From Clostridia bacterium 41_269 (lineage in GTDB: Bacteria > Bacillota > DTU086): a stretch of DNA of 64,000 nt. The number at the start of each line of letters is the position of its first letter. Within the stretch, counting starts at the first letter, position 1. The translations under genes and the position numbers were made by a program. Location of the stretch: positions 2,493 to 66,492 of the forward strand of contig LGEZ01000009.1 in the NCBI GenBank assembly GCA_001508005.1, given 5' to 3'. The notes under the pieces were generated by a model. That model was not told the DNA's origin. It did not search any database and worked only from the letters and a program-made list of their open reading frames with translations. Shown one piece after another: positions 1 through 64,000 of this stretch.

Positions 1-1
1 T

Positions 2-196
2 GGAGATACGGGTTCCAATTCTTTAGGAGCTGTGCTGGGAATTATGTCTGTTCTTCTGCTGCCTTTTGCAATGAGGTTTTTTGCTTTGTTGCTTCTCATT
101 CTCCTTCACATATACACGGAAAAATACTCGTTGACTGAAACCATAGAAAAAGTAAAGCTGCTTAGATATATCGACGAATGGGGGCGGACTTCTTGA
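2..196 (+). CDS. 3' end of a glycosyltransferase family 4 (MraY/WecA-like) membrane protein, partial
   Basis: Frame 2 translates to GDTGSNSLGAVLGIMSVLLLPF... The GDTGS motif and hydrophobic tail fit the C-terminus of the MraY/WecA family. Stop at 194-196. Confidence 0.4.
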   Translation, partial: GDTGSNSLGAVLGIMSVLLLPFAMRFFALLLLILLHIYTEKYSLTETIEKVKLLRYIDEWGRTS

Positions 197-1380
197 TACA
201 TAAAAAAATTGGTAAGGTAAAAGCAGTAATTTCTAGGAGATGCGGCCTTACAGAAATTTCAGTTGATATAGCGGGGAAAATTTACCCCGCTATAAATTTT
301 GATAACCTTACGGGCAGGGTTCAGGAAGGGGACACTGTACTGTTAAATACCACCGCTGTAGATTTAAATTTAGGCAGCGGTGGTTACCATTTCGTTATGG
401 CCAATTTATCAGAACCTGCAGAAAAAGAAGAAAAGATTAATGGTCTTGGTCACATAATGAAACTTAGATACACCCCTTTTCAAATGAGAGTTCTTGCTGC
501 TGAGGAACAGGATAGTCCCTATCATGAGCTTTTAAAAGAAGAAGAATCCCTTTGCAGTACGCCTGTGGTTTGCTGTACTTTACATAGTATGCTTCCGCCG
601 GCAGCAGCTTCCATAAAGGCTCTATCACCAAATTTAAGAGTTGTGTACGTTATGACCGACGGAGCAGCTCTTCCTATTCAACTGAGCAGACTGGTACAAA
701 TTTTAAAAGAGAAGAATTTAATCCAGGCCACTGTAACAACCGGCCATTCCTTTGGAGGAGATCTTGAGGCAGTAAATATATATTCTGGACTTTTAGCAGC
801 TAAAAAAGTGTTTAATGCGGATATTATAATTGTGTCCATGGGCCCTGGTATCGTAGGAACTGGAACAACCTATGGCTTTACAGGGATAGAGCAGGCTGAT
901 ATTATCAATGCAGTTAAGGTACTTGAGGGCATTCCAATAGGTGTACCCCGCATCAGCTTCGCCGATAGGAGGGAACGTCATTATGGTCTAAGTCATCACA
1001 GCAGAACTGCTTTAGGGAAAGCTTCCCTTTCCAGGGCGGTTGTAGCCCTACCAATAATGGATGAGGAAAAGGTTGAAAAAATCATTAATCAGATGAAGGA
1101 AAGCAGAATTACAGAAAAGCACATTATTGTTCTGGAAGATGGCAATCAAGGGTTAGAATTTCTTAGTGAGAATAACATTAAAGTTACTACTATGGGAAGG
1201 AGTATTTTAGAGGACAGAGAATTTTTCTTGGCACCATCTGCAGCAGGCAGTACTGCAGTTAAAATTTTAATGGGTGAAAAATTAAACTTATTAGATATAA
1301 ACTTTTTAGATAAATGGGGGAAGGAAGATATATGGAAGAAAAAAGAATTGACTCCAGAACAATTTATAAAGGGAGAATAG
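178..1380 (+). CDS. conserved uncharacterised protein (400 aa)
   Basis: Long ORF with good coding character. No recognisable catalytic motif. Sits next to a NUDIX hydrolase as in many Firmicutes. Confidence 0.5.
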   Translation: MGADFLIHKKIGKVKAVISRRCGLTEISVDIAGKIYPAINFDNLTGRVQEGDTVLLNTTAVDLNLGSGGYHFVMANLSEPAEKEEKINGLGHIMKLRYTPFQMRVLAAEEQDSPYHELLKEEESLCSTPVVCCTLHSMLPPAAASIKALSPNLRVVYVMTDGAALPIQLSRLVQILKEKNLIQATVTTGHSFGGDLEAVNIYSGLLAAKKVFNADIIIVSMGPGIVGTGTTYGFTGIEQADIINAVKVLEGIPIGVPRISFADRRERHYGLSHHSRTALGKASLSRAVVALPIMDEEKVEKIINQMKESRITEKHIIVLEDGNQGLEFLSENNIKVTTMGRSILEDREFFLAPSAAGSTAVKILMGEKLNLLDINFLDKWGKEDIWKKKELTPEQFIKGE

Positions 1381-1865
1381 TAAATCTTCGGGTTGATACA
1401 GTTTTACTTCCCAATGGGAAAAATGCCCAGAGAGAAATTGTTGAACATCCTGGCGCAGTAGTAATAATACCAGTGCTGGATGATGAGAAAATTGTCATGG
1501 TTAAGCAGTACAGGGCAGCTGTGGGGAAAGTTCTTCTTGAGCTGCCTGCAGGTACCATTGAAAAAAGGGAAGATCCCTATGAATGTGCTGTGAGGGAGCT
1601 TGAAGAAGAAACGGGTTTTACTGCGGAAAAATTGAAGCCACTGCTAACTTTTTACCCTTCTCCGGGCATCTGCAGTGAAATAATGTACCTTTTTATGGCT
1701 GATAAACTCAAAAAATCTAAAAGTTCACCCGATCCCGATGAATTTTTACGGTCTGTTGAATTGGAAATTAGTGAAATAATTAATATGATAAATGCTGGCC
1801 GTATAGAAGACGGAAAGACACTTGTGGGAATACTTCTGTATCTGTACAAGCAAAGGAGTGGATAA
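1332..1865 (+). CDS. NUDIX hydrolase (ADP-ribose pyrophosphatase-like)
   Basis: Nudix box GX5EX7REUXEEXGU is visible (LPAGTIEKREDPYECAVRELEEETGF). Start moved to the internal ATG at 1332 to reduce overlap with the upstream ORF. Confidence 0.8.
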   Translation: MEEKRIDSRTIYKGRIVNLRVDTVLLPNGKNAQREIVEHPGAVVIIPVLDDEKIVMVKQYRAAVGKVLLELPAGTIEKREDPYECAVRELEEETGFTAEKLKPLLTFYPSPGICSEIMYLFMADKLKKSKSSPDPDEFLRSVELEISEIINMINAGRIEDGKTLVGILLYLYKQRSG

Positions 1866-1870
1866 TTTTT

Positions 1871-2545
1871 ATGTTTTATCCCTCTGTTATTATGACTTCC
1901 AATGCCAGTGGCGCATATAATGCAGCAAAGGAAGGCTTTATTGTTGCTGTGGTGGATGTAATTGATATGTCAACTTCAGCTGAGGCTGTACTGGAGATGG
2001 GAGCCGTTGAGATATATGGAGCTTCACCTGCTGGATTTAAGGTTCCTGTGCCCATTAATCCTGAAGGCGTGGGTTTTGCAGCAGGTAAGACTGCCCTTGA
2101 AAAGGAAACGGGAATTATTATTATTTCTGAGCCTAGGGTTGGAACAGATGAAGAAAGAAAAAGAAGATGCGAACCAGTTATTCAAGGAATAAAAAAAGCA
2201 GGAGCTGAAATTTTAGGAATTGTTCCCAATTTAGGAGCTGAAATTACGAAACTGGCGGATTTTAAAGGAATGGTAGTGGTTGCTGTTACCGATAGTGGAG
2301 GGACTGCTTTTGATGCTGCATTTAATGCTGGAGCACGAGTGTTAACGGCAACTGTGGCAAGGGTTCCTGGGAAAAAAGGGAAGGAAACTGCTGCTGCTGG
2401 GGTTAAGAGAATATGTGAAGAGGCCAAAAGACATAGAAAAAATATTGCGGTTGTTGCTGCAAGCAGTAATGCCCTTGAAGACTTATTAGCAGCTCAATAT
2501 ATTTATAATCTCATTTTAGAAGAAGGTTTTTTAAGCAGTGTATAA
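1871..2545 (+). CDS. hypothetical protein, possibly 2-phosphosulfolactate phosphatase (ComB) family
   Basis: AVVDVIDMSTSAEAVLEMGAVEI resembles the ComB N-terminal region. Weak recall-based similarity only. Confidence 0.35.
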   Translation: MFYPSVIMTSNASGAYNAAKEGFIVAVVDVIDMSTSAEAVLEMGAVEIYGASPAGFKVPVPINPEGVGFAAGKTALEKETGIIIISEPRVGTDEERKRRCEPVIQGIKKAGAEILGIVPNLGAEITKLADFKGMVVVAVTDSGGTAFDAAFNAGARVLTATVARVPGKKGKETAAAGVKRICEEAKRHRKNIAVVAASSNALEDLLAAQYIYNLILEEGFLSSV

Positions 2546-2665
2546 CTTTTTTGACAGGTTTAACAGGTTTATGCGGTCCGGTTTTGTCTTTAAGCTTTGC
2601 TTAGAGATGTCCAGTGCGAGTTCAGGAGTAAGAAAACTGCGGCAGAGACCCTTTGTCAACAAGCT

Positions 2666-2691
2666 GGGCAGGTTTTAGACCTGCTTTTTTT
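2666..2691 (+). terminator. rho-independent terminator
   Basis: GCAGGT-tttag-ACCTGC stem followed by TTTTTTT. Confidence 0.55.
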
Positions 2692-2770
2692 AATTAATTT
2701 TGTTCTATATTAGCCCTGTAAAAACATAGAATTAGGTAAGGCAGTCCCACTGGGGAAAGGAGAAAACCAT

Positions 2771-3406
2771 TTGATAGAAAATTTTAAAAACCATTTACTC
2801 AGGCATATTCAAGGAAATAAATATTTATATATTTTAATAGTTTTCTTTTTTATTCTTGGAGTAGCAGCAGGTTCCTACGTGGTTGAACTGCTTAATTCTC
2901 AGCAGGTTAGTGAGCTGATCAATTATCTGGACAAGTTTTTTTCGGGCTTTGCCCAGTGGAATGTTGATCCCTCGCTTATTGTTCAGCGTACCATTATAAA
3001 TAATCTAAAAATAATTTTGTTTTTTTGGTGTTTGGGTCTTACAGTAATAGGCGTTCCTTTGATACTTCTTATAATTTCATTTCGTGGTTTTGTTATGGGT
3101 TTTACTATTGGTTTTTTGTACAACCAGAAATCAATATATGGATTGATAATTGCACTTTTAGCAATTGTTCCTCCAAGCATAATATATCTGCCTGCAACAA
3201 TTATAGGTGCTGCCGTCGCTATTACATTTTCTTATTGGCTCATAAGAGGTCGAAGCAGAGGGATGAACGGTTCAATATTACAGCAGTTTATTGCATATAA
3301 TTTCATAATGCTGGTTATTTCAATTTTTGCAGCTTTAGCGGGAATAATAGAAGCTTATTTATCTCCTACCTTTATTAAAATTTTTTCCAACTTTGTTTCT
3401 TTATAG
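2771..3406 (+). CDS. spoIIM: stage II sporulation protein M
   Basis: About 210 aa polytopic membrane protein directly upstream of xerD, the conserved Firmicute arrangement. TTG start. Confidence 0.6.
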   Translation: MIENFKNHLLRHIQGNKYLYILIVFFFILGVAAGSYVVELLNSQQVSELINYLDKFFSGFAQWNVDPSLIVQRTIINNLKIILFFWCLGLTVIGVPLILLIISFRGFVMGFTIGFLYNQKSIYGLIIALLAIVPPSIIYLPATIIGAAVAITFSYWLIRGRSRGMNGSILQQFIAYNFIMLVISIFAALAGIIEAYLSPTFIKIFSNFVSL

Positions 3407-3431
3407 TGGCTCAATAAAGTCTAAATTTATT

Positions 3432-3743
3432 ATGCTGGACATAAAATTTTTTAAAAAGAAATGTGTCGGGGTGATTATTGTGATTATTGTAACTCTGAAA
3501 AATTGGCGTAAAAAATTGAAAATTTTGATTATAGTTCTTGCTCTTATTATCATTGTTGTACTTGCTGGTTCTTATTTTTTTCAATTGAATGAAAAAGCAG
3601 TTACAACCATTGAATTGGATTCTAAAGATAGGAGCCCCAATGGATCATTAAAAATTAATACTGAGATTAAAGAAGAGATAGAATATGAAGATGTTTGGTG
3701 GGATAAATTTGTCAAAACCATTAAAACTCTTTATCAAGAATAA
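3432..3743 (+). CDS. small membrane-anchored hypothetical protein
   Basis: Single TM helix followed by a charged C-terminal part. AT-rich. Start uncertain. Confidence 0.3.
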   Translation: MLDIKFFKKKCVGVIIVIIVTLKNWRKKLKILIIVLALIIIVVLAGSYFFQLNEKAVTTIELDSKDRSPNGSLKINTEIKEEIEYEDVWWDKFVKTIKTLYQE

Positions 3744-3828
3744 TATAGTTTATTTTTTTTATAAAGGAATAAATTTTAAATTGTTGAAATATTAAGCATC
3801 ATTATTTATAAACAAAAATTGGTGATCT

Positions 3829-4716
3829 TTGGTGAAACAAGAAATAGAATGGTTTATACATTATCTTTCTGTGGAAAAAGGTCTGTCTGAGAATACTCAA
3901 AACTCATACCGGCTTGATTTATTATCCTTTGCTTCCTTCCTTGCCCAGGAGAATAAATATTCATTTGCAGAAGTTGATAAATCCGACATTCTTCACTATA
4001 TAGTTTATCTTCAGCAAAAGGGGAGAGCCCCTGCTACCATAGCACGTCAGCTGGCTGCCATTAAGGCTTTCTATCGTTTTAGATTAATGGAGGGGTTACA
4101 GGAGAGGGAACCTACCCAGGATCTCGAATCTCCCAAATTAGGCAGACGCCTTCCCAAAATATTAACCCAACGGGAAATGGAAAAACTTCTTGAACAGCCT
4201 GATATTACAAAACCTGCAGGCCTTCGAGATAGGGCTATTTTAGAAGTCTTATATGCCACTGGCCTTAGGGTTTCGGAATTGGTTTCTTTAAATGTAGGGG
4301 ATGTAGATTGTAATACAGGCTACATTAGATGCACGGGAAAAGGAGATAAAGAAAGAATTGTGCCAATAGGCTCAATTGCTGTTTTCTATTTGAAAAATTA
4401 TTTAAACGAAGGAAGAACAAAGTTAATAAAGAGATCTGTGGAAGCCCTTTTTCTGAACAGCAGAGGCCAAAGATTAACAAGACAGGGATGTTGGAAAATA
4501 ATAAAGAAATATGTTCGTCAGGCAGGGATAAAAAAAGTTGTTACTCCTCATACAATAAGGCATACTTTTGCAACTCACATGCTGCAGAACGGTGCTGATT
4601 TAAGGTCTGTACAGGAAATACTGGGTCATTCCGACATCTCTACGACTCAGATTTATACTCACCTAACAACAAAACGCATAAGGGAAATTTATGATCGAAC
4701 TCATCCCAGGGCATAG
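3829..4716 (+). CDS. xerD: site-specific tyrosine recombinase XerD
   Basis: C-terminal catalytic motifs HTIRHTFATHMLQNGADLRSVQEILGHSDISTTQIYTHL (R..HxxR..Y). GTG start. Confidence 0.85.
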   Translation: MVKQEIEWFIHYLSVEKGLSENTQNSYRLDLLSFASFLAQENKYSFAEVDKSDILHYIVYLQQKGRAPATIARQLAAIKAFYRFRLMEGLQEREPTQDLESPKLGRRLPKILTQREMEKLLEQPDITKPAGLRDRAILEVLYATGLRVSELVSLNVGDVDCNTGYIRCTGKGDKERIVPIGSIAVFYLKNYLNEGRTKLIKRSVEALFLNSRGQRLTRQGCWKIIKKYVRQAGIKKVVTPHTIRHTFATHMLQNGADLRSVQEILGHSDISTTQIYTHLTTKRIREIYDRTHPRA

Positions 4717-4749
4717 TACAATTAAAGAAAAATAAAAAATTCGGAGGAA

Positions 4750-5946
4750 ATGCAAATGGATGCAGAACGAGTAGTGATAATTCTTTTGGATGGAGTAGGG
4801 GTTGGGGCTCTACCTGATGCTGAAAAGTATGGTGATGAAGGAAGCAATACTTTAGTAAATACAGCAAAAGCTGTAGGAGGACTGAAACTTCCAAACCTTG
4901 AAAAATTGGGGTTGGGAAATATTGAAAAAATAAAAGGGGTAACGCCTTTAAGCAGCCCTGGAGCGTCTTATGGAAAAATGGCACAGAAATCAGCAGGTAA
5001 GGATACCATTACAGGACACTGGGAGATAGCTGGGATTATCCTGGACAAGCCTTTTCCCACTTACCCCAATGGTTTTCCAAAAGAAATAATAGAAAAATTT
5101 GAGAAACTGATTGGAAGAAAGGTTTTAGGTAATGTGGCTGCTTCGGGCACCAGGATAATAGAAGAGTATGGAAGGGAGCATTTAAGAACAGGTTTTCCTA
5201 TTGTGTATACTTCTGCTGACAGTGTTTTTCAAATAGCAGCCCATGAAGATGTTATCCCTTTAAATGAACTCTATGATATATGCTTGACAGCTAGAAAATT
5301 GTTAGTAGGAAAGCACGCAGTGGGAAGGGTAATTGCAAGACCTTTTGTGGGTAAACCAGGAAATTTTATAAGAACGTCCAACAGGAAAGATTTTACTTTA
5401 GAGCCTCCAAAGGAAAATCTTCTGGACTGCATATTTAAAGCGGGGATGGATGTTATCGGTATAGGTAAAATAGGTGATATTTTTGCAGGGCGCAGTCTTA
5501 AAAAAATCGTAAAAACTAAAGATAATATTGAAGGTATAGAAAGAACAAAAGATTTTTTAATAGACGGCTGTAAAAGAGGGCTTATTTTCACAAATTTGGT
5601 GGATTTTGATACCCGCTATGGGCACAGAAATGACCCCAGGGGGTTTGCTGATGCTTTGGAAGAGTTCGACAAAAGGCTTCCTGAGATTATCTTTTATTTA
5701 AAGGATAAAGATGTCCTGATTATTACTTCTGATCACGGATGTGACCCCACGACACCCAGTACTGACCATTCCAGGGAATATGCACTTCTTTTAGTTTATG
5801 GAAAAAACATTAAGGCAGTAAATTTAGGAATAAGAAATACCTTTGCAGATTTGGGAGCTTCTGTAGCGGATATGTTGGGTACATCGTTGCCTCCATATGG
5901 TGAAAGCTTTGCTGACGTGTTAATGCATCATAATGATGGGAAATAA
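4750..5946 (+). CDS. deoB: phosphopentomutase
   Basis: N-terminus [28 protein letters not shown] and overall length are typical of DeoB. Confidence 0.9.
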
Positions 5947-5957
5947 GGTGATGAGTA

Positions 5958-7273
5958 ATGAGAGCATATGATTTAATTTTAAAAAAAAAAGAAACGGAAG
6001 CAGCCTTTCAGCAGATGAAATTAATTTTTTGATAAATGGATTTTTAAATGGTGAAATTCCAGATTACCAAATGGCAGCATTTTTGATGGCAGTATATTTC
6101 CGCGGCATGGATGTTGATGAAACAGCTGCTTTAACTAAGGCTCTGGTGAATTCTGGGGAAAAGGTTGATCTAACTGCTGTTCCGGGCGTGAAAATAGACA
6201 AGCACAGCACCGGAGGCGTTGGAGATAAAACAACTCTTGTACTGGTACCTTTAGTGGCCAGCGCGGGAGTTACTGTCGCTAAAATGTCCGGAAGGGCTTT
6301 AGGACACACTGGAGGCACAGCGGATAAGCTTGAAAGCATACCAGGTTTTAAAACAGAAATGCCTTTAAACGAGTTTGTGGAAATAGTTTCTAAGGTTGGA
6401 GCAGCTTTAATAGGGCAGTCAAAGGAGCTGGTTCCTGGGGATAAAAAACTTTATGCTTTAAGGGATGTTACTGCTACCGTGGACAGCATTCCTCTAATTG
6501 CAAGCAGTGTAATGTCAAAAAAAATTGCTGCGGGCTGTGATGCTGTTGTTCTTGATGTTAAAGTGGGCAGCGGAGCATTTATGAAAGATATTGAAGAAGC
6601 GCGGAAGTTGGCATCACTAATGGTAAATCTGGGTTCTTTTTTTGGCATGCCAACTACTGCAGTGCTTTCAAAGATGGATCAGCCCCTGGGCTTTGCCGTG
6701 GGAAATGCTCTGGAAGTAAAGGAAGCAATAAGCACCTTAAAAGGTGAAGGTCCGGAAGATCTTGTAGAACTATGTATAGAATTGGGTGCTCATATGCTCA
6801 GGCTCAGCGGTGATAAAAGGGATCTTTTAGATATTAAAATAGATCTAGAAAAAAATTTTTTAAAAACCGGTAGAGCATTGGATAAGTTCAGGGAAATAGT
6901 CTCTGCTCAGGGAGGAGACCCAACGGTTTTAGAAGATCTTGATAAGCTGCCGAAAGCGGAGCATATAAGCTGTGTTTATTCTGAAAAGGATGGTTATGTT
7001 GCTGAAATCGATGCGGAAAAAATAGGTACAGCTGCTATGATTTTGGGGGCTGGTAGGATTAAAAAAGAACAGCCAATAGATCATTCAGCCGGTCTGATAA
7101 TTAAGAAAAAATTAGGGGATAAGGTACAAGGGGGAGAAGTGCTGGTGGAGATGCATTCTAATAAGAAGGAAACTTTTTTAAGGGCAGGGGAATTGATAAA
7201 TACTGCTTTTAAGATTAAGGAGTTTAAACCTCATATGCCCTCAACTATAATAGAAACCGTAACTCAGCAATAA
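5958..7273 (+). pseudogene. pdp: pyrimidine-nucleoside phosphorylase, reading frame broken in an A10 run (5981-5990)
   Basis: ATG at 5958 gives MRAYDLILKKK then stops. The conserved continuation RNGSSLSADEINFLINGFLNGEIPDYQ... is in the -1 frame and joins the 6029..7273 ORF. One or two extra or missing A restore an intact Pdp. Confidence 0.8.
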
Positions 7274-7385
7274 GTGGTATAAAATCAAATAGAGGATTTG
7301 TACAGGTAAAGATTAGCTGTCATACATTTCCCCCTTAGGTAATAAAGTTAGTGTAAACATCGGGAAAAAATCTGGGGGGAAATTA

Positions 7386-8549
7386 ATGGGACAGCTTAAA
7401 AGAAAACTTCATATTTGGGCAGCAGCTGTTCTGGCATTTTTTTTATACAGCCTTTTAAGCCCGTTTCCCTCATATGCTGCGGCGGGTTTGGATTTAAAAT
7501 GCAAAGGAGCTGTTCTTGTTGAAGCTCAATCTGGAAAGGTGCTTTACGAAAAAAATTCACATTTAAAATGGTACCCTGCAAGCATGACAAAAATAATGAC
7601 ACTTGTATTGGCTCTAGAAGCAGTTAGGGATGGCAGGGCTTCCCTAAATGAAAAGGTGGTGGCTAGCGAAAATGCGTGCAGTTATGGGGGAACGCAAGTT
7701 TGGCTGAAGCCTGGCGAGGAATTTTCTTTAAAGGAAATGCTTATAGCCATTGCAGTGGGTTCTGCCAATGACTGTTGTGTAGCAGTTGCCGAGCATTTAG
7801 CAGGAACAGAAGAGGCTTTTGTGGATATGATGAACAAGAGAGCTGAGGAACTGGGAGCGAAAAATACTCATTTTGCTAATTCCCACGGACTGCATAATGA
7901 TAATCATTATACTACTCCCTATGATTTAGCACTTATTTCCCGATATGCAATAACCCTTCCCCATATGCTGGAGCTGACATCCATAAAGGAATACACTTTT
8001 AGGGAAAAGCCTAAGTTGGTATTATATAATACCAATAAACTTCTTTGGTGGTTTGAGGGCACGAAGGGATTGAAAACTGGAACAACAGACAAAGCTCTGC
8101 GTAACCTTACTGCAGTTGCTGAAAGGAACGATCTTACGTTAATAAGCGTGGTTATGGGCTGTGAGGAAGATCGTGGACATTTTACTGAAAGCATGAAGCT
8201 TTTAAGATATGGCTTTGCCCGTTATACCTATAAACATTTTTACAGCAAAGGAAAGCAAATTGCCCAAGCTAAGGTGGGCAAAGGGAATGTTGATAAGATA
8301 GGAGTGGTTCCTAAGGAAAATATAGGGGTTGCTGTTCCTAAAGGGGAAAATATTTCAATAAAAGTTCGCTGTGAGCTTCCAAAATTAGTGGATGCTCCGG
8401 TGAAAAAAGGGGAAGTGATTGGGAATGCAGTTGTTTTGGAGGGAGACAAAAAAGTTTTTAGTGTACCCCTTTGTGCAGCAGAGGAGATAAAAAGGGCTTC
8501 CTTCTTTAACATGTTTAAAAAAGTTTTCTTTAGTATATTTTCGATGTAA
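7386..8549 (+). CDS. D-alanyl-D-alanine carboxypeptidase (S11, PBP5 family), dacF-like by neighbourhood
   Basis: Signal peptide, SMTK (SxxK), SAND (SxN) and KTGT motifs. Confidence 0.85.
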   Translation: MGQLKRKLHIWAAAVLAFFLYSLLSPFPSYAAAGLDLKCKGAVLVEAQSGKVLYEKNSHLKWYPASMTKIMTLVLALEAVRDGRASLNEKVVASENACSYGGTQVWLKPGEEFSLKEMLIAIAVGSANDCCVAVAEHLAGTEEAFVDMMNKRAEELGAKNTHFANSHGLHNDNHYTTPYDLALISRYAITLPHMLELTSIKEYTFREKPKLVLYNTNKLLWWFEGTKGLKTGTTDKALRNLTAVAERNDLTLISVVMGCEEDRGHFTESMKLLRYGFARYTYKHFYSKGKQIAQAKVGKGNVDKIGVVPKENIGVAVPKGENISIKVRCELPKLVDAPVKKGEVIGNAVVLEGDKKVFSVPLCAAEEIKRASFFNMFKKVFFSIFSM

Positions 8550-8679
8550 TTTTTATTATTTGAGATTTTAATAAAGATGTTGCATTTTAAAAAAAAACTA
8601 TTATATTATTTGCTCGTAAAAAAATTAAATACAGCTTCTTAAAAAAGGTTTTTGAATTTTTAAGATGAGGTGAAACAAT

Positions 8680-10008
8680 GTGCCGCTAAGCAAACAGGAA
8701 GTCCTTAAAATTGCTGAAGAAGAAGGGGTTGAATTTGTCCATCTACAGTTTACAGATATTTTTGGAATATTGAAAAATGTGGCAATACCTGTAGAACAGT
8801 TGGGGAAAGCCCTTGATGGGGATCTTATGTTTGACGGTTCATCCATTGAAGGCTTTGTAAGAATTGAAGAATCAGATATGAGGTTATTTCCTGATCCTGA
8901 TACTTTTGCTGTCTTTCCATGGAAAATCAATGGTGGAACCGTTGCCAGACTTATTTGTGATGTTTACAACCCAGATGGAACCCCTTTTCACGGTTGCCCC
9001 AGGGTTACATTAAAAAGGGTTATTGAAGAAGCCAAAGAAATGGGATACAGCATGAATGTGGGCCCTGAAGCTGAATTTTTTCTATTTAAAACAGCAGAAG
9101 ATGGTACGCCTACCTTAAATACCAATGATCAGGCAGGATATTTTGATTTGTCGCCGGTAGATCGCGGGGAACAGGCTCGAAGGGATATGGTGCTTGCTTT
9201 AAAAAACATGGGATTTGAAATTGAGGCTTCTCACCATGAAGTTGCTCCAGGGCAGCATGAAATAGATTTTAAGTACGCTGATGCTTTAAAAACTGCCGAT
9301 AATATTGTTACTTTCAAGTTTGTTGTTAGAGTTATTGCTCAGCAGCATGGGCTTCATGCGACTTTTATGCCCAAACCCATATTAGGAATTAACGGCTCAG
9401 GAATGCATATGAATCAGTCTCTGTTCCGTGGAGAAGAAAATGCATTCTTTGATCCTAATGGGGAAAGACAGTTAAGTAAAACAGCCTATTATTATCTCGG
9501 AGGGCTTATAAAGCATGCTAAAGCAGTTTCTGCCATAGTAAGTCCTACGGTTAACTCATATAAAAGGCTAGTTCCTGGTTATGAAGCACCTGTTTACATA
9601 GCTTGGTCATGCAGAAACAGGAGCCCTTTAATCAGGGTTCCGGAGCGCAGAGGTATTGGAACCAGGCTTGAGCTTAGAAATCCTGATCCTTCCTGCAACC
9701 CCTATCTTGCCATCGCTGTAATGCTAAAAGCGGGCTTAGATGGTATAAAAAACAAAATTGAGCCTCCACCGCCTGTTGATACTAATATATATGAATTAAG
9801 TGAAGAAGTAAGAAAACAGCAGGGGATAGAAAGCCTTCCTGAAAATCTTAATGAAGCAATTAATGAGCTGAGTAAAGACGAGGTTATTAAGGAAGCATTG
9901 GGTGAACATATTTATAAACGTTTTATGGAGGCAAAAAAGATTGAATGGAATTCTTACAGAATGCAGGTTACTCCATGGGAACTTCAGCAGTATCTTACAA
10001 AATTTTAA
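8680..10008 (+). CDS. glnA: glutamine synthetase type I
   Basis: GS-I motifs and 442 aa length. GTG start with a GAGGTG RBS. Confidence 0.9.
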
Positions 10009-10022
10009 AATTTGATCATTGG

Positions 10023-10058
10023 AGCTCCGTATTGAACAAAATACGGAGCTTTTTTTTT
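10023..10058 (+). terminator. rho-independent terminator after glnA
   Basis: AGCTCCGTATT-gaacaa-AATACGGAGCT 11 bp stem followed by T8. Confidence 0.8.
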
Positions 10059-10184
10059 AAGCTATTCTACAAAAGTTCTGTTAAAACGACATTGTTTTTA
10101 CCAGTATTTAGAAGGGTTTTAAATTTTTTCTGTAGAATAACGCCTGGAGCTGGAAACTTTAAGGGAGTTGGAGGGTAAATATAA

Positions 10185-10523
10185 GTGAAAATACAAGTGG
10201 AGAAATTAAAAGATACTTTATTTCTAAGACTTAAGGGAGAATTTGACATGCTGACAGCTGATGAATTTCGCAGTGCAGTGGATGATCATTTTGATGGCAA
10301 AAGAGTTAAGAATTTAATTTTGGATATAAGTAAGGTATCATTTATAGATAGTTCAGGCCTGGGAGCTATTTTAGCCAGATACAAAAAGATAAAGCAGCTT
10401 AATGGGAACATGGTAATTGTTGGTGCAAAACCACAAGTTAAGAGGGTTTTAGAGCTATCTGGAGTTGTTAAAATAATAGAAGTTTATGATGATGAAAAGT
10501 CTGCATTGATGGGGCTGTTATAA
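10185..10523 (+). CDS. spoIIAA: anti-sigma F factor antagonist (STAS domain)
   Basis: 112 aa STAS protein with the conserved phosphorylatable serine (DSSGLGAI). First gene of the spoIIAA-AB-sigF operon. Confidence 0.85.
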   Translation: MKIQVEKLKDTLFLRLKGEFDMLTADEFRSAVDDHFDGKRVKNLILDISKVSFIDSSGLGAILARYKKIKQLNGNMVIVGAKPQVKRVLELSGVVKIIEVYDDEKSALMGLL

Positions 10524-10539
10524 AAGGAGGAAATGCAGG

Positions 10540-11016
10540 ATGACGGTGAAAGATCGAGGCGAAATAATCAATTATGTTCAACTGGAGTTTTTAAGTGTAC
10601 CAGAAAATGTAAGCCTTTCACGGGTTGTGGTTGCTTCTTTTGCTGCGCAGCTTGATTTAACTTTGAATGACCTGGAGGAAATAAAAGTTGCAGTTTCAGA
10701 AGCTGTGTCAAATTCGATAATACATGGTTATAATAACAAACCTGTGGGAAAAGTTTATGTAACAGTGATGCGTTACGAAAAGGAATTGGTAATAATAGTA
10801 AAAGATGAGGGTGTTGGTATCAAAGATGTTAAAAAAGCTATGGAGGCAGCGTATTCAACAGATCCTGAAAGAATGGGACTTGGTTTTGTATTTATGAAAT
10901 CCTTTATGGATGAAGTAAATGTTGTATCAGAACCGGGAAAAGGGACCACTGTAGAGTTAGTTAAAAAGTTGGAGTTGCCTAAAAAGACAACCGGTAAACA
11001 GGCTCCAAAGGAATGA
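10540..11016 (+). CDS. spoIIAB: anti-sigma F factor, serine protein kinase
   Basis: GHKL-type kinase about 150 aa (SNSIIHGY, GVGI), between spoIIAA and sigF. Confidence 0.85.
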   Translation: MTVKDRGEIINYVQLEFLSVPENVSLSRVVVASFAAQLDLTLNDLEEIKVAVSEAVSNSIIHGYNNKPVGKVYVTVMRYEKELVIIVKDEGVGIKDVKKAMEAAYSTDPERMGLGFVFMKSFMDEVNVVSEPGKGTTVELVKKLELPKKTTGKQAPKE

Positions 11017-11022
11017 AGTGCC

Positions 11023-11820
11023 ATGAAGCTATCAGAAATGAACCTTCCCCGTTTTCCCTTACTTTCTGATTCGGAAACAAAAGAACTTTTAAAGAAAGCC
11101 AAAAACGGGGATGAAGAAGCTAGGGAAAAATTAATCAACTGCAACCTTAAATTGGTATTTAATCTAGTTAAAAGATTTGAAAACCGCGGCTGTGAGCTGG
11201 AAGATTTATTCCAGATAGGAACCATTGGACTGATGAAAGCTATTGATAAATTTGATCTGTCCTATGATGTTAAATTTTCCACATATGCTGCTCCTATGAT
11301 TATTGGAGAAATTAGAAGATTTCTTAGGGATGATAATCCTGTAAAAGTTAGTCGTTCTGTTAAAAAAATAGCTTATGAAGTTAACCGCAAAAGGGAAGAA
11401 TTGGCCAAAGAACTTGGAAGGGAACCTTCCATTGGGGAAGTTTCAGAAGCTTTAGGATTGTCCGCTGAAGAAGTGGTTATCGCAATGGAAGCAGTGCAGC
11501 AGCCGAGCTCAATACATGATACTCTTTATCAGGATGACGGAGATCCCATTTACGTGCTTGATCAATTAAGAAGCGATATAGATGATGAATCAGCATGGTT
11601 TGATAAAATAGCGTTGAAAGAAATCCTTTTGAAGCTTCCGGAAAAGCATAGAAAAGTTCTCATACTTAGATTTCTACATGATAAAACTCAAACAGAAGTT
11701 GCAGAAATTGTGGGTCTTTCACAGGTCCAGGTTTCTCGCATTGAACGCCAGGCAATTGCTGCTTTAAGAAAAATGATTTCTGAGGAAGAAGGTATGGATA
11801 AATCTCAAAATATAAAATAA
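11023..11820 (+). CDS. sigF: RNA polymerase sporulation sigma factor F
   Basis: Sigma-70 regions 2, 3 and 4 (FSTYAAPMIIGEIRRFLRD, TQTEVAEIVGLSQVQVSRIERQAI). Third gene of the operon. Confidence 0.85.
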   Translation: MKLSEMNLPRFPLLSDSETKELLKKAKNGDEEAREKLINCNLKLVFNLVKRFENRGCELEDLFQIGTIGLMKAIDKFDLSYDVKFSTYAAPMIIGEIRRFLRDDNPVKVSRSVKKIAYEVNRKREELAKELGREPSIGEVSEALGLSAEEVVIAMEAVQQPSSIHDTLYQDDGDPIYVLDQLRSDIDDESAWFDKIALKEILLKLPEKHRKVLILRFLHDKTQTEVAEIVGLSQVQVSRIERQAIAALRKMISEEEGMDKSQNIK

Positions 11821-11872
11821 AATAAAGTACCTTTCCATCTTTTTTGTAGAATGGTCATGAACAAACTATAAA

Positions 11873-11896
11873 GGGGGGAATATATCTTCCCCTTTT
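11873..11896 (+). terminator. weak terminator hairpin after sigF
   Basis: GGGGAA-tatatc-TTCCCC followed by TTTT. Confidence 0.4.
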
Positions 11897-11951
11897 CAGC
11901 TTGCTGGCAAAGGGTCTCTTCAATACAAGACTTTTTAAACAGTCTGAAAAA

Positions 11952-11978
11952 AGGGGGAGTATTCCCCTCTTTTTTTAT
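11952..11978 (+). terminator. terminator hairpin after sigF
   Basis: GGGGGA-gtat-TCCCC followed by T7. Confidence 0.5.
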
Positions 11979-12049
11979 TCTCTATAAACATCTCCGAATA
12001 ATTGCAGTGGCTGGGGAAAAAAATATTTAGAGGAGGTGAAAAATAGTTT

Positions 12050-12550
12050 ATGGCTGGATTTACGGGCCCAGAAGACACCAGTAGATTAAAAAAGCAGTTT
12101 GACCATTCTAAGAAACAATATGAGCAGGAGAAATATCAAAAAATAGCCCAAAAACATGTTCCAAAAGCTTCTATATTTAGAAATTCCCTTAATGCTTTTC
12201 TTATGGGTGGCTTAATTTGTGCTGTTGCTCAAGCTTTATTTAATTTGATTTCAAGTGCCGGCTTTACGGTAAAAGAAGCCAATACCATTGTAGCAGTGAT
12301 AATGATATTTTTGGGTGCTTTTTTAACAGGAATTGGTATTTATGACAGCATTGCTAAAGTTGGAGGAGCTGGAGCAATGGTTCCCATTACAGGTTTTGCT
12401 AATTCAATTGTAGCTCCAGCTATGGAATTTAAAAAAGAAGGATATATTTTTGGAATTGGAGCCAGGATGTTTTCCACTGCTGGTCCCGTTCTTGTTTATG
12501 GAATTGTTACTTCTATAATTGTAGGATTAATTGCTTTTACCATAATGTAG
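12050..12550 (+). CDS. spoVAC: stage V sporulation protein AC
   Basis: About 160 aa membrane protein with a SpoVAC-like N-terminal region (FLMGGLICAVAQ). Confidence 0.8.
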   Translation: MAGFTGPEDTSRLKKQFDHSKKQYEQEKYQKIAQKHVPKASIFRNSLNAFLMGGLICAVAQALFNLISSAGFTVKEANTIVAVIMIFLGAFLTGIGIYDSIAKVGGAGAMVPITGFANSIVAPAMEFKKEGYIFGIGARMFSTAGPVLVYGIVTSIIVGLIAFTIM

Positions 12551-12562
12551 GAGGCAGTATGA

Positions 12563-13582
12563 ATGTTTGAAATAAAAAAAGTAGGTAAGCAGACAATTAA
12601 GTTTGCCAATCCCCCAGTTATTTTGGAAACATCCTCCATAGTCGGGCCAAAAGAAGGAGAAGGCCCTTTAAAGGATACCTTTGATTATATTGCTGATGAT
12701 ATGTATTTTGGTGAAAAAAGCTGGGAACGGGCGGAAAGAAAATTTTTAGAAGAAGCTGTAAAAATCGTTTTGAACAAAAGGAAGCAAACTTCCCAGGATA
12801 TAGATTTTTTATTAGCAGGTGATCTTTTAAATCAAATAATTTCTTCAAATTTTGCTGCCAGTACATTGGGAATACCTTTTTTTGGGCTTTATGGTGCCTG
12901 TTCCACTATGTATGAGGCAATTATTCTGGCTTCCGTTTTGATAGATGGGGGATTTGCCCAAAAAGTAATAGCTGCCACCTCAAGCCATTATGCCACTTCT
13001 GAAAGACAGTTCAGGTATCCCACGGAACAGGCTGTACAAAGGCCTCTTACTGCTCAATGGACTGTCACTGGAGCAGGAGCTATGCTCCTCGGCACTCCCG
13101 ACCAAGGAGAGGGACCCGTTGTAACCTTTGCTACTGTGGGTAGAGCAGTTGATGCCGGAGCAAAAGATCCCATGGATATGGGGTCTGCAATGGCTCCAGC
13201 AGCGGTGGATACCATAATTGCTCATTTAGAGGATACGGGTAGAAGAGTTGAAGATTATGATCTGGTTATAACAGGGGATTTAGGTTCAGTGGGTCGTTCC
13301 ATTGCTATCGAGCTGGCGAACATAAATGGATATGATCTTTCAAAAAATTTTAATGACTGTGGAATTCTTATTTTTAATCCTTCTCAGGATACCCATGCAG
13401 GGGGAAGCGGATGTGCCTGTTCAGCCGTGGTTACCTGCGGCTATATTATGAAAGCCCTTCGTGAGAAAAAGTATAAAAGAATATTGGGCATTGGTACTGG
13501 TGCGCTGATGAGTGTTACCAGCATTCAACGGCAGGAAACCATACCGGCAATAGGACATGCTGTAGCCATAGAAAATGTATGA
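12563..13582 (+). CDS. spoVAD: stage V sporulation protein AD
   Basis: 339 aa thiolase-fold-like protein between spoVAC and spoVAE. Confidence 0.8.
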   Translation: MFEIKKVGKQTIKFANPPVILETSSIVGPKEGEGPLKDTFDYIADDMYFGEKSWERAERKFLEEAVKIVLNKRKQTSQDIDFLLAGDLLNQIISSNFAASTLGIPFFGLYGACSTMYEAIILASVLIDGGFAQKVIAATSSHYATSERQFRYPTEQAVQRPLTAQWTVTGAGAMLLGTPDQGEGPVVTFATVGRAVDAGAKDPMDMGSAMAPAAVDTIIAHLEDTGRRVEDYDLVITGDLGSVGRSIAIELANINGYDLSKNFNDCGILIFNPSQDTHAGGSGCACSAVVTCGYIMKALREKKYKRILGIGTGALMSVTSIQRQETIPAIGHAVAIENV

Positions 13583-13959
13583 AGTTAAAAGAGGTGAATA
13601 AAGTGTCTTTGCTGTGGGCCTTTTTAATTGGTGGTGCCATTTGCCTTGCAGGACAGTTAATAATGGATCTCACCCCTTATGAAATATCTACTGGTCATGT
13701 TTTGGTGGGCTATGTTACTTTAGGAGCTTTAGCAAGTGCTCTTGGATTGTATCAGCCTTTAGTTGATATTGGTGGGGCTGGTGCTACCATTCCTCTGTCA
13801 GGATTTGGCCATGGACTGGTTCAGGGGGTTCTCAGCAGCATTAAAAACCAGGGCATAATGGGTGTATTCATGGGAGGTATTGCTGCAAATGCTGCGGGTA
13901 TAGCAGCAGCAGTTATTTTTGGCTACATCATGGCTGTGTTATTCAATCCGAAAGGGTAA
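13579..13959 (+). CDS. spoVAEb: stage V sporulation protein AEb
   Basis: 126 aa membrane protein paralogous to SpoVAC (GGAG, GFGHG motifs). Overlaps the spoVAD stop. Confidence 0.75.
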   Translation: MKLKEVNKVSLLWAFLIGGAICLAGQLIMDLTPYEISTGHVLVGYVTLGALASALGLYQPLVDIGGAGATIPLSGFGHGLVQGVLSSIKNQGIMGVFMGGIAANAAGIAAAVIFGYIMAVLFNPKG

Positions 13960-13965
13960 TGAAAA

Positions 13966-14541
13966 ATGAAGAAACGAAAGGTAATAATAATTACGGATGG
14001 AGATGAAACAGCTCGTGCATCAGTGGAAGTAGTAGCACGAAAAGTTGGAGGAAGATGCATATCCCTTTCCGGCATTGCTTCAAAACCTCTTACAGGTAAA
14101 GAAATAGTGGAGCTCATTTTAAAAGCTCCAAAGGAACCTGTTTTTGTTATGGTGGATGATAAAGGTTTAAGTGCCCAAGGAATGGGAGAATGGATATTGA
14201 CGTTCATAGCTCGGCACCCTGCAATAGAAGTTATTGGAGCTGTTGCAGTGGCTTCTAATACAAAAAAGATTGATGGAACACCGGTGGATTTTTCTATAAC
14301 AAAAACGGGAGAAAAAACTGACTTACCTGTTGATAAATATGGAAATTCGGTTCCCACTGAAGGAGTTTTAAAAGGAGATACTGTGGATGTTTTAAAAGAG
14401 CTTAATATTCCCATTGTGGTTGGAACAGGGGATATAGGGAAACAGGATGGGGCAGATGATTTAAGTAAACAGGCTCCGGTAACCTTAGAAGCAGTAGAGG
14501 AAATCCTTAATAGGAGTGGTTTTTTTAATGGCAGTAACTGA
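13966..14541 (+). CDS. spoVAEa: stage V sporulation protein AEa-like soluble protein
   Basis: N-terminus MKKRKVIIITDGDETARASVEVVARKVGGRCISLSG matches recalled B. subtilis SpoVAEa. Position after AEb fits. Confidence 0.55.
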   Translation: MKKRKVIIITDGDETARASVEVVARKVGGRCISLSGIASKPLTGKEIVELILKAPKEPVFVMVDDKGLSAQGMGEWILTFIARHPAIEVIGAVAVASNTKKIDGTPVDFSITKTGEKTDLPVDKYGNSVPTEGVLKGDTVDVLKELNIPIVVGTGDIGKQDGADDLSKQAPVTLEAVEEILNRSGFFNGSN

Positions 14542-16099
14542 TGGGAAAGTTAAGACCTCAAAAAATCTTGAGCGAAATTCTGATTGGCTGAGTCAGGAGC
14601 TGGGAGTAGATAGGAGTTTTGATGTTATTAGACGTGACATTAATATAGCCAACAGGAAGGCAGCAATATTCTTTATCGATGGATTTATTAAGGATAGTGT
14701 TATGGAGAGGGTTTTGAGCGTCTTAAATACTATTGATCCCCAAGAAATTAGACCCTCTGCCTTTAAAAAAATTTTTCAAAAGTATCTTACATATATAGAA
14801 GTGGAGACAACTGATGATCTTCATGAAGTTGTTGATAAAGTGCTGGCAGGGCCAGCTGCTCTGTTAATTGACGGAATTGATGAAGTCATAATAATTGATG
14901 CAAGGGAATATCCCATAAGAAATCCTGAGGAACCTAATCTTGAAAGGGTTATTAGGGGTTCCAGAGATGGCTTTGTTGAAACCATTGTCTTTAATACTGC
15001 CCTGATACGAAGACGAATAAGAGATCCGAAATTAAGGATGGAAATGCTGCAGGTTGGCAGTCGTTCTAAAACAGATGTATGTGTGTGCTATATAGAGGAT
15101 ATTGCCAGTCCCAAATTAGTTGAAATGGTAAAAGAAAAAATCGCTAATATAAAAATCGACGGTATCCCTATGGCAGAAAAATCCATTGAAGAGCTTATAG
15201 CACCAGGCAGTTATTGGAATTTTTTTCCCAAAGTAAGGTACACAGAGCGTCCTGATGTTGCAGCCAATCATCTTTTAGAAGGGCATGTATTAATTATTGT
15301 GGATACTTCTCCGAGCATAATGATACTTCCGGCAACGTTGTGGCATCATCTTCAGCATGCCGAGGAATTTCGTCAGTCACCTACACTGGGTGTCTTTATT
15401 AGATGGCTTAGATATGCTGCTGTGTTTTTGTCTGTTTTTTTAATGCCCACATGGCTTCTATTTGCCTCTAATCCCCAGTACTTGCCGGAGATGTTGAAAT
15501 TTATTGGTCCATCTAAACCCGGCAAAATAAATCTAGCAGTTCAGTTTCTTTTAGCAGAAATGGGTATAAATCTCATGCGTATGGCAGCTATTCATACCCC
15601 TGATGCATTAACAACTTCCCTTGGAATAATTGCAGCAGTACTAATTGGTGATGTTGCTATTTCTGTGGGTTTATTTTCTCCAGAAGTGGTTCTGTACACT
15701 GCTATTGCGGCAGTTTCTATTTTTGCAACTCCGAGCTTTGAACTGGGAGCAGCAAATACATTGTTAAGAATAATGCTTTTGGTTGGCACAGGCCTTTTCG
15801 GATTAGCTGGTTTCTTAGGGGCGGCAGTTATTGTTTTTTTAATTCTGCTTACAACAAAGTCCTTTGGGGTTCCTTATCTCTGGCCTCTAATTCCTTTAAA
15901 TATCAGGGCATTGAGGGATATTTTTGTATGGCCTCCTGTGCCTGCAATAAGTCTTCGTATATTTGCTCCCCATTATAGGGATAAAACAAGGCAGGCGTCC
16001 CCTGTGGGAGCTTATGCAAAACCCATTCCAGAGGAAATGCCTGAAGTTAAAAAGCCAAGAAGAAAAAATAGAAAAAAGAGAAAAATTATAAAACTTTAA
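14516..16099 (+). CDS. spoVAF: stage V sporulation protein AF (GerA-family germination protein A-subunit homologue)
   Basis: 527 aa. N-terminal soluble domain plus C-terminal multi-TM domain typical of the GerA family. Last gene of the spoVA operon. Confidence 0.7.
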   Translation: MVFLMAVTDGKVKTSKNLERNSDWLSQELGVDRSFDVIRRDINIANRKAAIFFIDGFIKDSVMERVLSVLNTIDPQEIRPSAFKKIFQKYLTYIEVETTDDLHEVVDKVLAGPAALLIDGIDEVIIIDAREYPIRNPEEPNLERVIRGSRDGFVETIVFNTALIRRRIRDPKLRMEMLQVGSRSKTDVCVCYIEDIASPKLVEMVKEKIANIKIDGIPMAEKSIEELIAPGSYWNFFPKVRYTERPDVAANHLLEGHVLIIVDTSPSIMILPATLWHHLQHAEEFRQSPTLGVFIRWLRYAAVFLSVFLMPTWLLFASNPQYLPEMLKFIGPSKPGKINLAVQFLLAEMGINLMRMAAIHTPDALTTSLGIIAAVLIGDVAISVGLFSPEVVLYTAIAAVSIFATPSFELGAANTLLRIMLLVGTGLFGLAGFLGAAVIVFLILLTTKSFGVPYLWPLIPLNIRALRDIFVWPPVPAISLRIFAPHYRDKTRQASPVGAYAKPIPEEMPEVKKPRRKNRKKRKIIKL

Positions 16100-16173
16100 A
16101 GCAAAAACTAATGAATAAAAATACCAAAATTAGTAAATAATAGTTTTGAAGTTTTAAATGAAGGAGAGCAGCG

Positions 16174-17208
16174 ATGTCAGTAAAAGTTGGAATACCCAGG
16201 GCTCTTTTTTATTATTATCTTTTTCCTTTCTGGAAAGCATTTTTTGAATATTTAGGAGCCGAGGTTGTTGTTTCTCCCCCAACCAATAAGCAAATTTTGA
16301 ATATAGGAGTTAAGACATCTGTTGATGAAGCATGTCTTCCTGTAAAAGTATATTACGGGCATGTAATTTCTTTAAGGGATAGGGTTGATTTATTATTTTT
16401 ACCACGGCTGGTGAGTATTGAAAAGAAAGCATATATCTGCCCTAAATTTATGGGTCTTCCCGATATGATCCGTTCCACCCTGTCGGGGCTCCCACCTATT
16501 ATTGATGTGAATTTTAATGCTGTCAAAGGGCATAGGGCTTACAAAAAAACAGTTTTAAAGTTGGGCAGTAATTTTTGCAGCAGCTTGAGAAAAATAAATA
16601 GAGCTTGGGTTGAAGCAGTACGGCATCAAAAAGAATTTGAAGAGCTGCAGACTTATGGTTTTTCCCCCATTGAAGCTCTTAGGGTTTTGCAGGAAGGCAG
16701 GAAAGAAAAGAAAAAGAAAAAAATTTTTGATTTTTCCCATGAAATTGCTGTTTTAGGGCATGGATATACCATATATGATGATTTCTTGAGTCTTAATACT
16801 ATCAAACATTTGAATGATTTAGGAGCAAAAATTAGCACGGCAGAAAACCTGCCCATAAATTTGCTTGAAGAAAAAGCAGAAAAACTTCCAAAAAGAATGT
16901 TTTGGACCATGGGGAAGAGGATTCTAGGAGCCGCACTCCATTATTTAGAAAGTTCTCAAATTGATGGTTTTGTATATGTTACGGTTTTTGGCTGTGGTCC
17001 TGATTCGGTAATTGCTGATTTGACTGAACGCTACGCCCGAAGACGGGGAATGCCTTTTATCCTTATTACTCTAGATGAACATTCAGGGGAAGCTGGAGTA
17101 ATAACCAGACTTGAAGCTTTTGTAGATATGCTTGCAAGGAGAGGTAAACATGAAAATTACTTTTCCTCATATGGGAAATCTGTGGATATCTGCCAAAGTA
17201 CTTCTTGA
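16174..17208 (+). CDS. CoA-enzyme-activase-associated domain protein (DUF2229-like), paralogue 1
   Basis: Paralogous to the next ORF. Shared N-terminal motif (LGAEVVVSPP vs LGLEVVVPPP) and C-terminal motif DEHSGEAGVITRLEAFVDM. Confidence 0.45.
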   Translation: MSVKVGIPRALFYYYLFPFWKAFFEYLGAEVVVSPPTNKQILNIGVKTSVDEACLPVKVYYGHVISLRDRVDLLFLPRLVSIEKKAYICPKFMGLPDMIRSTLSGLPPIIDVNFNAVKGHRAYKKTVLKLGSNFCSSLRKINRAWVEAVRHQKEFEELQTYGFSPIEALRVLQEGRKEKKKKKIFDFSHEIAVLGHGYTIYDDFLSLNTIKHLNDLGAKISTAENLPINLLEEKAEKLPKRMFWTMGKRILGAALHYLESSQIDGFVYVTVFGCGPDSVIADLTERYARRRGMPFILITLDEHSGEAGVITRLEAFVDMLARRGKHENYFSSYGKSVDICQSTS

Positions 17209-18247
17209 AGGATTGGGATTGGAAGTTGTGGTTCCTCCCCCTTGTACCAAGAAAACCCTGAGTTTAGGTGTTCTGCATGCCCCTGAATTTATATGTCTGC
17301 CTTTAAAAATTAATTTGGGCAATTATATGGAAGCAGCAGAAAAGGGTGCGGATACCATTATTATAGCTGGAGGGAGAGGACCATGCCGATTTGGTTACTA
17401 CTGCAGACTGGAAAAGGAGATATTAGATGACTTGGGATATGAGTTTAGAATGATAGTTTTGGAACCCCCTGAGAATAATTTTTTGGAAGTAATACAAAAT
17501 ATTCGAGCTTTGTCAAAGTGCAGCATGTTTCAGATGATAAATGCTGTTAGAACTGCCTGGTTTAAGTGCTGTGCGGTGGATGAAGTTGAAAAAAAAGTTC
17601 AGATAGTTCGGGCTTGGGAAAGCTGTCCAGGCTTAGCTGATAAGATTTACAGGGAAGCTTTAAAAAATATTGATAAAGCTCAGACGATTAAAGAAATTTT
17701 TTTTGCAAAACTTAATGTTTTGGAAGCTTTTAATGATGTTCCTGTGGAACCTGAGCGTGAAGTTATACGCTTAGCCCTGGTAGGAGAAATATATACCATA
17801 TTAGAACCCTTTGCAAATCAGAATATTGAAAGGCATTTAGGAAAGCTGGGAGCAGAAGTTAAAAGATCAATTTATTTGAGCAGTTGGGTAAACGATCACC
17901 TTCTAGGCAGTATTCTCCCAATGGAAAGTACTAAAGAGGCATGCAGGATGTCTTCTCCTTATTTAAACTATTTTGTGGGAGGACATGGAAAAGAAACAGT
18001 GGGCAGTGCTGTTAAATTTTCTCGTGAAGGATTCGATGGAATAATTCAAATTGCACCCCTGACATGTGGTCCTGAGATAGTAGCGGAATCTATTCTTTCT
18101 AAGGTTTCCTTTAGCGAAAAAATTCCTGTTATGACCATATATATGGACGAGCAGTCAGGTGAAGCAGGACTTATAACACGACTGGAAGCTTTTGTGGATA
18201 TGATCCGACGCAAAAAGTTGTCCCAAAAAACAGCAACCCGTAAATAA
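17150..18247 (+). CDS. CoA-enzyme-activase-associated domain protein (DUF2229-like), paralogue 2
   Basis: Start placed at ATG 17150 (MKITFPHMG...) with a GGAGAGG RBS. C-terminal motif MDEQSGEAGLITRLEAFVDM. Confidence 0.45.
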   Translation: MKITFPHMGNLWISAKVLLEGLGLEVVVPPPCTKKTLSLGVLHAPEFICLPLKINLGNYMEAAEKGADTIIIAGGRGPCRFGYYCRLEKEILDDLGYEFRMIVLEPPENNFLEVIQNIRALSKCSMFQMINAVRTAWFKCCAVDEVEKKVQIVRAWESCPGLADKIYREALKNIDKAQTIKEIFFAKLNVLEAFNDVPVEPEREVIRLALVGEIYTILEPFANQNIERHLGKLGAEVKRSIYLSSWVNDHLLGSILPMESTKEACRMSSPYLNYFVGGHGKETVGSAVKFSREGFDGIIQIAPLTCGPEIVAESILSKVSFSEKIPVMTIYMDEQSGEAGLITRLEAFVDMIRRKKLSQKTATRK

Positions 18248-18262
18248 AAGGGGGTATTTCCC

Positions 18263-19261
18263 ATGAAATCATACATGGGAATAGATGTCGGCTCAGTAAG
18301 CACTAATATTGTGCTGTTAGACGACAAAGGGGATTTAATTGAAAAGCTGTATGTTAGAACCAATGGGCAGCCCATAAATGCTGTTCAAAAAGGTCTTAAA
18401 AAAATTGAAGAAAAGATTAAAGCCAATGGTTGGGATGTTGAAATTGCTGGTGTAGGTACTACCGGAAGCGGAAGGAAGCTTGCTGCTGTCATAGTTGGGG
18501 CTGATGTTGTTAAAAATGAAATAACAGCCCATGCAGTAGCAGCAATGAATGCTGTGCCCGAAGTCCAAACAGTGATTGAAATTGGAGGGCAGGATTCAAA
18601 AATTATAATAATCCGCAATAGAGTTGTTGCAGATTTTGCAATGAATACAGTTTGCGCTGCAGGCACAGGTTCCTTTCTTGATCAGCAGGCTGCAAGGCTC
18701 AGCTTAACCATAGAAAAGTTCAGCAGGATGGCGTTAAATGCTCAGACTCCTGTGAGAATAGCAGGTAGATGTTCTGTTTTTGCTGAATCGGATATGATAC
18801 ACAAACAGCAGATGGGACATAATCTTCCGGACATTATTGCAGGGCTTTGCGATGCATTGGTTCGAAATCATCTTAATAATGTAGGGAAAGGAAAAGAAAT
18901 ACTGAGCCCAATAGTTTTCCAGGGCGGTGTTGCAGCTAACGAAGGCATGAGGGAAGCTTTCCGAAAAGCTTTGGACGCTGAAATTATTATTCCAGAGAAT
19001 TTTGAGGTAATGGGAGCTATAGGAGCTGCACTATTAGCTCGGGAAAAAATGCTTCAAAATAAAGATATTAAAACGGCGTTTAAAGGTTTTAGTACAATAA
19101 ACTGTGATTTAAAAGTTAGGGGATTTGAATGCAGCGAGTGTCCAAATTTATGTGAAGTGGTAGAAATATACGAGAATTTACAGATTTTAGCCCGCTGGGG
19201 CGACCGCTGTGGAAAGTGGACGGAAGGAATTCAAGAGCAAAAAAATGTTAATTTTAACTGA
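18263..19261 (+). CDS. BadF/BadG/BcrA/BcrD/HgdC-type ATPase (CoA-substrate-specific enzyme activase) with Cys-rich C-terminal tail
   Basis: Acetate/sugar-kinase-fold ATPase motifs (GIDVGSVSTN, GVGTTGSG, GGQDSK, CAAGTGSF). C-terminal CxxCxxxC cluster. Confidence 0.7.
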   Translation: MKSYMGIDVGSVSTNIVLLDDKGDLIEKLYVRTNGQPINAVQKGLKKIEEKIKANGWDVEIAGVGTTGSGRKLAAVIVGADVVKNEITAHAVAAMNAVPEVQTVIEIGGQDSKIIIIRNRVVADFAMNTVCAAGTGSFLDQQAARLSLTIEKFSRMALNAQTPVRIAGRCSVFAESDMIHKQQMGHNLPDIIAGLCDALVRNHLNNVGKGKEILSPIVFQGGVAANEGMREAFRKALDAEIIIPENFEVMGAIGAALLAREKMLQNKDIKTAFKGFSTINCDLKVRGFECSECPNLCEVVEIYENLQILARWGDRCGKWTEGIQEQKNVNFN

Positions 19262-19342
19262 TCTGCGGTTTTTATACCCTTTACAAGGGAGTTTATTTCC
19301 TGTAGAATTACACTATAATTTTAATTTTTATATATAAAAGCT

Positions 19343-19379
19343 GAGAAGAGAGGAGAGGAGAAAGTTGAGAGGAGAAGAA
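19343..19379 (+). promoter_or_regulatory. (G)AG triplet-repeat cluster overlapping the RBS and start of trpB2, a candidate TRAP-type translational operator
   Basis: GAG at 19343, 19348, 19353 and 19358 with period 5. Then GAG at 19367 and 19372 and GAA at 19377. The TTG start at 19365 lies inside the cluster. Confidence 0.45.
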
Positions 19380-20678
19380 AAATTTACAAAAATTGTGCTG
19401 AACGAAGAGGAAATACCTACAAAGTGGTACAACATTCAGGCAGATATGCCTAAACTGCCGGATCCACCTTTGAATCCAGCAACCCGCGAGCCCATTAAGC
19501 CTGAAGATCTGTCTCACCTTTTTCCCATGGAATTAATTGAACAAGAAGTCAGCACAGAAAGATACATTGAAATACCCGAGGAAGTGCAGAACCTCTATCG
19601 CTTATGGAGGCCAACTCCCCTTATAAGAGCCCGCAGACTTGAAAAAGCTCTAGATACGCCTGCAAAAATATTTTATAAGTATGAAGGAGTAAGTCCGGCA
19701 GGGAGCCACAAACTTAATACTTCTATTCCCCAAGCATATTACAACAAGCGGGAAGGTATAAAAAGAATTACAACCGAAACAGGGGCAGGACAGTGGGGTA
19801 GCGCCCTGAGCATGTCGTGTAATTTTTTTGGAATGGAATGCGTAGTTTATATGGTTCGTGTGAGTTATGATCAAAAACCTTACCGCAGAACCTTTATGCA
19901 GGTTTTTGGTGCTCAGGTTGTTCCCAGTCCCAGCCAGCGTACAAAGGCTGGAAGAAAGGCTCTGGAGTTAGATCCCAATACTCCAGGAAGCCTGGGCCTA
20001 GCCATAAGTGAAGCTGTAGAAGAAGCTGCTTCAAGGGATGATACAGCTTATTCCCTTGGCAGCGTGTTAAATCATGTTGTGCTGCACCAGACCGTTATTG
20101 GACAAGAAGTTAAAGCGCAGATGGAAAAGGTTGATGCATACCCTGATATAATAATTGGCTGCTGTGGAGGAGGAAGTAATTTTGCAGGTTTGGCTTTTCC
20201 TTTTATAAAAGATAAATTTGAAGGTAAAAAAATTAAGGTTATTGCTGTAGAACCTGCTGCTTGTCCCACATTAACCCAAGGAAGCTTTCAATATGACTAT
20301 GGAGGTACAGCAAAGATGACCCCTTTAATGAAAATGTACACCCTGGGGTATGATTTTGTTCCTTCAGGCATACATGCAGGGGGATTAAGATATCATGGCG
20401 AATCCCCATTGGTAAGCCAGCTGTATCATGATGGATATATAGAAGCTGTTTCATACAAGCAGACTGAAATTTTTGAGGCTGCAGTTACCTTTGCTAAAAA
20501 TGAAGGCATAATTCCGGCTCCAGAAAGTGCCCATGCTATAAAAGCAGCAATAGATGAAGCATTGAAATGCCGCGAGGCAGGAGAATCTAAAAATATTGTA
20601 TTTGGATTAAGCGGCCATGGCTATTTTGATATGTCGGCTTATGATGCTTATTTAAGCGGTTCCCTGATGGATGTATAG
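19365..20678 (+). CDS. trpB2: tryptophan synthase beta chain, TrpB2 type (stand-alone)
   Basis: 437 aa with the N-terminal extension [12 protein letters not shown] and PLP-lysine motif GSHKLN, characteristic of TrpB2. Located outside the trp operon. Confidence 0.8.
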
Positions 20679-20793
20679 ATGTATAAATTTATGTATTAAC
20701 TTATTGTATATTTAGCTCCAGCTAAAAATGTTTTATAATATCAGGCGGCAGCAGTATTAACTGATGCCGCCTTTTAAAGTTTAATAGATAGGA

Positions 20794-22122
20794 GTGGGAT
20801 GGGTGAAGCTGCATGGCACAATGCATATTAATGATAAGGGACACTTGGAAATCGGGGGGTGCGATACAGTTGATCTGGCTAATGAATTTGGAACCCCCCT
20901 TATAGTATATGATGAAGATTACATCCGCCAAATGTGCCGCCGTTTCAGAAAAGCCTTTATTAATGGGTTAAATGGCAGAGGGGATGTTGCCTATGCTGCT
21001 AAAGCTTTTCTTACTCTTGCTGTGGCATCAATGATTATGGAGGAAGGACTTTCAATGGACGTGGTTTCTGGGGGAGAATTGTTTACGGCATTGAAGGCTG
21101 GTTTTCCCCCAGAAAGAATTTATTTTCATGGTAACAACAAAAACAAGGAGGAGCTGGAGCTTGCGGTTAAATCTGGAGTGGGAAGGATCATAGTTGATAA
21201 CTATTATGAGCTGGATTTGCTGGAAGAAATTACATCAAAAGAAAAAAAATCTATATCCATAATGCTGAGGCTCACTCCAGGTATTGAGGCACACACCCAT
21301 GAATACATTAAAACGGGTCAGGAGGATTCAAAGTTTGGGTTTACTTTATCAAAAGATATAGCCTTTAATGCTGTTAAGAGGGTTCTTAGTATTCCCAATG
21401 TTACTCTTAAAGGGTTTCACTGCCATATTGGTTCCCAAATTTTTGAGACAGAACCCTTTAAAATAGCTGCGGAAATTTTAATGGAGTTCAGGAAAAGGGT
21501 TGAAGAAGAACTGGATTATGAAGTGGAAGAATTAAACCTTGGTGGAGGTTTTGGAATATATTACAGTGAAGGAGATAGGCCGCTGGAAATTGAAAAATAT
21601 GCGGATACTATAAAAGAAGCGGTTTATAAAAAAGCTGAAGAGTACGGTCTCAGCATACCCAAAATCATTGTTGAACCAGGCAGATCTGTTGTAGGCCCTG
21701 CGGGTACCACCTTATACACCGTCGGTTCCATTAAAGAAATACCAGGTATAAGAAAATATGTGTCTGTGGATGGAGGTATGGCTGATAACATTAGACCTGC
21801 TCTTTATAAGGCAAAATATGAAGCTGTTGTAGCAAATAAAGTAAATTGGGAACTGGATCAGGTGGTTTCCATAGCAGGTAAGTGCTGTGAATCCGGAGAC
21901 ATGCTCATTTGGGATATAAAACTGCCCAAGGTGGAACCAGGTGATATTTTAGCTGTATTCTGTACAGGTGCTTATGGATATTCCATGGCCAGCAACTATA
22001 ATAAACTTGGAAGACCTGCGGTGGTTATAGTTAAAGAAGGCAGGGCGGATTTAATTGTAAAACGGGAAACCTATGAAGATCTAATAAGAAATGAAGTTGT
22101 TCCTGATAGACTGTTTAAATAA
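20794..22122 (+). CDS. lysA: diaminopimelate decarboxylase
   Basis: Fold-III PLP decarboxylase motifs (YAAKAF, GGGFGI, CESGD). The true start may be the ATG at 20821. Confidence 0.9.
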   Translation: MGWVKLHGTMHINDKGHLEIGGCDTVDLANEFGTPLIVYDEDYIRQMCRRFRKAFINGLNGRGDVAYAAKAFLTLAVASMIMEEGLSMDVVSGGELFTALKAGFPPERIYFHGNNKNKEELELAVKSGVGRIIVDNYYELDLLEEITSKEKKSISIMLRLTPGIEAHTHEYIKTGQEDSKFGFTLSKDIAFNAVKRVLSIPNVTLKGFHCHIGSQIFETEPFKIAAEILMEFRKRVEEELDYEVEELNLGGGFGIYYSEGDRPLEIEKYADTIKEAVYKKAEEYGLSIPKIIVEPGRSVVGPAGTTLYTVGSIKEIPGIRKYVSVDGGMADNIRPALYKAKYEAVVANKVNWELDQVVSIAGKCCESGDMLIWDIKLPKVEPGDILAVFCTGAYGYSMASNYNKLGRPAVVIVKEGRADLIVKRETYEDLIRNEVVPDRLFK

Positions 22123-22163
22123 AGGAAAGCTTAGGGATGTTTTTGGCCTGTAAATAGTCTGAT

Positions 22164-22193
22164 TTGCCTGTTTTTGTATGAACATGGTATAAT
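22164..22193 (+). promoter_or_regulatory. candidate sigma-A promoter for the M50-trpS-scpAB unit
   Basis: -35 TTGCCT, 18 nt spacer, extended -10 TGgTATAAT. Confidence 0.45.
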
Positions 22194-22242
22194 CCAAATG
22201 TTGTTAATATTTTAGGGTTTTAAAATCAAGGTGGTGTTTTGA

Positions 22243-22884
22243 TTGCCCTTTTCAAATTTGTCGGGAATGATTGCAGCAATTCCCGCGGTTTTAATTGCAA
22301 TAACTTTTCATGAATATGCCCATGGAAAAATGGCTTATCTATTTGGGGATCCCACTCCCGAAAGACAGGGACGGCTGACTTTAAATCCTCTGGCACATTT
22401 GGATCCCATTGGTACACTTCTGCTTTTTTTAGCAGGTTTTGGTTGGGCAAAACCCGTTCAGGTGAATCCATTTTATTTTAGAGGAAATAGAAGGAAAATT
22501 ATGATGCTGGTTAGCCTTGCTGGCCCTATGATGAATCTTATTATTGCCTATTTAGCGGCGGTGAGCCTAAATCTTTTAGGTAAGTTTTATCTTGGAATGG
22601 GACCTTTGGCAGGTTATTTACACATTTTTTTAAAGCTGCTATTATTTTATAATGTGGTACTCGCAGTGTTTAACTTGATACCCGTTCCTCCCCTTGACGG
22701 TTCAAAAATATTAATAGGTATTCTTCCGGAAAAATATACAAATTTTTTATATAACCTAGAACAGTATGGGCCCCTTATTTTACTTCTTTTAATATTTACG
22801 GGGGTAATTGATCTTTTTTTGGGAAGTGCTGTTCAGAAAATAATCAATTTTTTAACTTTTCTCAGCAGTATAAGTTTCTTATAA
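22243..22884 (+). CDS. site-2 protease family (peptidase M50) membrane metalloprotease
   Basis: HEYAH (HExxH) in a TM helix and [12 protein letters not shown] (LDG) motif. Confidence 0.7.
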
Positions 22885-22899
22885 AGAAGGGAGAAAGCA

Positions 22900-23883
22900 A
22901 TGAAAGGCAGAATTTTAAGCGGAATGCGTCCAACAGGCAGGCTTCATATAGGGCATTTAAGCGTGCTTGAAAATTGGGTTAAACTTCAAGAAGAATATGA
23001 AACTTTTTTTATGGTAGCGGATTGGCATGCACTGACCACAGCTTTTGATGAAACCGAAGAAATTAAAAACAAAATTTGGGACATGCTTCTGGATTGGCTC
23101 AGTGTGGGCATAGATCCAGAAAAAAGTGTTGTTTTTGTTCAATCCCATGTAAAGGAACACGCGGAACTGCACCTGCTTTTTTCTATGATTACACCCCTTT
23201 CGTGGCTTGAAAGATGTCCCACTTATAAAGATCAGGTTCAGCAGTTTGGAGAAAGGGGAAAGGACATAAGCACATATGGTTTTTTGGGATATCCCCTTCT
23301 TCAAGCAGCTGATATATTAATATACAGAGCGGATACCGTTCCCGTAGGAGAAGATCAGCTTCCCCATCTTGAATTATGCCGCGAAGTAGCAAGAAGATTT
23401 AATTATCTGTATAATGCAAAAGTTTTTCCAGAACCCCAGGCGAAACTGGCAAAGCTGCCTTTACTGCCTGGTATTGACGGGCGAAAAATGAGTAAAAGCT
23501 ACAACAATGATATTTCCATCACTGCGGATTTTGATGAAATCAGCAGCAGAGTGAGACAGATGATAACTGATCCTCAAAGGATACACAAAAACGATCCAGG
23601 TAATCCCGAAGTCTGCACAGTATATCTTTACCATAAAATATATAACCCGGATGAACTGGAAGAAATTGAAGCAAACTGCAGAGGAGGAAAGATTGGTTGT
23701 GTAGCCTGCAAAAAGAAACTTGCGGTTAAAATGGACGAAGCGTTGGGGCCTATCCGCGAGAGAAGAAAAGAATTGGAGAAAAAGCCCCAGCTCATTGAAG
23801 ATATAATTGCAGATGGTGCTGAGAAAGCAAGAAAAGAAGCTTCAAAAACTATGGAAAAGGTAAGAGAAGTTATGAGAATTTAG
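22900..23883 (+). CDS. trpS: tryptophan--tRNA ligase
   Basis: Class I aaRS motifs: HIGH variant (GRLHIGH) and KMSKS. Confidence 0.9.
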   Translation: MKGRILSGMRPTGRLHIGHLSVLENWVKLQEEYETFFMVADWHALTTAFDETEEIKNKIWDMLLDWLSVGIDPEKSVVFVQSHVKEHAELHLLFSMITPLSWLERCPTYKDQVQQFGERGKDISTYGFLGYPLLQAADILIYRADTVPVGEDQLPHLELCREVARRFNYLYNAKVFPEPQAKLAKLPLLPGIDGRKMSKSYNNDISITADFDEISSRVRQMITDPQRIHKNDPGNPEVCTVYLYHKIYNPDELEEIEANCRGGKIGCVACKKKLAVKMDEALGPIRERRKELEKKPQLIEDIIADGAEKARKEASKTMEKVREVMRI

Positions 23884-23904
23884 ACTGCAGGCTGGGATTA
23901 AATT

Positions 23905-24660
23905 ATGGAAGATCTTCTTAAAGAAGTTGAAAGAGGGAAAAAAGCTGATCTTAAAAACTTAAAGATTTCGCAAATTACAGAACTGTATCTTGAAAAAGTA
24001 AAAAAGGGAAAAGATGTGGATTTAGACGAAGCATGTGACTTTCTTGCTTCAGCTGCTGAACTTCTTCGGAACAAATCTCTTCAGCTGTTGGAGGATTATA
24101 AGGAAAACTTATCTGAAGAAGAAAACGAAGAAGAAAACTTTGAGGAAAAAATTTTTGAGGAAGAGGCTTCTTTTTTAGAAAAGGCAGAAGTGAAACTAAA
24201 GGAGTACAGAACCTTTAAAGAAGCAGCCAATTTTTTAAGGATGCGTTTAATGTCGGGGGAGAAATATTATCCCCGCCCAGAACTTTCAAACTATGTTAAT
24301 ACAGTTAATTCAAATGGTTTTCTTGAAGGTTTGAATCTGGAAGATCTCATTTCAGCTTTCGAAAAAGTTTTGTTGAGGCATAAAGGTGCAGAAGAAAAAG
24401 AAAACGGTGAATTTTTCGAAATTGAGGAGCAGGAGTATAAAATAACTGACAAAATTAATGAGTTAATTAAATTTTTAAATAATTTTCCTTCAGGGATCGA
24501 GTTTTATTCTCTTTTTGGCAGAGAAACATCAAAAAGGGAAATTATTGTTACCTTTTTAGCTCTTTTGGAATTGGTACGGCTGCAGAAGGCTAGGGTTAAA
24601 CAGGAAACACAGTTTGGAAAAATAATTATTTACCCCATCTTAAACCGAAGAAAGGGATAA
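23905..24660 (+). CDS. scpA: segregation and condensation protein A
   Basis: ScpA-like N-terminal region. Followed by scpB in the conserved trpS-scpA-scpB arrangement. Confidence 0.75.
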   Translation: MEDLLKEVERGKKADLKNLKISQITELYLEKVKKGKDVDLDEACDFLASAAELLRNKSLQLLEDYKENLSEEENEEENFEEKIFEEEASFLEKAEVKLKEYRTFKEAANFLRMRLMSGEKYYPRPELSNYVNTVNSNGFLEGLNLEDLISAFEKVLLRHKGAEEKENGEFFEIEEQEYKITDKINELIKFLNNFPSGIEFYSLFGRETSKREIIVTFLALLELVRLQKARVKQETQFGKIIIYPILNRRKG

Positions 24661-24672
24661 GGTGGGAAAATA

Positions 24673-25203
24673 ATGACGATAAATTCGTGGGCAGTTATAG
24701 AATGCATACTTTTTATGAGCAGCGAACCCGTGGCTTTAGAAACCTTAACCAAAATTTCAGGATTTGACAGAGAAGAAGTACTTGCAGCTTTGGAAGACCT
24801 CCGGTCTGTTTATCGGGAAAAAGGACACAGTATAGACGTAGTGAAAGTGGGTAAGGGGTGGCAGATCTGCATACGTCCTGAATTTTCTTCCTATGCAGAA
24901 AAGCTTTATCCCGTAAAACAAAAAAGGCTCTCACATGCAGCTTTAGAGACTCTTTCCATAATTGCATATAGGCAGCCCATTACCCGTGCTGAAATTGAAA
25001 AAATACGTGGGGTAAAAACCGATAAAGTTATACAGACGCTTCTTGAAAGGGGATTAATTGCTGAAGTTGGGAGAAGAAAAGGACCCGGCCGACCCCTTTT
25101 ATATGGTACTACCGCAAAGTTTCTACTTGAATTTAATCTTAAAGATCTGAGCGAGCTGCCTCCTCCTGAAACCTTTTTTAAAAAAAATACGGATAATACT
25201 TAA
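24673..25203 (+). CDS. scpB: segregation and condensation protein B
   Basis: Winged-helix ScpB motifs (IECILFMSSEPV, AYRQPITRAEIEKIRGV). Confidence 0.85.
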   Translation: MTINSWAVIECILFMSSEPVALETLTKISGFDREEVLAALEDLRSVYREKGHSIDVVKVGKGWQICIRPEFSSYAEKLYPVKQKRLSHAALETLSIIAYRQPITRAEIEKIRGVKTDKVIQTLLERGLIAEVGRRKGPGRPLLYGTTAKFLLEFNLKDLSELPPPETFFKKNTDNT

Positions 25204-25265
25204 ATTAATTTTTCCTCCTGGGGTTTATCTTTTCCCTTATATCTGCACTTAGCAGCTGGATAAGT

Positions 25266-25308
25266 AAAAAAAGCCCCCGTCTCCTTTGATGAGCGGGGGC
25301 TTAATAAT
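25266..25308. terminator. GC hairpin flanked by an A-run (5') and a weak T-rich tail (3'), possible bidirectional terminator
   Basis: GCCCCCG-13 nt loop-CGGGGGC, preceded by A7. Confidence 0.35.
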
Positions 25309-25379
25309 ATATGTGTATTTTTTTCATATATATGGAAATAATTCATAACACATATTATTATTAATTATCATCTTTTTGG

Positions 25380-26020
25380 GTGATTTTTGTGCAGTTAACA
25401 ATTTATTTGTATTTTTCACTGTTTGTTCTGCTGTTTTTTATTCTGTTTATTGTTCGTGCAGACATTATTATAGAATGCTTAATTAATGATAAAAATAATA
25501 ATGCTGTTTTTGAATTAAGATTATTAAAGGGATTTATTAAATTTAAAATAAAGCTGCCGGCGCATACACTGAAAAAAATAATTGGAGCTTTAGGGAAAGA
25601 TATTGATTTAAAAAAAAAGCAGATTTTCAGTATTAACAGTATATCTTGTGATGATTAGGTTTTTAAAAATAAATTTGTGGCTTCTCAAGTATGCCCATGT
25701 TAAAAAATTTTCTTGAAAAACTACATTAGGATTAAGCAACCCAGCTGTTACTGCTGTATTTTCAAGTTTTTTTAGCATTGCGGTGGATATGTTTGTAAGA
25801 GTCCTTCTTAAAAAATCAAAGGGGACCATCACTACCCCTGAGGTTATGGTTCTTCCTAATTTTTGGAATGATTGTTTGCATACCCACCTGTACTGTATAC
25901 TAACGATTCCAATGGGCTATATTATAACTGCAGCTGTTAAAATGGCATTTCTTGTTATTTGCTTCTTTGTTCATAAAAAGATTGGAGGAGTGGATCTGCG
26001 TGGACAGTCATCCCATTGAA
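25380..26020 (+). other. AT-rich region with ORF fragments in three frames, possibly a disrupted ytfI-like (DUF2953) gene
   Basis: ORFs 25380..25658, 25660..25716 and 25717..26019 are each interrupted. B. subtilis has ytfI upstream of ytfJ. Confidence 0.2.
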
Positions 26021-26410
26021 TCTATGATGAAAACTGCTATGGAAAGCATAAAGGAAATGGTAGATGTGAATACGGTTGTGGGAGATCCCGTTGAAACCCC
26101 AGACGGTACAGTAATAATTCCAGTTTCCCGGGTAACTGCAGGGTTTGTTGCAGGTGGTGGGGAATATGAAGGGGGCGATTCGGATATGGGTAACGCCTCG
26201 AAAACACAGCAATCATCACAGTATCCCTTTGGGGGAGGCAGCGGAGCAGGGGTATCTGTGCAACCTGTTGCCTTTCTTGTAAGCAGTGGTACAGAAGTTA
26301 AACTTCTTCCCATAAATGACAATATTATATTCGACCATATGATTGATATGGCACCAAAGCTGCTTAATCAAATAAAGGATTTGCTTCAGGAAAGGAATAA
26401 GGGAGCTTAG
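25997..26410 (+). CDS. YtfJ/GerW-family sporulation protein
   Basis: TPDGTVIIPVSRVTAGFVAGGGEYEG, Gly-rich. GTG start at 25997 with a GGAGGAG RBS (alternative ATG at 26024). Confidence 0.6.
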   Translation, partial: CVDSHPIESMMKTAMESIKEMVDVNTVVGDPVETPDGTVIIPVSRVTAGFVAGGGEYEGGDSDMGNASKTQQSSQYPFGGGSGAGVSVQPVAFLVSSGTEVKLLPINDNIIFDHMIDMAPKLLNQIKDLLQERNKGA

Positions 26411-26571
26411 TGCTAGCTCTAAACAGCATCCTACCCAAAAGCTTAAAAAAGGAAATTTTTAGTTGAAGGAAATTTTATTTTTTTCTAGCAAAAATAAAAT
26501 ATAATTTATAGTTTTATCCCCGCAGGTTAATCGCGGGGATGCTTTTTGGGTGGGGGCTGGTAACTTTGAAA

Positions 26572-27720
26572 ATGCGTTTTAATAAATATATAACCACAAC
26601 AATTTTAATATGCTTCTTATTATGCTTTATCTGGACTTTACCCACTTTTGGTGAGGATGCCAGAAGTTTGGATATTTATGCTGAAGGTGCAGTGCTGATG
26701 GATGCGGAATCCGGAAGAGTTCTTTGGGCTAAGAACCCTCATAAAAGGCTTTATCCTGCTAGCACTACTAAAATATTAACTGCTGTCCTTGCCATAGAAA
26801 AGGGAAAACTTGACAGCACTGTGGTTGTTAGCAGGGAAGCGGCGGAGACAGAAGGTTCAGCCATTTGGCTTAAAGAAGGAGAAAGGTTAACCCTAGAAGA
26901 TCTTTTATATGCTGTTCTTTTAAGTTCTGCGAACGATGCAGCAGAAGCTGTAGCTGAACATATAGGTGGAACCCAAGAAAATTTTGTGAGGATGATGAAT
27001 GAGAAGGCGAAAGCAATAGGGGCAAGGGACAGCCATTTTGAAAATCCCCACGGACTTCATGAGGAAAGTCATTACACAACAGCTTATGATCTTGCCCTTA
27101 TTGCAAGATATGCCATGACAAATAGTACTTTTGAGAAAATAGTGGCTACTGAGAAAAAGATCATTCCATGGGAGGGCCATGATTGGTCAAGATTGTTAAT
27201 AAATAAAAACAATTTAATTAGAAACCCCAAGCTATTTCCGGGAGCAGATGGAATAAAAAACGGATATACAAAAGCTGCAGGAAACTGCCTTGTGGCTTCT
27301 GCAACCAGAAATGGAATGAGGCTCATTGCTGTTGTTTTAAATGCTCCCAATGCAACGGGAGAAGTGATAAAGCTTCTAGATTATGGTTTTAAAAATTTTT
27401 CAAAGGAAAAATTGGTAAACAAAGGTGAAATTTTGGGAAGCTTTAAAGTGGAAGGCTACGGACGGGTTAATTTGGTGGCTTCAAAAACCATGGGAGCGGC
27501 TCTTAGAGAAGGAGAAAAAAACAGAATAAAAGCTGTGGTTTATGCGCCTAAAAAAATTGATCATTCTGTTAGAAAAGGAGATATAATGGGCAAAATTAAA
27601 TTTACAGTAGATGGGGAAACAATAGCTGTGGTTGATTTGGTTGCTGCAGAGACTGTAAAAAATCCCTGGCTGAGCGGTCTGTTGAAAGTTTTTTTGGATG
27701 TGTTTTCCTTTTGGGCTTAA
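26572..27720 (+). CDS. dacB: D-alanyl-D-alanine carboxypeptidase (sporulation-specific DacB-like)
   Basis: STTK (SxxK), SAND and KNGYT motifs. Followed by spmA-spmB as in the conserved dacB-spmA-spmB operon. Start set at ATG 26572 after a hairpin. Confidence 0.8.
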   Translation: MRFNKYITTTILICFLLCFIWTLPTFGEDARSLDIYAEGAVLMDAESGRVLWAKNPHKRLYPASTTKILTAVLAIEKGKLDSTVVVSREAAETEGSAIWLKEGERLTLEDLLYAVLLSSANDAAEAVAEHIGGTQENFVRMMNEKAKAIGARDSHFENPHGLHEESHYTTAYDLALIARYAMTNSTFEKIVATEKKIIPWEGHDWSRLLINKNNLIRNPKLFPGADGIKNGYTKAAGNCLVASATRNGMRLIAVVLNAPNATGEVIKLLDYGFKNFSKEKLVNKGEILGSFKVEGYGRVNLVASKTMGAALREGEKNRIKAVVYAPKKIDHSVRKGDIMGKIKFTVDGETIAVVDLVAAETVKNPWLSGLLKVFLDVFSFWA

Positions 27721-27749
27721 GGGTTAAAATTCGATATAGATGGGTTTGA

Positions 27750-27780
27750 GGGCAGCTTAAAGCTGCCCTGTTCTATTTTC
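27750..27780 (+). terminator. hairpin plus T-rich tract after dacB
   Basis: GGGCAGCT-tta-AGCTGCCC followed by tgttctatttt. Confidence 0.45.
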
Positions 27781-27833
27781 GAACTTTTTTTCATAGGCTT
27801 GAATTGTAAACAGGCCATTGGAGGTGCCTCTTA

Positions 27834-28424
27834 ATGGTAAATTTAATCTGGCTTTTTCTTCTTATGAGCGGTATTTTTTTTGCTGCTGTTAACGGAAGAA
27901 TTGAGGTTGTAACGTTTGCAGCTTTAAATGCTGCTGAAAATGCTGTTCAAATTTCCTTTGAACTTATTGGGATAATGGCACTTTGGCTAGGTATTATGAA
28001 ATTAGCAGAAGAAGCGGGTATTGTAAAAATCATTGCATTATTAGTTCGTCCAATCACAGGATACCTTTTCCCTTCTGTTCCAAGGGATCATCCGGCAATG
28101 GGAGCAATAGTTTTGAATCTAAGTGCTAATATGCTGGGCCTTGGGAATGCTGCAACTCCCTTTGGTCTTAAGGCTATGGGAGAACTACAGAAACTTAATC
28201 CCAAAAAGGATGAAGCAAGTGAGGCCATGTGCACTTTTCTTGCCCTTAATACTTCCTGCATAACCTTAATTCCTGCAACCATTGTAGGTATCAGGACTGC
28301 AAGCGGTTCCATAGACCCCACTGCTGTTGTGGGCACCACTTTGTTTGCAACATGCTGTTCCACAGCGGCAGCGGTTATTGCTGACAAAATATTTAGGAGC
28401 TGCTGGGAACGAAAAAGGGGCTGA
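27834..28424 (+). CDS. spmA: spore maturation protein A
   Basis: Nucleoside-transporter/FeoB Gate-like membrane protein about 196 aa immediately after dacB. Confidence 0.8.
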   Translation: MVNLIWLFLLMSGIFFAAVNGRIEVVTFAALNAAENAVQISFELIGIMALWLGIMKLAEEAGIVKIIALLVRPITGYLFPSVPRDHPAMGAIVLNLSANMLGLGNAATPFGLKAMGELQKLNPKKDEASEAMCTFLALNTSCITLIPATIVGIRTASGSIDPTAVVGTTLFATCCSTAAAVIADKIFRSCWERKRG

Positions 28425-28428
28425 AAAT

Positions 28429-28965
28429 ATGGTTGAGATATTTATACATGAAATTTCAAAATGGGCAGTTCCCATGTTGTTTTTTATTATTCCAGGCATA
28501 GCTTTTTTAAAAGGAATTAAGGTATATGAAGCATTTGTGGCAGGAGCTCAAGAAGGATTTAACACTGCTATTAAAATTATACCTTTTTTGGTGGGTATGC
28601 TGGTTGCTATAGGGGTTTTCAGGGCATCAGGAGCCCTTGATGTTTTTACAAAACTGCTGCATCCTATTACGGATTTTTTTGATATTCCCGGCGAAGTTCT
28701 CCCTTTAGCTTTGATGCGCCCGCTATCAGGGGGTGCTGCTCTTGGTGCAGCAGCTGAGCTGATTAAAACCCACGGTCCTGATTCTTATATTGGATTTCTA
28801 GCTTCAACAATGCAGGGCAGCACAGACACTACTTTTTACGTTCTCACTGTATATTTTGGTTCAGTGGGGATTGTGAAGTACAGATATTCCGCAGCTGTGG
28901 GACTCATAGCTGACATTGTAAGTTTTCTTGCTTCGGTATTTATCTGCCGCACTGTGTTTTTTTAA
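28429..28965 (+). CDS. spmB: spore maturation protein B
   Basis: Paralogous membrane protein following spmA. Start at ATG 28429 (MVEIFIHEISKW...). Confidence 0.8.
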   Translation: MVEIFIHEISKWAVPMLFFIIPGIAFLKGIKVYEAFVAGAQEGFNTAIKIIPFLVGMLVAIGVFRASGALDVFTKLLHPITDFFDIPGEVLPLALMRPLSGGAALGAAAELIKTHGPDSYIGFLASTMQGSTDTTFYVLTVYFGSVGIVKYRYSAAVGLIADIVSFLASVFICRTVFF

Positions 28966-29044
28966 AATGATATGGTAAATTAAATAATAGTCACAGTAAA
29001 AATAGCTTTCATTATTTTATGAAATAAATTTCTGGAGGACAGCA

Positions 29045-29821
29045 ATGGAACGTCTTCAAAAGGTTCTAGCTCAGTGCGGCATAGCTTCACGACGAAAATG
29101 TGAAAAAATTATTCTTGAGGGAAGGGTAAAAGTAAACGGAAAAGTTGTTACTCAGCTGGGAACAAAAGTTCACGAAAATGACAGAATAGAAGTAGATGGA
29201 AAGCCTGTTGTTAGAAAAAATGAAAAGATTTATGTTCTTTTTAACAAACCTAAAGGCTGTATTACTACAGTTTATGATCCCTTTGGAAGAAAAACAGTTA
29301 TGGATTATCTCAATAAGTTTAAAGATTACAGAATTTTTCCGGTGGGAAGGCTGGATCGGGATACTGAAGGCCTGCTTCTATTAACCAATGATGGTCAATT
29401 GAGTTTTGCTCTTACCCATCCTTCTCATCAGGTTGAAAAAACATATCTTGTGGAAATCAATGGAACTCCTTCGAAAAAACAGCTGGAAAGACTCAGCCAG
29501 GGTGTTTACCTTGAAGATGGAAAAACATTACCAGCTGAGACTGAATTAATCCGAGGCGGCAGAAGGTCATTGGTTAAGATAACCATTCGTGAAGGGAGAA
29601 AGCGTCAGATACGCCGCATGTTTAAAGCCATTGGTTTTTCTGTGCTCAATCTCAAAAGAATTAAATTTGGACCCCTTGTCCTTAAAGATCTTAAACCTGG
29701 AGAATACAGGCTGTTGAAAGAAAGCGAAATCAGTAAGCTAAAAGAACTGGAAAAGCATGTTTATAAGATGAAAAAAGAAAAAAATATTCATCGAGGTGAT
29801 GGTACTGAACAGGAAAAATAA
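29045..29821 (+). CDS. rluB: 23S rRNA pseudouridine synthase, RsuA/RluB family
   Basis: S4 domain (GIASRRKCEKIILEGRVKVNG) plus catalytic motif RLDRDTEGLLLLTNDG. Confidence 0.8.
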   Translation: MERLQKVLAQCGIASRRKCEKIILEGRVKVNGKVVTQLGTKVHENDRIEVDGKPVVRKNEKIYVLFNKPKGCITTVYDPFGRKTVMDYLNKFKDYRIFPVGRLDRDTEGLLLLTNDGQLSFALTHPSHQVEKTYLVEINGTPSKKQLERLSQGVYLEDGKTLPAETELIRGGRRSLVKITIREGRKRQIRRMFKAIGFSVLNLKRIKFGPLVLKDLKPGEYRLLKESEISKLKELEKHVYKMKKEKNIHRGDGTEQEK

Positions 29822-30338
29822 ACTGGGACTTGTTCAGGTTTACACCGGAAACGGTAAGGGTAAGACCACTGCGGCTTTTGGACAGGCTTTAAGAGCCTAC
29901 GGACACGGTTTTAAGATTGGCATATTCTTGTTTCTAAAGGATTGCAGTTCAGGGGAAGTAAAAACTGTTAAAGAACTTCTGCCGGATATAGATGTGAAGT
30001 GCTTTGGGAGCGCAGTTAATTGGGAAAGGGGTTTTACCGCTGAAGATAAAAAATTGGTATCAGAAGGTTTTAAAATTGCCAAATCAGTAATTAGAAAAGG
30101 GCAGCTGGACATGCTTATTCTTGATGAAATATGTGTAGCTGTTGAGTTGGGATTTATTGAAGAAAATGAACTGATCAGTATCATAAAAGAAAAGCCTTCC
30201 CATATGGAAATAATTATTACAGGAAGAAATGCTCCTAAAGCTCTTATTGAAAGTGCCCATTTGGTTACTGAAATGAGAGAAGTAAAACACCCCTTTAAAT
30301 GCTTAGGATTAAAAGCACGTAAAGGTATTGAATATTAG
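29796..30338 (+). CDS. cobO: cob(I)yrinic acid a,c-diamide / cob(I)alamin adenosyltransferase (CobA/CobO/BtuR family)
   Basis: P-loop YTGNGKGKTTAAFG. About 180 aa. Confidence 0.75.
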   Translation: MMVLNRKNKLGLVQVYTGNGKGKTTAAFGQALRAYGHGFKIGIFLFLKDCSSGEVKTVKELLPDIDVKCFGSAVNWERGFTAEDKKLVSEGFKIAKSVIRKGQLDMLILDEICVAVELGFIEENELISIIKEKPSHMEIIITGRNAPKALIESAHLVTEMREVKHPFKCLGLKARKGIEY

Positions 30339-30422
30339 ATTATTTTGGCGTAAAGCGCAGGATTTTTTTTTAAATTTGCCGAAAGAAGGAAATTGTATGG
30401 GGTAGCAATCGGAGGGATAAAA

Positions 30423-30884
30423 ATGACAAATATTGAATTAGACAGGAAAAATAAAGAAAGCAATATAAAACTGCGGGTTAGATTTGATTATAAAGCTGAA
30501 AGGACAGGGCGGCTTTTATTTGGAGGTAAAAGCCCCGATAGACTGGCAGAAGAAATCAGAGAACAAAAAGCAGCACTTTTGAGAAATGTGCCCATTAAAG
30601 GAATTAATATTGAGGATATTGATATGGGGATAGAGATTTATAAAGTTTATGATGAAGAAACAGGAAGAGAAGCAGCTTATGCGCCCCTAGAGCTTATTAT
30701 TTCTGCAGATACCATTGAGGATGTGGTAAGGTTTGTAATGTGTCAGGAATTTAGAAAGGTAGAAATTCTTGAACCCAAACAGCTGGTTTTAAATAAAAAG
30801 GACATTGAGCGCATTTTGTATAAAATGAATGAAGAGCTTCACCACTTCAGCGAAGTTTTAGAGAAAAAAATAAACAGCAGATAA
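30423..30884 (+). CDS. hypothetical protein
   Basis: Coding-like ORF with no recognisable motifs. Start uncertain (30393 or 30423). Confidence 0.3.
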   Translation: MTNIELDRKNKESNIKLRVRFDYKAERTGRLLFGGKSPDRLAEEIREQKAALLRNVPIKGINIEDIDMGIEIYKVYDEETGREAAYAPLELIISADTIEDVVRFVMCQEFRKVEILEPKQLVLNKKDIERILYKMNEELHHFSEVLEKKINSR

Positions 30885-30951
30885 TTACTTAACTTTTTTA
30901 TTTTGAACAAAACGTTTATAAAACACTGCAAAATAAAAGGAGGTTAAATTT

Positions 30952-31944
30952 ATGGTTAAGGCTTTATATGATTCTGATGCAGATTTGGAGCTTATTAAAG
31001 GAAAAACCATAGCTGTAATAGGCTATGGCAGTCAGGGACATGCCCAGGCCCAAAATCTGCGTGATAGTGGTTGTAATGTTATTGTGGGCTTAAGGGAAGG
31101 CAGCAAATCATGGGAAGCTGCGGAGAAGGATGGATTTGAGGTGCTGCCAACCTCAGAAGCAGCCCGCAGGGGGGATATCATTCAAATTTTAATTCCCGAT
31201 GAAGTACAGGGTGAGGTTTACAAAAAGGATATTGAGCCTAACCTATCTGAAGGTAATGCCCTATGTTTTTCCCATGGATTTAATATCCACTATGGACAGA
31301 TTGTTCCTCCCCAAAATGTGGATGTTTTCATGGTTGCACCCAAAAGCCCGGGTCATCTATTGAGAAGAATGTATAAAGAGGGTGCAGGGGTACCAGCCCT
31401 TCTGGCAGTTCATCAAGATTATACAGGCAAAGCAAGGGATTTGGGGCTGGCCTATGCTAAGGGAATAGGATGCACTAGGGCTGGAGTTATTGAAACCACT
31501 TTTCGCGAAGAGACAGAAAGCGATCTTTTTGGGGAACAAGCAGTTCTATGCGGCGGCGTCAGTCAGCTGATTAAAATGGGATTTGAGACCTTAGTTGAAG
31601 CTGGTTACAGCCCAGAAATAGCATATTTTGAATGTCTCCATGAACTTAAGCTTATTGTTGACCTAATATATGAAGGCGGATTGGGAATGATGCGTTATTC
31701 TGTAAGCGATACGGCTACATATGGTGATTTGACTCGGGGGCCTAGAATTATAAACGAACAGACACACGAGGAAATGAGAAAGATATTAAAGGAAATTCAA
31801 ACGGGAGAATTTGCCAAAGAGTGGATACTTGAAAACCGTGCCAACAGACCTGTTTACCGAGCTTTGGAAGCAAAAGAGAAGGATCATCCCATTGAAAAAG
31901 TGGGGGCAGAGCTGAGGGCAATGATGCCTTGGCTTAAAAAATAG
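30952..31944 (+). CDS. ilvC: ketol-acid reductoisomerase
   Basis: Rossmann motif [19 protein letters not shown] and overall IlvC class I length. Confidence 0.9.
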
Positions 31945-32045
31945 AACACCAAATTTGTGAATATGTCCTAAATATACAGAGGATAAGCTGGAGGATAAAC
32001 TTTTCCACCTCCGCATATCTTATAAATACAGAACGGAGGTGGAAA

Positions 32046-32534
32046 ATGATGAATTTTTTTAGTTTTTTTAAATGGATTGAAAGGTTTTTAATAGCATGCA
32101 CAGTGCTTAGTTTTGCCCTTCTTATTTTAGGTCAATTTATGATGATCATAAATCCTGTGGATTTTTATATGAATTTTGCTGAAAAGATTGAAGGAAAAAC
32201 AGTTAATTTTTATGAAGAATTTCCTGAAATGAGGGTTGCTTCCCAAAATTTCCAGTCAGTTTTTGCCACTATAACGATAAGACTTGAAAACTTTTCATCC
32301 CTGGAAAAAGCAGTTCTTCTAATAAATGGGAAAGAAGTGGCGGATTTTAGAAAAAAGCAGGTTACAGTTAAGGTTTCACAGGGTGACGTGCTGGCAATTG
32401 ACGGTACATACTATGTTCATGATTTGACGTTTAAAGTTGTTTCTGTTTCTGAAAATGTTAGACAACCCAAAAAAGGGCAGATTGTTAATGTAAGTGGAGA
32501 TGTTGTTGTGATTGGCCCAGTGGAGCTTAAATAA
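32046..32534 (+). CDS. hypothetical membrane-anchored protein
   Basis: N-terminal TM helix. No known motifs. Confidence 0.3.
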   Translation: MMNFFSFFKWIERFLIACTVLSFALLILGQFMMIINPVDFYMNFAEKIEGKTVNFYEEFPEMRVASQNFQSVFATITIRLENFSSLEKAVLLINGKEVADFRKKQVTVKVSQGDVLAIDGTYYVHDLTFKVVSVSENVRQPKKGQIVNVSGDVVVIGPVELK

Positions 32535-32593
32535 GAGCTTTTATGTTTTAATATGTTTTAAAAAATTTATAAAAATGCTCCGGGGGTGAGAAG

Positions 32594-33007
32594 ATGAACT
32601 ACGGCAGCAAAGGGGTTGCAGCTACAGCGATTCAAATGGCTCTAACAGAAAATAGGGAGGAAGAAGCAAAACTTAAAAAAAAGTTTGCTGAAATTGGTAT
32701 TGCAGCAGCAGCTGTGGATTATGGTGGTGAATTTATAAATTCAGTTAAAAAAATAGTTGAAAGAGCGGTTGTAGCAGCCAAGAGGGAAGGAGTAATAAAG
32801 GAATCCCATTCTGAAGAAGGTGCTGTAGCTGGTGCTACGAGGGAAGCCTTATCTCAGATAGTACCCAAAGCTCTGGGATTAAATGTAGGTGGAAAAATTG
32901 GTATTGCCAGATATCAGGATCATATATCAGTGGCAATATTTTTTGGAATAGGCCTTCTGCATTTAGATGAAGTTGCCATAGGACTTGGACATAGAGCCAT
33001 TGGTTGA
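32594..33007 (+). CDS. HutP-family RNA-binding protein (anti-terminator family)
   Basis: Aligns by eye with B. subtilis HutP across conserved blocks: GVI.ES..E.HA..AT.EAL and the C-terminal H..VAI..G.G.....E.A.G.GH. About 137 aa, like HutP. Confidence 0.6.
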   Translation: MNYGSKGVAATAIQMALTENREEEAKLKKKFAEIGIAAAAVDYGGEFINSVKKIVERAVVAAKREGVIKESHSEEGAVAGATREALSQIVPKALGLNVGGKIGIARYQDHISVAIFFGIGLLHLDEVAIGLGHRAIG

Positions 33008-33032
33008 TTTCTGTATAGCTGGGGGATAAAAA

Positions 33033-33398
33033 ATGATTACAGTTGGTATACGGGGAGCTATAACAGTGGAAAAAAATACAAAGGAGTGCATTTTTGCTTC
33101 CACGAAGGAACTTGTCTCAGAAATTATGAAGCAGAATAACTTAAAGGAGCAGGATATTGCCAGCATTATTTTTACTGCAACCCCTGATCTCGATGCAGCC
33201 TTTCCTGCAGCTGCCGTCCGCGAAATGGGTTTAAATGAAGCTGCACTTTTGGATGCTGTAGAAATGAATGTTAAAAGCAGTATGCCTAGGGTAATAAGAG
33301 TGCTGATGCACGTAAATGTAAAAGAGGGTTTCAAACCAAAACATATTTACTTAAAAGAAGCAGTAAAATTAAGATCTGACATGTTTTGTAAAAAATAA
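33033..33398 (+). CDS. aroH: monofunctional chorismate mutase, AroH class
   Basis: MITVGIRGAITVE... and ATPDLDAAFPAAAVRE match B. subtilis AroH. 121 aa. Confidence 0.8.
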   Translation: MITVGIRGAITVEKNTKECIFASTKELVSEIMKQNNLKEQDIASIIFTATPDLDAAFPAAAVREMGLNEAALLDAVEMNVKSSMPRVIRVLMHVNVKEGFKPKHIYLKEAVKLRSDMFCKK

Positions 33399-33440
33399 AC
33401 AGATTTAAGCGTAAAAAAAAAGTCATATTTGTTTTTTTTT

Positions 33441-33474
33441 TTGAAAATTGCCAGCATTTATTATGTGTGATAAT
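33441..33474 (+). promoter_or_regulatory. candidate promoter of the trp operon leader
   Basis: TTGAAA / TTGCCA -35 candidates and TGtGATAAT extended -10. Spacing is not ideal for either pairing. Confidence 0.3.
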
Positions 33475-33498
33475 ATAGCAGCAAACTAAATATGGGAA

Positions 33499-33546
33499 GA
33501 GTTGAGCTGAGATGAGATGAGATGAGGGGAGAGGAGCTGAGATGAG
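33499..33546 (+). promoter_or_regulatory. trp leader RNA-binding site: 10 consecutive GAG triplets with 2-nt spacers (TRAP-type)
   Basis: GAG at 33499, 33504, 33509 ... 33544, exact 5-nt period. Lies between the candidate promoter and the terminator. Confidence 0.6.
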
Positions 33547-33565
33547 GCTGGTGGTATTGGAGCGA

Positions 33566-33597
33566 AACCAGTGCTCATTTTAGCACTGGTTTTTTGT
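33566..33597 (+). terminator. trp leader attenuator terminator
   Basis: AACCAGTGCT-catttt-AGCACTGGTT perfect 10 bp stem plus TTTTTTG. An alternative antiterminator pairs ATGAGgCTGGT (33542-33552, includes GAG 10) with ACCAGtgCTCAT (33567-33578). Confidence 0.7.
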
Positions 33598-33631
33598 TTC
33601 TTTGATTAAAAAATTTTTAGGAGGCTGGTTC

Positions 33632-35116
33632 ATGAAACCTGGTTTAAATGAATTTTTAACTTTTGCCCAAAGGGAAAATATTGTTCCAGTATGGGATGAG
33701 ATAGATATATACGATGAGACTCCCATATCGGTTTTTGAAAAGATTGCTGATGAAAGAGAGATTTCATATCTTCTGGAAAGTGCTGATGCAGGAGAACAGG
33801 GTGCACGATATTCATTTATGGGTATTAAACCCATTGCCAAATTCAGTGCAAAAGGTTCCCTTATTAGAATAGAGGAGGAAGGATATGAACAAAAATGTTT
33901 TGGTAATCCCACAGCTCTATTAAAAAATTTTTTAAAAAAATATTATATCGATAACCAAACTGTAGATGATGTGGTGAATTTTTGCGGCGGCGCTGTGGGA
34001 TATCTATCTTATGACTGGGTTCGTTACCTTGAGAATATACCCATAAAGAGCATAGATGATCTGGGGCTGCCCGATGGTATGTTTATTATTTTTAAAATAA
34101 ATCTTTTGTTCGATCATCTAAAAAATACTTTAAAAATCATAGTTTTGACTAAAACAGAAAAAAATCCTGAAATGGAGTACAAGCAGGCCATATCTTTGAT
34201 AAACAGTATAAAAGAAAAAATTTACCGCCGTAATTGCTTAAAAGGCAGCGTAGAAATTAACGGGTGCGTTCCCAACATTATATTTTCTGCTACTTTAAAC
34301 CATGATGATTATGTGAAAGGTGTAAAAAAAATCCTTGAATATATAAGAGCAGGAGATATATTTCAAGCTGTTCTTTCAACCCGTCTGGAAACAAAAGTTG
34401 TGGAAAGCCCTCTAAAAATTTACAGATGCTTAAAAATGATCAATCCTTCTCCCTATATGTTTTACCTGAATTATCCAGGATTTCAGCTCATAGGTGCATC
34501 CCCTGAGATGCTTGTGAAAGTTGAAAAAGGAAAAATATACAATAGGCCCATTGCAGGCACCCGCCCCCGAGGCAGTAGTGAAGAAGAAGATAAGATCCTT
34601 GCGGAAGAACTTAAAAAGGATCCCAAAGAAAAGGCAGAACACATCATGCTTGTAGATCTTGCCAGGAATGATGTGGGTAGGACTGCGCAGTTTGGAACTG
34701 TTAGGGTGCCTGAACTGATGGCTGTTGAAAAATATTCCCATGTAATGCATTTAGTGTCTCTTGTGGAAGGCAGACTTGCAGAAGATAAAAATGCTGTGGA
34801 CGCCTTAATGGCATGTTTCCCTGCTGGTACTGTATCTGGGGCTCCTAAAGTGAGAGCCATGGAAATTATAGAAGAGCTGGAACCTGTGAGAAGGGGGCCC
34901 TATGCTGGATCGGTTGGTTATTTTAGTTTAAATGGAGATATGGATACCTGCATAACCATTAGGACTATCCTAATTAAGGATAATAGAGCCTATGTCCAGG
35001 TAGGAGCTGGAATTGTAGCAGATTCTAAACCTGATAAAGAATATGAGGAGTGTATTAATAAGGGAAAAGCGTTGATTTCAGCCCTGTATGCTGCTGAAAG
35101 GAGGGCTATTTCATGA
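33632..35116 (+). CDS. trpE: anthranilate synthase component I
   Basis: Chorismate-binding motifs (AGTRPRG, LLESADAGE). ATG 33632 after an AGGAGG RBS. Confidence 0.9.
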   Translation: MKPGLNEFLTFAQRENIVPVWDEIDIYDETPISVFEKIADEREISYLLESADAGEQGARYSFMGIKPIAKFSAKGSLIRIEEEGYEQKCFGNPTALLKNFLKKYYIDNQTVDDVVNFCGGAVGYLSYDWVRYLENIPIKSIDDLGLPDGMFIIFKINLLFDHLKNTLKIIVLTKTEKNPEMEYKQAISLINSIKEKIYRRNCLKGSVEINGCVPNIIFSATLNHDDYVKGVKKILEYIRAGDIFQAVLSTRLETKVVESPLKIYRCLKMINPSPYMFYLNYPGFQLIGASPEMLVKVEKGKIYNRPIAGTRPRGSSEEEDKILAEELKKDPKEKAEHIMLVDLARNDVGRTAQFGTVRVPELMAVEKYSHVMHLVSLVEGRLAEDKNAVDALMACFPAGTVSGAPKVRAMEIIEELEPVRRGPYAGSVGYFSLNGDMDTCITIRTILIKDNRAYVQVGAGIVADSKPDKEYEECINKGKALISALYAAERRAIS

Positions 35117-35691
35117 TACTGGTCTGCGATAATTACGACTCTTTTACCTATAATCTCGTCCAGTATTTAGGTGAACTGGGTGCGGAAACCTTTGTTTTCA
35201 GAAACGATGAATTGAGACCTCAAGATTTTTGTAATCTGGAACAGTATGTCAGGGGCGTTGTAATTTCTCCTGGCCCCGGAAAACCTGAGGATGCGGGTAT
35301 ATCTATGGATCTGGTGAGATATTTTGCAGGCAGGGTACCGGTTCTGGGAATATGTTTGGGCCATCAGTGCATAGGCAGGGTTTTCGGGGGAGAAATTGTG
35401 CCTGCAAAAGCCCTTTTTCATGGAAAGACTTCTGAAATCAGGCATGATGGAAAAGTGCTTTTTGAAAATGTTTCAAACCCTTTTACAGCGACCAGGTATC
35501 ATTCCCTGGTCATTGACAGAAAGAAAATTCCTGCATGTCTGGAGGTGACTGCAGAGACGGAAGATGGAGAGGTAATGGGGGTGAGGCACAGGGATTTTAA
35601 AATTGAGGGTCTTCAGTTTCATCCTGAATCTATTTTGACTTTAGAGGGAAAAAAGATAATATCAAATTTTTTAAACATGTGTGCTGATTAG
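35113..35691 (+). CDS. trpG: anthranilate synthase component II (glutamine amidotransferase)
   Basis: GATase class I motifs (GICLGHQ catalytic Cys, HPES). Confidence 0.9.
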   Translation: MILVCDNYDSFTYNLVQYLGELGAETFVFRNDELRPQDFCNLEQYVRGVVISPGPGKPEDAGISMDLVRYFAGRVPVLGICLGHQCIGRVFGGEIVPAKALFHGKTSEIRHDGKVLFENVSNPFTATRYHSLVIDRKKIPACLEVTAETEDGEVMGVRHRDFKIEGLQFHPESILTLEGKKIISNFLNMCAD

Positions 35692-35726
35692 AATAGCTGA
35701 GATCAGCTGAGATTAGCTGAGAGGAG
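35689..35726 (+). promoter_or_regulatory. NAG triplet repeats (8 at exact 5-nt period) spanning the trpG stop and trpD RBS
   Basis: UAG, UAG, GAG, CAG, GAG, UAG, GAG, GAG at 35689, 35694 ... 35724. The last two form the GAGAGGAGG SD of trpD (GTG 35735). Confidence 0.5.
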
Positions 35727-35734
35727 GAATTCAA

Positions 35735-36747
35735 GTGAGAGAATACATTGCAAAAATTTCCGATGGGGTTGATCTGACAGCATCTGAGGCTGAGCGTGCA
35801 ATGGAAATGATTATGGATGGAAATGCTACAGCTGCGCAAATAGGTGCTCTGCTTATGGGACTCAAACTAAAGGGAGAATCTTCTCAGGAAATTACTGGTT
35901 TTGCAAGGGCTATGAGGCGTCGAGCTTTGGGGTTTAAAGTACCCATGGATGTTGTGGATACCTGTGGTACTGGGGGGATTATGCAGAAACTTTTAATATA
36001 TCCACTGCTGCTGCTTTTGTGGCAGCTGGTGCAGGAGTTCCAGTAGCCAAACACGGAAACAGATCAGTGTCAAGCCGGTGTGGAAGTGCAGATGTCCTTG
36101 AAAGGTTGGGAGTAAATATTGACCTTGAACCGAAACATGCGGAAAAATGCCTTCGCGAAATAGGAATTTCCTTTCTGTTTGCTCCCAGATACCACAGAGC
36201 AACAAAAAATGCAATGGGACCAAGAAAGGAGTTGGGTATAAAAACTATTTTTAATATTTTAGGACCGTTAACCAATCCAGCGGGTGCAAGCAGTCAGGTT
36301 GTAGGTGTATTTGATCCTGAATTGACCGAGACAATAGCGGAGGTTCTTGCTGCACTGGGCACGAAAAGGGCATTTGTTGTCTGCGGTAGTGATGGTTTAG
36401 ATGAAGTTACGATAACGGGAACCACCAGGATTACAGAATTAAATGCAGGTTTTATTCAGACCTATGATTTCGATCCCAGGGAACTGGGCTTTAAATTAAG
36501 GAACATTGAAGATTTAAAAGGCGGTGATCCAGAGAAAAATGCTGAGATTCTTTTGAACGTGCTTGAAGGGGAAGAGGGGCCCAAAAGGGAAGCGGTGGTT
36601 TTGAATGCTGCCTTTGCCATTCTTGCCGGAAATAAGGCTTTTTCCCTTAAGGAAGCTGTAGAAAAAGCTGAGCACAGCATCGACAGCGGGGCAGCGCTAA
36701 AAAAGCTTTACGATCTGAAAAAATTTACAGGAAGCTGTGTTGCATAA
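35735..36747 (+). pseudogene. trpD: anthranilate phosphoribosyltransferase, frame broken in a G6 run (35972-35977)
   Basis: Upstream ORF ends ...[13 protein letters not shown]. Adding one G gives [41 protein letters not shown]..., continuous with ORF 36019..36747 and matching the GTGGD motif. Confidence 0.85.
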
Positions 36748-37526
36748 TGCTGGATAAGATTATTATCAGTAAAAAAAAGAAACTTAAAGAGATTGTTTCC
36801 ATTGATTATCTTAGGAAACTGGAAAACAAAATTTTAAAACTACCTTCTCCAAAAGATTTCAAAGAAAGCTTAAAGAGAGAAAAGGGCGAGAAAATAAAAA
36901 TTATTGCTGAAATCAAGCGTGCTTCCCCTTCTAAAGGCTTAATTGCAGAAAATTTTGAACCCAAAAGATATGCAGGTGAATATGAAAGGGCAGGAGCAGC
37001 AGCGGTTTCTGTGCTTACTGAGGAGGATTATTTTCTAGGAAGTTTGATGCACCTGAATGAGGTGAGATCTGTCTGCAGTCTTCCTATTCTGAGAAAAGAT
37101 TTTATCCTTCACCCTGTTGAGATTTACGAAGCTCGTGCCTATGGATCAGATGCAGTGCTTTTAATAGTAAAGATTCTGGATAAAAAGAGTTTAAAAGCAC
37201 TGCTTAATCTAACAAGGGAACTTGAGATGCAGGCTCTTGTGGAAGTACATTCAGAAAAGGAGCTGGAATTAGCCCTTGAAGTTGGAGCTGAAATAATAGG
37301 TATTAATAACCGCAATCTTGAGGATTTTACTGTTGATTTTAGGGTTACAGAAAGGCTTGCTGAACTCATTCCAAATGATAAAGTAGCTGTTAGTGAAAGC
37401 GGGATTAAACATGCCCGTGAAGTGCGTTTTTTAGAAGCCTTGGGGATAGATGCAATTCTAGTTGGGGAAACCCTGATGCGAAGTCCCGATCCTTATCAAA
37501 CTTTAAAAAATTTTTTGGAGGAGTAG
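36747..37526 (+). CDS. trpC: indole-3-glycerol phosphate synthase
   Basis: TIM-barrel IGPS motifs (IIAEIKRASPSKG, GINNRNL). Confidence 0.9.
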   Translation: MLDKIIISKKKKLKEIVSIDYLRKLENKILKLPSPKDFKESLKREKGEKIKIIAEIKRASPSKGLIAENFEPKRYAGEYERAGAAAVSVLTEEDYFLGSLMHLNEVRSVCSLPILRKDFILHPVEIYEARAYGSDAVLLIVKILDKKSLKALLNLTRELEMQALVEVHSEKELELALEVGAEIIGINNRNLEDFTVDFRVTERLAELIPNDKVAVSESGIKHAREVRFLEALGIDAILVGETLMRSPDPYQTLKNFLEE

Positions 37527-37531
37527 GGATT

Positions 37532-38167
37532 ATGGTAAGGGTGAAAATATGCGGTATAAAAACCTTTGAAGATGCCCGGTATGCAGTGGAGTATGGTGCC
37601 CATGCCCTGGGATTCGTATTTTGTGAAAGCAGAAGAAGAATAGACCCCCTGATGGCCAGGGAAATTATAAGGTCCATTCCGCCCTTTGTGATGAAAGTGG
37701 GTGTTTTTATGGATCAAGATTTGGAATATGTTTTAAGTGTTGTGGATTTCTGCGGTTTGGATGCCGTTCAGCTTCATGGCACTGAAACCCCGCAGTACTG
37801 CAGCCAATTTGAAAAACTGCCCTGCCAGGTAATAAAGGCTTTCAGAGTTAAAGATGATGGTGTAATTGATGAAATTAAAAAATATAAAGTGGATGCCTAT
37901 CTGCTTGACAGCTGGGTCCGGGGCAAACCTGGGGGAACTGGGAAAAAATTTGATTGGGACATAGCAAAAAATATTGTAAAGAAAAGCAGCAGGCCGGTCA
38001 TTCTTGCAGGGGGGCTAAATGAAAAAAATGTGGCAAAAGCGGTAATGGAGGTTTCTCCCTATGCTGTGGATGTAAGCAGTGGTGTTGAAAGTTCTGGAAA
38101 GAAAGATAAAAACAAAATAATTCGTTTTATGAATGAAGTGAGGAGGATTAATCTTGCAATTGCATAG
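37532..38167 (+). CDS. trpF: phosphoribosylanthranilate isomerase
   Basis: MVRVKICGI... PRAI N-terminus. About 210 aa. Confidence 0.85.
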
Positions 38168-39344
38168 ATCGGCATACTTTGGAGAATACGGTGGACAGTT
38201 TGTGCCTGAAACTGTTATGCCCGCTTTAAAGGAACTCGAGGAAGAGTACTATAAAGCTGTGAATGATGAAAATTTCAAAAGGGAACTGAATTATTATCTT
38301 AGGGAATATGTGGGCAGACCCACTCCGCTCTATTATGCTGAACGGCTGTCAGAAAAGCTTGGAGGAGCAAGAATATATCTCAAAAGGGAAGATCTGAACC
38401 ACACGGGTGCCCACAAAATAAACAATACCATAGGTCAGGCACTCCTCGCATTAAGAATGGGAAAAACAAGGGTGATTGCGGAAACGGGTGCTGGGCAGCA
38501 TGGGGTTGCTACAGCAACTGCGGCGGCTTTGTTTGGGCTTCAGTGCCAGATATTTATGGGAGAAGAAGATATGAAGCGGCAAGAGCTTAATGTTTTCCGT
38601 ATGGAACTATTGGGAGCCGAGGTGGTGCCCGTAAAAAGCGGAACCCGTACCTTAAAGGATGCTACCAATGAAGCTATTAGGGATTGGGTTACCAACGTTA
38701 GAAATACCCACTATATAATCGGTTCAGTGGTAGGCCCCCATCCATATCCCACTATTGTGAGGGATTTCCAGAAAATTATAGGGGAAGAAATTAGAAAGCA
38801 GTTTCAAGAAATAGTGGGCGGCTGTCCCGATTATATCATTGCTTGTGTTGGAGGCGGCAGTAATGCCATGGGTACTTTTTACCCCTTTATTGAGCAGAAG
38901 AAGGTACGGCTGATAGGAGTTGAAGCTGCGGGCTGTGGCATATCAACAGGAAAACATGCTGCATCCTTAAGTGCAGGCAGTCGGGGTATTCTCCATGGTA
39001 CCCTAACATACATTCTTCAGGATGAGTTTGGGCAGATTGAACCTGCTCATTCCATATCTGCAGGTCTTGACTACCCGGGAGTAGGTCCTGAGCATGCTTT
39101 TTTAAAAGACAAAGGGCGTGTGGTATATACTTCAGTAACGGATTATGAAGCCCTTGAGGCTTTTCATCTGCTGGCCAAAACTGAAGGCATACTGCCTGCC
39201 CTGGAGAGTGCCCATGCTTTAGCTTATGCAGCGAAAATAGCTCCTAAACTGAAAGAAGATAATACTATCGTTGTTACACTGTCGGGAAGAGGGGATAAAG
39301 ATGTACAGTGTGTGCTGGAACAGAAAAGGAGGAAAGGAAATTGA
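38154..39344 (+). CDS. trpB: tryptophan synthase beta chain (TrpB1, operon copy)
   Basis: [19 protein letters not shown]-lysine and GGGSNA motifs. Confidence 0.9.
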
Positions 39345-40198
39345 AGTCTTTAAAAAAAGAACTGATCCCGGCATCAGCTGAAGAAAGAGGTATATCGCGG
39401 GGAGAAAGACTGGAACAGCTTTTTTATGAAAAGAGAGAAATTAATGAGAAGGTATTAATAATTTACTTGTGTGCTGGCTATCCTGATTTGGATTTCAGCA
39501 GAGAACTTATTTTGACTGCTGTAAAAGCTGGGGCTGATATTATAGAAGTTGGGATTCCCTTTTCCGATCCCCTGGCAGACGGACCTGCGATACAGCATGC
39601 ATCACAGCAGGCCCTTCTCAAAGGAATGAATGCTGCCAAGGCTTTAGAGATGGCTGCTGATATAAAAAAATGCACAAAAATTCCACTTTTGCTGATGTCT
39701 TACTACAACCCCATTTACAGATACGGACTGGAAAAATTCTGCGGAGATGCTTTTAAGGCAGAAGTAGATGGTATTATTGTCCCCGATCTTCCTGTGGAAG
39801 AATCTGAGAAGCTTGTATCCATAACAAGAAATTTTGGGCTGGGATTTGTTCCTCTGGTTTCACCCACCAGCACTTTAGAAAGGCTGAAAAGAATATCTAA
39901 AACTGCACTGGGCTTTATATACTGTGTTTCCACAACAGGCACTACGGGCAGCACCATTCGTTCCTTTGGAGATGCAAAAGAAATGGCTGAAAAGCTCCGC
40001 AGCATTACTCAAAAACCCACAGCCCTTGGCTTTGGTATCGAGGGACCGGAACATGTTAGAATGGCAGCTCCTATGTTTGATGGGATTATTGTAGGAAGTG
40101 CAGTTATTCGAATTATTGAACATTTTAAAAAAAGCAGAGAATCCTGTTTTAAAGAAGTGGGCGAATTTATTTCTTCACTTAAAAAAGCATGCAGATAA
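39341..40198 (+). CDS. trpA: tryptophan synthase alpha chain
   Basis: [22 protein letters not shown] motif. TTG start at 39341 overlaps the trpB stop, with an AAGGAGG RBS. An alternative ATG is at 39308. Confidence 0.85.
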
Positions 40199-40370
40199 GA
40201 AAATTTTGTATTGTAACAATTTAAAACCTGTGCTACTATACCCTTTAAAAGAGTTTTAAATATTGATTTAATTTGAAATTTGGGGCAGAACGGCGTAGGC
40301 TTTTGTACAGTTTTTTGGAAGATTGGTAGGACGGTAGGGGCAGATGGGATTATACTGCCGTTTTGCCGTA

Positions 40371-40405
40371 ATCACTCCTACCTTTCTTCAAGGAGTGATT
40401 TTTTG
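40371..40405 (+). terminator. intrinsic terminator/attenuator hairpin in the trpA-DAHP synthase intergenic leader
   Basis: ATCACTCCT-11 nt loop-AGGAGTGAT 9 bp stem plus T5-7. Upstream GGTAGG copies (40326, 40334) can pair with CCTACC (40377-82) as an antiterminator. Confidence 0.5.
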
Positions 40406-40506
40406 ATTTCCCGTCTGCTTAATAAAAAAAGGGGGTGTAAAAAAAGAAATTTTATTAGTATTTCCCGGATTTATCAATACTACGGAAGAACGGAGGTTGA
40501 TTTAAA

Positions 40507-41535
40507 TTGATTATTGTAATGAGCCGTGAGGCAACTGATGAACATATTGAAAATGTAAAGAGGCGCTTGGAAAAAGAAGGGTTCAGCATCCATCTTTCAA
40601 AGGGTGTTGCCCGTACAGTTATAGGAGCCATAGGCGACAAAACAAGGATTCCTTTACTGGCTTTAGAAGCAATGCCTGGAGTTGAAAAAGTGGTACCAAT
40701 TCTTCAGCCTTATAAGCTTGCGAGCCGTGAATTTAAAGATGAACCCACAATTATTAAAATAAGAAATGTTGAAATTGGAGGAGATACCATTCACGTCATA
40801 GCTGGTCCCTGTGCTGTGGAAAGCAGGGAACAGTTGCTGGAGACAGCACACATGGTTAAGGAAGCAGGAGCTACTCTGCTTCGGGGAGGGGCTTTTAAAC
40901 CCCGTACTTCACCATACAGCTTTCAGGGTTTGGGAGAGGAAGGGTTGAAAATTCTTGCTGAAGCCAGAGAAGAAACAGGTCTTCCCATTGTTACCGAAGT
41001 AATGGATATAGAAAGCCTCCCTGTGGTTTATGAGTACACAGATGTTTTTCAAATTGGGGCTAGAAATATGCAGAACTTCAATCTGCTTAGAAAAGTAGGT
41101 GAAACGGATAAACCGGTGCTTTTAAAAAGGGGACCCAGCGCCACCATTGAAGAATGGCTTTTAGCCGCTGAATATATTATGTCCTCGGGAAATTATCAGG
41201 TTATTTTATGTGAAAGGGGCATTCGTACCTTTGAGCAGTTTACGCGCAATACATTGGATTTAAGCGCAGTGTGCGCGGTAAAAATGCTGTCGCACCTTCC
41301 GGTGATTGTTGATCCCAGCCACGGAACAGGAAAATGGCAGTTGGTGTCTCCCATGTCCAGGGCTGCAGTAGCAGCAGGAGCAGATGGACTTATAATAGAA
41401 GTTCATCCAAATCCCAGCGAAGCTTTATCTGATGGTCCACAATCCTTGACACCAGACAATTTTAGAGATCTTATGAACGAATTGATACAAATTGCCCCTG
41501 TGCTGGGAAGAAAAATGGCGGTGGATCGTGAATGA
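40507..41535 (+). CDS. aroF: 3-deoxy-7-phosphoheptulonate (DAHP) synthase, type I-beta with N-terminal ACT/ferredoxin-like regulatory domain
   Basis: About 80 aa N-terminal regulatory domain then KDO8PS-like DAHPS core ([24 protein letters not shown]). Thermotoga-type architecture. Confidence 0.85.
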
Positions 41536-42380
41536 AGGCTGCTTATTTGGGCCCATGGGGGACTTTTTCGGAGGAAGCAGCCTGCCGATGGATGGAACGA
41601 ATGAAACTTTCTGGAGAGTTGATTCCCTGTACCTTTATTCCTGAAGTTTTTATCATGGTAGAAAAAAAAGAAAGCCGATGTAGGAATTGTTCCCGTGGAG
41701 AATTCCATTGAAGGAACCGTGGGGTTATCTCTGGATTACTTAAAAAATTTTCCCAACCTTTATATTATAGGGGAGGTAGTTTTACCCATCCGGCACTGCA
41801 TTGCTGTTAAAAATATGAAAAACTTTGATTTTACCGAAATAAAATATATATATTCCCATTCCCAAGCTCTGGGGCAGTGCAGGGAGTTTTTAGAAATAAA
41901 TTTTCCGGGGTGCGAATTGAGGCAGACTTCAAGCACAGCTGAAGCTGCCTCAATCGTAGCTTCCGGATTGTCAGGGCAAGCTGCAGCCATCTGTTCTCCC
42001 TTTGCAGCAGAGAAATACGGTCTTACGATTATTGCCTCGGATATACAGGATTATCCTAATAACAAAACCAGATTTTTTGTAGTGGAAAAAAAGCCTTTAA
42101 AATTTTTAAATGACAAAGGACCAGGCAAAACTTCTATGGTTTTTTCCCTTCCTGAAGACAGTCCTGGTTCCCTTTATATGGTGCTGAAATATTTTGCAGA
42201 AGAGAAAATTAACCTGACAAAAATAGAATCAAGGCCGGCAAAAAAAGAGCTGGGGCACTATTTTTCTATTTGGATTGTGAGGGGTATGCTTGGGAAGAGC
42301 CCCTTGCTTCCGTAATAGAAAGGCTTGAGGAAAAAACATTGTTTTTAAAAATTTTAGGCTCATATCCCCGAGCCTGTTAG
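41534..42380 (+). pseudogene. pheA: prephenate dehydratase with C-terminal ACT domain, frame broken twice (A8 at 41662-41669, T5 at 42261-42265)
   Basis: [17 protein letters not shown]-terminus in one frame. Removing one A gives ...MVEKKKADVGIVPVENSIEGTVG. Adding one T gives ...GHYFFYLDCEGYAWEEPLASVIERLEEKTLFLKILGSYPRAC*. Confidence 0.8.
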
Positions 42381-42381
42381 G

Positions 42382-43503
42382 GTGAAGACTATGAGCGGTG
42401 AGGGTTCATTCAAAAAAATATGCATTATTGGTGTGGGTCTTATAGGCGGTTCCCTGGGTATGGCTCTGAAGTACCGCAGAGCTGCTGATCACATTGCAGG
42501 ATATGATGTGGATTATAGAGTGCTGAAAAAAGCAGAAGAGCTGGAAGCAGTTGACAGGGGATATTCAGATTTGGCTGAGGCAGTAGGGGGTGCAGATCTA
42601 ATAATTCTAAGCACCCCCCTTAGCGTTTTTGAAGATATAGCCCAGCGCATGCTGCCTTTTGTCAAAGAAGATGCAGTTATAACCGATACGGGCAGCACTA
42701 AAGCCTGCGTGGTGAGAAAGCTGGAAAGAGTTTTTTCAAATAAAGGATATTTTGTGGGAGGCCACCCCATGTCGGGATCAGAAAAAGGAGGAATTGAGTC
42801 TGCAGACAGATATCTTTTTGAGAACGCTGTTTATGTAATTACTCCCACAGAAAACAGCAGCAGACAGGCCGTAGAAAAGGTTGCTCTGCTGGCGGGTTTG
42901 ATTGGATCCCGTCCTGTGTTTTTGAGCCCCGAGGAGCATGATGCTGTAGTTGCAGCGGTAAGCCACGTTCCCCACATTGCGGCAGCAGGGCTTGTCCTTA
43001 CTCTTGGAGAGCTGGAAAAGAGGCATCCCTGTGCGCCTGTTCTTGCTGCAGGAGGCTTTAGAGATACCACTAGGATAGCTGCATCCGATCCTGAGCTGTG
43101 GGAACAAATATGTTTTTCCAATAGGATTAAGGTTATTGAGGTTCTCGAAAACTATATAGATACCCTCAGCCGTATTAAGATATATTTAGAGGAAAATAAT
43201 AGAAACAAATTTAAGAAAGCTCTAGCCCAGGCGAAGGAACAGAGGCTGAGGATCCCTTCAAAAATGAAGGGAATTCTTCCTTCTTTATTTGAGATTGTGG
43301 TGGTTGTTCCTGATAGGCCTGGGGTTATAGGATTTCTGGGTACCCTTTTGGGCAGTAAAGGGATTAATATCATAGATATTGAAATACTGCGTGTACGAGA
43401 GGGAGAAGGGGGAACCATACGTTTGGGTTTTCAAAGCGAAGAAGCCATGGAAAAGGCCGTTGAGGCTTTAAAGGCAGAAAATATTTTGGTGAGAAAACTG
43501 TAA
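42382..43503 (+). CDS. tyrA: prephenate dehydrogenase with C-terminal ACT domain
   Basis: Rossmann motif ICIIGVGLIGGS. PDH domain. ACT domain (IVVVVPDRPGVIGFLGTLLGSKGINI). Confidence 0.85.
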   Translation: MKTMSGEGSFKKICIIGVGLIGGSLGMALKYRRAADHIAGYDVDYRVLKKAEELEAVDRGYSDLAEAVGGADLIILSTPLSVFEDIAQRMLPFVKEDAVITDTGSTKACVVRKLERVFSNKGYFVGGHPMSGSEKGGIESADRYLFENAVYVITPTENSSRQAVEKVALLAGLIGSRPVFLSPEEHDAVVAAVSHVPHIAAAGLVLTLGELEKRHPCAPVLAAGGFRDTTRIAASDPELWEQICFSNRIKVIEVLENYIDTLSRIKIYLEENNRNKFKKALAQAKEQRLRIPSKMKGILPSLFEIVVVVPDRPGVIGFLGTLLGSKGINIIDIEILRVREGEGGTIRLGFQSEEAMEKAVEALKAENILVRKL

Positions 43504-43504
43504 T

Positions 43505-44836
43505 ATGGGGGTGCAGCCCTTGGAAATAAAAATTTGCCGGGCCAATTCGTTAAAAGGAGAAGTTGAAGTACCTGGGGATAAGTCCATCTCACACAGAGCA
43601 GTCATGCTTGGTGCCTTAGCTGAAGGAATTACAGAAATCAAAGGTTTTCTTTCTGGTGAAGACTGCCTTTCAACAGTTAAATGTTTTCGTCAGCTGGGAG
43701 TCAAAATTGAAGAACTGGGTAAAAATCACCTTAAAGTATACGGTGTGGGTCTCAATGGTTTTACAGAACCAGAAGATGTTTTGGACGCTGGAAATTCCGG
43801 AACAACCATGAGACTGCTTTTAGGTATTCTTTCTGGTCAGAAATTTTATTCTGTAATAACGGGGGATGCTTCACTGAGGAAACGTCCCATGGACAGAGTA
43901 ATAAAGCCCCTTAAAATGATGGGAGCTCAAATAAGAGCAAGGAATAAAGACTCCCTAGCTCCCGTGTCAATATTGGGACATGATGCTGCTGTTCTTAAGC
44001 CCATTGAATATGAAACACCGGTGGCCAGCGCTCAGGTTAAGTCAGCGCTGCTTTTGGCGGGGCTTTTTTGTGAGGGAACCACAGTGATTTCAGAAAAAGT
44101 AAAAACCAGGGACCATACTGAGCGTATGCTTAAGGCTTTTGGGGCAGACATTGAAATTAAGGATGAAGGAAGGCGCATACTGCTGAAGGGACCATCCCAT
44201 TTGAGGGGCAGGGAGGTTAAGGTACCGGGGGACATTTCTTCGGCATCTTTTTTTATTGTTGCAGGATGTTTGGTGCCGGGGTCAGAAATAATAATATCCA
44301 ATGTAGGGGTAAATTCCACTCGTACGGGAATTCTGGATATTCTCTCTTCTATGGGAGCAGATATAAAGCTATTTAATAAAAGGATCCTTTGTGGGGAGCC
44401 GGTGGCCGATATAGCTGTGAAACACAGCTCTTTAAAGGCTGTTGAAATTGGTGGTGAAATAATTCCCCGAGTTATAGACGAGATACCGGTTTTGGCAGTT
44501 GCTGCATGCAGAGCTTATGGTACCACAGTGATCAGAGATGCTGCAGAGCTGAGGTATAAGGAAACTGACCGTATTGGAATTATTGCTGCTGAACTGAGGA
44601 AAATGGGTGCTCGGATTAAAGAAATGGATGATGGCTTTATAATTGAAGGGCCTGTTAGTTTGAAAGGAGCTTCTTTGAATAGCCACGGTGATCACAGAAT
44701 AGCCATGGCCCTAGCTGTGGCAGGCCTTACTGCAGAAGGTGAAACTATTATTAAAGATGCCCAGTGTGCTGCCATATCATTTCCTAACTTTTATGAAACT
44801 CTTTGGGAATTAATGGAAATATCCGGAGGGAAGTAG
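43505..44836 (+). CDS. aroA: 3-phosphoshikimate 1-carboxyvinyltransferase (EPSP synthase)
   Basis: LPGDKSISHRA and GNSGTTMRLL motifs. Confidence 0.9.
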   Translation: MGVQPLEIKICRANSLKGEVEVPGDKSISHRAVMLGALAEGITEIKGFLSGEDCLSTVKCFRQLGVKIEELGKNHLKVYGVGLNGFTEPEDVLDAGNSGTTMRLLLGILSGQKFYSVITGDASLRKRPMDRVIKPLKMMGAQIRARNKDSLAPVSILGHDAAVLKPIEYETPVASAQVKSALLLAGLFCEGTTVISEKVKTRDHTERMLKAFGADIEIKDEGRRILLKGPSHLRGREVKVPGDISSASFFIVAGCLVPGSEIIISNVGVNSTRTGILDILSSMGADIKLFNKRILCGEPVADIAVKHSSLKAVEIGGEIIPRVIDEIPVLAVAACRAYGTTVIRDAAELRYKETDRIGIIAAELRKMGARIKEMDDGFIIEGPVSLKGASLNSHGDHRIAMALAVAGLTAEGETIIKDAQCAAISFPNFYETLWELMEISGGK

Positions 44837-45517
44837 ATGAAACCAAATATAGCCATTGACGGCCCTGCTGGTGCGGGAAAAAGCACTGTTGCCAGGAAGC
44901 TGGCTGAAAAACTTGGTTTTCTGTATATTGATACAGGAGCTATGTACAGGGCGCTTACTTACTGTGCCCTGAAAAAAGGTATTGATATTAATAACCCAGA
45001 TGAACTCACAGAACTGGCGGAAAATGTTGAGATATTTCTTACTGCGGATGAGGATGGACAGATGAGAGTTTACTGCTGCGGCGAAGATGTAACTTCATAT
45101 CTTAGAGATCCTAAAGTTTCCCAGTGTGTTTCTAAAGTTGCGGAAGTGCCTGGTGTGCGCCGTAGAATGGTTGAGCTTCAGAGAAAAATGGCATCTGCAG
45201 GAGGAGTAATAATGGACGGGCGGGATATAGGAACGTATGTGCTTCCCGATGCCCAGCTGAAGTTCTTCATTACGGCTGACCTTGAAGAAAGGGCACGTAG
45301 AAGGCTGAAGGATTTAGAAAAACAGGGATATATAGCGGATTTAGAGGAAGTAAAGAAGGAAATAGCGATGCGGGATGCCAAGGACAGCAGCAGGGCAGTG
45401 GCACCTCTTAAAAAAGCCGAAGATGCCGTACTTATAGATACGACGAATTTAACTGTAGACGAGGTACTGCAGCTTATTTTTAAAATCAGCAGGGAGAGAA
45501 TTAAAGATGATGTATAA
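44837..45517 (+). CDS. cmk: cytidylate kinase
   Basis: P-loop IAIDGPAGAGKST and a DGRDIGT-type motif. Confidence 0.9.
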   Translation: MKPNIAIDGPAGAGKSTVARKLAEKLGFLYIDTGAMYRALTYCALKKGIDINNPDELTELAENVEIFLTADEDGQMRVYCCGEDVTSYLRDPKVSQCVSKVAEVPGVRRRMVELQRKMASAGGVIMDGRDIGTYVLPDAQLKFFITADLEERARRRLKDLEKQGYIADLEEVKKEIAMRDAKDSSRAVAPLKKAEDAVLIDTTNLTVDEVLQLIFKISRERIKDDV

Positions 45518-46097
45518 ACTGGGGAAAGCTTTTTTTTATTTTCTCTTCACATATATATGCCGTTGGAAAGTAAGGGGAGCTGATAATGTGCCCCAAAAAG
45601 GTCCAGCAGTTATTGTTTCCAATCATCTAAGCCTTTGGGACCCATTAGTTGTGGGGGCTGCAGTTAAGCGTAGGGTTTATTTCATGGCCAAAGCTGAGCT
45701 TTTTAGATATCCATTGGTGGGAATTATTGTTAGATCATGGGGTGCATTTCCTGTAAAGAGGGGGAGGCTGGATCGAGAGGCTCTTAAAAATGCCATGAGG
45801 GTACTTCAAAGGGGAGATGTTTTGGGAATTTTTCCTGAAGGCAGAAGAAGTGTCACAGGGAAGCTGCAGGAGTTTAAGCCCGGAGCTGTTTCTTTAGCGG
45901 TGAAGTATGGTGCTCCTATTGTTCCCGTTGGTCTAATAGGAACAAAAAAAATTTTTTACAGGGGATGGTTTAGAAGTTTTGAGGTAAATATTGGAGAACC
46001 CATACCAACGAAAGAGTTTAAAAATAAAGATGCAGATATTGAGAAGCTTAACAGAATGGTTTGGGAGAAGGTTGCTGAACTGAGCGGTCAAAAATAG
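45507..46097 (+). CDS. plsC: 1-acyl-sn-glycerol-3-phosphate acyltransferase
   Basis: HxxxxD motif (SNHLSLWD) and FPEGRRS motif. Confidence 0.75.
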   Translation: MMYKLGKAFFYFLFTYICRWKVRGADNVPQKGPAVIVSNHLSLWDPLVVGAAVKRRVYFMAKAELFRYPLVGIIVRSWGAFPVKRGRLDREALKNAMRVLQRGDVLGIFPEGRRSVTGKLQEFKPGAVSLAVKYGAPIVPVGLIGTKKIFYRGWFRSFEVNIGEPIPTKEFKNKDADIEKLNRMVWEKVAELSGQK

Positions 46098-46214
46098 GTT
46101 TACAGATTTCCTTCCATTTATGAAGTGGATGTTATAAAAAGCCCAAATATTTGCAGGAGTTTCTTACTTTTTGAAGAAAGCTCATATTGTTTTACAAAAA
46201 ACCGCAAACTATCA

Positions 46215-46266
46215 ATGAATAAATGAATAGTATAAATGAATAAATGAATAGTATAAATGAATAATT
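46215..46266. repeat. tandem repeat, about 2.5 copies of a 21-nt unit (aatgaataaatgaatagtata)
   Basis: The octamer AATGAATA occurs 5 times (46215, 46223, 46236, 46244, 46257), directly upstream of the ispH-rpsA gene. Confidence 0.7.
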
Positions 46267-46298
46267 TTAGATAAAAATTTCGCGGCCGGTGTTATTGA

Positions 46299-48569
46299 AT
46301 GGAAATTATAATTGCAGATTATGCAGGGTTCTGCTTTGGAGTCAAAAGGGCCATTGAATTAGCTGAAAAGACCTTACAAATCAATAAAAAGCCGGTATAT
46401 TCCCTGGGGCCTCTGATACACAACCCTCAGGTGGTTGAAAAATTCGAAAAAATGGGTCTGAAAAATATAGAGGGAATTGAAGATGTTAGTGAAGGCACCT
46501 TAATTATCAGGTCCCACGGTGCTGTACCAGAAGTTTTTGCAGAAGCTGAGAAAAAAGATTTAAAGTTGGTTGATGCGACCTGCCCTTTTGTAAAAAGAGC
46601 TCAGAGGCTGGTCCAGGATTTAAAGGAAAAAGGATATCAGGTTGTAGTGGTGGGTGATAAAAATCACCCTGAAGTTATTGCCCTTGTGGGATGGGCTGAT
46701 AATAAGGCCATTGTAATAAAAAACGAAGAAGAGGCTTTAAAGCTTCCCCACTATGCCAAAATTGGTGTTGTTGCTCAGACAACTCAGAGGGAAGATAATT
46801 TTTATAATGTTGTTGGGATTTTAAGAAAAAAAGCTGATGATCTTTTGGTTTATAACACCATTTGCCATGCCACACGGGACCGTCAGGAGGCAGCTCGGGA
46901 TTTAGCCCGAAGGGTTGATGTGGTAGTGGTGGTGGGAGGTCGAAACAGTTCCAATACCCGCAAACTGGCTGAAGTGTGTTCAGGAACTGGCACCGTCACT
47001 TATCACATCGAAACAGCCGAGGAATTAAAGTCCCAGTGGTTTATAAATAAAAGGCGGGTTGGGGTAACCGCTGGAGCTTCAACCCCAGATTGGATTATTG
47101 AGGAGGTAGTTTCAAAAATGATGGAATTTAAGGATAATTTAGAAGAAAAAATTGAAGAAATTGAAGAAGAAAAGCAAAAAACTCTGCAGGATCAAAAGGA
47201 AAGCGAGGGGGCCGTCGTGGAACCCGCGCAGACCGAGACCGGGGTTGAGGTTCCAGAGGCCGGCAGCACAGATGGAGGAGGAGAGAATAAACAGGCTGAC
47301 GAAAAAGAAGGCAGTTCAGAAGAAAATAATATGCAGGTTGAAGCCCACTTGGCTGAAAACCTTAAAAATATCAGCCGTGGTGATATAGTAAAAGGAACTG
47401 TTGTTCAGATTAAAGAAAATGAAGTTTTGGTGGATATTGGTGGAAAGTCCGAAGGTATTATTCCTATTCATGAGTTATCTTTGAAAAAGGTGGATGACCC
47501 CAATGAGGTTGTAAATATTGGGGATGAAATAGAGGTTCAGGTTCTTCGAGTTGAAAATGAAGAAGGGAATCCCGTTCTGTCAAAGAAAAGAGCTGACAGA
47601 ATAAGAGCTTGGGAAATGCTGGAAGAAGCTTATAACAACGGAAGCGAAGTGGAAGGGACAGTTATTGAAGTGGTAAAAGGCGGATTATTAGTAGATGTGG
47701 GAATTCGCGGTTTTGTTCCTGCTTCTCTTGTGGAAAAGGGCTATGTTGAAGATTTAACCCAATATGTGGGTAAGACCCTAAGGCTTAAGGTTATTGAACT
47801 TGACAGAAGCAGAAATAAGATTGTTCTTTCTCGTAAAGCAGTTCTTGATGAGGAATTTGAAAGAATGAAGCAGGAAACCTGGAACTCCCTTGAGGAGGGT
47901 CAGGTAAGAAAGGGCATAGTCAGGAGGATTACGGATTTTGGTGCCTTTGTTGATTTAGGCGGCGTTGATGGGCTTCTTCACGTTTCTGAGATTTCGTGGG
48001 GTCGTGTAGACCATCCTTCGGATGTCCTAAAAGAGGGTCAGGAAATTGATGTAAAGGTACTGAGCATTAATAGGGAAGAGGGAAAAATTTCTCTGGGGCT
48101 AAAGCAGCTTCAGCCCAATCCGTGGGATACAGCTGAGGGGAGATATCCTGTGGGCACCATTGTTGAAGGAAAAGTACTTCGCATTGCACCCTTTGGAGCT
48201 TTTGTAGAAGTGGAGCCCGGCATTGAAGGATTGGTGCATATTTCTCAGCTGGCGGAAGAACATGTTGAAAAAACAGAAGATGTTGTTTCTGTTGGAGACA
48301 AAATACCCGTAAAGGTTCTCAGCGTAGATTCAAAAGCTCAGAGAATGAGCTTGAGTCGGCGGCAGGCATTAAGGGATAAGGAAAGAGCTGCTAAAAAGGA
48401 AAAAGAAAGTAGCAAAAAGCAAGAAAGTGCTAAAGAAGAGGCAAAGGGCAGAGAAAAGGAAAATAAAGTTTTAAGTGAGACAGATACGCTGGAAACGGGT
48501 GAGGGTATAAGTAAAATAGGTGAAATTGTGGGGGATATTTTAAAAAAGGAAGACTTTAATAAAAGCTGA
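46299..48569 (+). CDS. ispH: bifunctional 4-hydroxy-3-methylbut-2-enyl diphosphate reductase (IspH/LytB) / ribosomal protein S1 domain fusion
   Basis: N-terminal IspH about 280 aa ([24 protein letters not shown]). Acidic low-complexity linker, then four S1 domains. Confidence 0.85.
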
Positions 48570-48601
48570 AATAAGCCTAAAAAGCTTGAGGTGATTACGG
48601 A

Positions 48602-48628
48602 CCCTGCGCATTAAGCGCAGGGTTTTTT
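48602..48628 (+). terminator. rho-independent terminator after ispH-rpsA
   Basis: CCCTGCGC-attaa-GCGCAGGG followed by T6. Confidence 0.8.
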
Positions 48629-48678
48629 AATGCCTTTTTATGTTGAATAATTGCAATTTTTCAGGGGCAATATAAACT

Positions 48679-49428
48679 TTGAAAAAAACTGACATCAAGG
48701 AGGAAAAGAAGTTGCAGGGTTATCCCATAGGAACCATAGTTCTAGTTATTATTGCAGCTGTCATATATTTAGGGCTTGCTCACAGAACACTGGATAGGCT
48801 TTATTTGACCGATAAAGCAGCGCTGTTGATTATAGCTGCAATGATTTTAGGCAGTTTTATTGATATACCAATAACCTTTGGAGGAATTAATGCATCAGTT
48901 AATGTAGGGGGTGCCGTTATACCCCTTATACTGGTGCTGTATGTTTTATCAAAAGCAGGAACTTCCGGTGAAAGAATTAGAGCTGTTCTTGCGGCAGTTA
49001 TAACTGCAGCTGTAATTTTCAGCATTAATACCTTAATTTTTGGAGATGATCCATGGCACAGGGGAAGGGATTTTGTTGATCCCCTTTATGTTTATCCCCT
49101 TGTTGCCGGTGGAACCGCATATATAGCCGGGAGATCAAGGAGATCAGCATTTATTGCTGCTTTCTTAGGGGTGCTTTTGCTGGATATTATTGACTATCTG
49201 ATAATTGTTTTTTTCAATGTTCCAGGTTCTGTTAACATCGGCGGAGCAGGGGTATTTGATGCTTTAGTGCTTTCGGGAATTGTAGCGGTGGGACTTGCTG
49301 AAATTATTGGGGAAACCCGAGAAAGGATACAGGGAGGTCCAGCAGTTGAAGGAAGAAATGAAAAACTGCTGGAGGGATTGAAAAACAAAAATTATTCTGG
49401 CGATCGGGGTGAAGACGATGAAAAATAA
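48679..49428 (+). CDS. integral membrane protein of unknown function
   Basis: Multiple TM helices, Gly-rich (GGAG). No assignable family. Confidence 0.4.
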   Translation: MKKTDIKEEKKLQGYPIGTIVLVIIAAVIYLGLAHRTLDRLYLTDKAALLIIAAMILGSFIDIPITFGGINASVNVGGAVIPLILVLYVLSKAGTSGERIRAVLAAVITAAVIFSINTLIFGDDPWHRGRDFVDPLYVYPLVAGGTAYIAGRSRRSAFIAAFLGVLLLDIIDYLIIVFFNVPGSVNIGGAGVFDALVLSGIVAVGLAEIIGETRERIQGGPAVEGRNEKLLEGLKNKNYSGDRGEDDEK

Positions 49429-50587
49429 TCGTACTTATAGATTGCTTACTGTAATTGTTTTTATTTTTATATTGGGGCTTCTTGTTTTTTGCGAAAAGGG
49501 AGAGTTTAAGACAGCTTTCAGTATAAATTTAACTGGGGAAGTCAATTGGGGTGTTGAATGTAAACCTGGAACCTACTATACCATCTATGATCAAAAGGGA
49601 AACGTAATTGAAAAAACTTCTAGAATGGTAAATGTGGGAGATGAATTCATTGACGAAGATAATAATCGCTACAGTGTGATAAAAGTAAAAGGTTACAAAG
49701 CGGAAGCTGAACTGCTGGGTAGAGAAGAAATAGTTTGGGAAGTCAATGGCCAAGGGGAAACAGACGTTTTGGGTGGAGATTTTCATATACCTGTCCAGCG
49801 GGTTGGAGTAAACAATCTGGTTGCTGTTTATCACACACACAGCGATGAATCTTATATTCCCACTGATGGAACCCAGAGCATTCCAGGTTCCGGGGGAATT
49901 TTTAAAGTGGGAGAAATCTTTGCTGAGAAACTTAGAAGTTTAGGGATGGAGGTAATACATGATAGAAGGAGCCATGAACCCCATGATGCCAATGCATATA
50001 GACGTTCCCGAAGAACGTCTACAAGATTGCTTCAGAAGAATCCTGCGGCTATTATAGATATTCACCGTGATGGAGTTCCAGATCCAGATTTTTATATAGA
50101 TAATGTAGCGGGTCAGGAAGTATCAAAAATAAGATTAGTAATTGGGCGCCAAAATCCCAATATGCAGGCTAATTTTGATTTTGCGAAAAGGCTTAAAGGT
50201 TATCTTGATGAAAAATATCCCGGACTTGTAAAGGGAATTTACCTGGCTAAAGGTAATTACAATCAGGATTTATCTCCACGGTCCATTCTTGTGGAAGCAG
50301 GAACCCATACCATTTCCAGGGAACGGGCACAGCGGGGAATTGCCTTATTTGCTGAAGCCCTTCCTCCAGTGCTGGGGGTGTCTCCATCGCCTACTCCCTT
50401 TAAACAGGAGCCTGCAGGGACCAGGGGAGATCTGGCAGCTGCTCTGTTCGTTATTCTATCCATTATAATTGGATCAGCAATTTATCTGGTTATAAGTACT
50501 GGAAGCATTGAAGGGGCAGTAAGGAAGCTCAAACAGTTTATAACTGTTGAGTGGACAAATTTCTTTGGAAAACGCTGGAGAAAATAA
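49409..50587 (+). CDS. spoIIP: stage II sporulation protein P
   Basis: N-terminal TM, conserved VAVYHTHSDESY and DIHRDG motifs of the SpoIIP amidase-like family. Confidence 0.7.
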   Translation: MKTMKNNRTYRLLTVIVFIFILGLLVFCEKGEFKTAFSINLTGEVNWGVECKPGTYYTIYDQKGNVIEKTSRMVNVGDEFIDEDNNRYSVIKVKGYKAEAELLGREEIVWEVNGQGETDVLGGDFHIPVQRVGVNNLVAVYHTHSDESYIPTDGTQSIPGSGGIFKVGEIFAEKLRSLGMEVIHDRRSHEPHDANAYRRSRRTSTRLLQKNPAAIIDIHRDGVPDPDFYIDNVAGQEVSKIRLVIGRQNPNMQANFDFAKRLKGYLDEKYPGLVKGIYLAKGNYNQDLSPRSILVEAGTHTISRERAQRGIALFAEALPPVLGVSPSPTPFKQEPAGTRGDLAAALFVILSIIIGSAIYLVISTGSIEGAVRKLKQFITVEWTNFFGKRWRK

Positions 50588-50609
50588 AGGGCAGCGTGGG
50601 GGAAATTAA

Positions 50610-51515
50610 ATGGAAAGGTATGGGCTTACCATTGCAGTGGGAATTGTTGTGGGCGTCTTGGCAAGGATCTGCATGCTGAGGTCCGATTACAGGCATTTTC
50701 CTGGCTATCCCCATGGTTATGTAACGCACATATCTTTAGGATTTATTGCTGCATCATTGGGTGCTGTTGCAGTGCCTGCTTTGGTTGAAAAGGAATTTAC
50801 TGCAGTAACCTTTTTGGCCCTTGCAGCCCAGCAGTTTAGGGAAATTAGAAACATGGAAAGGGAAACCCTTACCCAGCTGGAAGAAAACGAACTGGTGCCC
50901 AGGGGAAAAGATCTTATTGAAGGAATAGCTAGGGTTTTTGAATCCCGCAATTATTTGGTTATAGCTTCTTCACTCCAGGCAAGCTTTATAACATATTTTT
51001 TTGATGTAAAATTGGCAGTTGTTTCCTCGGCTGTATTGATCTGGATTTTTATGAGATATCTGGCTACAGGACATGTGGTGGGAGATATTGCAGATGTTGT
51101 TCCGTCAAAACCCTATTTCGGATATGCCGGCTTTAAAACCCTTTTGATGATTGATGAAGTGGTAATTATGGAAGTGGGTTTGGAAGAAGCGCGGAAAAAA
51201 ATTTTAAAGGAAGGTTTAGGAGTGATTATAAAACCGAAAGATGACAATGCTAGAGCTACACTGCATAAAGTGGGACAGAGGCAGGCAATACTGCATACGG
51301 TAGCTTCTTTGGTGGGAACAAAGCGCGAGGTGGGGGAGCTGGAGTGGAGCCCCATTGCCCGTAAAAATATAGATACTGGAGAAATAGCCTTATTCATAGT
51401 TCCTAATGAACCAGATATGGAAGCCCTTATTCAAGCTGTAAAATTAACTCCGGTTTTGGAAAGCGCAAGAACAACTCCTCTGGAGAGCAGACCAGGTAAA
51501 ATGGCAGCAGATTAA
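50610..51515 (+). CDS. YIEGIA-family membrane protein
   Basis: Contains the eponymous motif (DLIEGIARVFE) and TM helices. Located upstream of der as in Bacillus yphB. Confidence 0.6.
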   Translation: MERYGLTIAVGIVVGVLARICMLRSDYRHFPGYPHGYVTHISLGFIAASLGAVAVPALVEKEFTAVTFLALAAQQFREIRNMERETLTQLEENELVPRGKDLIEGIARVFESRNYLVIASSLQASFITYFFDVKLAVVSSAVLIWIFMRYLATGHVVGDIADVVPSKPYFGYAGFKTLLMIDEVVIMEVGLEEARKKILKEGLGVIIKPKDDNARATLHKVGQRQAILHTVASLVGTKREVGELEWSPIARKNIDTGEIALFIVPNEPDMEALIQAVKLTPVLESARTTPLESRPGKMAAD

Positions 51516-51551
51516 AGTAATGAGCCCATATGGCTTTGGAGGTGAGAATAG

Positions 51552-51752
51552 TTGTCTGAGGTTTCATCCATAGGAGATATCCTGGCAGTTATTGTACTTG
51601 AAGAAGCAAAAAGTAAAGTAGCGGGAGGTGCTCCCATTTTTATTGTTTGGGACAGAGAAGAACAGGAAAAACTTGCCCTTCTTTTAAGCAGGATTCTTAA
51701 AGCAATGGCCCACGATCTGGAAAACGGCGTATTTATTCTAACGAGACACTAA
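51552..51752 (+). CDS. small protein, putative capping-complex subunit for YIEGIA
   Basis: 66 aa ORF immediately downstream of the YIEGIA gene. Assignment by recalled gene-neighbourhood annotation only. Confidence 0.35.
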   Translation: MSEVSSIGDILAVIVLEEAKSKVAGGAPIFIVWDREEQEKLALLLSRILKAMAHDLENGVFILTRH

Positions 51753-51865
51753 AGGGGAAAAAGAGCAAAAATAAAAGAAAACTTGACTAGTTGTAATCTT
51801 TGACAGATAATTTAACTTAAAACGGATGATATAAAGGTTAAATATGGGAAAGCGGTGAATGGTGA

Positions 51866-53206
51866 TTGGGAGGGGGAGGTCTGCTTACCGTAAAAGATGT
51901 GGAACCCCAAAGCATTGCCGAAGAAGTAGGTATTGAACCGGGAGATATTTTAATAAGCATAAACGGTTCTCAAGTAAAAGATATAATTGATTATTATTAC
52001 CTAACTTCTGAAGAGCTTTTGGATATAGAAATAAAAAAATCTACTGGCAGCATCTGGGCTTTAGAAATAGAAAAGGATCCTGATGAAGATCTGGGATTAA
52101 AGTTTAAAAATCATTTTCCTGGAGGTATACGAAGATGCAGCAATAACTGTATCTTTTGTTTTATAAACCAGCTGCCTCCAGGAATGAGAAAAAGCCTGTA
52201 TATAAAAGATGATGATTACCGTCATTCTTTTTTGTATGGCAACTACATTTCTTTAACCAATCTTAAACAGGAAGATTGGGAGCGAATTGCCAAATTTAAA
52301 CTCAGCCCCCTATACGTTTCTGTCCACACCACAAATCCTCGGCTGAGGGCCAAAATGATGCGCAACCCTGCAGCATCAAAAATAATGGGGCAGCTTAGTT
52401 ATCTTAGGGAAGCAGGAATTGCAGTTCATGCCCAGGTTGTTCTCTGTCCAGGCGTAAATGACGGTATGCAGCTGGAAAGGACTCTCCGGGATCTTTTTAC
52501 TTTTTGGCCCACGGTACTTTCCGTAGCAGTGGTTCCTGTAGGAGTAACAAAATATCAGAAGTATGAAAGCCCATTTTTCCCTGTTAATAAAGAAAAAGCC
52601 AGAGAAACTGTAGAGCTTGTGGAACAGCTGCAGAAAGAATTCAAAAAGACAGCGGGGACCAATTTTGTATTTCTAGCCGATGAATTTTATTTAAAAGCGG
52701 ATAAAACGCTGCCTCCTGCAGAATATTATGAGGATTTTCCTCAAATAGAAAATGGTGTGGGTTTGGTGCGCATTTTTTTGGATGATTTTAAAAAGCTGCT
52801 CAAAAAACTTCCTTCCCTCATAAATGAACGAAACACCGCAGTAATTACAGGTAAGGCTATGGAGAGTATTATGAAGGAACTTTGTGCAGAGCTGGAGAAT
52901 AGAGTGCGGGGACTTACAGCAGATGTTTTGGCGGTGGAGAACAGATTTTTTGGTACTACTGTGGATGTGGTGGGGCTTCTTACGGGTAGAGATATAGCTG
53001 CTGCTGTTAAAGAATATCTGGATAATAAAAGAGGAAAGGATATAGTGTTTCTGATACCCTCAGTTATGCTTAAAGGAGGTAAAAGTTTATTTTTAGATGG
53101 AATGTCAGTTAAGGATTTGCACCAGGTAACTGGGGCAGTTATAAAAGTGGTAGAAAATTCTGCCAGTGGTCTTATATCAGGGGCTCTGGGTCAGGAGGTA
53201 GGATAA
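51866..53206 (+). CDS. PDZ domain plus radical SAM (DUF512) protein
   Basis: N-terminal PDZ domain, then CSNNCIFC (CxxxCxxC) radical-SAM cluster motif. TTG start. Confidence 0.7.
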   Translation: MGGGGLLTVKDVEPQSIAEEVGIEPGDILISINGSQVKDIIDYYYLTSEELLDIEIKKSTGSIWALEIEKDPDEDLGLKFKNHFPGGIRRCSNNCIFCFINQLPPGMRKSLYIKDDDYRHSFLYGNYISLTNLKQEDWERIAKFKLSPLYVSVHTTNPRLRAKMMRNPAASKIMGQLSYLREAGIAVHAQVVLCPGVNDGMQLERTLRDLFTFWPTVLSVAVVPVGVTKYQKYESPFFPVNKEKARETVELVEQLQKEFKKTAGTNFVFLADEFYLKADKTLPPAEYYEDFPQIENGVGLVRIFLDDFKKLLKKLPSLINERNTAVITGKAMESIMKELCAELENRVRGLTADVLAVENRFFGTTVDVVGLLTGRDIAAAVKEYLDNKRGKDIVFLIPSVMLKGGKSLFLDGMSVKDLHQVTGAVIKVVENSASGLISGALGQEVG

Positions 53207-54522
53207 TGGCAAAGCCGGTAGTAGCAATTGTAGGTAGGGCCAATGTGGGCAAATCAACATTGTTCAACAGAATAACTGGGGGAAGAGTTTCTATTGTGGA
53301 GAACACACCCGGAGTTACTAGAGATAGGGTATATAGAGACGTGGAATGGACAGGAGTAAAATTTACAATTGTGGATACCGGGGGTATTGAAATTCGCGAC
53401 CAGGATGATATAATCGGCAATCAGGTTAGGCGCCACGCTCAGATAGCTGCTGAAGAAGCTGATGTTTTGATATTCTTAGTGGATGCAAAAACAGGGATTA
53501 CCAGAGAAGATGAAGTTGTTGCTAAAACACTTCTTAAAAGCTCTAAGCCAGTTGTCCTTGCTGTAAATAAAGTTGATGATCCTTTGAGGGAAAATGAAGT
53601 TTACGATTTTTATAAGCTTGGTCTTGGAGAACCCATAGCTATTTCTGCTGAGCATGGAATTAATATTGGGGATCTTTTGGATAGGGTTGTATCCTTTATA
53701 AAGGACAAAAAAGTGGAAGAGGAATATGAAGGAGATGCAGTAAAAGTTGCCGTAGTAGGAAGGCCCAATGTGGGAAAATCATCCTTAGTAAACAGACTTC
53801 TCGGCACCGAAAGAGTTATTGTCAGCGATATACCAGGAACTACCCGTGATGCAGTGGATACCTTCTTTAAACGGGGCGATAAGTCATATGTGCTCATAGA
53901 TACTGCTGGTATACGCAGAAAGTCAAGGATTACGGATACCACTGAAAAGTACAGCGTGAATCGTGCTTTTAAGGCTGTTCAGAGGGCGGATGTTGTTTTG
54001 GTTGTTATAGATGCTGCTGAAGGGGTGACGGATCAGGATAAACGCATTGCCGGGTTTGCTCATGAAGCTGGTAAAGCAGTCATTATAATCGTAAATAAAT
54101 GGGATCTTATTGAAAAAGATGAACGGACCATGGAATATTATGATGCATATCTTAGAAAAGAGCTGAGTTTTATTTCTTATGCTCCAAGTCTGTATGTTTC
54201 AGCCCTTACAAATCAAAGGGTTCCAAAAATTTTTGATCTCATAGATTTTGTTGCAGAGCAGGCCAGTTTAAGGGTTCAAACGAGCAAAATAAACGCGCTG
54301 CTGCAGGAGGCCTTTATAAAACATCCTCCTCCCTCATATAAAGGGAAGCGGCTGAAATTATATTATGCTACCCAGGTTAAAGTTCAGCCGCCTACATTTT
54401 TAATGTTTGTGAATGACCCGAATTTGATACCCACTGCATACCGCCGTTATCTTGAAAACAGCATACGTAAGGAATTCGGTTTTGAGGGTACACCCATTCG
54501 AATTGTGGCTAAGAAAAAATAG
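53206..54522 (+). CDS. der: ribosome biogenesis GTPase Der (EngA)
   Basis: Two tandem G domains (GRANVGKST and GRPNVGKSS P-loops) plus a KH-like C-terminus. Confidence 0.9.
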   Translation: MAKPVVAIVGRANVGKSTLFNRITGGRVSIVENTPGVTRDRVYRDVEWTGVKFTIVDTGGIEIRDQDDIIGNQVRRHAQIAAEEADVLIFLVDAKTGITREDEVVAKTLLKSSKPVVLAVNKVDDPLRENEVYDFYKLGLGEPIAISAEHGINIGDLLDRVVSFIKDKKVEEEYEGDAVKVAVVGRPNVGKSSLVNRLLGTERVIVSDIPGTTRDAVDTFFKRGDKSYVLIDTAGIRRKSRITDTTEKYSVNRAFKAVQRADVVLVVIDAAEGVTDQDKRIAGFAHEAGKAVIIIVNKWDLIEKDERTMEYYDAYLRKELSFISYAPSLYVSALTNQRVPKIFDLIDFVAEQASLRVQTSKINALLQEAFIKHPPPSYKGKRLKLYYATQVKVQPPTFLMFVNDPNLIPTAYRRYLENSIRKEFGFEGTPIRIVAKKK

Positions 54523-54551
54523 GCTGGAAAATTTCCTCTGGGGGTTAATTT

Positions 54552-55145
54552 ATGAAGCTGGCATTTATTATCATTTTAAATTACCTAGTAGGATCCATTC
54601 CCTTTGCGTATATTGCAGGAAAAGTACTAAAAGGGATTGATATCAGGGAATATGGCAGCGGAAATGTGGGGGCTACCAACGCATTTCGAGTTTTGGGAAC
54701 TGGACCAGGAATTTTTGTCTTTGCAGCGGATACCCTAAAAGGTGTTTTCGGGGTATACCTAGCGAAAATGTTTCTTGCTGATCTCTGGCTTGTTGTTGCA
54801 GCTTCTCTAGCAGTTATTATTGGGCATTCATATTCAGTTTTTTTAGGATTTAAAGGGGGACGGGGAGTAGCTACGGGAGCAGGTATTATTCTTTCCCTTT
54901 CACCCCGTGTTCTGTTGCTGGCACTGATATTGTTTGTTATTATTGTCTTAACGACCAAATATGTTTCTTTGGGGTCCATAACTGCAGCTTTTTCACTTCC
55001 CATTTTAATGTTTATTTTTAACGAACCAGCTCCCATTAAGCTGCTGGGCTTCGCAGCTGCTGTGCTGGTTATCTACCGGCATAAACCAAACATTAAGCGT
55101 TTACTGGAAGGGACCGAAAGTAAAATTACCGACAGATTTCGGTGA
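54552..55145 (+). CDS. plsY: glycerol-3-phosphate acyltransferase PlsY
   Basis: 197 aa membrane protein with GSGNVGATN motif. Confidence 0.85.
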   Translation: MKLAFIIILNYLVGSIPFAYIAGKVLKGIDIREYGSGNVGATNAFRVLGTGPGIFVFAADTLKGVFGVYLAKMFLADLWLVVAASLAVIIGHSYSVFLGFKGGRGVATGAGIILSLSPRVLLLALILFVIIVLTTKYVSLGSITAAFSLPILMFIFNEPAPIKLLGFAAAVLVIYRHKPNIKRLLEGTESKITDRFR

Positions 55146-55161
55146 TTAATGTGAGGGGAGT

Positions 55162-56202
55162 ATGCCATTGAGGAAGGTAGCAGTACTTGGGGCGGGAAGT
55201 TGGGGTACTGCCCTGGCTATTACCTTAGCCGGCAAGGGTTTTAAGGTAATGCTTTGGGCAAGAAAAAGTGAAGATGCGGAAATGCTCAACCAAAAAAGAG
55301 AAAATTTAAAATATTTAAAGGGATGCTTAATTCCTGATAATGTTGAGGCCACTTCCAACCTAGAAAAAGCGCTGGAAGGTGCAGAAGCTGTAGTATTAAG
55401 TGTTCCTTCTCATGCAGTAAGGGAAGTGGTAAGAAAATGCAGAAAAAAAATTGAAAGGGAAGCAGTACTGATAAATACAGCAAAGGGGCTTGAACTGGAG
55501 ACATTGAAAAGGCTTACAGAAGTGATGAAAGAAGAACTGCCAGATTATTTAGGAGAAAGGATTGCAGTTCTTTCAGGTCCCAGCCATGCTGAAGAAGTGG
55601 GAGTTGGTATGCCTACAACGGTGGTTGCTTCAGCATACAATAATCAGGTTGCTGAATATGTACAGGATTTATTTATTACCAGCAGGTTTAGGGTATATAC
55701 CAATCCAGATGTTATCGGAGTGGAATTAGGTGGTGCTTTAAAAAACGTCATTGCCCTGGCTACAGGGATATCCGATGGTCTTGGTTTTGGTGACAATACC
55801 AGGGCTGCGCTGATGACACGGGGGATTGCAGAAATAAGCAGGCTGGGGATTAGAATGGGTGCAAGCCCGTTAACCTTTGCAGGACTTGCTGGAATTGGAG
55901 ATTTAATAGTTACCTGTACCAGCAGGCACAGCCGAAACAGGCGTGCTGGGATTCAGCTGGGGCAGGGTAAAAAACTTGATGAAGTGTTGGAGGATATGGG
56001 AATGGTGGTAGAAGGGGTTAAGACCACTAAAGCAGCTTATGAACTGTCCCGCAGATATGGAGTGGAAATGCCCATAACAGAACAGGTCTACGGAGTTCTT
56101 TTTGAAGGGCGTGACCCCAAAAAAGGCGTAAATAAACTTATGGGCAGAGTAAAAACTAAAGAAGTGGAAGAAGTGGTTCTGTACAGGCAAAAATGGCAGT
56201 GA
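55162..56202 (+). CDS. gpsA: NAD(P)H-dependent glycerol-3-phosphate dehydrogenase
   Basis: [14 protein letters not shown] Rossmann motif. GpsA length. Confidence 0.9.
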
Positions 56203-56310
56203 TAAAAGCTGCCTTTTTTATTTTTATTATCTTTTCTGAAACCTCTCATGATTTTTTCGCCTGAAATTTTTCCAGGTTATTTAAAAAAATCTTTTTATAG
56301 GTCTTTTTTA

Positions 56311-56345
56311 GGTAATATTCGGAATTTCCTTTCATATATATATGT
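56311..56345 (+). promoter_or_regulatory. candidate sigma-E-type promoter for spoIVA
   Basis: AATATT followed 13 nt later by CATATATA, resembling the sigma-E -35 ATATT / -10 CATACA-T consensus. Confidence 0.3.
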
Positions 56346-56503
56346 AACGTTAATAAGTGCCAAATACAGGAACCAAAAATGATAGAACACCAATGAACTG
56401 TTTTGTGATTAATCCTTTAAAGGAGGGATAGGGTGCTGTGAACTGTTTTTTCTGCATCTTTCTTTATATTCATCCAATTCATATAGGGGGAGGGAACTGC
56501 TGA

Positions 56504-57982
56504 ATGGAAAATTATGACATCTTCCGGGATATAGCTGAAAGAACAGGGGGAGATATTTATATTGGAGTAGTAGGTCCTGTTAGAACCGGTAAATCCACTT
56601 TTATAAAGAGATTTATGGATCTTTTGGTAATACCAAATATTAAAAATCCCAATGTTAGGGAACGGGCAATAGATGAGCTCCCCCAGAGCGGTGCAGGAAA
56701 AACCATAACCACAACAGAGCCTAAATTTGTCCCCGATGAAGCCGTTGAAGTAGAAATTAAGGAAGGCTTAAAAATTAAGGTAAGGCTGGTGGACTGTGTA
56801 GGTTACACCGCTGAAGGTGCTTTGGGCTATGAAGAAGAGAATGGACCCCGTATGGTGAAAACTCCTTGGTCCGATGAAGAAATGCCCTTCCAGGAAGCTG
56901 CAGAAATGGGCACCCGCAAAGTAATTGAGGATCATTCAACTATAGGGATTGTGGTTACCACAGATGGCAGCATTACGGAGATACCCCGCGAAAACTATGT
57001 AGGAGCCGAAGAGCGGGTTATTTGGGAATTGAAGGAGCTGGGCAAGCCTTTTATTGTGATTTTAAACTCTGTCCATCCTATGCGGCAGGATACTGTGGAG
57101 CTTGCCCATGAACTTGAAGAGCGGTATGATGTGCCTGTTCTTCCACTTAATTGCCTTAAAATGGAAGAAAAAGACATTTTAGGCATTTTAGAAGAAGTGC
57201 TCTATGAATTCCCTATAGCAGAAGTTAATATTAACCTGCCCAAATGGATTGAAGAATTGGACAGTGATCACTGGCTGCGCCAAAAATTCGAGGAAGCCGT
57301 CCGCTCAGCTGTTGCTGATGTACAGCGTCTGAGAGATATAGACGAAGCTGTGGAAAATTTGGCTCAGTGCGAATATGCTGGCAGAGTTGCACTTAGAGAA
57401 ATGAATCTGGGAACTGGAGCTGCTACAATTCAGGTTAAATCTAAAGATGGTTTATTCTATAAAGTTTTGGAAGAAGCAACGGGCTTTGATATTGAAGGAG
57501 AGCACAAACTTCTCAAATTAATGAAGGAACTTGCTGTTGCCAAACGGGAATATGATAAGATTGCTTTTGGACTGCAGGAAGTTAGGTCAACTGGTTATGG
57601 TGTGGTTATTCCCACAGTTGATGAAATTGTTTTGGAAGAACCGGAAATAATGAAACAGGGCGGCCGTTCAGGAGTAAAGCTAAAGGCAACAGCTCCATCA
57701 TATCATTTAATAAGAGCAGACATAAGCACTGAAATAACACCCCTAATAGGTACAGAGAAGCAGTGTGAGGAATTGGTGCAGTGGATACTTGAAGAGTTTG
57801 AAGACAATCCAGAGAAGATCTGGGAGACAAATATTTTCGGCAAATCCCTGCATGATCTGGTAAGGGAAGGAATTCAAAGCAAACTGTACAGGATGCCAGA
57901 AAATGCCCAGATAAAACTTCAGGAAACTTTAGAAAGAATAATAAATGATGGTGGCGGGGGTCTAATATGCATCATTATTTAA
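56504..57982 (+). CDS. spoIVA: stage IV sporulation protein A (spore coat morphogenetic ATPase)
   Basis: 492 aa. N-terminal Walker A GVVGPVRTGKSTFIKRF and highly conserved SpoIVA N-terminus. Confidence 0.9.
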   Translation: MENYDIFRDIAERTGGDIYIGVVGPVRTGKSTFIKRFMDLLVIPNIKNPNVRERAIDELPQSGAGKTITTTEPKFVPDEAVEVEIKEGLKIKVRLVDCVGYTAEGALGYEEENGPRMVKTPWSDEEMPFQEAAEMGTRKVIEDHSTIGIVVTTDGSITEIPRENYVGAEERVIWELKELGKPFIVILNSVHPMRQDTVELAHELEERYDVPVLPLNCLKMEEKDILGILEEVLYEFPIAEVNINLPKWIEELDSDHWLRQKFEEAVRSAVADVQRLRDIDEAVENLAQCEYAGRVALREMNLGTGAATIQVKSKDGLFYKVLEEATGFDIEGEHKLLKLMKELAVAKREYDKIAFGLQEVRSTGYGVVIPTVDEIVLEEPEIMKQGGRSGVKLKATAPSYHLIRADISTEITPLIGTEKQCEELVQWILEEFEDNPEKIWETNIFGKSLHDLVREGIQSKLYRMPENAQIKLQETLERIINDGGGGLICIII

Positions 57983-58145
57983 AGTCGGTTTTAAAACCGG
58001 CTTTTATTTTTTATGAAATCATAAGTATAATAGAGAAAAAACCATAGATGAAGGCAGGATTATTATTTTTTTTGGAGTAAGCATAAATATTGGACTATGA
58101 CAATTTTTTTTTTGCTGCTGTAAAATGTCTACCGTATGAAGAAAA

Positions 58146-58634
58146 ATGTTTTTTTCAGATAGACTTATGCTGCAGGGGGGAGTCCCTTTGCCCAAGGAAG
58201 AGGAAAGATATTTTTTAGTAAAAAGCTCCATACTGCCTGAAGCGGTACGTAAAACAGTGGAGGCAAAGGAGCTTTTGGAACGCGGTGAGGCTTCCACGGT
58301 TAACGAAGCAGTGGCAAAGGTTGGTATAAGCAGGAGCGCTTACTACAAGTACAAAGATGGGGTTTTTCCATATTATGCTGCGAGCAGGGGTAAAATTGTC
58401 ACCATTGCACTTATTTTGGAGCACAGAGCAGGGATTCTCTCCGGGATACTAAATGCTCTTGCAAGGGAAGGAGCAAATATTCTAACCATAAACCAGAGCA
58501 TACCCCTTAGGGGTTTGGCTAATGTCAGTATTTCCATTGAAACAGCAGAAATGAAAACAGATTTAGAAAGCCTCCTTCTTACTCTTAGAAAAGCTGAGGG
58601 GGCAAGGAAAGTGGAAGTAGTGGGCCACAGTTAA
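58146..58634 (+). CDS. ACT domain-containing protein (UPF0735/PheB-like)
   Basis: RYFLVKSSILPEAVRKTVEAKELL...SRSAYYKYKD plus a C-terminal ACT fold. Start uncertain. Confidence 0.7.
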   Translation: MFFSDRLMLQGGVPLPKEEERYFLVKSSILPEAVRKTVEAKELLERGEASTVNEAVAKVGISRSAYYKYKDGVFPYYAASRGKIVTIALILEHRAGILSGILNALAREGANILTINQSIPLRGLANVSISIETAEMKTDLESLLLTLRKAEGARKVEVVGHS

Positions 58635-58666
58635 AAAATGTATTTTTAACGGCAGGTGATGTAAAA

Positions 58667-59965
58667 ATGAATGAAAATTCAATAAAAATAGGTCTTCTTG
58701 GTCTTGGAACCGTTGGAAGTGGAGTTGTTGAAGTGCTCAATAAAAACAGCTCTGTTATACAGAAAAAAGTGGGCAGAAAAATTGAGATTAAAGGAATCCT
58801 AGTAAGGGATAAAGCCAAAAAAAGAAACATTGATGTACCCCAGCATCTTCTAACCACAAATCCCGATGATATATTAGAGGATCCAGAAATAGATATTGTG
58901 GTTGAAGTTATGGGAACCATTGATTTTGCCCGGCGGTACATACTTAAAGCCTTTGAGAATAAAAAGTCCGTTGTTACTGCCAATAAAGATTTGATAGCCC
59001 TTCATGGGAAGGAGCTCTTTGAGGCTGCAGAAAAGGCAGGAAGGGACCTTTTCTTTGAAGCCAGTGTGGCAGGGGGAATACCCATTATCCGACCTTTAAA
59101 GGAATGCCTTTCCGGCAACAGGATTTCCAGAATAATGGGGATTATAAACGGCACAACTAATTACATATTGACAAAAATGAGCAGGGATAATATGGAGTTT
59201 AATGATGCCCTGGCTGAAGCCCAAAGGCTTGGTTATGCAGAATCAGATCCCACTGAGGATATTGAAGGTTTTGATGCGGCCCGCAAAATAGCCATACTTG
59301 CCTCCATTGCTTTTAATTCCAGGGTTACCTATAAAGATGTTTATGTGGAAGGTATTACCAAAATTAATTCCTATGACATTAGGTATGCAGAAGAGCTGGG
59401 CTATGCAGTAAAACTTCTGGGCATTGCAAAGGAAGTGGATGGGGAACTGGACGTGCGGGTACACCCTGTTTTTATCCCCACTTCTCACGCCTTAGCCGCA
59501 GTCAGCGACGAGTTTAACGCTATTTTTGTTGAGGGGGATGCTGTGGGTGAAGCAATGTTTTACGGAAAAGGTGCGGGGAAGCTGCCCACTGCCAGCGCTG
59601 TAATTGGAGACATAATTTCTGCATCAAGAAACATTATTTTCGGAATGCCCGGTAGGGTGGGCTGTACATGTTTTGACCATAAAAAAATAAAACCCATACA
59701 GGAAGTGGAGTCAAAGTTTTATCTGAGGCTTCTCGTAAAGGATCAGCCCGGTGTTCTGGCATCCATTGCCGGGGTTTTTGGAAATTCAAACGTAAGCATT
59801 GCTTCGGTTATTCAAAAAAGAATTGAAGGGGATATGGCAGAAATTGTTCTTGTTACCCACAGAGTTAAGGAAGCAAATCTCCGGGATGCTTTGAAAATTA
59901 TAGAAGGGCTTTCGGTAGTGGGAAACATAGGAAACGTAATTAGAGTCGAAGGGAGCGATACCTAA
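58667..59965 (+). CDS. hom: homoserine dehydrogenase
   Basis: [11 protein letters not shown] Rossmann motif, catalytic domain and C-terminal ACT domain. Confidence 0.9.
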
Positions 59966-61017
59966 TGGTATGGCAGGGGGTAATTTCCCAGTATAAAGAC
60001 TATCTGCCCGTAACTGACAGAACACCCCTGATCAGCTTAAAAGAGGGGAATACCCCTCTCATTAAATCCCGGAGCATATCAGAAATGGTGGGTGCCTGTG
60101 TTTATTTTAAGTTTGAGGGGATGAATCCCACCGGTTCCTTTAAGGACCGCGGAATGGTTATGGCTGTTGCCAAGGCGCTGGAAGAGAACGCAAAGGCCGT
60201 TATGTGTGCTTCTACAGGCAACACCTCAGCCTCTGCAGCTGCATATGCGGCATTATGCGGATTAAAGTGTTCAGTTGTTATTCCTGAAGGAAACATTGCC
60301 CTGGGTAAACTTGCCCAGGCACTGATCTACGGTGCCAAGGTTATACCTATAAAGGGAAGCTTTGATGATGCGCTGAGAATTGTTAGAAGCATAACTGAAA
60401 AACACCCCATTACACTGGTAAACTCCATTAATCCATACCGCATCGAAGGTCAGAAAACGGCTGCTTTTGAAATCTGCGATGTTCTAGGTGAAGCACCCGA
60501 TTACCTGGCCATTCCTGTGGGAAATGCGGGAAATATAACGGCTTACTGGAAGGGTTTTGTGGAATACTATGAGGCTAAACAGGTGGGTAGAAAACCGATT
60601 ATGCTGGGCTTTCAGGCAGAAGGGGCTGCGCCCATTGTTCGGGGGCATGTGGTTGAAAATCCCCAGACCATTGCTACTGCTATCAGAATAGGAAACCCTG
60701 CCAGCTGGAAAGGAGCGGTTAAAGCAGCTCAGGAATCCGGGGGCATAATTGATATGGTTTCCGACGAGGAGATAATTGAAGCCTATAAACTGCTGGCTTC
60801 AACGGAAGGGATTTTTGCTGAACCAGCTTCTGCTGCTTCCGTAGCCGGCGTTTTAAAATATGCAAAAAAGGGATTTTTCAAGAAAAAGAATAAAATTGTC
60901 TGCGTTTTAACAGGACACGGTCTAAAAGATCCCGACAATGCCATAAAAAATGTTAAAGAACCTGTTTCAGTACCTGCAGATGAAGAGGCAGTGCTGGATG
61001 TCATTTACGGAGAATGA
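59965..61017 (+). CDS. thrC: threonine synthase
   Basis: PLP motif [16 protein letters not shown]. Confidence 0.9.
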
Positions 61018-61049
61018 AGTTTTAATTCAGTGAACGGAGGGAATTTTTC

Positions 61050-61976
61050 TTGACAAGGGTGAAGGTAAGGGTCCCTGCAACTAGTGCCAATTTAGGGCCT
61101 GGGTTCGACGTACTGGGCATGGCTTTGAATTTATACAACTTTATTGAAATGGAAGCAACAGACGGCGGGCTTGAAATTTTTGTAGAAGGGGAAGGGAAGG
61201 GAATTTTACCTGCAGACAGCCGCAGCATTGTATATGAAGTAGCCCAGAAAGTTTTTAAAACTGCAGGTTACAGCCCCAGGGGGATAAAAATTACCCTTAC
61301 AAACAGCATTCCCATTGCCAGAGGCCTTGGCAGCAGCGCTGCAGCTCTAATTGGGGGTGCTGTTGCTGCCAACGAGCTTTCCGGCGGAAAGCTTTCCCTG
61401 GAGGAATTAATTAATATTGCTTCGAGAATGGAAGGCCATCCAGATAATGTGGTGCCTGCAGCAGTGGGAGGGTTTACCATCTGTATAAATACGGAAAAGG
61501 ACGGTATAATTTTTAGGAAAATCGACCCTCCCAAGGTATATGCCGTGGCGGCTGTTCCATTTTTTGAACTGGCCACTAAAAAAGCAAGGAATGTGCTACC
61601 CAAAATGGTTTCCATGGGAGATGCAGTTTTCAACATTGGAAGGTCAAGCCTTCTTGTATATGCTTTACAGAAGGGAGAGTTTCAGCTTTTAAAAGATGTG
61701 ATGCAGGACAGGCTGCACCAGCCCTATCGGGTTTCATTGGTTCCTGGTTTGGAAGGGGTTTTTGAAGCAGCCCTTGATGCTGGAGCACTGGGAGTATTCC
61801 TCAGCGGTGCAGGACCAACGGTCATTGCATTGGTACAGGAAAAGGACCATATTGGCAGAATTAAATATTCCATGAAAGAGGCTTTTTCGAAGCATGGAGT
61901 TGACTGCCGCCTGCTGGAGCTGGAACCTGATGCCCATGGGGCAGTAATAATGGAAAATGATGGGGGTATTGTCTGA
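61050..61976 (+). CDS. thrB: homoserine kinase
   Basis: GHMP kinase motif [14 protein letters not shown] start. Confidence 0.85.
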
Positions 61977-61977
61977 A

Positions 61978-63216
61978 ATGGGGATAGTTGTTCAAAAATA
62001 CGGCGGTACTTCAGTGGGAAATCCCGAAAGAATTAAAAGGGTTGCAAAAAGGATAATAGAGTGCAGGAAAGCCGGCAACATGGTTGTTGCTGTAGTCTCT
62101 GCTTTGGGAGATACCACGGATAAGTTAATTGAACTTGCAAAACAGATAACCGATTCTCCGCCGGAAAGGGAAATGGACATGCTCCTTTCCACTGGGGAAC
62201 AGGTATCCATTGCTCTTCTGGCTATGGCTATAAAGTCAATGGGATGGGATGTAATATCCCTTACAGGTGCCCAGGTGGGGATACTTACCAATAATGTTCA
62301 CACCAAGGCTAAAATTATAGAAGTGAGCTGTGAAAGGCTGAAAAAAGAGCTTAATGAGGGTAAAATAGTTATCGTTGCTGGTTTCCAGGGGGTTACCTGT
62401 GATAATGAGATCACTACTCTGGGAAGAGGGGGATCTGATACCACTGCCGTTGCTGTGGCTGCTGCTTTGAAGGCGGATGTCTGCGAGATTTATACAGATG
62501 TGGACGGCGTTTACACAACGGATCCCCGCATGATACCTGAAGCACGGAAGCTGGATGTAATAACATATGATGAAATGCTTGAGATGGCAAGTTTAGGAGC
62601 CGGGGTTCTCCAGCCCAGGGCTGTTGAATTTGCTAAATTAAACAACGTTGTCCTGCACGTTCGTTCCAGTTTCAACTACAATGAAGGCACAATAGTTAAG
62701 GGGGAGAAAGAAGTGAGCGACAGCGGCATCCATAGAGAAAAGGAAATGGTGGTTACCGGAGTTGCTTATGATCTCAATACTGCCCGCATAGGCCTTTTTG
62801 ACGTGCCTGACAAACCGGGTATTGCAAAGAAAATCTTTACTGCCCTTGCAGAAAAAAACATAAACGTGGACATGATTATCCAGGGAGCAACCAGAAACGG
62901 CAGAACGGATATATCCTTTACCGTTGCAGAGGATGATGCGGATAAGGCTCTGGAAGTAATGAAGGAAATAGTAGAAGAAATTGGTATAAGCGGTGTTTCG
63001 TGTGATAAAGATGTGGCCAAAGTTTCCATTGTGGGGGCGGGTATGATAACCAATCCCGGAGTTGCAGCGGCCATGTTCCAGGCCCTGGCCGACGAAAATA
63101 TTAACGTCCAAATGATCAGTACATCGGAAATCAAAGTTTCCTGTATCATCAATAAAAAGGATACTGAGAAAGCGGTTAAGTCCATTCATAAAAAGTTTAA
63201 CTTAGAAGGAAATTAA
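61978..63216 (+). CDS. aspartate kinase (monofunctional, two ACT domains)
   Basis: [11 protein letters not shown]-terminal kinase motif and tandem ACT domains. Start at ATG 61978. Confidence 0.9.
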
Positions 63217-63244
63217 CTGGGATATAAAGATATGTTTTTTATAA

Positions 63245-63276
63245 GCTTGGATACCTTGTCCAAGCTTTTTTATTTT
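63245..63276 (+). terminator. rho-independent terminator after aspartate kinase
   Basis: GCTTGGA-taccttg-TCCAAGC followed by TTTTTTATTTTT. Confidence 0.75.
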
Positions 63277-63354
63277 TAAAAATTTTTTAATTTTTTTCTT
63301 GAGATAAACAAAAATTTACTTATAATTTTTTATAAATCTAAAGGAGCATAGAAA

Positions 63355-64000
63355 ATGTTTAAGCTGGAAATATTTAAAAAAGCGGCTGTTTTATTAACCG
63401 CCCTTATACTGATGTATAATGAATTTTTTGGGACATTTTTTTAAAGTTTTCAAGCTTATTGTGGTAAAAGGTCTGGAAGAGCCCTATGATGTTATTTTTA
63501 AAGAATTAAATTACGGTCTAATAACTGACAGCTTAACAGGGCTCTTCAATAGAAGGGGATTCATAGAATTTTTTGAAAGGATAATCAAAAAGCAAAAATG
63601 GAAAATAAAAGCTTTGGCCTTTTCATGATTGATCTGGATAATTTTAAGAATGGTAATGATATGTTTGGGCACCTTGAAGGAGACAGAATTCTTAAAGATT
63701 TTGTTTTACTTCTTAAAAATGCAGTAATAAGGGACACGGATGTGGTGTGCAGGTAGGGGGAGATGAGTTTGTTGTTATTATTACTTCTCCCTGTGAAACA
63801 CTGAAAAATATTGAAACTCGCGTACGAAAAGCAGTGAAAAATGGCTTAAGGAAGATGAAACAGCTGCGAAAGCACAGCTTGATGTAAGTATCGGCAGTGC
63901 CTGCTGGAAACCCATATGGATGATGATGTGAATATTCTTATCAATGCCGCAGATAGAATTATGTATGCAGAGAAAAACCTTAAAAAGCTGAATAGAGCAT
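63355..64000 (+). pseudogene. GGDEF-domain (diguanylate cyclase) gene with multiple frame disruptions, runs off the window
   Basis: Short ORF fragments in three frames: ...DSLTGLFNRRGF..., ...FMIDLDNFKNGNDMFGHLEGD..., ...VGGDEFVVII... At least 4 frameshifts in about 600 bp, several at homopolymers (e.g. GG before TAGGGGG where RVGGDEF needs one more G). Confidence 0.6.

What the first reader, a model, noticed from the sequence alone, without database searches (positions are those of the whole stretch)
16174..19261. Split CoA-substrate-specific enzyme activase-like system (two DUF2229-like paralogues plus a BadF/HgdC-type ATPase) between spoVAF and trpB2
Three co-directional, tightly packed genes. 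Two paralogues share N-terminal (LG.EVVV.PP) and C-terminal (DE.SGEAG.ITRLEAFVDM) motifs. They are followed by an acetate/sugar-kinase-fold ATPase of the 2-hydroxyacyl-CoA dehydratase activator family with a Cys-rich tail (CDLK...CSECPNLC). In many Clostridia these domains are fused into one protein of about 1400 aa of unknown function. Here they are separate and embedded among sporulation genes, where B. subtilis has nothing between spoVAF and lysA. There is no obvious dehydratase partner, so the substrate is unknown.
Basis: partly seen in the sequence, partly recalled or inferred. Interest (0 to 1): 0.55.

Follow-up and report, generated by a model that had tools for sequence, protein, structure and literature searches.

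The report
Split PlsA/Ger-like reductase in spoVA operon
Three tightly packed genes after the spore operon spoVA encode a complete, split version of the iron-sulfur enzyme family that makes bacterial ether lipids (PlsA/Ger), and their position and promoter suggest it is switched on inside the developing spore, a link not found in the searched literature.

Summary
In detail: three co-directional genes, A 16174-17208, B 17150-18247 and C 18263-19261. A and B are DUF2229/HGD-D paralogues, and C is an HgdC-type ATPase with a conserved four-Cys tail.

[quoted passage not shown] A and B are not orphan "activase-related" proteins. They correspond to its two catalytic modules (A = Red1, B = Red2; 100/100 bootstrap), and C corresponds to the second activator domain plus linker. 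All putative metal-ligand cysteines are conserved. The system is therefore complete, with no missing partner.

New here:
- The A-B-C order holds in 72 of 80 genome loci.
- In about half of the loci it directly follows spoVA, sometimes overlapping it.
- Where it stands alone, 55% of loci carry a forespore sigma-G/F-type promoter at a fixed position, against 4.5% of controls.
- The window has such a site at 16112-16142.

A divergent "type 2" clade and Monoglobus lack these signals.

Most likely this is a forespore-expressed, ATP-driven ester reductase acting on membrane lipids. The substrate and the expression timing are inferred, not shown.

The parts
16112..16142 (+). Predicted forespore (sigma-G/F-class) promoter: TGAATA, 16 nt, TAAATAATA, ending 31 nt before the ATG of A
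   Evidence: The PWM was built from 41 mapped C. difficile sigF/sigG promoters. This site scores 14.3, the 99.4th percentile of 532 control upstream regions and the top of 47 window genes scored. Prediction only.
16160..16168 (+). Ribosome-binding site of A (GAAGGAGAG)
   Evidence: Read directly from the sequence.
16174..17208 (+). Gene A: Red1-type catalytic subunit (full DUF2229 plus HGD-D C-terminus), 344 aa; invariant C54, C89, C274
   Evidence: 35% identity to Red1 of fused proteins; pLDDT 90.6.
17150..18247 (+). Gene B: Red2-type (probably PlsR-like) catalytic subunit, 365 aa, overlapping A by 59 nt; invariant C49, C79, C306
   Evidence: (24.5-27% identity to Red2).
18263..19261 (+). Gene C: HgdC/BcrAD-type ATP-dependent electron activator, 332 aa. 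It has the bridging-cluster cysteines C131 and C170 and a conserved tail C290-x2-C293-x3-C297...C316
   Evidence: 1HUX, 4EHT and 9GAI at about 1e-35; 46-50% identity to Act2 plus linker.
12050..16099 (+). Upstream spoVA operon (spoVAC, AD, AEb, AEa, AF). No terminator-like site lies between spoVAF and A, so read-through into A-B-C is possible
11995..12025 (+). Predicted forespore-type promoter of spoVAC (CGAATA, 16 nt, AAAAAAATA), just after the sigF terminator at 11945-11977
   Evidence: score 11.4, 94th percentile. spoVAC is sigma-G-dependent in C. difficile.
19277..19308 (+). Downstream boundary: a weak hairpin (19277-19289) and a sigma-70-like promoter (TTTACA, 17 nt, TAGAAT) ahead of trpB2
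   Evidence: It suggests trpB2 is a separate transcription unit (inference).

Best explanation
A, B and C together encode a complete three-polypeptide member of the PlsA/Ger branch of the benzoyl-CoA reductase / 2-hydroxyacyl-CoA dehydratase superfamily.

Proposed mechanism (inferred):
1. C forms a homodimer that holds a bridging [4Fe-4S] cluster on C131 and C170.
2. C accepts an electron from a low-potential donor such as ferredoxin or flavodoxin, and uses ATP hydrolysis to inject it into the A-B heterodimer.
3. A and B each carry three invariant cysteines, the number expected for one [4Fe-4S] cluster with an open coordination site.
4. By analogy with the characterised fused enzymes, the A-B pair reduces a carboxylic ester, most probably the sn-1 acyl ester of a membrane glycerophospholipid, to a vinyl ether (plasmalogen) or an alkyl ether.

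What sets this version apart is when and where it is predicted to be made. In this window and in many Clostridia it is the distal part of the spoVA operon and/or has its own sigma-G/F-type promoter. That points to synthesis in the forespore, where it would act on the future inner spore membrane.

Status of each step:
- Shown here: gene structure, one-to-one homology to the fused enzymes, conserved cysteines, fold, synteny, and promoter-motif enrichment.
- Inferred: cluster content, homodimeric C, lipid substrate, and forespore expression.

Rough sub-confidences: complete PlsA/Ger-type enzyme about 0.9; forespore expression in this organism about 0.7; lipid ester as substrate about 0.5.
For: Homology to the fused enzymes:
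- A C+A+B concatenate aligns colinearly with ~1400-aa PF01869+PF09989 proteins at 33-34% identity over 98-100% of its length.
- Domain by domain: C matches Act2 plus the Cys-rich linker at 46-50%, A matches Red1 at about 35%, and B matches Red2 at 24.5-27%.
- The split (A+Red1 | B+Red2) has 100/100 bootstrap support.
- All candidate ligand cysteines are 100% conserved in both split and fused forms.

Fold: the AF2 model of A (pLDDT 90.6) matches DCCP, HadC, BzdO and MbdN at Foldseek probability 1.0. C matches HgdC, HadI, MbdQ and DCCP-R.

Family function: PlsA and Ger ester-to-ether activity was shown by heterologous expression (PMC13159169, PMC12838417).

Divergence: the window's proteins are about as far from a Listeria PlsA orthologue (24-31%) as the Desulfobacterota fused type is (28%).

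Sporulation link:
- A<B<C order in 72 of 80 loci.
- spoVA directly upstream in about 40 loci; median gap 82 nt, with overlaps of -11 to +3 nt in six of them.
- Forespore-type motif at fixed spacing and position in 55% of stand-alone loci against 4.5% of controls.
- The window site ranks first among the window genes scored.
- spoVAC is sigma-G-dependent in C. difficile.
Against: - No expression data and no biochemical data exist for any split member.
- The literature says PlsA and Ger cannot be told apart by sequence, and calls the role of homologues lacking the activation domain 'unclear' (PMC13274423).
- A divergent 'type 2' clade (0 of 7 loci) and Monoglobus (sigma-A-like promoter) lack the sporulation signals, so the link is lineage-specific.
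- Promoter prediction in AT-rich spacers is error-prone. The loci are phylogenetically related, and the combined criterion was chosen after seeing the data.
- spoVA adjacency could partly reflect inherited synteny.
- The C. difficile sigma-G regulon tables contain no obvious orthologue.
- The only lipid-gene neighbour, a cardiolipin-synthase-like gene, occurs in just 4 related loci.
- I could not obtain the validated PlsA or Ger sequences for a direct tree.
Confidence: 0.45

Rival explanations
1. The enzyme machinery is the same (ATP-driven activator plus a two-subunit Fe-S catalytic core) and it is expressed in the forespore, but the substrate is not a membrane lipid. It could be a soluble ester, thioester or carbonyl compound of spore-specific metabolism.
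For: The superfamily is chemically diverse: acyl-CoA dehydration, arene reduction, and small-molecule reduction by DCCP. A and B are only 24-35% identical to fused family members. Ten residues conserved in A and 29 in B are not conserved in Red1 and Red2. There is no consistent lipid-gene neighbour.
Against: A matches the full DUF2229 model. In the papers consulted, the DUF2229-containing proteins with an assigned activity (PlsA, Ger) act on glycerolipid esters. Forty-one residues in A and 36 in B, including all Cys ligands, are conserved with Red1 and Red2. No CoA-transferase or CoA-ligase gene is conserved alongside.
Confidence: 0.25
2. This is an ordinary vegetative plasmalogen or ether-lipid synthase that happens to be encoded as three genes. 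Its position after spoVA is inherited synteny, and the promoter-like motif has no function.
For: Monoglobus has a sigma-A-like promoter, and the type-2 sets show no sporulation signal. BLAST-threshold genome screens might count these genes as 'Ger homologues' (my inference from the thresholds quoted). Only 18% of spoVA-linked loci carry the motif.
Against: Gene overlaps with spoVAF or spoVAE of -11 to +3 nt in several genera imply co-transcription with an operon that is sigma-G-dependent in C. difficile. The motif is 12-fold enriched at a fixed position in lineages that lack the spoVA linkage, which is an independent route to the same regulation. Regex scans for sigma-E, sigma-K and sigma-A patterns found 0-1 of 37.
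Confidence: 0.15
3. It is a double-cubane-cluster-type (DCCP/YjiM-like) reductase with its own activator, acting on small unsaturated molecules.
For: The best PDB fold and sequence matches of A are to DCCP 6ENO and 7YYL. C matches DCCP-R at 6e-24.
Against: The NCBIfam double_cubane model scores 15.6 bits against a cut-off of 350. Sequence identity is only 12-13% and TM-score about 0.5. The PlsA/Ger-type fused proteins are far closer. A and B form a hetero-pair, each with only three invariant Cys.
Confidence: 0.07
4. One reading: an orphan CoA-enzyme activase system with no dehydratase partner and an unknowable substrate.
For: The database names ('activase-related protein', 'CoA enzyme activase uncharacterised domain') suggest this.
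Against: A and B have the catalytic-subunit fold and cysteine ligands, and they are orthologous to the Red1 and Red2 modules of characterised enzymes.
Confidence: 0.03

Closest known systems
PlsA/PlsR anaerobic plasmalogen synthase (C. perfringens CPE1194/1195; single-gene PlsA in Enterococcus, Lactococcus, Bifidobacterium, Listeria)
   Same: It has the same modules (activator ATPase, Red1, Red2), the same Pfam families, and there is already a precedent for a split (plsA plus plsR). B corresponds to the Red2 module; I infer this is PlsR from the ~128 kDa PlsA band reported in PMC12838417. The window's proteins align with a Listeria orthologue at 24-31% identity.
   Different: Here there are three genes in the order Red1-Red2-Act, not Act1-Act2-Red1(-Red2). 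There is one ATPase domain, not two. Identity is low. The sets studied here either follow spoVA, carry a forespore-type promoter, or show neither signal. No activity has been demonstrated.
Ger, glycerol ester reductase (T. maritima Tmari_0479; D. alkenivorans SHJ90043)
   Same: The nearest fused relatives found are ~1400-aa proteins from Desulfobacterota and Syntrophaceae, the phylum of D. alkenivorans. Identities are 46-51% for C, about 35% for A and 24.5-27% for B, with all Cys ligands and the Act2-Red1 Cys linker conserved.
   Different: Ger is a single polypeptide with two activation domains. I could not verify that the nearest fused hits are orthologues of the validated Ger. The published work gives no diagnostic motif that separates Ger from PlsA.
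2-Hydroxyacyl-CoA dehydratases with their activators (HgdAB/HgdC, HadBC/HadI)
   Same: The logic is the same: an ATP-dependent homodimeric activator with a bridging [4Fe-4S] cluster plus a heterodimeric Fe-S catalytic pair. C matches HgdC and HadI at about 1e-35, and A's fold matches HadC.
   Different: PF06050 covers only the last ~80 residues of A and B. Identity to HadC is 12%. No CoA-transferase or related acyl-CoA genes lie nearby.
DCCP/DCCP-R (6ENO, 7YYL) and E. coli YjiM/YjiL
   Same: It gives the best solved-structure match for A and has a related activator.
   Different: The NCBIfam double_cubane model is far below its cut-off. The catalytic unit here is a hetero-pair, each subunit with three invariant Cys.
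Class I benzoyl-CoA reductases (BzdNOPQ, MbdONPQ)
   Same: An ATP-driven electron 'archerase' plus a two-subunit catalytic module. Fold matches are 8S02 and 9G87, and C matches MbdQ at 1.5e-35.
   Different: BCR has two different ATPase subunits and acts on aromatic thioesters. The NCBIfam BCR models score far below their cut-offs.

Membership tests
PlsA/Ger glycerolipid ester reductases | PF01869 (BcrAD_BadFG) activation domain | tested here: met
   C scores PF01869 9.1e-46 and TIGR00241 180 bits (cut-off 125). It is 46-50% identical to Act2 of the fused proteins.
PlsA/Ger glycerolipid ester reductases | PF09989 (DUF2229) 'reduction' domain | tested here: met
   A matches at 1.3e-51 over model positions 1-217 of 218. 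B matches at 5.9e-10 over its N-terminal part only.
PlsA/Ger glycerolipid ester reductases | Two paralogous catalytic modules (Red1, Red2), each ending in an HGD-D-like segment | tested here: met
   The (A+Red1 | B+Red2) split has 100/100 bootstrap support. PF06050 C-terminal hits are 3e-07 for A and 9e-04 for B.
PlsA/Ger glycerolipid ester reductases | Conserved cysteine ligands and the Cys-rich Act2-Red1 linker | tested here: met
   A C54/C89/C274, B C49/C79/C306 and C C131/C170/C290/C293/C297/C316 are all 100% conserved in 68-77 split orthologues and 30 fused proteins.
PlsA/Ger glycerolipid ester reductases | Two tandem activation domains on the same polypeptide as the reductase (BB-D-H...), or the two-gene plsA-plsR form | tested here: not met
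   There are three separate genes in the order Red1-Red2-Act, with a single ATPase domain. Intermediate A-B fusions of 690-770 aa exist.
PlsA/Ger glycerolipid ester reductases | Conversion of the sn-1 ester of glycerolipids to a vinyl ether or alkyl ether | not testable with these tools
   This needs anaerobic heterologous expression and lipid analysis, as in PMC13159169 and PMC12838417.
PlsA/Ger glycerolipid ester reductases | The PlsA sequence motifs described by Jackson et al. 2021 | not tested
   The paper is not held in the library.
2-Hydroxyacyl-CoA dehydratase (HgdAB/HadBC type) | Full-length match of both catalytic subunits to PF06050 | tested here: not met
   Only model positions 262-342 of 342 match in A, and 283-342 in B.
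2-Hydroxyacyl-CoA dehydratase (HgdAB/HadBC type) | HgdC-type activator with two cluster-bridging cysteines | tested here: met
   C matches 1HUX and 4EHT at about 1e-35. C131 and C170 are invariant. Their equivalence to the HgdC ligands is my inference from the alignment context.
Double-cubane cluster protein (DCCP) | NCBIfam NF040772 equivalog score | tested here: not met
   15.6 bits against a cut-off of 350.
Forespore (sigma-G/F) regulon / spoVA operon | Co-transcription with spoVA, or a forespore-type promoter | tested here: inconclusive
   Sequence evidence is strong: no terminator-like site, 74-nt spacer, PWM site at the 99.4th percentile, conserved linkage. There are no transcript data.

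The most novel reading that the evidence does not exclude
Many anaerobic endospore formers (Peptococcia/Desulfotomaculia, Syntrophomonadia, Moorella, Thermincola, Tissierellia, Acetivibrio and others) make a dedicated forespore-specific ether-lipid or plasmalogen synthase under sigma-G. It converts ester lipids of the forespore membrane into (vinyl) ether lipids. The inner spore membrane of these organisms would then differ chemically from the vegetative membrane, which could contribute to spore impermeability and heat resistance. It could also help explain why 'Ger homologues' are found in genomes of cultures in which no ether lipids were detected (PMC13159169).
Probability: 0.3. Interest if true: 0.8.

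Novelty: new variant of a known kind. Interest (0 to 1): 0.6.

Why it matters
Three consequences would follow if the reading is right.

**A role for the "extra" PlsA homologues.** Lipid papers report PlsA homologues that lack the activation domain and leave their role unexplained (PMC13274423). This finding offers a concrete, testable role for at least some of them.

**A new candidate sporulation module.** It would add a conserved three-gene enzyme set, found in at least 570 species-level genomes, to the candidate sporulation gene set of Clostridia. That set has been defined largely from Bacillus and C. difficile, where I found no orthologue. The comparison with B. subtilis rests on my own knowledge.

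**A testable question about the spore membrane.** Why the inner spore membrane is so impermeable is an open question. For anaerobes, ether-lipid remodelling in the forespore could now be tested directly.

There is also a practical point for annotation and genome screens. The names "acyl-CoA dehydratase activase-related protein" and "2-hydroxyacyl-CoA dehydratase" hide the fact that these are the two catalytic subunits of a PlsA/Ger-like enzyme. BLAST-threshold screens for "Ger" may also be counting these split genes; that is my inference.

Tried and rejected
- **Validated PlsA/Ger sequences.** Jackson et al. 2021 is not held. The supplements of the Ger and Bacillota papers were absent or lacked the domain tables. 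I therefore used a Listeria fused orthologue found in a mislabelled 'plasmid' record as the PlsA-side reference.
- **Expression evidence.** The C. difficile sigma-factor regulon tables contain no orthologue: CD2375 is a hypothetical protein, and CD1749/1750 look like a different HAD system. No spore proteome or transcriptome was found for a carrier species. The C. thermocellum proteomics paper mentions an 'activase' but does not say which paralogue.
- **Prior descriptions.** Searches for DUF2229, COG3580, COG3581 or COG1924 together with sporulation found nothing.
- **Lipid-gene neighbourhood.** A cardiolipin-synthase-like gene lies upstream in only 4 related loci and has no consistent forespore-type promoter. 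The Gate-domain genes downstream start about 100-250 nt after C. Both are too weak to count as evidence.
- **Type-2 neighbourhood in Neomoorella.** It says nothing about the substrate.
- **Other negative results.** Rfam found no structured RNA in the window. The Cys tail matches no Pfam domain. B has no PDB sequence relative.
- **Technical reruns.** A first tree run was contaminated by A genes mis-picked as B and then timed out. It was redone.
- **Considered and rejected.** A role in dipicolinate or lysine metabolism suggested by the lysA adjacency: from my own knowledge, the spoIIA-spoVA-lysA order is also the B. subtilis arrangement, so the adjacency is more simply explained as inherited synteny.
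Full report
**1. What is there**

The window matches a Peptococcaceae MAG: protein P0001 is 100% identical to A and is named DEA47_03835. The surrounding gene order, all on the + strand, is:
- spoIIAA-spoIIAB-sigF (10185-11820), followed by a terminator at 11945-11977;
- spoVAC-AD-AEb-AEa-AF (12050-16099);
- A (16174-17208), B (17150-18247) and C (18263-19261);
- a TrpB-like gene (19365-20678) and lysA (20794-22122).

A has a GAAGGAGAG ribosome-binding site. B most likely starts at the ATG at 17150, behind AGGAGAGG, so it overlaps A by 59 nt. C follows B after 15 nt.

Domain assignments:
- A: PF09989 at 1.3e-51 over the full model, plus the C-terminal ~80 residues of PF06050.
- B: PF09989 at 5.9e-10 (N-terminus only) and a sub-threshold PF06050 C-terminus.
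- C: PF01869 at 9.1e-46 and TIGR00241 above its cut-off.

A and B are paralogues: 25% identity, E = 7e-26.

**2. What the proteins are**

The fused ~1400-aa architecture is no longer of unknown function. It consists of two PF01869 domains, PF09989, and alternating HGD-D/DUF2229 pieces. [quoted passage not shown] Both were shown by heterologous expression in E. coli to convert glycerolipid ester bonds to vinyl-ether or alkyl-ether bonds (PMC9702350, PMC13159169, PMC12838417, PMC8788747).

To find the nearest fused relatives I searched with a C+A+B concatenate. The top 120 hits were all proteins of 1392-1453 aa carrying PF01869 and PF09989. The named ones came from Deltaproteobacteria, Thermodesulfobacteriota or Syntrophaceae. 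They aligned colinearly at 32-34% identity over 98-100% of the query.

Domain by domain:
- C matches the second ATPase domain plus the following Cys-rich linker at 46-50% identity, and the first ATPase domain at 51-53% without the tail.
- A matches the first catalytic module (Red1) at about 35%.
- B matches the second catalytic module (Red2) at 24.5-27%.

A neighbour-joining tree of 25 A, 25 B, 15 Red1 and 15 Red2 sequences recovers the split (A+Red1 | B+Red2) in 100 of 100 bootstraps. The Red1/Red2 duplication is therefore older than the fusion or fission event, and A and B are orthologous to the two catalytic halves of the fused enzyme. Whether the split form is ancestral or derived is not resolved: monophyly of A has 19/100 support and of B 28/100.

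Cysteines conserved at 100% in both split and fused forms:
- A: C54, C89, C274.
- B: C49, C79, C306.
- C: C131 and C170, which I take to be the HgdC-type bridging-cluster ligands.
- C tail: C290, C293, C297, C316, shared with Act2 and its linker but absent from Act1.

The tail matches no Pfam family.

The AlphaFold2 model of A is confident (pLDDT 90.6, pTM 0.87). Its best solved-structure matches are the catalytic subunits of the double-cubane cluster protein (7YYL, 6ENO), 2-hydroxyisocaproyl-CoA dehydratase (3O3M_D) and benzoyl-CoA reductases (8S02, 9G87), with TM-scores of 0.5-0.58 and probability 1.0. No PlsA or Ger structure appeared among the matches. C matches HgdC, HadI, MbdQ and DCCP-R by sequence.

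So the 'missing dehydratase partner' is A plus B. The three genes encode a complete system.

On a common scale, the window's proteins are 24-31% identical to a Listeria monocytogenes fused PlsA orthologue. The Desulfobacterota fused type is 28% identical to that same Listeria protein. A-B-C therefore lies within the divergence range of the family, on the Desulfobacterota side.

Other fusion states exist. Proteins of 690-770 aa are colinear A-B fusions without an ATPase. The family is large: 3057 representative clusters at E <= 1e-3 and 585 at E <= 1e-30.

**3. Context: the part that is new**

A pattern scan of one genome per species returned 570 confirmed relatives, and 80 loci were retrieved.
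- 72 loci have A, B and C in that order.
- 4 are cut by contig ends.
- 4 have A and B but no adjacent C.
- A and B overlap in 84% of loci (median -29 nt). The median B-C gap is -4 nt.

In about 40 loci the spoVA operon lies immediately upstream on the same strand. By record title these are Thermincola, Pelotomaculum, Desulfofundulus, Desulfotomaculum, Desulfotruncus, Peptococcaceae, Desulfitobacteriaceae, Syntrophomonas and Moorella thermoacetica. The median gap from the last spoVA gene to A is 82 nt. In six loci, including M. thermoacetica, the two genes overlap or nearly abut (-11 to +3 nt), which implies co-transcription. In the window no terminator-like site lies between spoVAF and A.

In the loci without spoVA, a conserved element was visible upstream of A: GTATA, about 17 nt, CA(A/T)TAATA. 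To test it objectively I built a two-block weight matrix from the 41 experimentally mapped sigma-F and sigma-G promoters of C. difficile (Saujet et al. 2013, PMC3789822, Table S6). That table includes the spoVAC promoter as sigma-G-dependent.

Results against 532 upstream regions of other genes in the same loci (median 5.9, 95th percentile 11.6):
- The 39 A-upstream regions without spoVA have a median of 9.3 (Mann-Whitney p = 7e-9).
- A combined criterion (score >= 7.5, 16-nt spacer, -10 block ending 15-40 nt before the start codon) is met by 4.5% of controls.
- The same criterion is met by 55% of the stand-alone loci outside type 2, by 18% of spoVA-linked loci, and by 0 of 7 'type 2' loci.
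- Simple sigma-E, sigma-K and sigma-A patterns are not enriched.

In the window, the site TGAATA-16-TAAATAATA at 16112-16142 scores 14.3. That is the best of the 47 window genes scored. The spoVAC promoter region ranks fourth, and a cluster containing spoIIP ranks third.

Caveats:
- The loci are related to one another.
- The spacers are AT-rich.
- The combined thresholds were chosen after looking at the data.
- Sigma-F and sigma-G promoters cannot be separated reliably by sequence.

**4. Limits of the sporulation link**

Clustering of concatenated A-B-C sequences shows that context follows phylogeny.
- One group is spoVA-linked.
- Several groups carry their own promoter.
- A divergent 'type 2' group comprises Moorella mulderi and M. 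naiadis, Neomoorella, two Pelotomaculum/Peptococcaceae MAGs, a Thermacetogenium MAG and one unclassified Bacillota MAG. It is only about 50% identical to the spoVA-linked sets of related taxa and lacks the motif.

The type-2 neighbours are uninformative. Monoglobus pectinilyticus has a split A-B-C set behind a sigma-A-like promoter. The module is therefore not intrinsically a sporulation gene set. It looks like an enzyme that several lineages have placed under forespore control by two different genomic routes.

**5. Mechanism proposed**

By homology, a C homodimer would carry one bridging [4Fe-4S] cluster and would receive an electron from a low-potential donor such as ferredoxin or flavodoxin. 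It would use ATP hydrolysis to deliver that electron to the Fe-S centres of the A-B heterodimer.

For PlsA, two sequential one-electron reductions of the ester carbonyl, followed by protonation and dehydration, have been proposed to give the vinyl ether (PMC8788747). Ger gives the saturated ether.

I propose the same chemistry here, acting on forespore membrane lipids. The shown and inferred steps are listed under Best explanation.

A published observation fits sporulation-restricted expression, although this remains speculative. Ger homologues are present in genomes of cultures in which no ether lipids were detected, which the authors attribute to 'specific physiological factors'.

**6. Novelty**

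The enzyme kind is known. The 2026 Bacillota lipid paper notes additional PlsA homologues that lack the activation domain and says their role is unclear. It does not mention a dedicated adjacent ATPase gene or sporulation.

Full-text searches found no description of the three-gene form, its spoVA linkage or its promoter. I rate it a new variant of a known kind, of moderate to good interest. It is a well-defined, testable hypothesis that connects ether-lipid biochemistry with spore biology.

Noticed in passing
window 35735-36046 and 36019-36747: trpD (anthranilate phosphoribosyltransferase) is split into two overlapping ORFs. The first carries Glycos_trans_3N. The second carries Glycos_transf_3 starting at model position 27. 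This is either a frameshift (pseudogene) or an assembly error in the MAG. The rest of the trp operon (33602-40198) looks intact from the ORF map.
   Followed up: partly
window 19365-20678: A stand-alone TrpB-like (TrpB2) gene sits between C and lysA, with its own sigma-70-like promoter (19280-19308), although the window also has a full trp operon. trpB2 follows A-B(-C) in about 16 of the 80 loci. I found no functional reason for this.
   Followed up: partly
L005, L009, L021, L028 (gene immediately upstream of A): A cardiolipin-synthase-like gene (2x PLDc_2) lies directly upstream of A on the same strand in four related Clostridiaceae/Alkaliphilus-type loci. It has no consistent forespore-type promoter, so it is at best a weak hint of a lipid connection.
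   Followed up: partly
L011, L013, L024, L051 (two genes downstream of C): A pair of small Gate-domain (PF07670) membrane proteins follows C, starting about 100-250 nt downstream. This is reminiscent of the SpmA/SpmB spore-maturation pair; that resemblance is from memory and was not tested.
   Followed up: partly
L068, L069, L070, L071, L073, L076, L079: These loci carry a second, divergent 'type 2' A-B-C set, about 50% identical to the spoVA-linked sets of related taxa and lacking the forespore-type motif. In Neomoorella an uncharacterised 321-aa ORF follows C after about 18 nt (L071 11051-12016; no Pfam hit).
   Followed up: partly
P0243, P0253, P0262, P0291 (690-770 aa): These are natural A-B (Red1-Red2) fusion proteins without an ATPase domain. 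With the three-gene form, PlsA+PlsR and the single-chain form, that makes at least four fusion states of the same modules.
   Followed up: yes
window 48644-48674, upstream of 48679-51515: The third-best forespore-type PWM site in the window precedes a DUF1614 - SpoIIP - YIEGIA gene cluster. It may be a real sporulation promoter and it serves as an informal positive control. The second-best site (46237-46266) precedes an IspH-S1 fusion gene and may be a chance match.
   Followed up: partly
L042 and L058: Two loci come from MAGs labelled Chitinophagales and Actinomycetota. L042 is a 3.9-kb contig that also carries spoVA genes. These are probably mis-binned Bacillota contigs and not evidence for the module outside Bacillota.
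   Followed up: no
L081 (NZ_CP030101.1) and other 'plasmids' records: Several records in the plasmid collection are multi-megabase and look like whole chromosomes labelled as plasmids, for example the 2.9-Mb Listeria monocytogenes record with only 12 annotated features.
   Followed up: no

Follow-up and report, generated by a model that had tools for sequence, protein, structure and literature searches.

Characterised TRAP binding sites of Bacillus subtilis hold some 9 to 11 triplets, and those that act on translation about 9. The leader of the trp operon in this species is an attenuator, in which 11 (G/U)AG repeats are combined with an antiterminator/terminator switch. At the level of translation, TRAP of B. 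subtilis binds over the Shine-Dalgarno (SD) sequences of trpE, trpD, trpG, trpP and ycbK and so represses these genes, and the operators on trpG (pabA), trpP (yhaG) and ycbK are series of (G/U)AG triplets with spacers of ∼2 nt, lying over the SD and/or the start codon (PMC13170310). No link between TRAP and TrpB2 was found in the literature searched, and trpB2 is not described there as a TRAP target. Another system based on NAG triplets is HutP-hut antitermination, in which an oligomeric protein activated by an amino acid switches the genes on. In HutP-RNA structures, each face of the protein takes up three triplets separated by 4 nt, and the two sites lie around a terminator.

We report here on an array of NAG triplets at the start of a trpB2 gene, found in a 64 kb stretch of DNA (the whole of it is called the window below) from a Peptococcaceae-type clostridial MAG. 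Six GAG triplets start at 19343, 19348, 19353 and 19358, with an exact 5-nt period, and then at 19367 and 19372, precisely where the preliminary description had placed them. Two AAG triplets are in register with them, at 19338 and 19362, so that the array (19338-19374, plus strand) is made of 8 NAG triplets, AAG-ct-GAG-aa-GAG-ag-GAG-ag-GAG-a-AAG-tt-GAG-ag-GAG. As in TRAP sites, where GAG or UAG triplets follow each other in tandem with 2-3-nt spacers, the GAG triplets are separated by 2 nt, first in a group of four and then in a group of two; the irregular junction in the array can be read either as a 1-nt spacer or as a 6-nt gap. The tract continues with aa GAA after the last GAG (to 19379/19380), and it also contains three overlapping GAGs that are out of phase (19350, 19355 and 19369).

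The SD region of trpB2, as read from the sequence (AGGAGAGGAGA, 19351-19361, plus strand), is inside the array, its SD being formed by two GGAG cores at 19352-19355 and 19357-19360. The TTG start codon (19365-19367, plus strand) is inside as well, and its third base is the first base of the GAG at 19367. The proposal that the repeats overlap both a purine-rich RBS and the TTG at 19365 is therefore correct, since SD and start codon both fall within 19338-19374, as at a translational target of TRAP. The reading frame is closed on its 5′ side by an in-frame TAA at 19335, and the conserved N-terminal residues of TrpB2 orthologues (TKI..L and WYNI) are encoded downstream of the TTG. As this codon is preceded by the two GGAG cores, and is also the start in the nearest relative (L002, see below), it is the only plausible start of trpB2.

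The gene (19365-20678, plus strand) encodes a TrpB-like PLP enzyme of 437 aa, which matches Pfam PALP and scores above the cut-offs of NF009057 (754 bits, cut-off 366) and TIGR01415 (675 bits, cut-off 518.85), but below that of the TrpB1 model TIGR00263 (164, cut-off 392). Judged by these family models, the product is a true TrpB2. The trp operon has its own trpB copy (38154-39344), which is a canonical TrpB1 matched by TIGR00263, and the trp leader starts ∼12.8 kb downstream of trpB2. It had been noticed from the start that this TrpB2 is encoded alone, some 13 kb from an operon with its own trpB1, and the model scores agree. The high serine affinity that had been ascribed to TrpB2 has to be corrected: the enzymes are known instead for a high affinity for indole and for the use of O-phospho-L-serine (PMC11917138). 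By analogy with the family (PMC11917138), the TrpB2 of the window would be an indole-salvaging, O-phospho-L-serine-dependent enzyme.

Upstream of trpB2 lies a BcrAD/BadFG-type activase gene, with its stop at 19261. It is followed by a putative sigma-70-type promoter for trpB2, TTTACA-17 nt-TAGAAT (19280-19308, plus strand), in which 10 of the 12 consensus positions are found, and both hexamers are kept in the alignment with L002. The predicted 5′ UTR is thus ∼50 nt long, with an A/T-rich stretch between the promoter and the NAG tract, and no significant structure is predicted in it (MFE of -7.6 kcal/mol, z = 0.13 compared to shuffled sequences). The array, like TRAP sites in general, is therefore expected to be single-stranded, no stable structure being predicted over it. 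After the trpB2 stop codon, a terminator-like GC-rich hairpin read from the sequence, GGCGGCAGCAGU...ACUGAUGCCGCC, is followed by UUUU (20744-20775, plus strand), which suggests that trpB2 is monocistronic. At two other trpB2 loci (L009 and L015), a lysine riboswitch is present between trpB2 and lysA.

The array resembles the B. subtilis operators on trpG, trpP and ycbK in its triplets, in its ∼2-nt spacers and in its position over the SD and start. As with those operators, the gene concerned is related to tryptophan and has a transcript separate from the trp leader, and occlusion of the ribosome by Trp-TRAP would be expected. It differs from them by its target, as trpB2 is absent from B. subtilis, by its host, a clostridial MAG of the Peptococcaceae type, by its composition (6 GAG and 2 AAG, with one irregular spacer), and by the fact that mtrB is not in the window. 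Because AAG triplets are weak, it has fewer strong triplets than the B. subtilis operators; for comparison, 8 (G/U)AG are counted at trpB2 of L002, and 5 to 7 at the internal RBSs of operons linked to mtrB (see below). Compared to a trp leader of the B. subtilis type, triplet and period are the same, but the trpB2 array is followed neither by a terminator nor by an alternative structure, which points to control of translation rather than attenuation.

The window contains two more arrays, both in the trp operon region. The first, and the first member of the proposed regulon, is the trp leader (33499-33546, plus strand, detected by the chain scan described below), in which 10 GAG follow one another with a period of exactly 5 nt. 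It is followed by the trp attenuator, an intrinsic terminator of the form AACCAGUGCU-CAUUUU-AGCACUGGUU and then a U run (33566-33596, plus strand); orthologous terminators are present in L184 and L185. In the predicted fold, an antiterminator in competition with the terminator has the last three GAG repeats as its 5′ arm, and its 3′ arm doubles as the terminator's 5′ arm. According to these folding predictions, the leader folds with the logic of TRAP, and the whole segment 33499-33596 is of the same type as the B. subtilis trp leader attenuator. The second array is at the trpG-trpD junction (35689-35726, plus strand): 8 NAG, each starting exactly 5 nt after the one before, TAG-aa-TAG-ct-GAG-at-CAG-ct-GAG-at-TAG-ct-GAG-ag-GAG, which run from the stop codon of trpG to the SD of trpD, over the latter, with the GTG start of trpD at 35735. 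Equivalent junction arrays were found in Moorella (L085), in Thermincola (L184) and in operons linked to mtrB (L104, L106 and L167). The trpB2 array is thus on a tryptophan-related gene, in a region that also has a 10-GAG leader with its antiterminator and terminator, and an array on trpD.

The first question is whether the trpB2 repeats are more than a strong purine-rich SD, or a low-complexity (GAGAR)n tract made by slippage, with a period that is accidental and no regulator behind it. Several features would suit such an origin: the tract is almost purely G and A, has two GGAG cores and contains out-of-phase GAGs. Moreover, when the GA-rich 56-mer around the trpB2 start is shuffled with dinucleotides preserved, 146 shuffles out of 5000 (2.9%) reach the observed score; this local test is the weakest of the statistics for the array. 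Arrays of this kind are rare on a larger scale. A scan of the 64 kb window on its two strands (128 kb of strand) for strict chains, defined as at least 4 (G/T)AG with 2-3-nt spacers, gave only three: the trp leader, the trpG-trpD junction and trpB2. With a relaxed chain score, in which one irregular spacer is allowed at a cost, a threshold of 3.5 gave the same three arrays in the window and no others. The preliminary description had counted trpB2 as a third member of the repeat regulon, and three is exactly the number of arrays present, all on trp genes. The loci surrounding trpB2 orthologues of 80 species, ∼1.2 Mb in all, contain 7 strict chains, of which 3 are at trp sites.

A control matched for the SD was also used, consisting of 383 ORF starts of the window and of related Firmicute loci that have a GGAG or GAGG core 4-12 nt upstream. 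About 95% of these starts score 2 or less. Scores of at least 4 were obtained for 7 of the 383 entries, corresponding to 6 distinct genes, and all are trpB2 starts (L002, 7.5; L015, 5.5, entered twice with alternative starts; the window, 5.0; L012, 4.5) or trpD starts (the window, 6.0; Moorella, 4.0). Clusters just as dense at the purine-rich RBSs of unrelated genes had been named beforehand as the observation that would speak against regulation; among the 383 starts, no entry outside trp genes reaches 4. Within the window, arrays occur elsewhere only at the trp leader and at trpD.

Comparison with relatives bears on the same question. The nearest relative is Clostridia bacterium AS09scLD_70 (L002), whose TrpB2 is 93% identical to that of the window. 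Its array reads TAG aa TAG ct GAG ag GAG ag GAG a TAG tt GAG aa GAG. Relative to the window, exactly one GAGAA unit (5 nt) is deleted, one spacer is changed, and TAT/AAG/AAG have become TAG. The loss of one whole repeat unit is what slippage would give. On the other hand, the substitutions turn non-GAG triplets into TAG: at the level of sequence, they keep or improve the (G/U)AG register and do nothing for the SD. Arrays that score at least 5 were also found over the trpB2 start in Desulfotomaculum copahuensis and in Pelotomaculum terephthalicicum. In D. copahuensis the start region is GAG aa GAG gg GAG uuuu GAG aa GAG AU GAG, with the ATG inside GAG-AU-GAG. These similar arrays, over the trpB2 ATG of two other genera, are embedded in unrelated surrounding sequence, which argues against a low-complexity tract. 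None of the 63 non-Firmicute trpB2 loci scores above 3.0 (Mann-Whitney p = 6e-6). The majority of the Firmicute trpB2 loci examined score just 1-3, meaning that the operator is confined to a subset of them. We conclude that the GAG repeats of trpB2 are real, non-random, and not ordinary purine-rich RBS sequence; that they are nevertheless without a regulator is, all evidence taken together, unlikely.

Some Firmicutes lacking such an array use another device at the same place. A T-box is found upstream of trpB2 in a Thermoanaerobacterium sp. (with a UGG specifier) and in a Syntrophomonadaceae MAG (L005 and L018). These Trp T-box leaders have the gene, the position and the logic in common with the array described here, as TrpB2 would be made only when tryptophan is short, but they are tRNA-sensing RNA antitermination devices, and no match to any Rfam family, the T-box (RF00230) included, was obtained anywhere in the 64 kb window at the gathering score. 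Their presence means that stand-alone trpB2 is regulated by tryptophan elsewhere in the Firmicutes, and we conclude that it is so by whichever device a lineage uses.

The obvious candidate for binding the arrays is TRAP. A search with tblastn, using 20 TRAPs, and with a TRAP profile did not reveal mtrB in the 64 kb window, nor in 90 non-TRAP loci, and no Moorella, Peptococcaceae or Thermincola were among the matches listed in database searches with TRAP. A general absence of mtrB from these lineages was considered and rejected, as Calderihabitans is annotated with MtrB and Thermincola has its best hit; since neither genus appears among the matches listed, the lists are incomplete. In the gene table of Calderihabitans maritimus KKC1, MtrB is KKC1_RS01455, with Thermincola TherJR_2330 as best hit, and TrpB2 is encoded after a 2-hydroxyglutaryl-CoA-dehydratase activator, as in the window (PMC7306483 supplement). 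From the TherJR_2330 best hit, MtrB is probably present in Thermincola too. In clostridial MAGs, mtrB is often located between dnaE and pfkA.

For comparison, 80 metagenomic mtrB loci were fetched after a scan for TRAP that yielded no contig of the sample to which the window belongs (Ga0136450). In 10 of them, mtrB is directly upstream of the trp operon, whose leader has 9-12 repeats, and the same ten loci have arrays of 5-7 repeats at internal RBSs (the trpG-trpD junction or the trpB start). By comparison of the sequences, the window, Moorella and Thermincola share this layout of a leader plus internal RBSs. Furthermore, the trp leaders of Calderihabitans (L185) and Thermincola ferriacetica (L184) are orthologous to that of the window and have nine (G/U)AG repeats each. 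Common to these leaders are a segment ...GAGCUGAGAUGAGG.CUGG... and a terminator ACCAG.ACUC...GAGUGCUGGUUUU; the trpD gene of Thermincola carries a 6-repeat array. Because orthologous leaders thus go together with MtrB in Calderihabitans, and presumably in Thermincola, the arrays are likely to be bound by a TRAP whose gene is outside the window, and an mtrB gene elsewhere in this MAG would be the most economical reading. The preliminary description had spoken of a putative NAG-repeat regulon. That the three arrays belong to one regulon is supported, and the orthologous leaders found together with MtrB, like the arrays of the mtrB-linked operons, make it most simply the classical TRAP regulon.

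Another candidate is encoded close to the leader. A HutP-family gene (32594-33007, full-length Pfam HutP match, E = 2.8e-51) lies directly upstream of aroH and ∼0.5 kb upstream of the 10-GAG trp leader. Its product, a paralogue that would sense tryptophan, could be the binder instead of TRAP. HutP itself is activated by an amino acid and binds NAG triplets (XAG; PMC2425495), which makes a family member near the trp leader attractive, all the more as mtrB is not in the window and this HutP-family gene occurs within 10 kb of mtrB at 0 of 96 mtrB loci. The protein is 75-86% identical across genera, its gene always being directly upstream of aroH, and the HutP-aroH pair is found upstream of trp or aro operons in five genera (Moorella, Zhaonella, Desulfolucanica, Thermincola and Calderihabitans). 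This pair is, however, also kept where no trp operon follows. In addition, Calderihabitans, which has the orthologous GAG leader, encodes both MtrB and a HutP-family protein (KKC1_RS00755, adjoining chorismate mutase, best hit TherJR_1609; PMC7306483 supplement), and by best hits Thermincola does likewise, so that the paralogue is not a substitute for TRAP.

The geometry of the arrays leads to the same view. A 5-nt period with 8-10 contiguous triplets fits a ring of 11 or 12 subunits, and not the HutP pattern of three triplets with 4-nt spacers. At trpB2 in particular, the spacers are of 2 nt, 6-8 triplets are present, the coding sequence follows the array without an intervening terminator, and repression would be expected, whereas HutP has two sites at a terminator and turns genes on. 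Finally, the mtrB-linked operons have arrays of the very same design. That the HutP-family protein is the binder in place of TRAP appears quite improbable to us, and we would give equally little credit to the wider proposal that it reads the trpB2, trpD and leader arrays alone or together with TRAP, which would make it a new class of NAG-binding protein responding to tryptophan or aromatics in Clostridia. The HutP-family protein more likely has a target of its own, for example the conserved attenuator containing GGUAGGACGG upstream of a DAHP synthase gene; no Rfam match was obtained in this aroF leader, even at E ≤ 1. We found no account of HutP paralogues in the literature searched.

The GGA-rich tract could also be read as the target of a different translational regulator such as CsrA, given that Firmicutes commonly use repression of the CsrA type at SD sequences and that several AGGA motifs lie over the trpB2 SD, or as a purine-rich translational enhancer unrelated to tryptophan. 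Such a reading is very improbable, since no hairpins presenting GGA motifs are predicted, the TAG substitutions of L002 create no GGA, and it is at trp genes that the pattern is met again, other SD-rich starts being without it.

We consider it likely, from the sequence comparisons above, that the array at 19338-19374 serves as a translational operator of the TRAP type, working as follows. The trpB2 gene would be transcribed alone from the promoter at 19280-19308, with an unstructured 5′ UTR of ∼50 nt. When tryptophan is abundant, ring-shaped, Trp-loaded TRAP (MtrB), encoded elsewhere in the genome, would bind one (G/U)AG per subunit. The trpB2 RNA would then be wrapped around the ring, the SD and the TTG would be buried, 30S subunits would be blocked and TrpB2 would be off. 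When tryptophan is scarce, TRAP would let the RNA go, and TrpB2 would be translated and would convert free indole to tryptophan. At the trp leader the same TRAP would cause termination of transcription, and at trpD it would prevent translation. The ∼9-triplet operators of B. subtilis are longer and more regular than the trpB2 site, and repression here may therefore be partial.

If this is true, TrpB2 joins the TRAP regulon, and the mechanism known from Bacillus is extended to a new target gene. It would also mean that TRAP control, almost all of which was worked out in Bacillus, operates in Clostridia of the Peptococcaceae and Moorella type, with the same three-level layout: attenuation in the leader, an internal operator on the trpD RBS, and a remote translational operator. 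The practical value would be modest, namely a short natural operator for work on TRAP binding, and a rule for the annotation of TRAP regulons in MAGs. For the long-debated role of TrpB2, regulatory evidence would be provided: a gene repressed by tryptophan, by means of TRAP here and of a Trp T-box in other Firmicutes, behaves as one for a tryptophan-supply enzyme, salvaging indole, and not as one with a housekeeping or catabolic role.

In Thermoanaerobacterium sp. (L005, 9477-9787), a T-box leader with a UGG specifier lies directly 5′ of stand-alone trpB2, and a Syntrophomonadaceae MAG (L018, 1559-1856) has a T-box leader in that position as well; in Pelosinus (L006), no T-box above threshold was detected 5′ of trpB2, and a terminator-like hairpin is found there instead. 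The gene order of the window (16174-20678), with 2-hydroxyacyl-CoA dehydratase-like genes followed by an activase, trpB2 and lysA, is kept as far as Calderihabitans. A lysine riboswitch separates trpB2 from lysA in the comparison loci L009 (11462-11649) and L015 (11761-11948); in the window, no riboswitch match was found ahead of lysA (20794).

Beyond Bacillales, the gene for TRAP, mtrB, recurs in two contexts among the loci fetched for comparison (L088-L103 and the metagenomic L104-L183). The first is whiA-dnaE-mtrB-(small ORF)-pfkA-pyk. In the second, mtrB lies immediately 5′ of (DAHP synthase)-trpE, where leaders carry 9-12 (G/U)AG repeats.

Another potential regulator is encoded on the forward strand of the window at 32594-33007, a 137 aa protein of the HutP family (Pfam PF09021, E = 2.8e-51), which no NCBIfam model matches and which has no match by sequence to solved HutP structures. 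Sequence identity of the protein is 75-86% among Moorella, Zhaonella, Thermincola, Calderihabitans and Desulfolucanica, and in these five genera its direct downstream neighbour is invariably aroH (chorismate mutase type I). No description of this aroH-linked subfamily was found in the literature. Since Calderihabitans has both TRAP and the HutP-family protein, as does Thermincola by best hit, the role of the latter is probably separate from that of TRAP.

The HutP-family protein may have a candidate target in the conserved, unannotated leader located 5′ of the DAHP synthase gene (40270-40410, forward strand). It contains an invariant 10-mer, GGTAGGACGG (40325-40334). NAG triplets come next, and then an intrinsic terminator (40372-40404); a possible antiterminator would form by pairing of GGUAGG with CCUACC of the terminator 5′ arm. 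Counterparts were located in L086 (~7440-7600) and L184 (~18135-18260), and the combination of 10-mer and terminator is present in Zhaonella and Thermincola. The leader gave no match in Rfam, even at E <= 1, and it may constitute a new aromatic-amino-acid attenuator.

Finally, 8 NAG triplets at an exact 5-nt period (35689-35726, forward strand) begin at the trpG stop codon and reach the Shine-Dalgarno of trpD, whose start codon is the GTG at 35735. Moorella and Thermincola have equivalent arrays, as do mtrB-linked operons from metagenomes, and the one in the window is likely to be a TRAP operator acting on trpD. The trpD gene itself, left without annotation in the NCBI record, reads as two ORFs (35735-36046 and 36019-36747) because a G6 run (35972-35977) is one G short; a G7 would restore DTCGTGGDYAETFNIST. 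Either the assembly is wrong at this homopolymer or the frameshift is genuine. If the frameshift is real, indole salvage through TrpB1/TrpB2 would gain in importance.

Follow-up and report, generated by a model that had tools for sequence, protein, structure and literature searches.

A probable TRAP-type transcription attenuator in the trp operon leader of a clostridial genome

In Bacillus subtilis the tryptophan genes are arranged in the order aroH-leader-trpE, and the leader carries seven GAG and four UAG triplets separated by mixed spacers; TRAP is known to prefer triplets with either G or U at the first position. Binding of TRAP to these 11 (G/U)AG repeats blocks an antiterminator such that a terminator forms, and this attenuator is weak (PMC3064811). 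Triplet repeats are also read by HutP, the founding member of its family, which, once it carries an amino acid, recognizes NAG triplets in single-stranded RNA; its canonical site has two groups of three such triplets, with spacers of 4 nt (PMC12591593). Attenuation by TRAP has become a textbook mechanism, yet one studied almost only in Bacillus and Geobacillus, and a literature search on TRAP in Clostridia or Moorella and on HutP-like proteins returned nothing relevant.

Here we analyze the leader that precedes trpE in the clostridial MAG 41_269, using a 64-kb window, by which we mean the whole stretch of DNA under analysis. We consider it likely that this leader is a tryptophan-responsive transcription attenuator of the TRAP type that governs a trpEGDCFBA operon, with TRAP itself as the presumed regulator, and this reading would extend the mechanism to anaerobic spore-forming Clostridia.

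Architecture of the trpE leader

The original prediction described ten GAG triplets with invariant 2-nt spacers, and an array of exactly this kind is present at 33499-33546 (triplets starting at 33499, 33504, 33509, 33514, 33519, 33524, 33529, 33534, 33539 and 33544), with all nine spacers 2 nt long, an exact 5-nt period and no UAG among the triplets; an additional GAG follows at 33560. The ten triplets and their period fit the geometry of the TRAP ring. A six-triplet version of this pattern had an expected chance frequency of 0.00 in 100 dinucleotide-preserving shuffles of the window, and no other chain of at least seven (G/U)AG triplets was found when both strands of the 64 kb were scanned.

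The promoter upstream of the array (Table 1) would place the start of transcription near 33483, giving a leader of about 120 nt in which the first triplet is reached after only some 15 nt; the leaders of Moorella, Thermincola and others have a TTGACA promoter at the equivalent position. In the minimum-free-energy fold the predicted transcript has no base pairs within its first 36 nt, and no 5′ stem-loop was found in the leader. The lack of a 5′ stem-loop of the B. subtilis type is a point that counts against a TRAP reading. Downstream, the terminator stem comprises 12 pairs when its A-U and G-U extensions are included, is built around the perfect 10-bp core that had been predicted together with a U-tract (33566-33575/33582-33591), and ends in the tail UUGUUUCUUU; its free energy is -21 kcal/mol (z -4.3). 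The antiterminator that had been placed at 33542-33552 with 33567-33578 also holds, as part of a larger helix (33536-33552 with 33567-33584) of 17 bp with one bulge, and this helix constitutes the minimum-free-energy structure of the whole leader. Because the 3′ strand of the antiterminator covers the 5′ arm and loop of the terminator, the two structures are mutually exclusive.

Table 1 Features of the leader and its surroundings (positions in the window)
Feature	Position	Strand	Basis or remark
HutP-family gene, two genes upstream of the leader	32594..33007	+	Pfam HutP PF09021, E 2.8e-51, full length
aroH, chorismate mutase type I, immediately 5′ of the leader	33033..33398	+	Pfam CM_1, E 1.6e-43
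Sigma-70-like promoter	33448..33476	+	Consensus scan: -35 TTGCCA, 17-nt spacer, extended -10 TG-n-TAATAT
GAG array, presumed binding site of the Trp-activated TRAP ring	33499..33546	+	Triplet scan, shuffles, conservation
Antiterminator 5′ strand GCUGAGAUGAGGCUGGU, holding the last two GAG triplets of the array	33536..33552	+	Minimum-free-energy fold
Possible 11th GAG in the antiterminator loop, putative role	33560..33562	+	13-nt gap after the tenth; also in the closest relative (L009)
Intrinsic terminator (attenuator): stem 33564-33593, loop CAUUUU, U tract	33564..33602	+	
Antiterminator 3′ strand (terminator 5′ arm and loop)	33567..33584	+	Minimum-free-energy fold
trpE ribosome-binding site (AGGAGG, 33619-33624) and start (ATG, 33633)	33619..33635	+	
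Regulated operon trpE-G-D-C-F-B-A	33633..40198	+	ORFs, Pfam domains

The trpE start is shared with the NCBI record DOLA01000005.1, in which the gene call begins at the same ATG and yields a product of 494 aa. In the mechanism that we propose, transcripts beginning near 33483 would, with no protein bound, fold into the antiterminator and allow read-through into trpE. With tryptophan in ample supply, a ring-shaped oligomer of Trp-loaded TRAP (MtrB) would instead wrap the ten or eleven GAG triplets, among them the two that make up the antiterminator's 5′ strand; the terminator and its U tract could then form, and transcription would end before trpE. We infer both the binding of TRAP to these triplets and the role of tryptophan as the signal.

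The same terminator could conceivably be controlled in another way, by a Trp-rich leader peptide, a T-box or a GA-binding factor such as CsrA, and we assign to this set of mechanisms a probability close to negligible. The codons TGG TGG TAT TGG do occur just before the terminator, at 33549-33560; they have no in-frame start, however, as the nearest in-frame ATG (33522) meets a TGA at 33543, and they are not conserved, the same bases forming the inner antiterminator helix in other leaders. A leader of this length is too short for a T-box, and no Rfam family reached its gathering score in the window, nor E ≤ 1 in 33380-33660 apart from noise. The GA-rich character of the region would suit a factor of the CsrA type, but UAG freely replaces GAG in related leaders, an exchange that agrees with TRAP and not with the GGA motif of CsrA. 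All three readings were rejected on these grounds.

Conservation of the leader and occurrence of TRAP

The same leader design lies upstream of trpE in at least 17 other clostridial species-level genomes, among them Moorella/Neomoorella, Thermincola, Desulfofundulus, Pelotomaculum (L068), Paradesulfitobacterium and MAGs from oil reservoirs or digesters. Conservation of the repeats in related genomes, on which the original prediction had made its case depend, is observed. In 17 related leaders there are 7-11 (G/U)AG triplets, mostly 9-11 with a median of 10, of which roughly 75% are GAG and 25% UAG, and the spacers are mostly 2 nt; four of these leaders have further triplets upstream, with which a loose count rises to 15-21. 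Across 18 leaders the terminator is paired in 93% of cells and four of its pairs show compensatory changes, the outer antiterminator helix is 79% paired, and the last one to four triplets pair with the 5′ arm or loop of the terminator in every case (18/18). The repeats also follow the trp genes: a repeat leader is present in all 15 loci with trp genes downstream, 13 of which show a chain of 5-10 triplets in a 70-nt scan, and by the same scan 46 of 47 loci without trp genes reach at most four triplets, the remaining one reaching five.

Since both the aroH-leader-trpE position and the logic of the leader are conserved across a broad set of anaerobic spore-forming Clostridia, the sequences suggest that this attenuation mechanism is older than the split between Bacilli and Clostridia. 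The original prediction regarded a TRAP-type leader as unusual in Clostridia, which was overstated given the number of species that carry one and the wide distribution of TRAP homologues; these are named in Clostridia, Desulfotomaculales, Pelotomaculum, Halanaerobiales, Limnochordia and even Synergistales. Within the genus Pelotomaculum, both TRAP and the repeat leader are present.

No TRAP-like ORF was detected in the 64-kb window (tblastn best E 4.8), as had been stated for mtrB, and tblastn likewise found no mtrB in the 10 kb on each side, nor in any of the approximately 81 kb of the source genome that was covered. A TRAP-sized ORF of 76 aa at 40280-40510 was discarded, having no Pfam match and no similarity to TRAP. 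Nor was mtrB found in any of the 88 HutP-like loci. A metagenome scan covering 600 candidates and 80 loci yielded no TRAP contig from samples 3300010240 or 3300010237, in which the source organism occurs, and this is a weak negative. Among the matches listed, mostly from Bacillaceae, there is no named TRAP from Moorella or Thermincola, and for the TRAP homologues and clusters examined, where taxa are given, no protein of the source genome is among the matches listed; the TRAP candidates P0387, P0433, P0391, P0539 and P0535 come from other organisms.

The MAG DTU086, a close relative and the second-closest among the loci compared (amino-acid identity of 82% for KARI and 73% for DAHPS), encodes a canonical TRAP on contig LFTO01000038.1 in a conserved dnaE-mtrB-pfkA locus, and the tetranucleotide composition of this contig, as sampled in L168, correlates with that of the window at r 0.94. 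The source genome probably encodes TRAP as well, likely at a dnaE-pgpA-mtrB-pfkA locus.

A -1 frameshift within the conserved GTGGD motif divides the trpD gene of the operon, and the same lesion is seen in five independent assemblies. This counts against the TRAP reading to the extent that the pathway, together with its regulator, might be undergoing decay in this population. The pheA and spoIVB genes likewise seem split. Taken with the failure to find TRAP within the 81 kb, these observations would fit an orphan or relic attenuator with an intact cis element in an organism that has lost TRAP, and perhaps also tryptophan synthesis; the leader would then default to the antiterminator and cease to regulate. 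We regard this scenario as unlikely: the frameshift falls in a G6 tract and could be an artefact of the assembly or its consensus, the 81 kb make up only a small share of a genome, and the leader, which is perfectly regular and differs little from the leader of the closest relative (L009), shows no decay in its triplets, its terminator or its promoter. An attenuator still read by TRAP remains our preferred explanation.

The HutP-family gene beside aroH

The HutP-family gene two genes upstream of the leader was overlooked in the original prediction; its family binds NAG triplets. A further explanation, which we judge to be very unlikely, is that this protein, activated by an amino acid, binds the GAG triplets and forces termination in place of TRAP, as a functional counterpart of TRAP with a HutP fold. 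The local protein falls within the Pfam HutP family (Table 1), whose founding member binds NAG triplets when loaded with an amino acid (PMC12591593), and the order HutP-like gene, aroH, leader, trpE is kept from the source organism to Moorella, Thermincola and Paradesulfitobacterium. Identities of 72-95% across classes imply strong constraint on the HutP-like protein, and no TRAP was detected in the 81 kb surveyed.

The protein is not an orthologue of the hut regulator, and may hence have another function. It has no match to the NCBIfam HutP equivalog NF002838, against which B. subtilis HutP scores 7e-76, its gene neighbours are aroH and trp genes with no link to hutHUIG genes, and searches of the PDB with its sequence and profile did not reach any HutP. 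In B. subtilis HutP, Mg2+ and L-histidine are presumably held by His73, His77 and His138; an hhalign alignment to that protein, of low confidence (probability 3.9%), places an invariant Gly at the first two of these positions and a His at the third. The AlphaFold model of the HutP-like protein is poor (pLDDT 46) because the alignment contained only sequences at least 72% identical.

The distribution of the gene does not support a role in reading the repeats, however. What the HutP-like gene accompanies is aroH, its neighbour in 66 of 74 loci with or without trp genes downstream, and not the repeats; among the 62 loci with enough flanking sequence, 47 have the HutP-like gene and aroH without trp genes or a comparable leader, the best chain there being 2-5 triplets. 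DTU086 has both a HutP-like gene (LFTO01000011.1) and its canonical TRAP (LFTO01000038.1), indicating that the HutP-like protein is no replacement for TRAP in that organism, and Pelotomaculum also has both at the genus level. The same leader occurs in TRAP-positive genomes that have no adjacent HutP-like gene, and ten or eleven triplets with 2-nt spacers suit a ring of 11 or 12 subunits and not a hexamer (PMC12591593, PMC3064811). Given that its gene follows aroH instead of the repeats and is found alongside TRAP in DTU086, the HutP-like protein is unlikely to stand in for TRAP.

A related version, in which the array is read by the HutP-family paralogue next to aroH in the branch of Moorella, Thermincola and 41_269, either alone or together with TRAP, strikes us as very unlikely; if it were true, a second and unrelated fold would sense an aromatic amino acid and bind NAG repeats to cause termination. 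Independently of TRAP attenuation at this leader, a highly conserved HutP-family gene that stands almost always in order with aroH is a separate lead in the regulation of aromatic amino-acid synthesis.

Comparison with described attenuators

The hut operon of B. subtilis resembles the present locus in that a protein-RNA switch, responsive to an amino acid, acts through NAG triplets in a single-stranded leader, and in that a gene of the Pfam HutP family lies near the leader, here two genes upstream. HutP prevents termination, however, whereas protein binding at this leader should cause it, and the site differs from that of HutP, which lies within a terminator, in having 10-11 triplets with 2-nt spacers, ten of them contiguous.

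Parallels are also found in four non-Bacillus loci that served as positive controls (L095, L116, L130 and L143), where mtrB immediately precedes the trp operon and 7-11 (G/U)AG triplets are followed by a terminator. These loci share with the window the mostly 2-nt spacing of the triplets and the terminator downstream. They differ from it in that mtrB is adjacent, that the first gene encodes DAHP synthase or is trpE, and that no pair of HutP-like gene and aroH lies upstream; some loci of this group carry a further cluster of triplets that covers the ribosome-binding site, and the terminator sequence of the mtrB-linked loci is unrelated to the consensus CCAGUGCUCAUUUGAGCACUGG of the group to which the window belongs.

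Another counterpart is the trpEDCFBA leader of B. subtilis, to whose TRAP attenuation the original prediction likened this locus. That comparison stands for the cis features, namely the triplets, their spacing, the overlapping antiterminator and terminator and their conservation, whereas the presence of TRAP in the source genome is a deduction. Both leaders have about 11 (G/U)AG triplets with 2-3-nt spacers, both lie between aroH and trpE, and in both an antiterminator, whose 5′ strand includes the 3′-most triplets, has bases in common with an intrinsic terminator farther downstream. The present leader differs in that all triplets are GAG with nine spacers of exactly 2 nt, in that the 5′ stem-loop, an accessory and not a defining element, is missing, and in that its terminator is strong and canonical where the B. 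subtilis attenuator is weak; moreover, trpG forms part of the operon, the leader comes from a clostridial MAG, and the TRAP gene is presumed. The very regular (GAGNN)n site and the strong terminator together would offer a clean natural substrate for work on TRAP from thermophilic anaerobes, and the leader, conserved as it is in many related anaerobic spore-formers, adds a clear if rather ordinary case to a mechanism already described.

The trp leader and its competing folds

Between aroH and trpE, a reading of positions 33200-33900 together with a regular-expression scan identified ten GAG triplets, whose nine spacers are each exactly 2 nt (UU, CU, AU, AU, AU, GG, AG, CU and AU). A six-triplet version of this pattern is expected 0.00 times (100 dinucleotide-preserving shuffles), and neither strand of the 64 kb contains another chain of at least seven (G/U)AG triplets. 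Downstream lies the sole terminator-like site in the kilobase scanned (33000-34000), which alone folds at -21 kcal/mol (z -4.3). When the whole leader is folded, a 17-bp antiterminator helix, rather than this terminator, has the minimum free energy. The original prediction had described such a triplet array followed by a terminator and a competing antiterminator; the triplet scan, terminator scan and leader fold agree with both its coordinates and its description. The leader precedes an operon ordered trpE-G-D-C-F-B-A, followed by DAHP synthase, pheA, tyrA and aroA.

Features of the trp region (window positions)
Feature	Position	Strand	Description
162-aa ORF	32046-32534	+	N-terminal hydrophobic segment, beta-rich C-terminal part
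HutP-like ORF	32594-33007	+	Full-length match to Pfam HutP
3′ flank of aroH	33399-33447		Just an A9...U12 stretch
Promoter-like sequence	33448-33476		TTGCCA-17-TAATAT with TG extension, upstream of triplets
Ten GAG triplets (starts)	33499, 33504, 33509, 33514, 33519, 33524, 33529, 33534, 33539, 33544
Eleventh GAG	33560
Antiterminator strand	33536-33552		GCUGAGAUGAGGCUGGU; holds last two GAGs
Antiterminator partner	33567-33584		5′ arm and loop of terminator
Terminator stem	33564-33593		Loop CAUUUU, U tract; downstream of triplets
trpE start	33633		ATG, preceded by AGGAGG
trpD	35735-36747		103-aa and 242-aa ORFs; frameshift near 35972-35977
trpA-DAHP synthase gap	40199-40506		300 nt; sole ORF a spurious 76-aa one
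pheA (prephenate dehydratase)	41532-42315		Two overlapping ORFs, 59 and 206 aa

Since no G+C-rich stem follows aroH, transcripts of the upstream HutP-like-aroH genes may extend into the leader of trpE; in B. subtilis, aroFBH transcripts behave in this way. A leader peptide was rejected: the run TGG TGG TAT TGG (33549-33560) lies outside any ORF, the in-frame ATG at 33522 meeting a stop at 33543, and in other leaders these bases are not kept as codons and form the inner antiterminator helix. No Rfam family is present that would indicate a T-box or other known RNA, and CsrA-type GGA recognition is a misfit with the free G/U exchange at the first triplet position. Farther downstream, nothing in Rfam matched the stretch separating trpA from the DAHP synthase gene (best E 0.71); an unknown regulatory RNA or a promoter serving the aro/phe/tyr genes may lie there.

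Conservation of the leader and state of the operon

A scan with the HutP-like protein, taking one genome per species, gave 80 loci, and every one with trp genes downstream carries (G/U)AG triplets and then a terminator with the consensus CCAGUGCUCAUUUGAGCACUGG-U(n) directly upstream of trpE. Carriers include Neomoorella stamsii, N. sulfitireducens, N. carbonis, Moorella sp., a Moorellaceae MAG, two Thermincola, Desulfofundulus thermosubterraneus, a Carboxydocellales MAG, Pelotomaculum sp., Paradesulfitobacterium ferrireducens and further MAGs. The repeats, on whose conservation in related genomes the original prediction had staked itself, thus recur in the same design in 17 other species' leaders. 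Across all 18, GAG accounts for about 150 triplets and UAG for 49, with spacers mostly of 2 nt; chains comprise 7-11 triplets in 14 leaders (mostly 9-11, median about 10). The other four have extra upstream triplets, forming two clusters in each locus (L019 4625-4738, L029 6850-7024, L030 4695-4838 and L062 1820-1950); a loose count gives chains of 15-21 triplets in L019, L029 and L062, and by eye L030 has clusters of about 10 and 11. Two protein rings may bind these leaders, or the second cluster may be a second regulatory site.

When the best fold was computed for the region lacking the terminator 3′ arm, the last one to four triplets (usually GAGAUGAG) paired with CUCAUUU and the terminator 5′ arm in all 18 leaders. 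Pairing across the alignment reaches 93% for the terminator, more than in any slid control, and in four of its pairs both partners have changed (A-U has become G-C in 6 of the 18 sequences, for instance). For the outer antiterminator helix, pairing is 79%. This conservation, the universal antiterminator and the covariation argue that the cis element is functional and old.

A relic attenuator is a possible but unlikely reading: trpD shifts frame by -1 at a G6 tract inside its GTGGD motif, as called in five assemblies (two JGI, two NCBI and Logan), although the leader itself shows no decay. Compared with L009, the closest relative, trpD lacks one nucleotide here; either it is a genuine pseudogene or the assemblies share a consensus error. 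Several genes are broken in this one region: pheA is divided, whereas in Moorella it encodes one 286-aa protein with an ACT domain, and spoIVB, just upstream of the window, is also split (L102, 3329-4703). TrpE is only 46% identical between the window and L009 (33633-35691 versus 7029-8504), against 71-87% for TrpD, C, F and B; L009 lacks trpG, and the two leaders are nearly identical. This pattern suggests replacement of trpE(G) downstream of an attenuator that was itself conserved.

Candidate readers of the triplets

The HutP-like protein (HBT20502.1, "Peptococcaceae bacterium", a UBA MAG; KUK10751.1, "Clostridia bacterium 41_269") is a serious alternative to TRAP, since it belongs to the Pfam HutP family (E 2.8e-51), whose B. 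subtilis namesake binds NAG triplets of the hut leader when activated by histidine (PMC12591593). We nevertheless consider it very improbable that this protein reads the array, given its aroH linkage, its coexistence with TRAP, the triplet geometry and its placement in a distinct subfamily. Its constant neighbour is aroH, next to it in 66 of 74 loci; trp genes lie downstream in only 15 of the 62 loci with enough flank, and in the 47 without them no leader approaches this array (chains of 2-5 triplets at best). It occurs together with canonical TRAP in assembly DTU086 and, at genus level, in Pelotomaculum. Canonical HutP recognizes two groups of three triplets spaced by 4 nt, whereas the ten or eleven here, spaced by 2 nt, have the layout of a ring with 11 or 12 subunits. 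As for the subfamily, the window protein is missed by the NCBIfam HutP equivalog model, which recovers B. subtilis HutP at 7e-76, PDB searches by sequence and profile did not reach HutP, and an hhalign comparison with B. subtilis HutP was weak.

The conserved HutP-family gene beside aroH is a side lead. Its product, a HutP paralogue encoded directly upstream of aroH, is exceptionally well conserved, at 72-95% identity across several clostridial classes (Moorella, Thermincola, Pelotomaculum, Syntrophomonas), and seems, from an alignment of low confidence, to have Gly at two of the three positions of the metal-binding histidines of HutP. The 162-aa protein, which has no Pfam or NCBIfam family, is encoded directly upstream of the HutP-like gene in 47 of 80 loci, so these two genes and aroH form a conserved triad.

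TRAP is the predicted reader. As originally noted, no mtrB-like ORF lies in the window (tblastn best E 4.8); none was found within 10 kb on either side (Ga0136450_100000004, 82,887-164,232) or in 88 HutP-like loci. The window's proteins match exactly those of this 168.9-kb JGI contig and of NCBI DOLA01000005.1. Indirect evidence for TRAP in the source genome is good. DTU086 (Clostridiales bacterium, GCA_001513335.1), the second-closest relative among the loci compared (amino-acid identity 82% for KARI, 82% for HutP-like and 73% for DAHP synthase), encodes a TRAP, P0512, on LFTO01000038.1 and a HutP-like-aroH cluster on LFTO01000011.1 (L016). An identical TRAP is carried by metagenome contig L168, whose tetranucleotide correlation with the window (r 0.94) is the highest of any non-self locus.

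More broadly, TRAP is a compact, highly conserved family of 4,559 clusters at 90% identity. Source names place it beyond Bacilli in Clostridia and Clostridiales MAGs, Desulfotomaculales, Desulfotomaculum sp. 46_80, Pelotomaculum schinkii (an isolate), Desulfitispora, Halanaerobiales and Limnochordia, and outside Bacillota in Synergistales and Acetomicrobium. Non-Bacilli mtrB has a conserved neighbourhood (dnaE, (pgpA), mtrB, (small ORF), (accDA), pfkA, pyk; seen in L185, L187, L190, L194, L204 and other loci), and the 62-64-aa ORF often 3′ of it is conserved and has no Pfam family. Where mtrB adjoins the trp operon (L095, L116, L130 and L143), the leader between them contains 7-11 (G/U)AG triplets and a terminator; these loci are positive controls for our reading of the window. 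In two of them a second GAG run overlaps the site of ribosome binding at the first gene, which encodes DAHP synthase (L130 8475-8503; L143 about 1915-1945), suggesting translational control besides attenuation; no second run was seen before trpE in the window.

Comparison with the B. subtilis attenuator

Taken together, we interpret the window element as a real, conserved TRAP-type attenuator. The original prediction considered such a leader notable in Clostridia; it is less exceptional than supposed, because TRAP and the leader are both widespread in anaerobic Bacillota. Every cis feature of the B. subtilis trp attenuator class is found here, and on these sequence features membership in the class is strongly indicated, if not fully proven. 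The position between aroH and trpE is the same as in B. subtilis. The window's array differs in being all-GAG and perfectly periodic, its leader lacks the 5′ stem-loop, and its terminator is strong and canonical, whereas the B. subtilis trp attenuator is weak (PMC3064811). Also unlike B. subtilis, trpG lies within the operon, and the host is clostridial, from an uncultured, spore-forming lineage of about 40% G+C.

What the first reader, a model, noticed from the sequence alone, without database searches (positions are those of the whole stretch)
35689..35740. Second NAG-repeat operator overlapping the trpG stop and trpD ribosome-binding site
Eight NAG triplets occur at an exact 5-nt period (UAG UAG GAG CAG GAG UAG GAG GAG, 35689-35726). 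The first is the trpG stop codon. The last two form the trpD Shine-Dalgarno (GAGAGGAGG), 8 nt before the GTG start at 35735. In B. subtilis, TRAP also represses translation of trpG, trpP and ycbK by binding such repeats across the SD. An internal trpD translational operator inside the operon is unusual.
Basis: seen in the sequence. Interest (0 to 1): 0.65.

Follow-up and report, generated by a model that had tools for sequence, protein, structure and literature searches.

The report
Protein-binding repeat blocking trpD translation start
Eight evenly spaced NAG triplets cover the ribosome-binding site of trpD inside a tryptophan operon, and related bacteria keep this feature, so it is most likely a landing pad where a tryptophan-sensing RNA-binding protein (probably TRAP) shuts off translation of the downstream pathway genes.

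Summary
Eight NAG triplets with exact 2-nt spacers lie at 35689-35726. They run from the trpG stop codon into the trpD Shine-Dalgarno, 8 nt before the GTG start. Chance does not explain it: the window has only three runs of 5 or more on either strand, and all three sit at Trp genes (trpE leader, trpD RBS, trpB2 RBS).

In 21 orthologous operons, 17 have 4-6 periodic NAGs abutting the trpD start. Eleven other gene starts in the same loci never exceed 2.

It is not a second attenuator, since no terminator follows. It is not a T-box or a HutP-type site. The best reading is a translational operator of the B. subtilis trpG/trpP/ycbK kind, applied to trpD. It splits the operon into trpEG and trpDCFBA.

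The binding protein is inferred, not shown. TRAP is not in the window or in any fetched trp locus. It is common in related Clostridia, always at dnaE-mtrB-acc-pfkA-pyk. A HutP-fold gene lies upstream of aroH in nearly all 80 species sampled and is a minority rival.

Verdict: a new member of a known kind, of moderate interest.

The parts
35689..35726 (+). Array of eight NAG triplets (UAG UAG GAG CAG GAG UAG GAG GAG) with 2-nt spacers. This is the proposed protein-binding operator.
   Evidence: Conserved in orthologous junctions. No significant RNA structure (z = -0.52).
35719..35727 (+). trpD Shine-Dalgarno GAGAGGAGG, formed by the last two triplets of the array.
   Evidence: A 7-nt spacer separates it from the GTG at 35735.
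35735..36747 (+). trpD (anthranilate phosphoribosyltransferase), GTG start. It is read as two ORFs (35735-36046 and 36019-36747) because of a 1-nt deficit in a G run at about 35963-35968.
35113..35691 (+). trpG (glutamine amidotransferase of anthranilate/aminodeoxychorismate synthase). Its stop codon is triplet 1 of the array, and its start overlaps the trpE stop by 4 nt.
33602..35116 (+). trpE (anthranilate synthase component I).
   Evidence: Chorismate_bind 5e-95, Anth_synt_I_N 2.8e-33.
33499..33546 (+). First array of the operon: ten GAG triplets with 2-nt spacers in the trpE leader.
   Evidence: An array of 6-12 triplets is present in every fetched locus where trpE follows aroH.
33564..33603 (+). 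Intrinsic terminator of the leader (12-bp stem plus U tract). The minimum-free-energy fold of the leader instead pairs the 3' half of the array with the 5' terminator arm, forming an antiterminator.
   Evidence: z = -3.9.
33448..33476 (+). Promoter-like hexamers (TTGCCA-17-TAATAT with an extended TG) upstream of the leader.
   Evidence: This is a consensus match only.
36747..40198 (+). trpC, trpF, trpB and trpA, with overlapping or nearly abutting reading frames downstream of trpD. They are the genes expected to follow trpD translation.
19338..19374 (+). Third NAG array (AAG GAG GAG GAG GAG, then AAG GAG GAG after a 1-nt spacer) over the RBS and start of trpB2.
   Evidence: The gene 19365-20678 matches the TrpB-like PLP enzyme family (NF009057, 3.6e-227). 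The closest TrpB2 relatives in metagenomes also carry 4-6 triplets.
32594..33007 (+). HutP-family gene (HutPL), two genes upstream of the leader. It is the rival candidate for the NAG-binding protein and is not shown to belong to the system.
   Evidence: Pfam HutP 2.8e-51. HutP fold, TM 0.69. Followed directly by aroH in nearly all 80 species sampled.
33033..33398 (+). aroH (AroH-type chorismate mutase), between HutPL and the trp leader.
   Evidence: CM_1 1.6e-43.

Best explanation
The array is a translational operator. A multimeric protein that reads NAG triplets spaced 5 nt apart binds the single-stranded trpG-trpD junction when tryptophan is plentiful. This protein is most probably TRAP (mtrB product), encoded elsewhere in the genome. 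It covers the trpD Shine-Dalgarno and the stretch up to the start codon, so 30S subunits cannot initiate on trpD.

The trpG-trpD gap (43 nt) is the only real intercistronic gap in the operon. trpE/trpG overlap by 4 nt, and trpD-C-F-B-A overlap or nearly abut. The operator therefore splits the operon into two translational units, trpEG and trpDCFBA, and adds a second layer of control to the attenuator in the leader (10 GAG triplets plus antiterminator and terminator). A third array on the trpB2 RBS belongs to the same regulon.

Shown here: the sequence anatomy, its improbability, its specificity for trpD among gene starts, its conservation across at least 20 species, the absence of a downstream terminator, and the absence of RNA structure. 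Inferred: the identity of the protein, tryptophan dependence, and the repressive outcome. Speculative: that uncoupling lets trpG stay expressed for folate synthesis, and that ribosomes terminating at the trpG UAG (triplet 1) displace the bound protein.
For: (1) Exact periodic array, with only three such runs in 128 kb of sequence, all at Trp genes.
(2) The geometry and base preference are those reported for TRAP targets: NAG with N = G~U>A>C and 2-3 nt spacers, 9-11 repeats in natural sites (PMC1474065; PMC3913778). Here there are 4 GAG, 3 UAG and 1 CAG, all with 2-nt spacers.
(3) The same operon has a leader with 10 GAG, a competing antiterminator and a terminator. No T-box or other Rfam family is found.
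(4) Conservation: among 21 orthologous trpD starts, 17 carry 4-6 periodic NAGs ending at the start codon, 2 carry 3, and 2 carry 1-2. The maximum is 2 for 11 other genes. The array stays next to trpD when the spacer grows to 187-409 nt and when trpG is deleted.
(5) In 1.23 Mb of related loci, arrays of 6 or more number 34 on the + strand and 0 on the - strand. Every aroH-trpE leader has one.
(6) The junction RNA is unstructured and no terminator follows it. This fits blocking of initiation rather than attenuation.
(7) TRAP is widespread in related Clostridia, including Carboxydothermus, Carboxydocella, Thermosyntropha and Syntrophomonadaceae. These are the same orders or families in which the arrays were found (L060 Carboxydocellales).
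(8) In B. subtilis, TRAP already controls trpD translation, indirectly through trpE-trpD coupling, and controls trpG translation from inside the folate operon (PMC2311275). The physiological logic therefore has a precedent.
Against: No mtrB was found in the 64-kb window, in 10 kb further upstream on the contig, or in any of the 80 related 20-kb loci. Its presence in this genome is therefore untested.

Eight triplets (4-6 in most relatives) is fewer than the 9-11 of characterised TRAP targets, so affinity may be low.

The array in this organism is partly a 10-nt tandem repeat that could have arisen recently by slippage.

A purine-rich RBS region favours GAG by itself.

trpD carries a frameshift in this assembly. 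If that is real, the operator would now regulate a pseudogene.
Confidence: 0.68

Rival explanations
1. The NAG arrays are read by the HutP-family protein (HutPL, 32594-33007) encoded just upstream of aroH, not by TRAP. This would be a HutP-fold oligomer that has become a tryptophan (or aromatic) sensor and acts as a functional analogue of TRAP.
For: HutPL has the HutP fold (TM 0.69; Pfam 2.8e-51), and HutP is a known NAG-triplet-binding protein (PMC2425495). HutPL lies directly upstream of aroH in nearly all 80 species sampled, and upstream of aroH-leader-trpE in about 25 of them. It is unusually conserved, at 72-96% identity across orders. No TRAP gene was seen in the window or in any related locus.
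Against: About 55 of the 80 HutPL-aroH loci have no trp operon and no NAG array within 10 kb, so the arrays track trp genes rather than HutPL. HutP binds 2 x 3 NAG with 4-nt spacers and a 12-17-nt linker on a D3 hexamer (PMC2425495). Arrays of 8-12 triplets with 2-nt spacers fit an 11/12-mer ring instead. GAG predominates here, whereas the HutP model RNAs and the mapped hut terminator sites in PMC2425495 use UAG. TRAP and HutPL occur in the same families or orders (Syntrophomonadaceae, Carboxydocellales), so they do not look like replacements for each other. HutPL is only about 19-20% identical to HutP, and sequence searches against PDB do not link them.
Confidence: 0.12
2. The periodic GAGs are not a repressor site. 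They form a multi-SD 'standby' or re-initiation platform that boosts trpD translation after the uncoupled trpG stop.
For: The triplets nearest the start create overlapping GGAG/GAGG motifs. trpD is the only gene in the operon without translational coupling to its upstream neighbour.
Against: Upstream triplets are UAG, CAG or AAG with non-purine spacers (ct, at) and are not SD-like, yet they keep the exact 5-nt register. The same periodic motif forms the leader array, where no translation starts. No other uncoupled gene start in these loci has it.
Confidence: 0.07
3. It is a neutral by-product: a slippage-generated 10-nt tandem repeat next to a strong SD, with no function of its own.
For: TRF finds AGCTGAGATC x2.8 at 94% identity. 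The array is longer here (8) than in most relatives (4-6).
Against: The closest relative keeps 7 of 8 positions as NAG in the same register, with substitutions that break the 10-nt repeat. In other genera the sequences differ but keep the NAG periodicity. The specificity for Trp genes also argues against it.
Confidence: 0.05

Closest known systems
TRAP translational operators of Bacillus subtilis (trpG in the folate operon; also trpP/yhaG and ycbK, from my own knowledge of the literature)
   Same: A run of NAG triplets with 2-3-nt spacers lies on unstructured RNA and overlaps the SD or start of a Trp-related gene. The trpG operator is likewise internal to a polycistronic operon. The expected outcome is tryptophan-dependent block of initiation (PMC1474065, PMC2311275, PMC7430163).
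   Different: The target gene is trpD, with trpB2 as a further target. I found neither described as a direct TRAP target in the searchable literature. The array has 8 triplets here and 4-6 in relatives, against 9-11 in known targets. The host is a clostridial lineage ('Peptococcaceae' MAG and Moorella-like relatives). TRAP itself was not seen in the available sequence.
TRAP control of trpD in B. subtilis via trpE-trpD translational coupling
   Same: trpD translation is lowered when the tryptophan-activated protein is bound to the trp mRNA (PMC2311275).
   Different: In B. subtilis the effect is indirect. TRAP in the leader causes sequestration of the trpE RBS, and trpD follows through a 29-nt overlap. 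Here trpG sits between trpE and trpD, the coupling is broken, and trpD has its own array.
TRAP-dependent trp leader attenuator
   Same: The same triplet motif is used, and the first array of this operon (33499-33546) has the full anatomy of array, antiterminator and terminator.
   Different: The junction array has no downstream terminator and no competing structure. It is therefore not a second attenuator.
HutP antiterminator site of the hut operon
   Same: The recognition unit is an NAG triplet, and a HutP-fold gene is encoded nearby.
   Different: HutP sites are two groups of three triplets with 4-nt spacers and a 12-17-nt linker, embedded in a terminator, and they activate expression (PMC2425495). 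This array has eight contiguous triplets with 2-nt spacers on an RBS.

Membership tests
TRAP-type translational operator | Tandem NAG triplets (N = G~U>A>C) separated by 2-3 nt | tested here: met
   Eight triplets, all with 2-nt spacers: 4 GAG, 3 UAG, 1 CAG. The criterion is taken from PMC1474065 and PMC3913778.
TRAP-type translational operator | 9-11 triplets, as in characterised natural targets | tested here: inconclusive
   There are 8 here and 4-6 in 17 of 21 orthologous junctions, which is below the 9-11 quoted in PMC1474065. Whether shorter arrays bind well enough was not testable.
TRAP-type translational operator | The array overlaps the Shine-Dalgarno and/or start codon of the regulated gene | tested here: met
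   Triplets 7-8 form GAGAGGAGG, 7 nt from the GTG. In relatives the last triplet overlaps the start codon itself.
TRAP-type translational operator | The binding region is single-stranded or unstructured | tested here: met
   The fold of 35640-35780 has z = -0.52, and 48 of 200 shuffles fold as well.
TRAP-type translational operator | The regulated gene belongs to tryptophan synthesis or transport | tested here: met
   trpD. The other two arrays in the window are at the trpE leader and at trpB2.
TRAP-type translational operator | The genome encodes TRAP (mtrB, PF02081) | not testable with these tools
   TRAP is absent from the window, from 10 kb further upstream and from 80 related loci. In Clostridia, however, mtrB sits at dnaE/ytrHI-mtrB-acc-pfkA-pyk, and that region is not in the window. 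TRAP is present in related families. The rest of this MAG could not be fetched.
TRAP-type translational operator | Tryptophan-dependent binding and repression | not testable with these tools
   This needs biochemistry or reporter assays.
TRAP-dependent transcription attenuator | The array overlaps an antiterminator that competes with a downstream intrinsic terminator | tested here: not met
   No terminator-like site lies between 35690 and 36200, and there is no significant structure. The feature is met by the leader array at 33499-33603 but not by the junction array.
HutP antiterminator site | Two sites of three NAG with 4-nt spacers, separated by a 12-17-nt linker, within a terminator | tested here: not met
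   The spacers are 2 nt, the eight triplets are contiguous, and there is no terminator. The criterion is taken from PMC2425495.
T-box / other curated RNA families | Match to an Rfam covariance model | tested here: not met
   cmscan of 32000-41000 at E <= 1 gave only a chance snoRNA hit inside trpF.

The most novel reading that the evidence does not exclude
The protein that reads these arrays is not TRAP but the HutP-fold protein that is encoded next to aroH in nearly all 80 species sampled. That would be a second, structurally unrelated NAG-reading oligomer recruited to repress tryptophan biosynthesis, the inverse of HutP's activating role. It would have its own effector and a regulon of trpE leader, trpD RBS and trpB2 RBS.
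Probability: 0.12. Interest if true: 0.85.

Novelty: new member of a known kind. Interest (0 to 1): 0.45.

Why it matters
If the operator works as proposed, it extends the TRAP paradigm beyond Bacilli. In clostridial trpEGDCFBA operons, where trpG breaks the trpE-trpD coupling used by B. subtilis, control of trpD appears to be restored by a dedicated operator, and a stand-alone trpB2 is drawn into the same regulon.

It gives a compact, testable example of a single operon divided into separately translated blocks by an RNA-binding protein.

It also suggests how such arrays grow, by 10-nt (two-triplet) tandem duplication.

Finally, it flags an uncharacterised, extremely conserved HutP-fold protein tied to aroH, whose function in aromatic amino-acid metabolism is unknown.

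Tried and rejected
- **TRAP in the available sequence.** tblastn and a TRAP HMM on six-frame ORFs found nothing in the window or in 80 HutPL loci, and nothing in 80 TrpB2 loci.
- **TRAP in the same assembly.** I looked up contigs of seven TRAP proteins to see which assemblies carry them, checked source names for 20 more, and walked 10 kb upstream on the contig. None matched GCA_003510095.1, GCA_012523575.1 or metagenome 3300010240. That left the question open.
- **Literature.** No open-access paper links HutP-family proteins to trp operons or describes a trpD TRAP site. The key reviews (PMC2387123, PMC9404307, PMC177173) are not held.
- **Second attenuator.** Rejected, because no terminator or competing structure follows the junction array.
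- **Known RNA family.** Rejected.
- **Minus-strand coding.** Only a 69-aa TTG ORF (35630-35839) with no support overlaps the site.
- **HutP-style 7-nt periodicity around HutPL.** Period-7 runs are not clearly enriched. The hits are unrelated heptamer repeats or inverted repeats.
- **Sequence link from HutPL to solved HutP.** It fails by phmmer and by hmmsearch and is weak by hhalign. Only the predicted fold connects them.

Full report
**1. The observation.**
The sequence at 35689-35726 reads TAG aa TAG ct GAG at CAG ct GAG at TAG ct GAG ag GAG. That is eight NAG triplets at an exact 5-nt period.

- The first TAG is the stop codon of the ORF 35113-35691. This ORF is trpG (GATase 1.5e-58; trpG_papA subfamily).
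- The last two triplets make GAGAGGAGG (35719-35727). A 7-nt spacer separates it from the GTG at 35735.
- That GTG opens an ORF with the N-terminal domain of anthranilate phosphoribosyltransferase.

A scan of both strands of the window finds only three runs of 5 or more NAG at this period: 5 triplets at 19338, 10 at 33499 and 8 at 35689. In 200 Markov simulations of the window, runs of 5 and 6 occur 0.1 and 0.02 times per sequence, and runs of 7 or more never occur.

The array is also a 10-nt tandem repeat, AGCTGAGATC x2.8. Composition-based odds therefore overstate the case, and the weight must rest on comparative evidence.

**2. Surroundings.**
The gene order is ilvC, a 162-aa unknown, a HutP-family gene (HutPL), aroH, a leader, trpE, trpG, trpD, trpC, trpF, trpB, trpA, aroF, pheA, tyrA, aroA.

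The aroH-trpE leader contains four elements:
- a promoter-like site;
- ten GAG triplets with 2-nt spacers (33499-33546);
- a predicted hairpin that pairs the 3' half of the array with the 5' arm of a terminator (z = -3.9);
- a 12-bp terminator with a U tract (33564-33603).

This is the anatomy of a TRAP-type attenuator. No T-box or other Rfam family is present.

Within the operon, trpE and trpG overlap by 4 nt, and trpD through trpA overlap or nearly abut. The 43-nt trpG-trpD gap is the only real intercistronic space, and the array fills it.

The junction RNA has no significant structure (z = -0.52). No terminator follows it.

**3. A third array.**
The 5-triplet run at 19338 continues, after one 1-nt spacer, to about eight triplets. 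It covers the RBS and TTG start of the ORF 19365-20678. That ORF is a TrpB-like PLP enzyme, TrpB2 (NF009057, 3.6e-227, above its cutoff).

All three long arrays in the window therefore sit at tryptophan-biosynthesis genes. Among 75 TrpB2 relatives from metagenomes with readable upstream sequence, the closest ones (66-70% identity) also carry 4-6 triplets on their RBS. Sixty-five of the more distant ones have 2 or fewer.

**4. Conservation of the trpD array.**
A scan of one genome per species with a HutPL alignment returned 80 loci. About 25 of them have aroH followed by trpEGDCFBA.

- With a threshold of 6 or more triplets and 2-3-nt spacers, these 1.23 Mb hold 34 arrays on the gene strand and none on the other strand. 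Every aroH-trpE leader has one, with 6-12 triplets.
- Upstream of trpD, 17 of 21 species have 4-6 NAG triplets with exact 2-nt spacers ending at the start codon. Examples are Moorella GAGggGAGagGAGcaGAGtg, Thermincola AAGaaTAGctTAGagGAGgaGAGcaGAGatg and Desulfofundulus GAGggGAGacGAGtgAAGatg. Two species have 3, and two have 1-2.
- The same measure at the starts of 11 other genes in the same loci never exceeds 2, with means of 1.0-1.75.
- Where the trpG-trpD spacer has grown to 187-409 nt through inserted repeats, the array stays next to trpD.
- In the closest relative (95% HutPL identity), most of trpG is deleted. Yet seven of the eight triplet positions are still NAG in the same register: AAG AAG TTG GAG GAG TAG GAG GAG.

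The array therefore belongs to the trpD RBS. Its reach to the trpG stop in this organism is incidental to the short spacer.

The differences between the two closest sequences break the 10-nt repeat but keep the triplets. That argues for constraint on NAG rather than recent slippage alone. Both the leader and the junction arrays show a 10-nt sub-period. This suggests that arrays lengthen by duplicating two-triplet units.

**5. Which protein?**
TRAP targets are described as 9-11 NAG repeats (N = G~U>A>C) with 2-3-nt spacers that wrap around an 11- or 12-subunit ring (PMC1474065, PMC3913778, PMC3184956). HutP, by contrast, is a D3 hexamer that reads two groups of three triplets with 4-nt spacers and a 12-17-nt linker inside a terminator (PMC2425495). 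The arrays here have 8-12 contiguous triplets, 2-nt spacers and mostly GAG, which fits the TRAP pattern.

I could not find mtrB in any of the following:
- the window;
- 10 kb further upstream on the same contig;
- any of the 80 related loci.

However, TRAP is common in related lineages. A profile of divergent TRAPs retrieves Carboxydothermus, Carboxydocella, Thermosyntropha, Syntrophomonadaceae and many Clostridia/Bacillota MAGs. In those contigs mtrB always lies between dnaE or ytrH/ytrI and a small ORF followed by some or all of accD/accA, pfkA and pyk. That neighbourhood is not in the window. Its absence from the window therefore says nothing about the genome.

The window is JGI metagenome 3300010240 contig Ga0136450_100000004. 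It is identical over 20.4 kb to NCBI DOLA01000005.1, a 'Peptococcaceae bacterium' MAG.

**6. The HutP-family neighbour.**
HutPL matches Pfam HutP end to end. Its predicted structure (pLDDT 80) matches B. subtilis HutP at TM 0.69 with 19-20% identity. Sequence searches against PDB do not link the two.

HutPL is 72-96% identical across Moorellaceae, Thermincola, Desulfofundulus, Zhaonella and others. It is followed directly by aroH in nearly all 80 loci.

About 55 of those loci have no trp operon and no NAG array within 10 kb. TRAP and HutPL also occur in the same families or orders. I therefore treat HutPL as a minority rival for the array binder (about 0.12). In its own right it is an unexplained, conserved partner of aroH.

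**7. Mechanism proposed.**
When tryptophan is high, the activated ring protein acts at three places.
- It binds the leader and favours termination.
- On read-through transcripts it binds the junction array and occludes the trpD SD, blocking initiation. Through the tight downstream coupling this lowers translation of trpC, trpF, trpB and trpA.
- It similarly blocks trpB2.

Ribosomes terminating at the trpG UAG (triplet 1) would clash with protein bound to the first triplets. Repression may therefore depend on trpEG translation. As I recall it, translation-mediated displacement of this kind has been described for the B. subtilis pabB-trpG junction.

B. subtilis reaches the same end, TRAP control of trpD translation, indirectly through the 29-nt trpE-trpD overlap (PMC2311275). 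Here trpG interrupts that coupling and a direct operator stands in its place. One possible rationale is that trpG could then remain expressed for p-aminobenzoate synthesis while the Trp-specific genes are silenced. This is speculation.

**8. Comparison and novelty.**
The feature works like the known TRAP translational operators. It meets every sequence-level criterion except the number of triplets (8 against 9-11). It fails the criteria for an attenuator, a HutP site and a T-box.

Membership in the TRAP regulon cannot be certified without the protein.

I rate it a new member of a known kind, with interest 0.45. The HutPL reading is the high-novelty tail.

**9. Caveats.**
- trpD is split by a 1-nt deficit in a G run. 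The window has G6 where relatives imply G7.
- pheA is also split.
- The two database records are the same assembly, so assembly error cannot be excluded.
- All functional statements are inferences from sequence and comparison.

Noticed in passing
window 19338-19374 and 19365-20678: A third periodic NAG array covers the RBS and TTG start of a TrpB2 gene (TrpB-like PLP enzyme, NF009057 3.6e-227). The closest TrpB2 relatives in metagenomes also have 4-6 triplets there. I found no mention of trpB2 as a target of a TRAP-type regulator in the literature I searched.
   Followed up: partly
window 32594-33007; L006-L085: A HutP-fold protein, 72-96% identical across several clostridial orders, is encoded immediately upstream of aroH (type I chorismate mutase) in nearly all 80 species sampled, whether or not the trp operon follows. 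It matches no NCBIfam model, has no solved structure, and I found no literature on it. Its function is unknown.
   Followed up: partly
window 35960-35970 (trpD) and about 41535-41700 (pheA): trpD is split into two ORFs by a G6 run where relatives imply G7. pheA (PDT) is also called as two pieces. The JGI and NCBI records are identical over 20.4 kb, so this may be an assembly error or real pseudogenisation.
   Followed up: partly
L004/L006 12509-12663: In the closest relative (95% HutPL identity), trpG is almost entirely deleted from the operon and only a remnant of its 3' end is left. The NAG array in front of trpD is retained in register.
   Followed up: yes
window 35635-35662: Promoter-like hexamers (TTGACT-16-TAATAT) lie inside the 3' end of trpG, 27 nt upstream of the array. 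If active, they would make the array the 5' UTR of a trpDCFBA transcript. Promoter-like matches in the region are not more frequent than in shuffles, and this stretch is deleted in the closest relative.
   Followed up: no
window 33499-33546 and 35695-35722: Both arrays show a 10-nt sub-period (GAGATGAGCT; AGCTGAGATC). This suggests that arrays grow by tandem duplication of two-triplet units.
   Followed up: partly
window 32046-32534; about 30 of the L006-L085 loci: A 162-aa protein with no Pfam or NCBIfam match is conserved immediately upstream of HutPL in many species.
   Followed up: no
L086-L124: In Clostridia, mtrB (TRAP) has a fixed neighbourhood. dnaE or ytrI/ytrH (with murA further upstream in two contig sets) lies upstream. 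A 61-69-aa ORF (weak DUF2007 in some) follows, then some or all of accD/accA, pfkA and pyk. This differs from the folE (mtrA)-mtrB operon of B. subtilis.
   Followed up: partly
L042 about 6936-7126; L016 about 3834-4060; L015, L045, L046, L049: Some trpG-trpD spacers contain long inverted repeats of 7-nt CTAGNNN units or C/T-rich stretches complementary to GAG arrays. Tandem heptamers (CAGGAGT)n are scattered through several loci. Their significance is unknown.
   Followed up: no
L025 4630-4726: One relative has two adjacent leader arrays (7 + 11 triplets). This recalls the 19-triplet leader reported for B. halodurans, whose TRAP is a 12-mer (PMC3184956).
   Followed up: no
window 22900-23883: trpS (tryptophan--tRNA ligase, TIGR00233) lies between trpB2 and the trp operon. 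No NAG array or Rfam hit was examined upstream of it.
   Followed up: no
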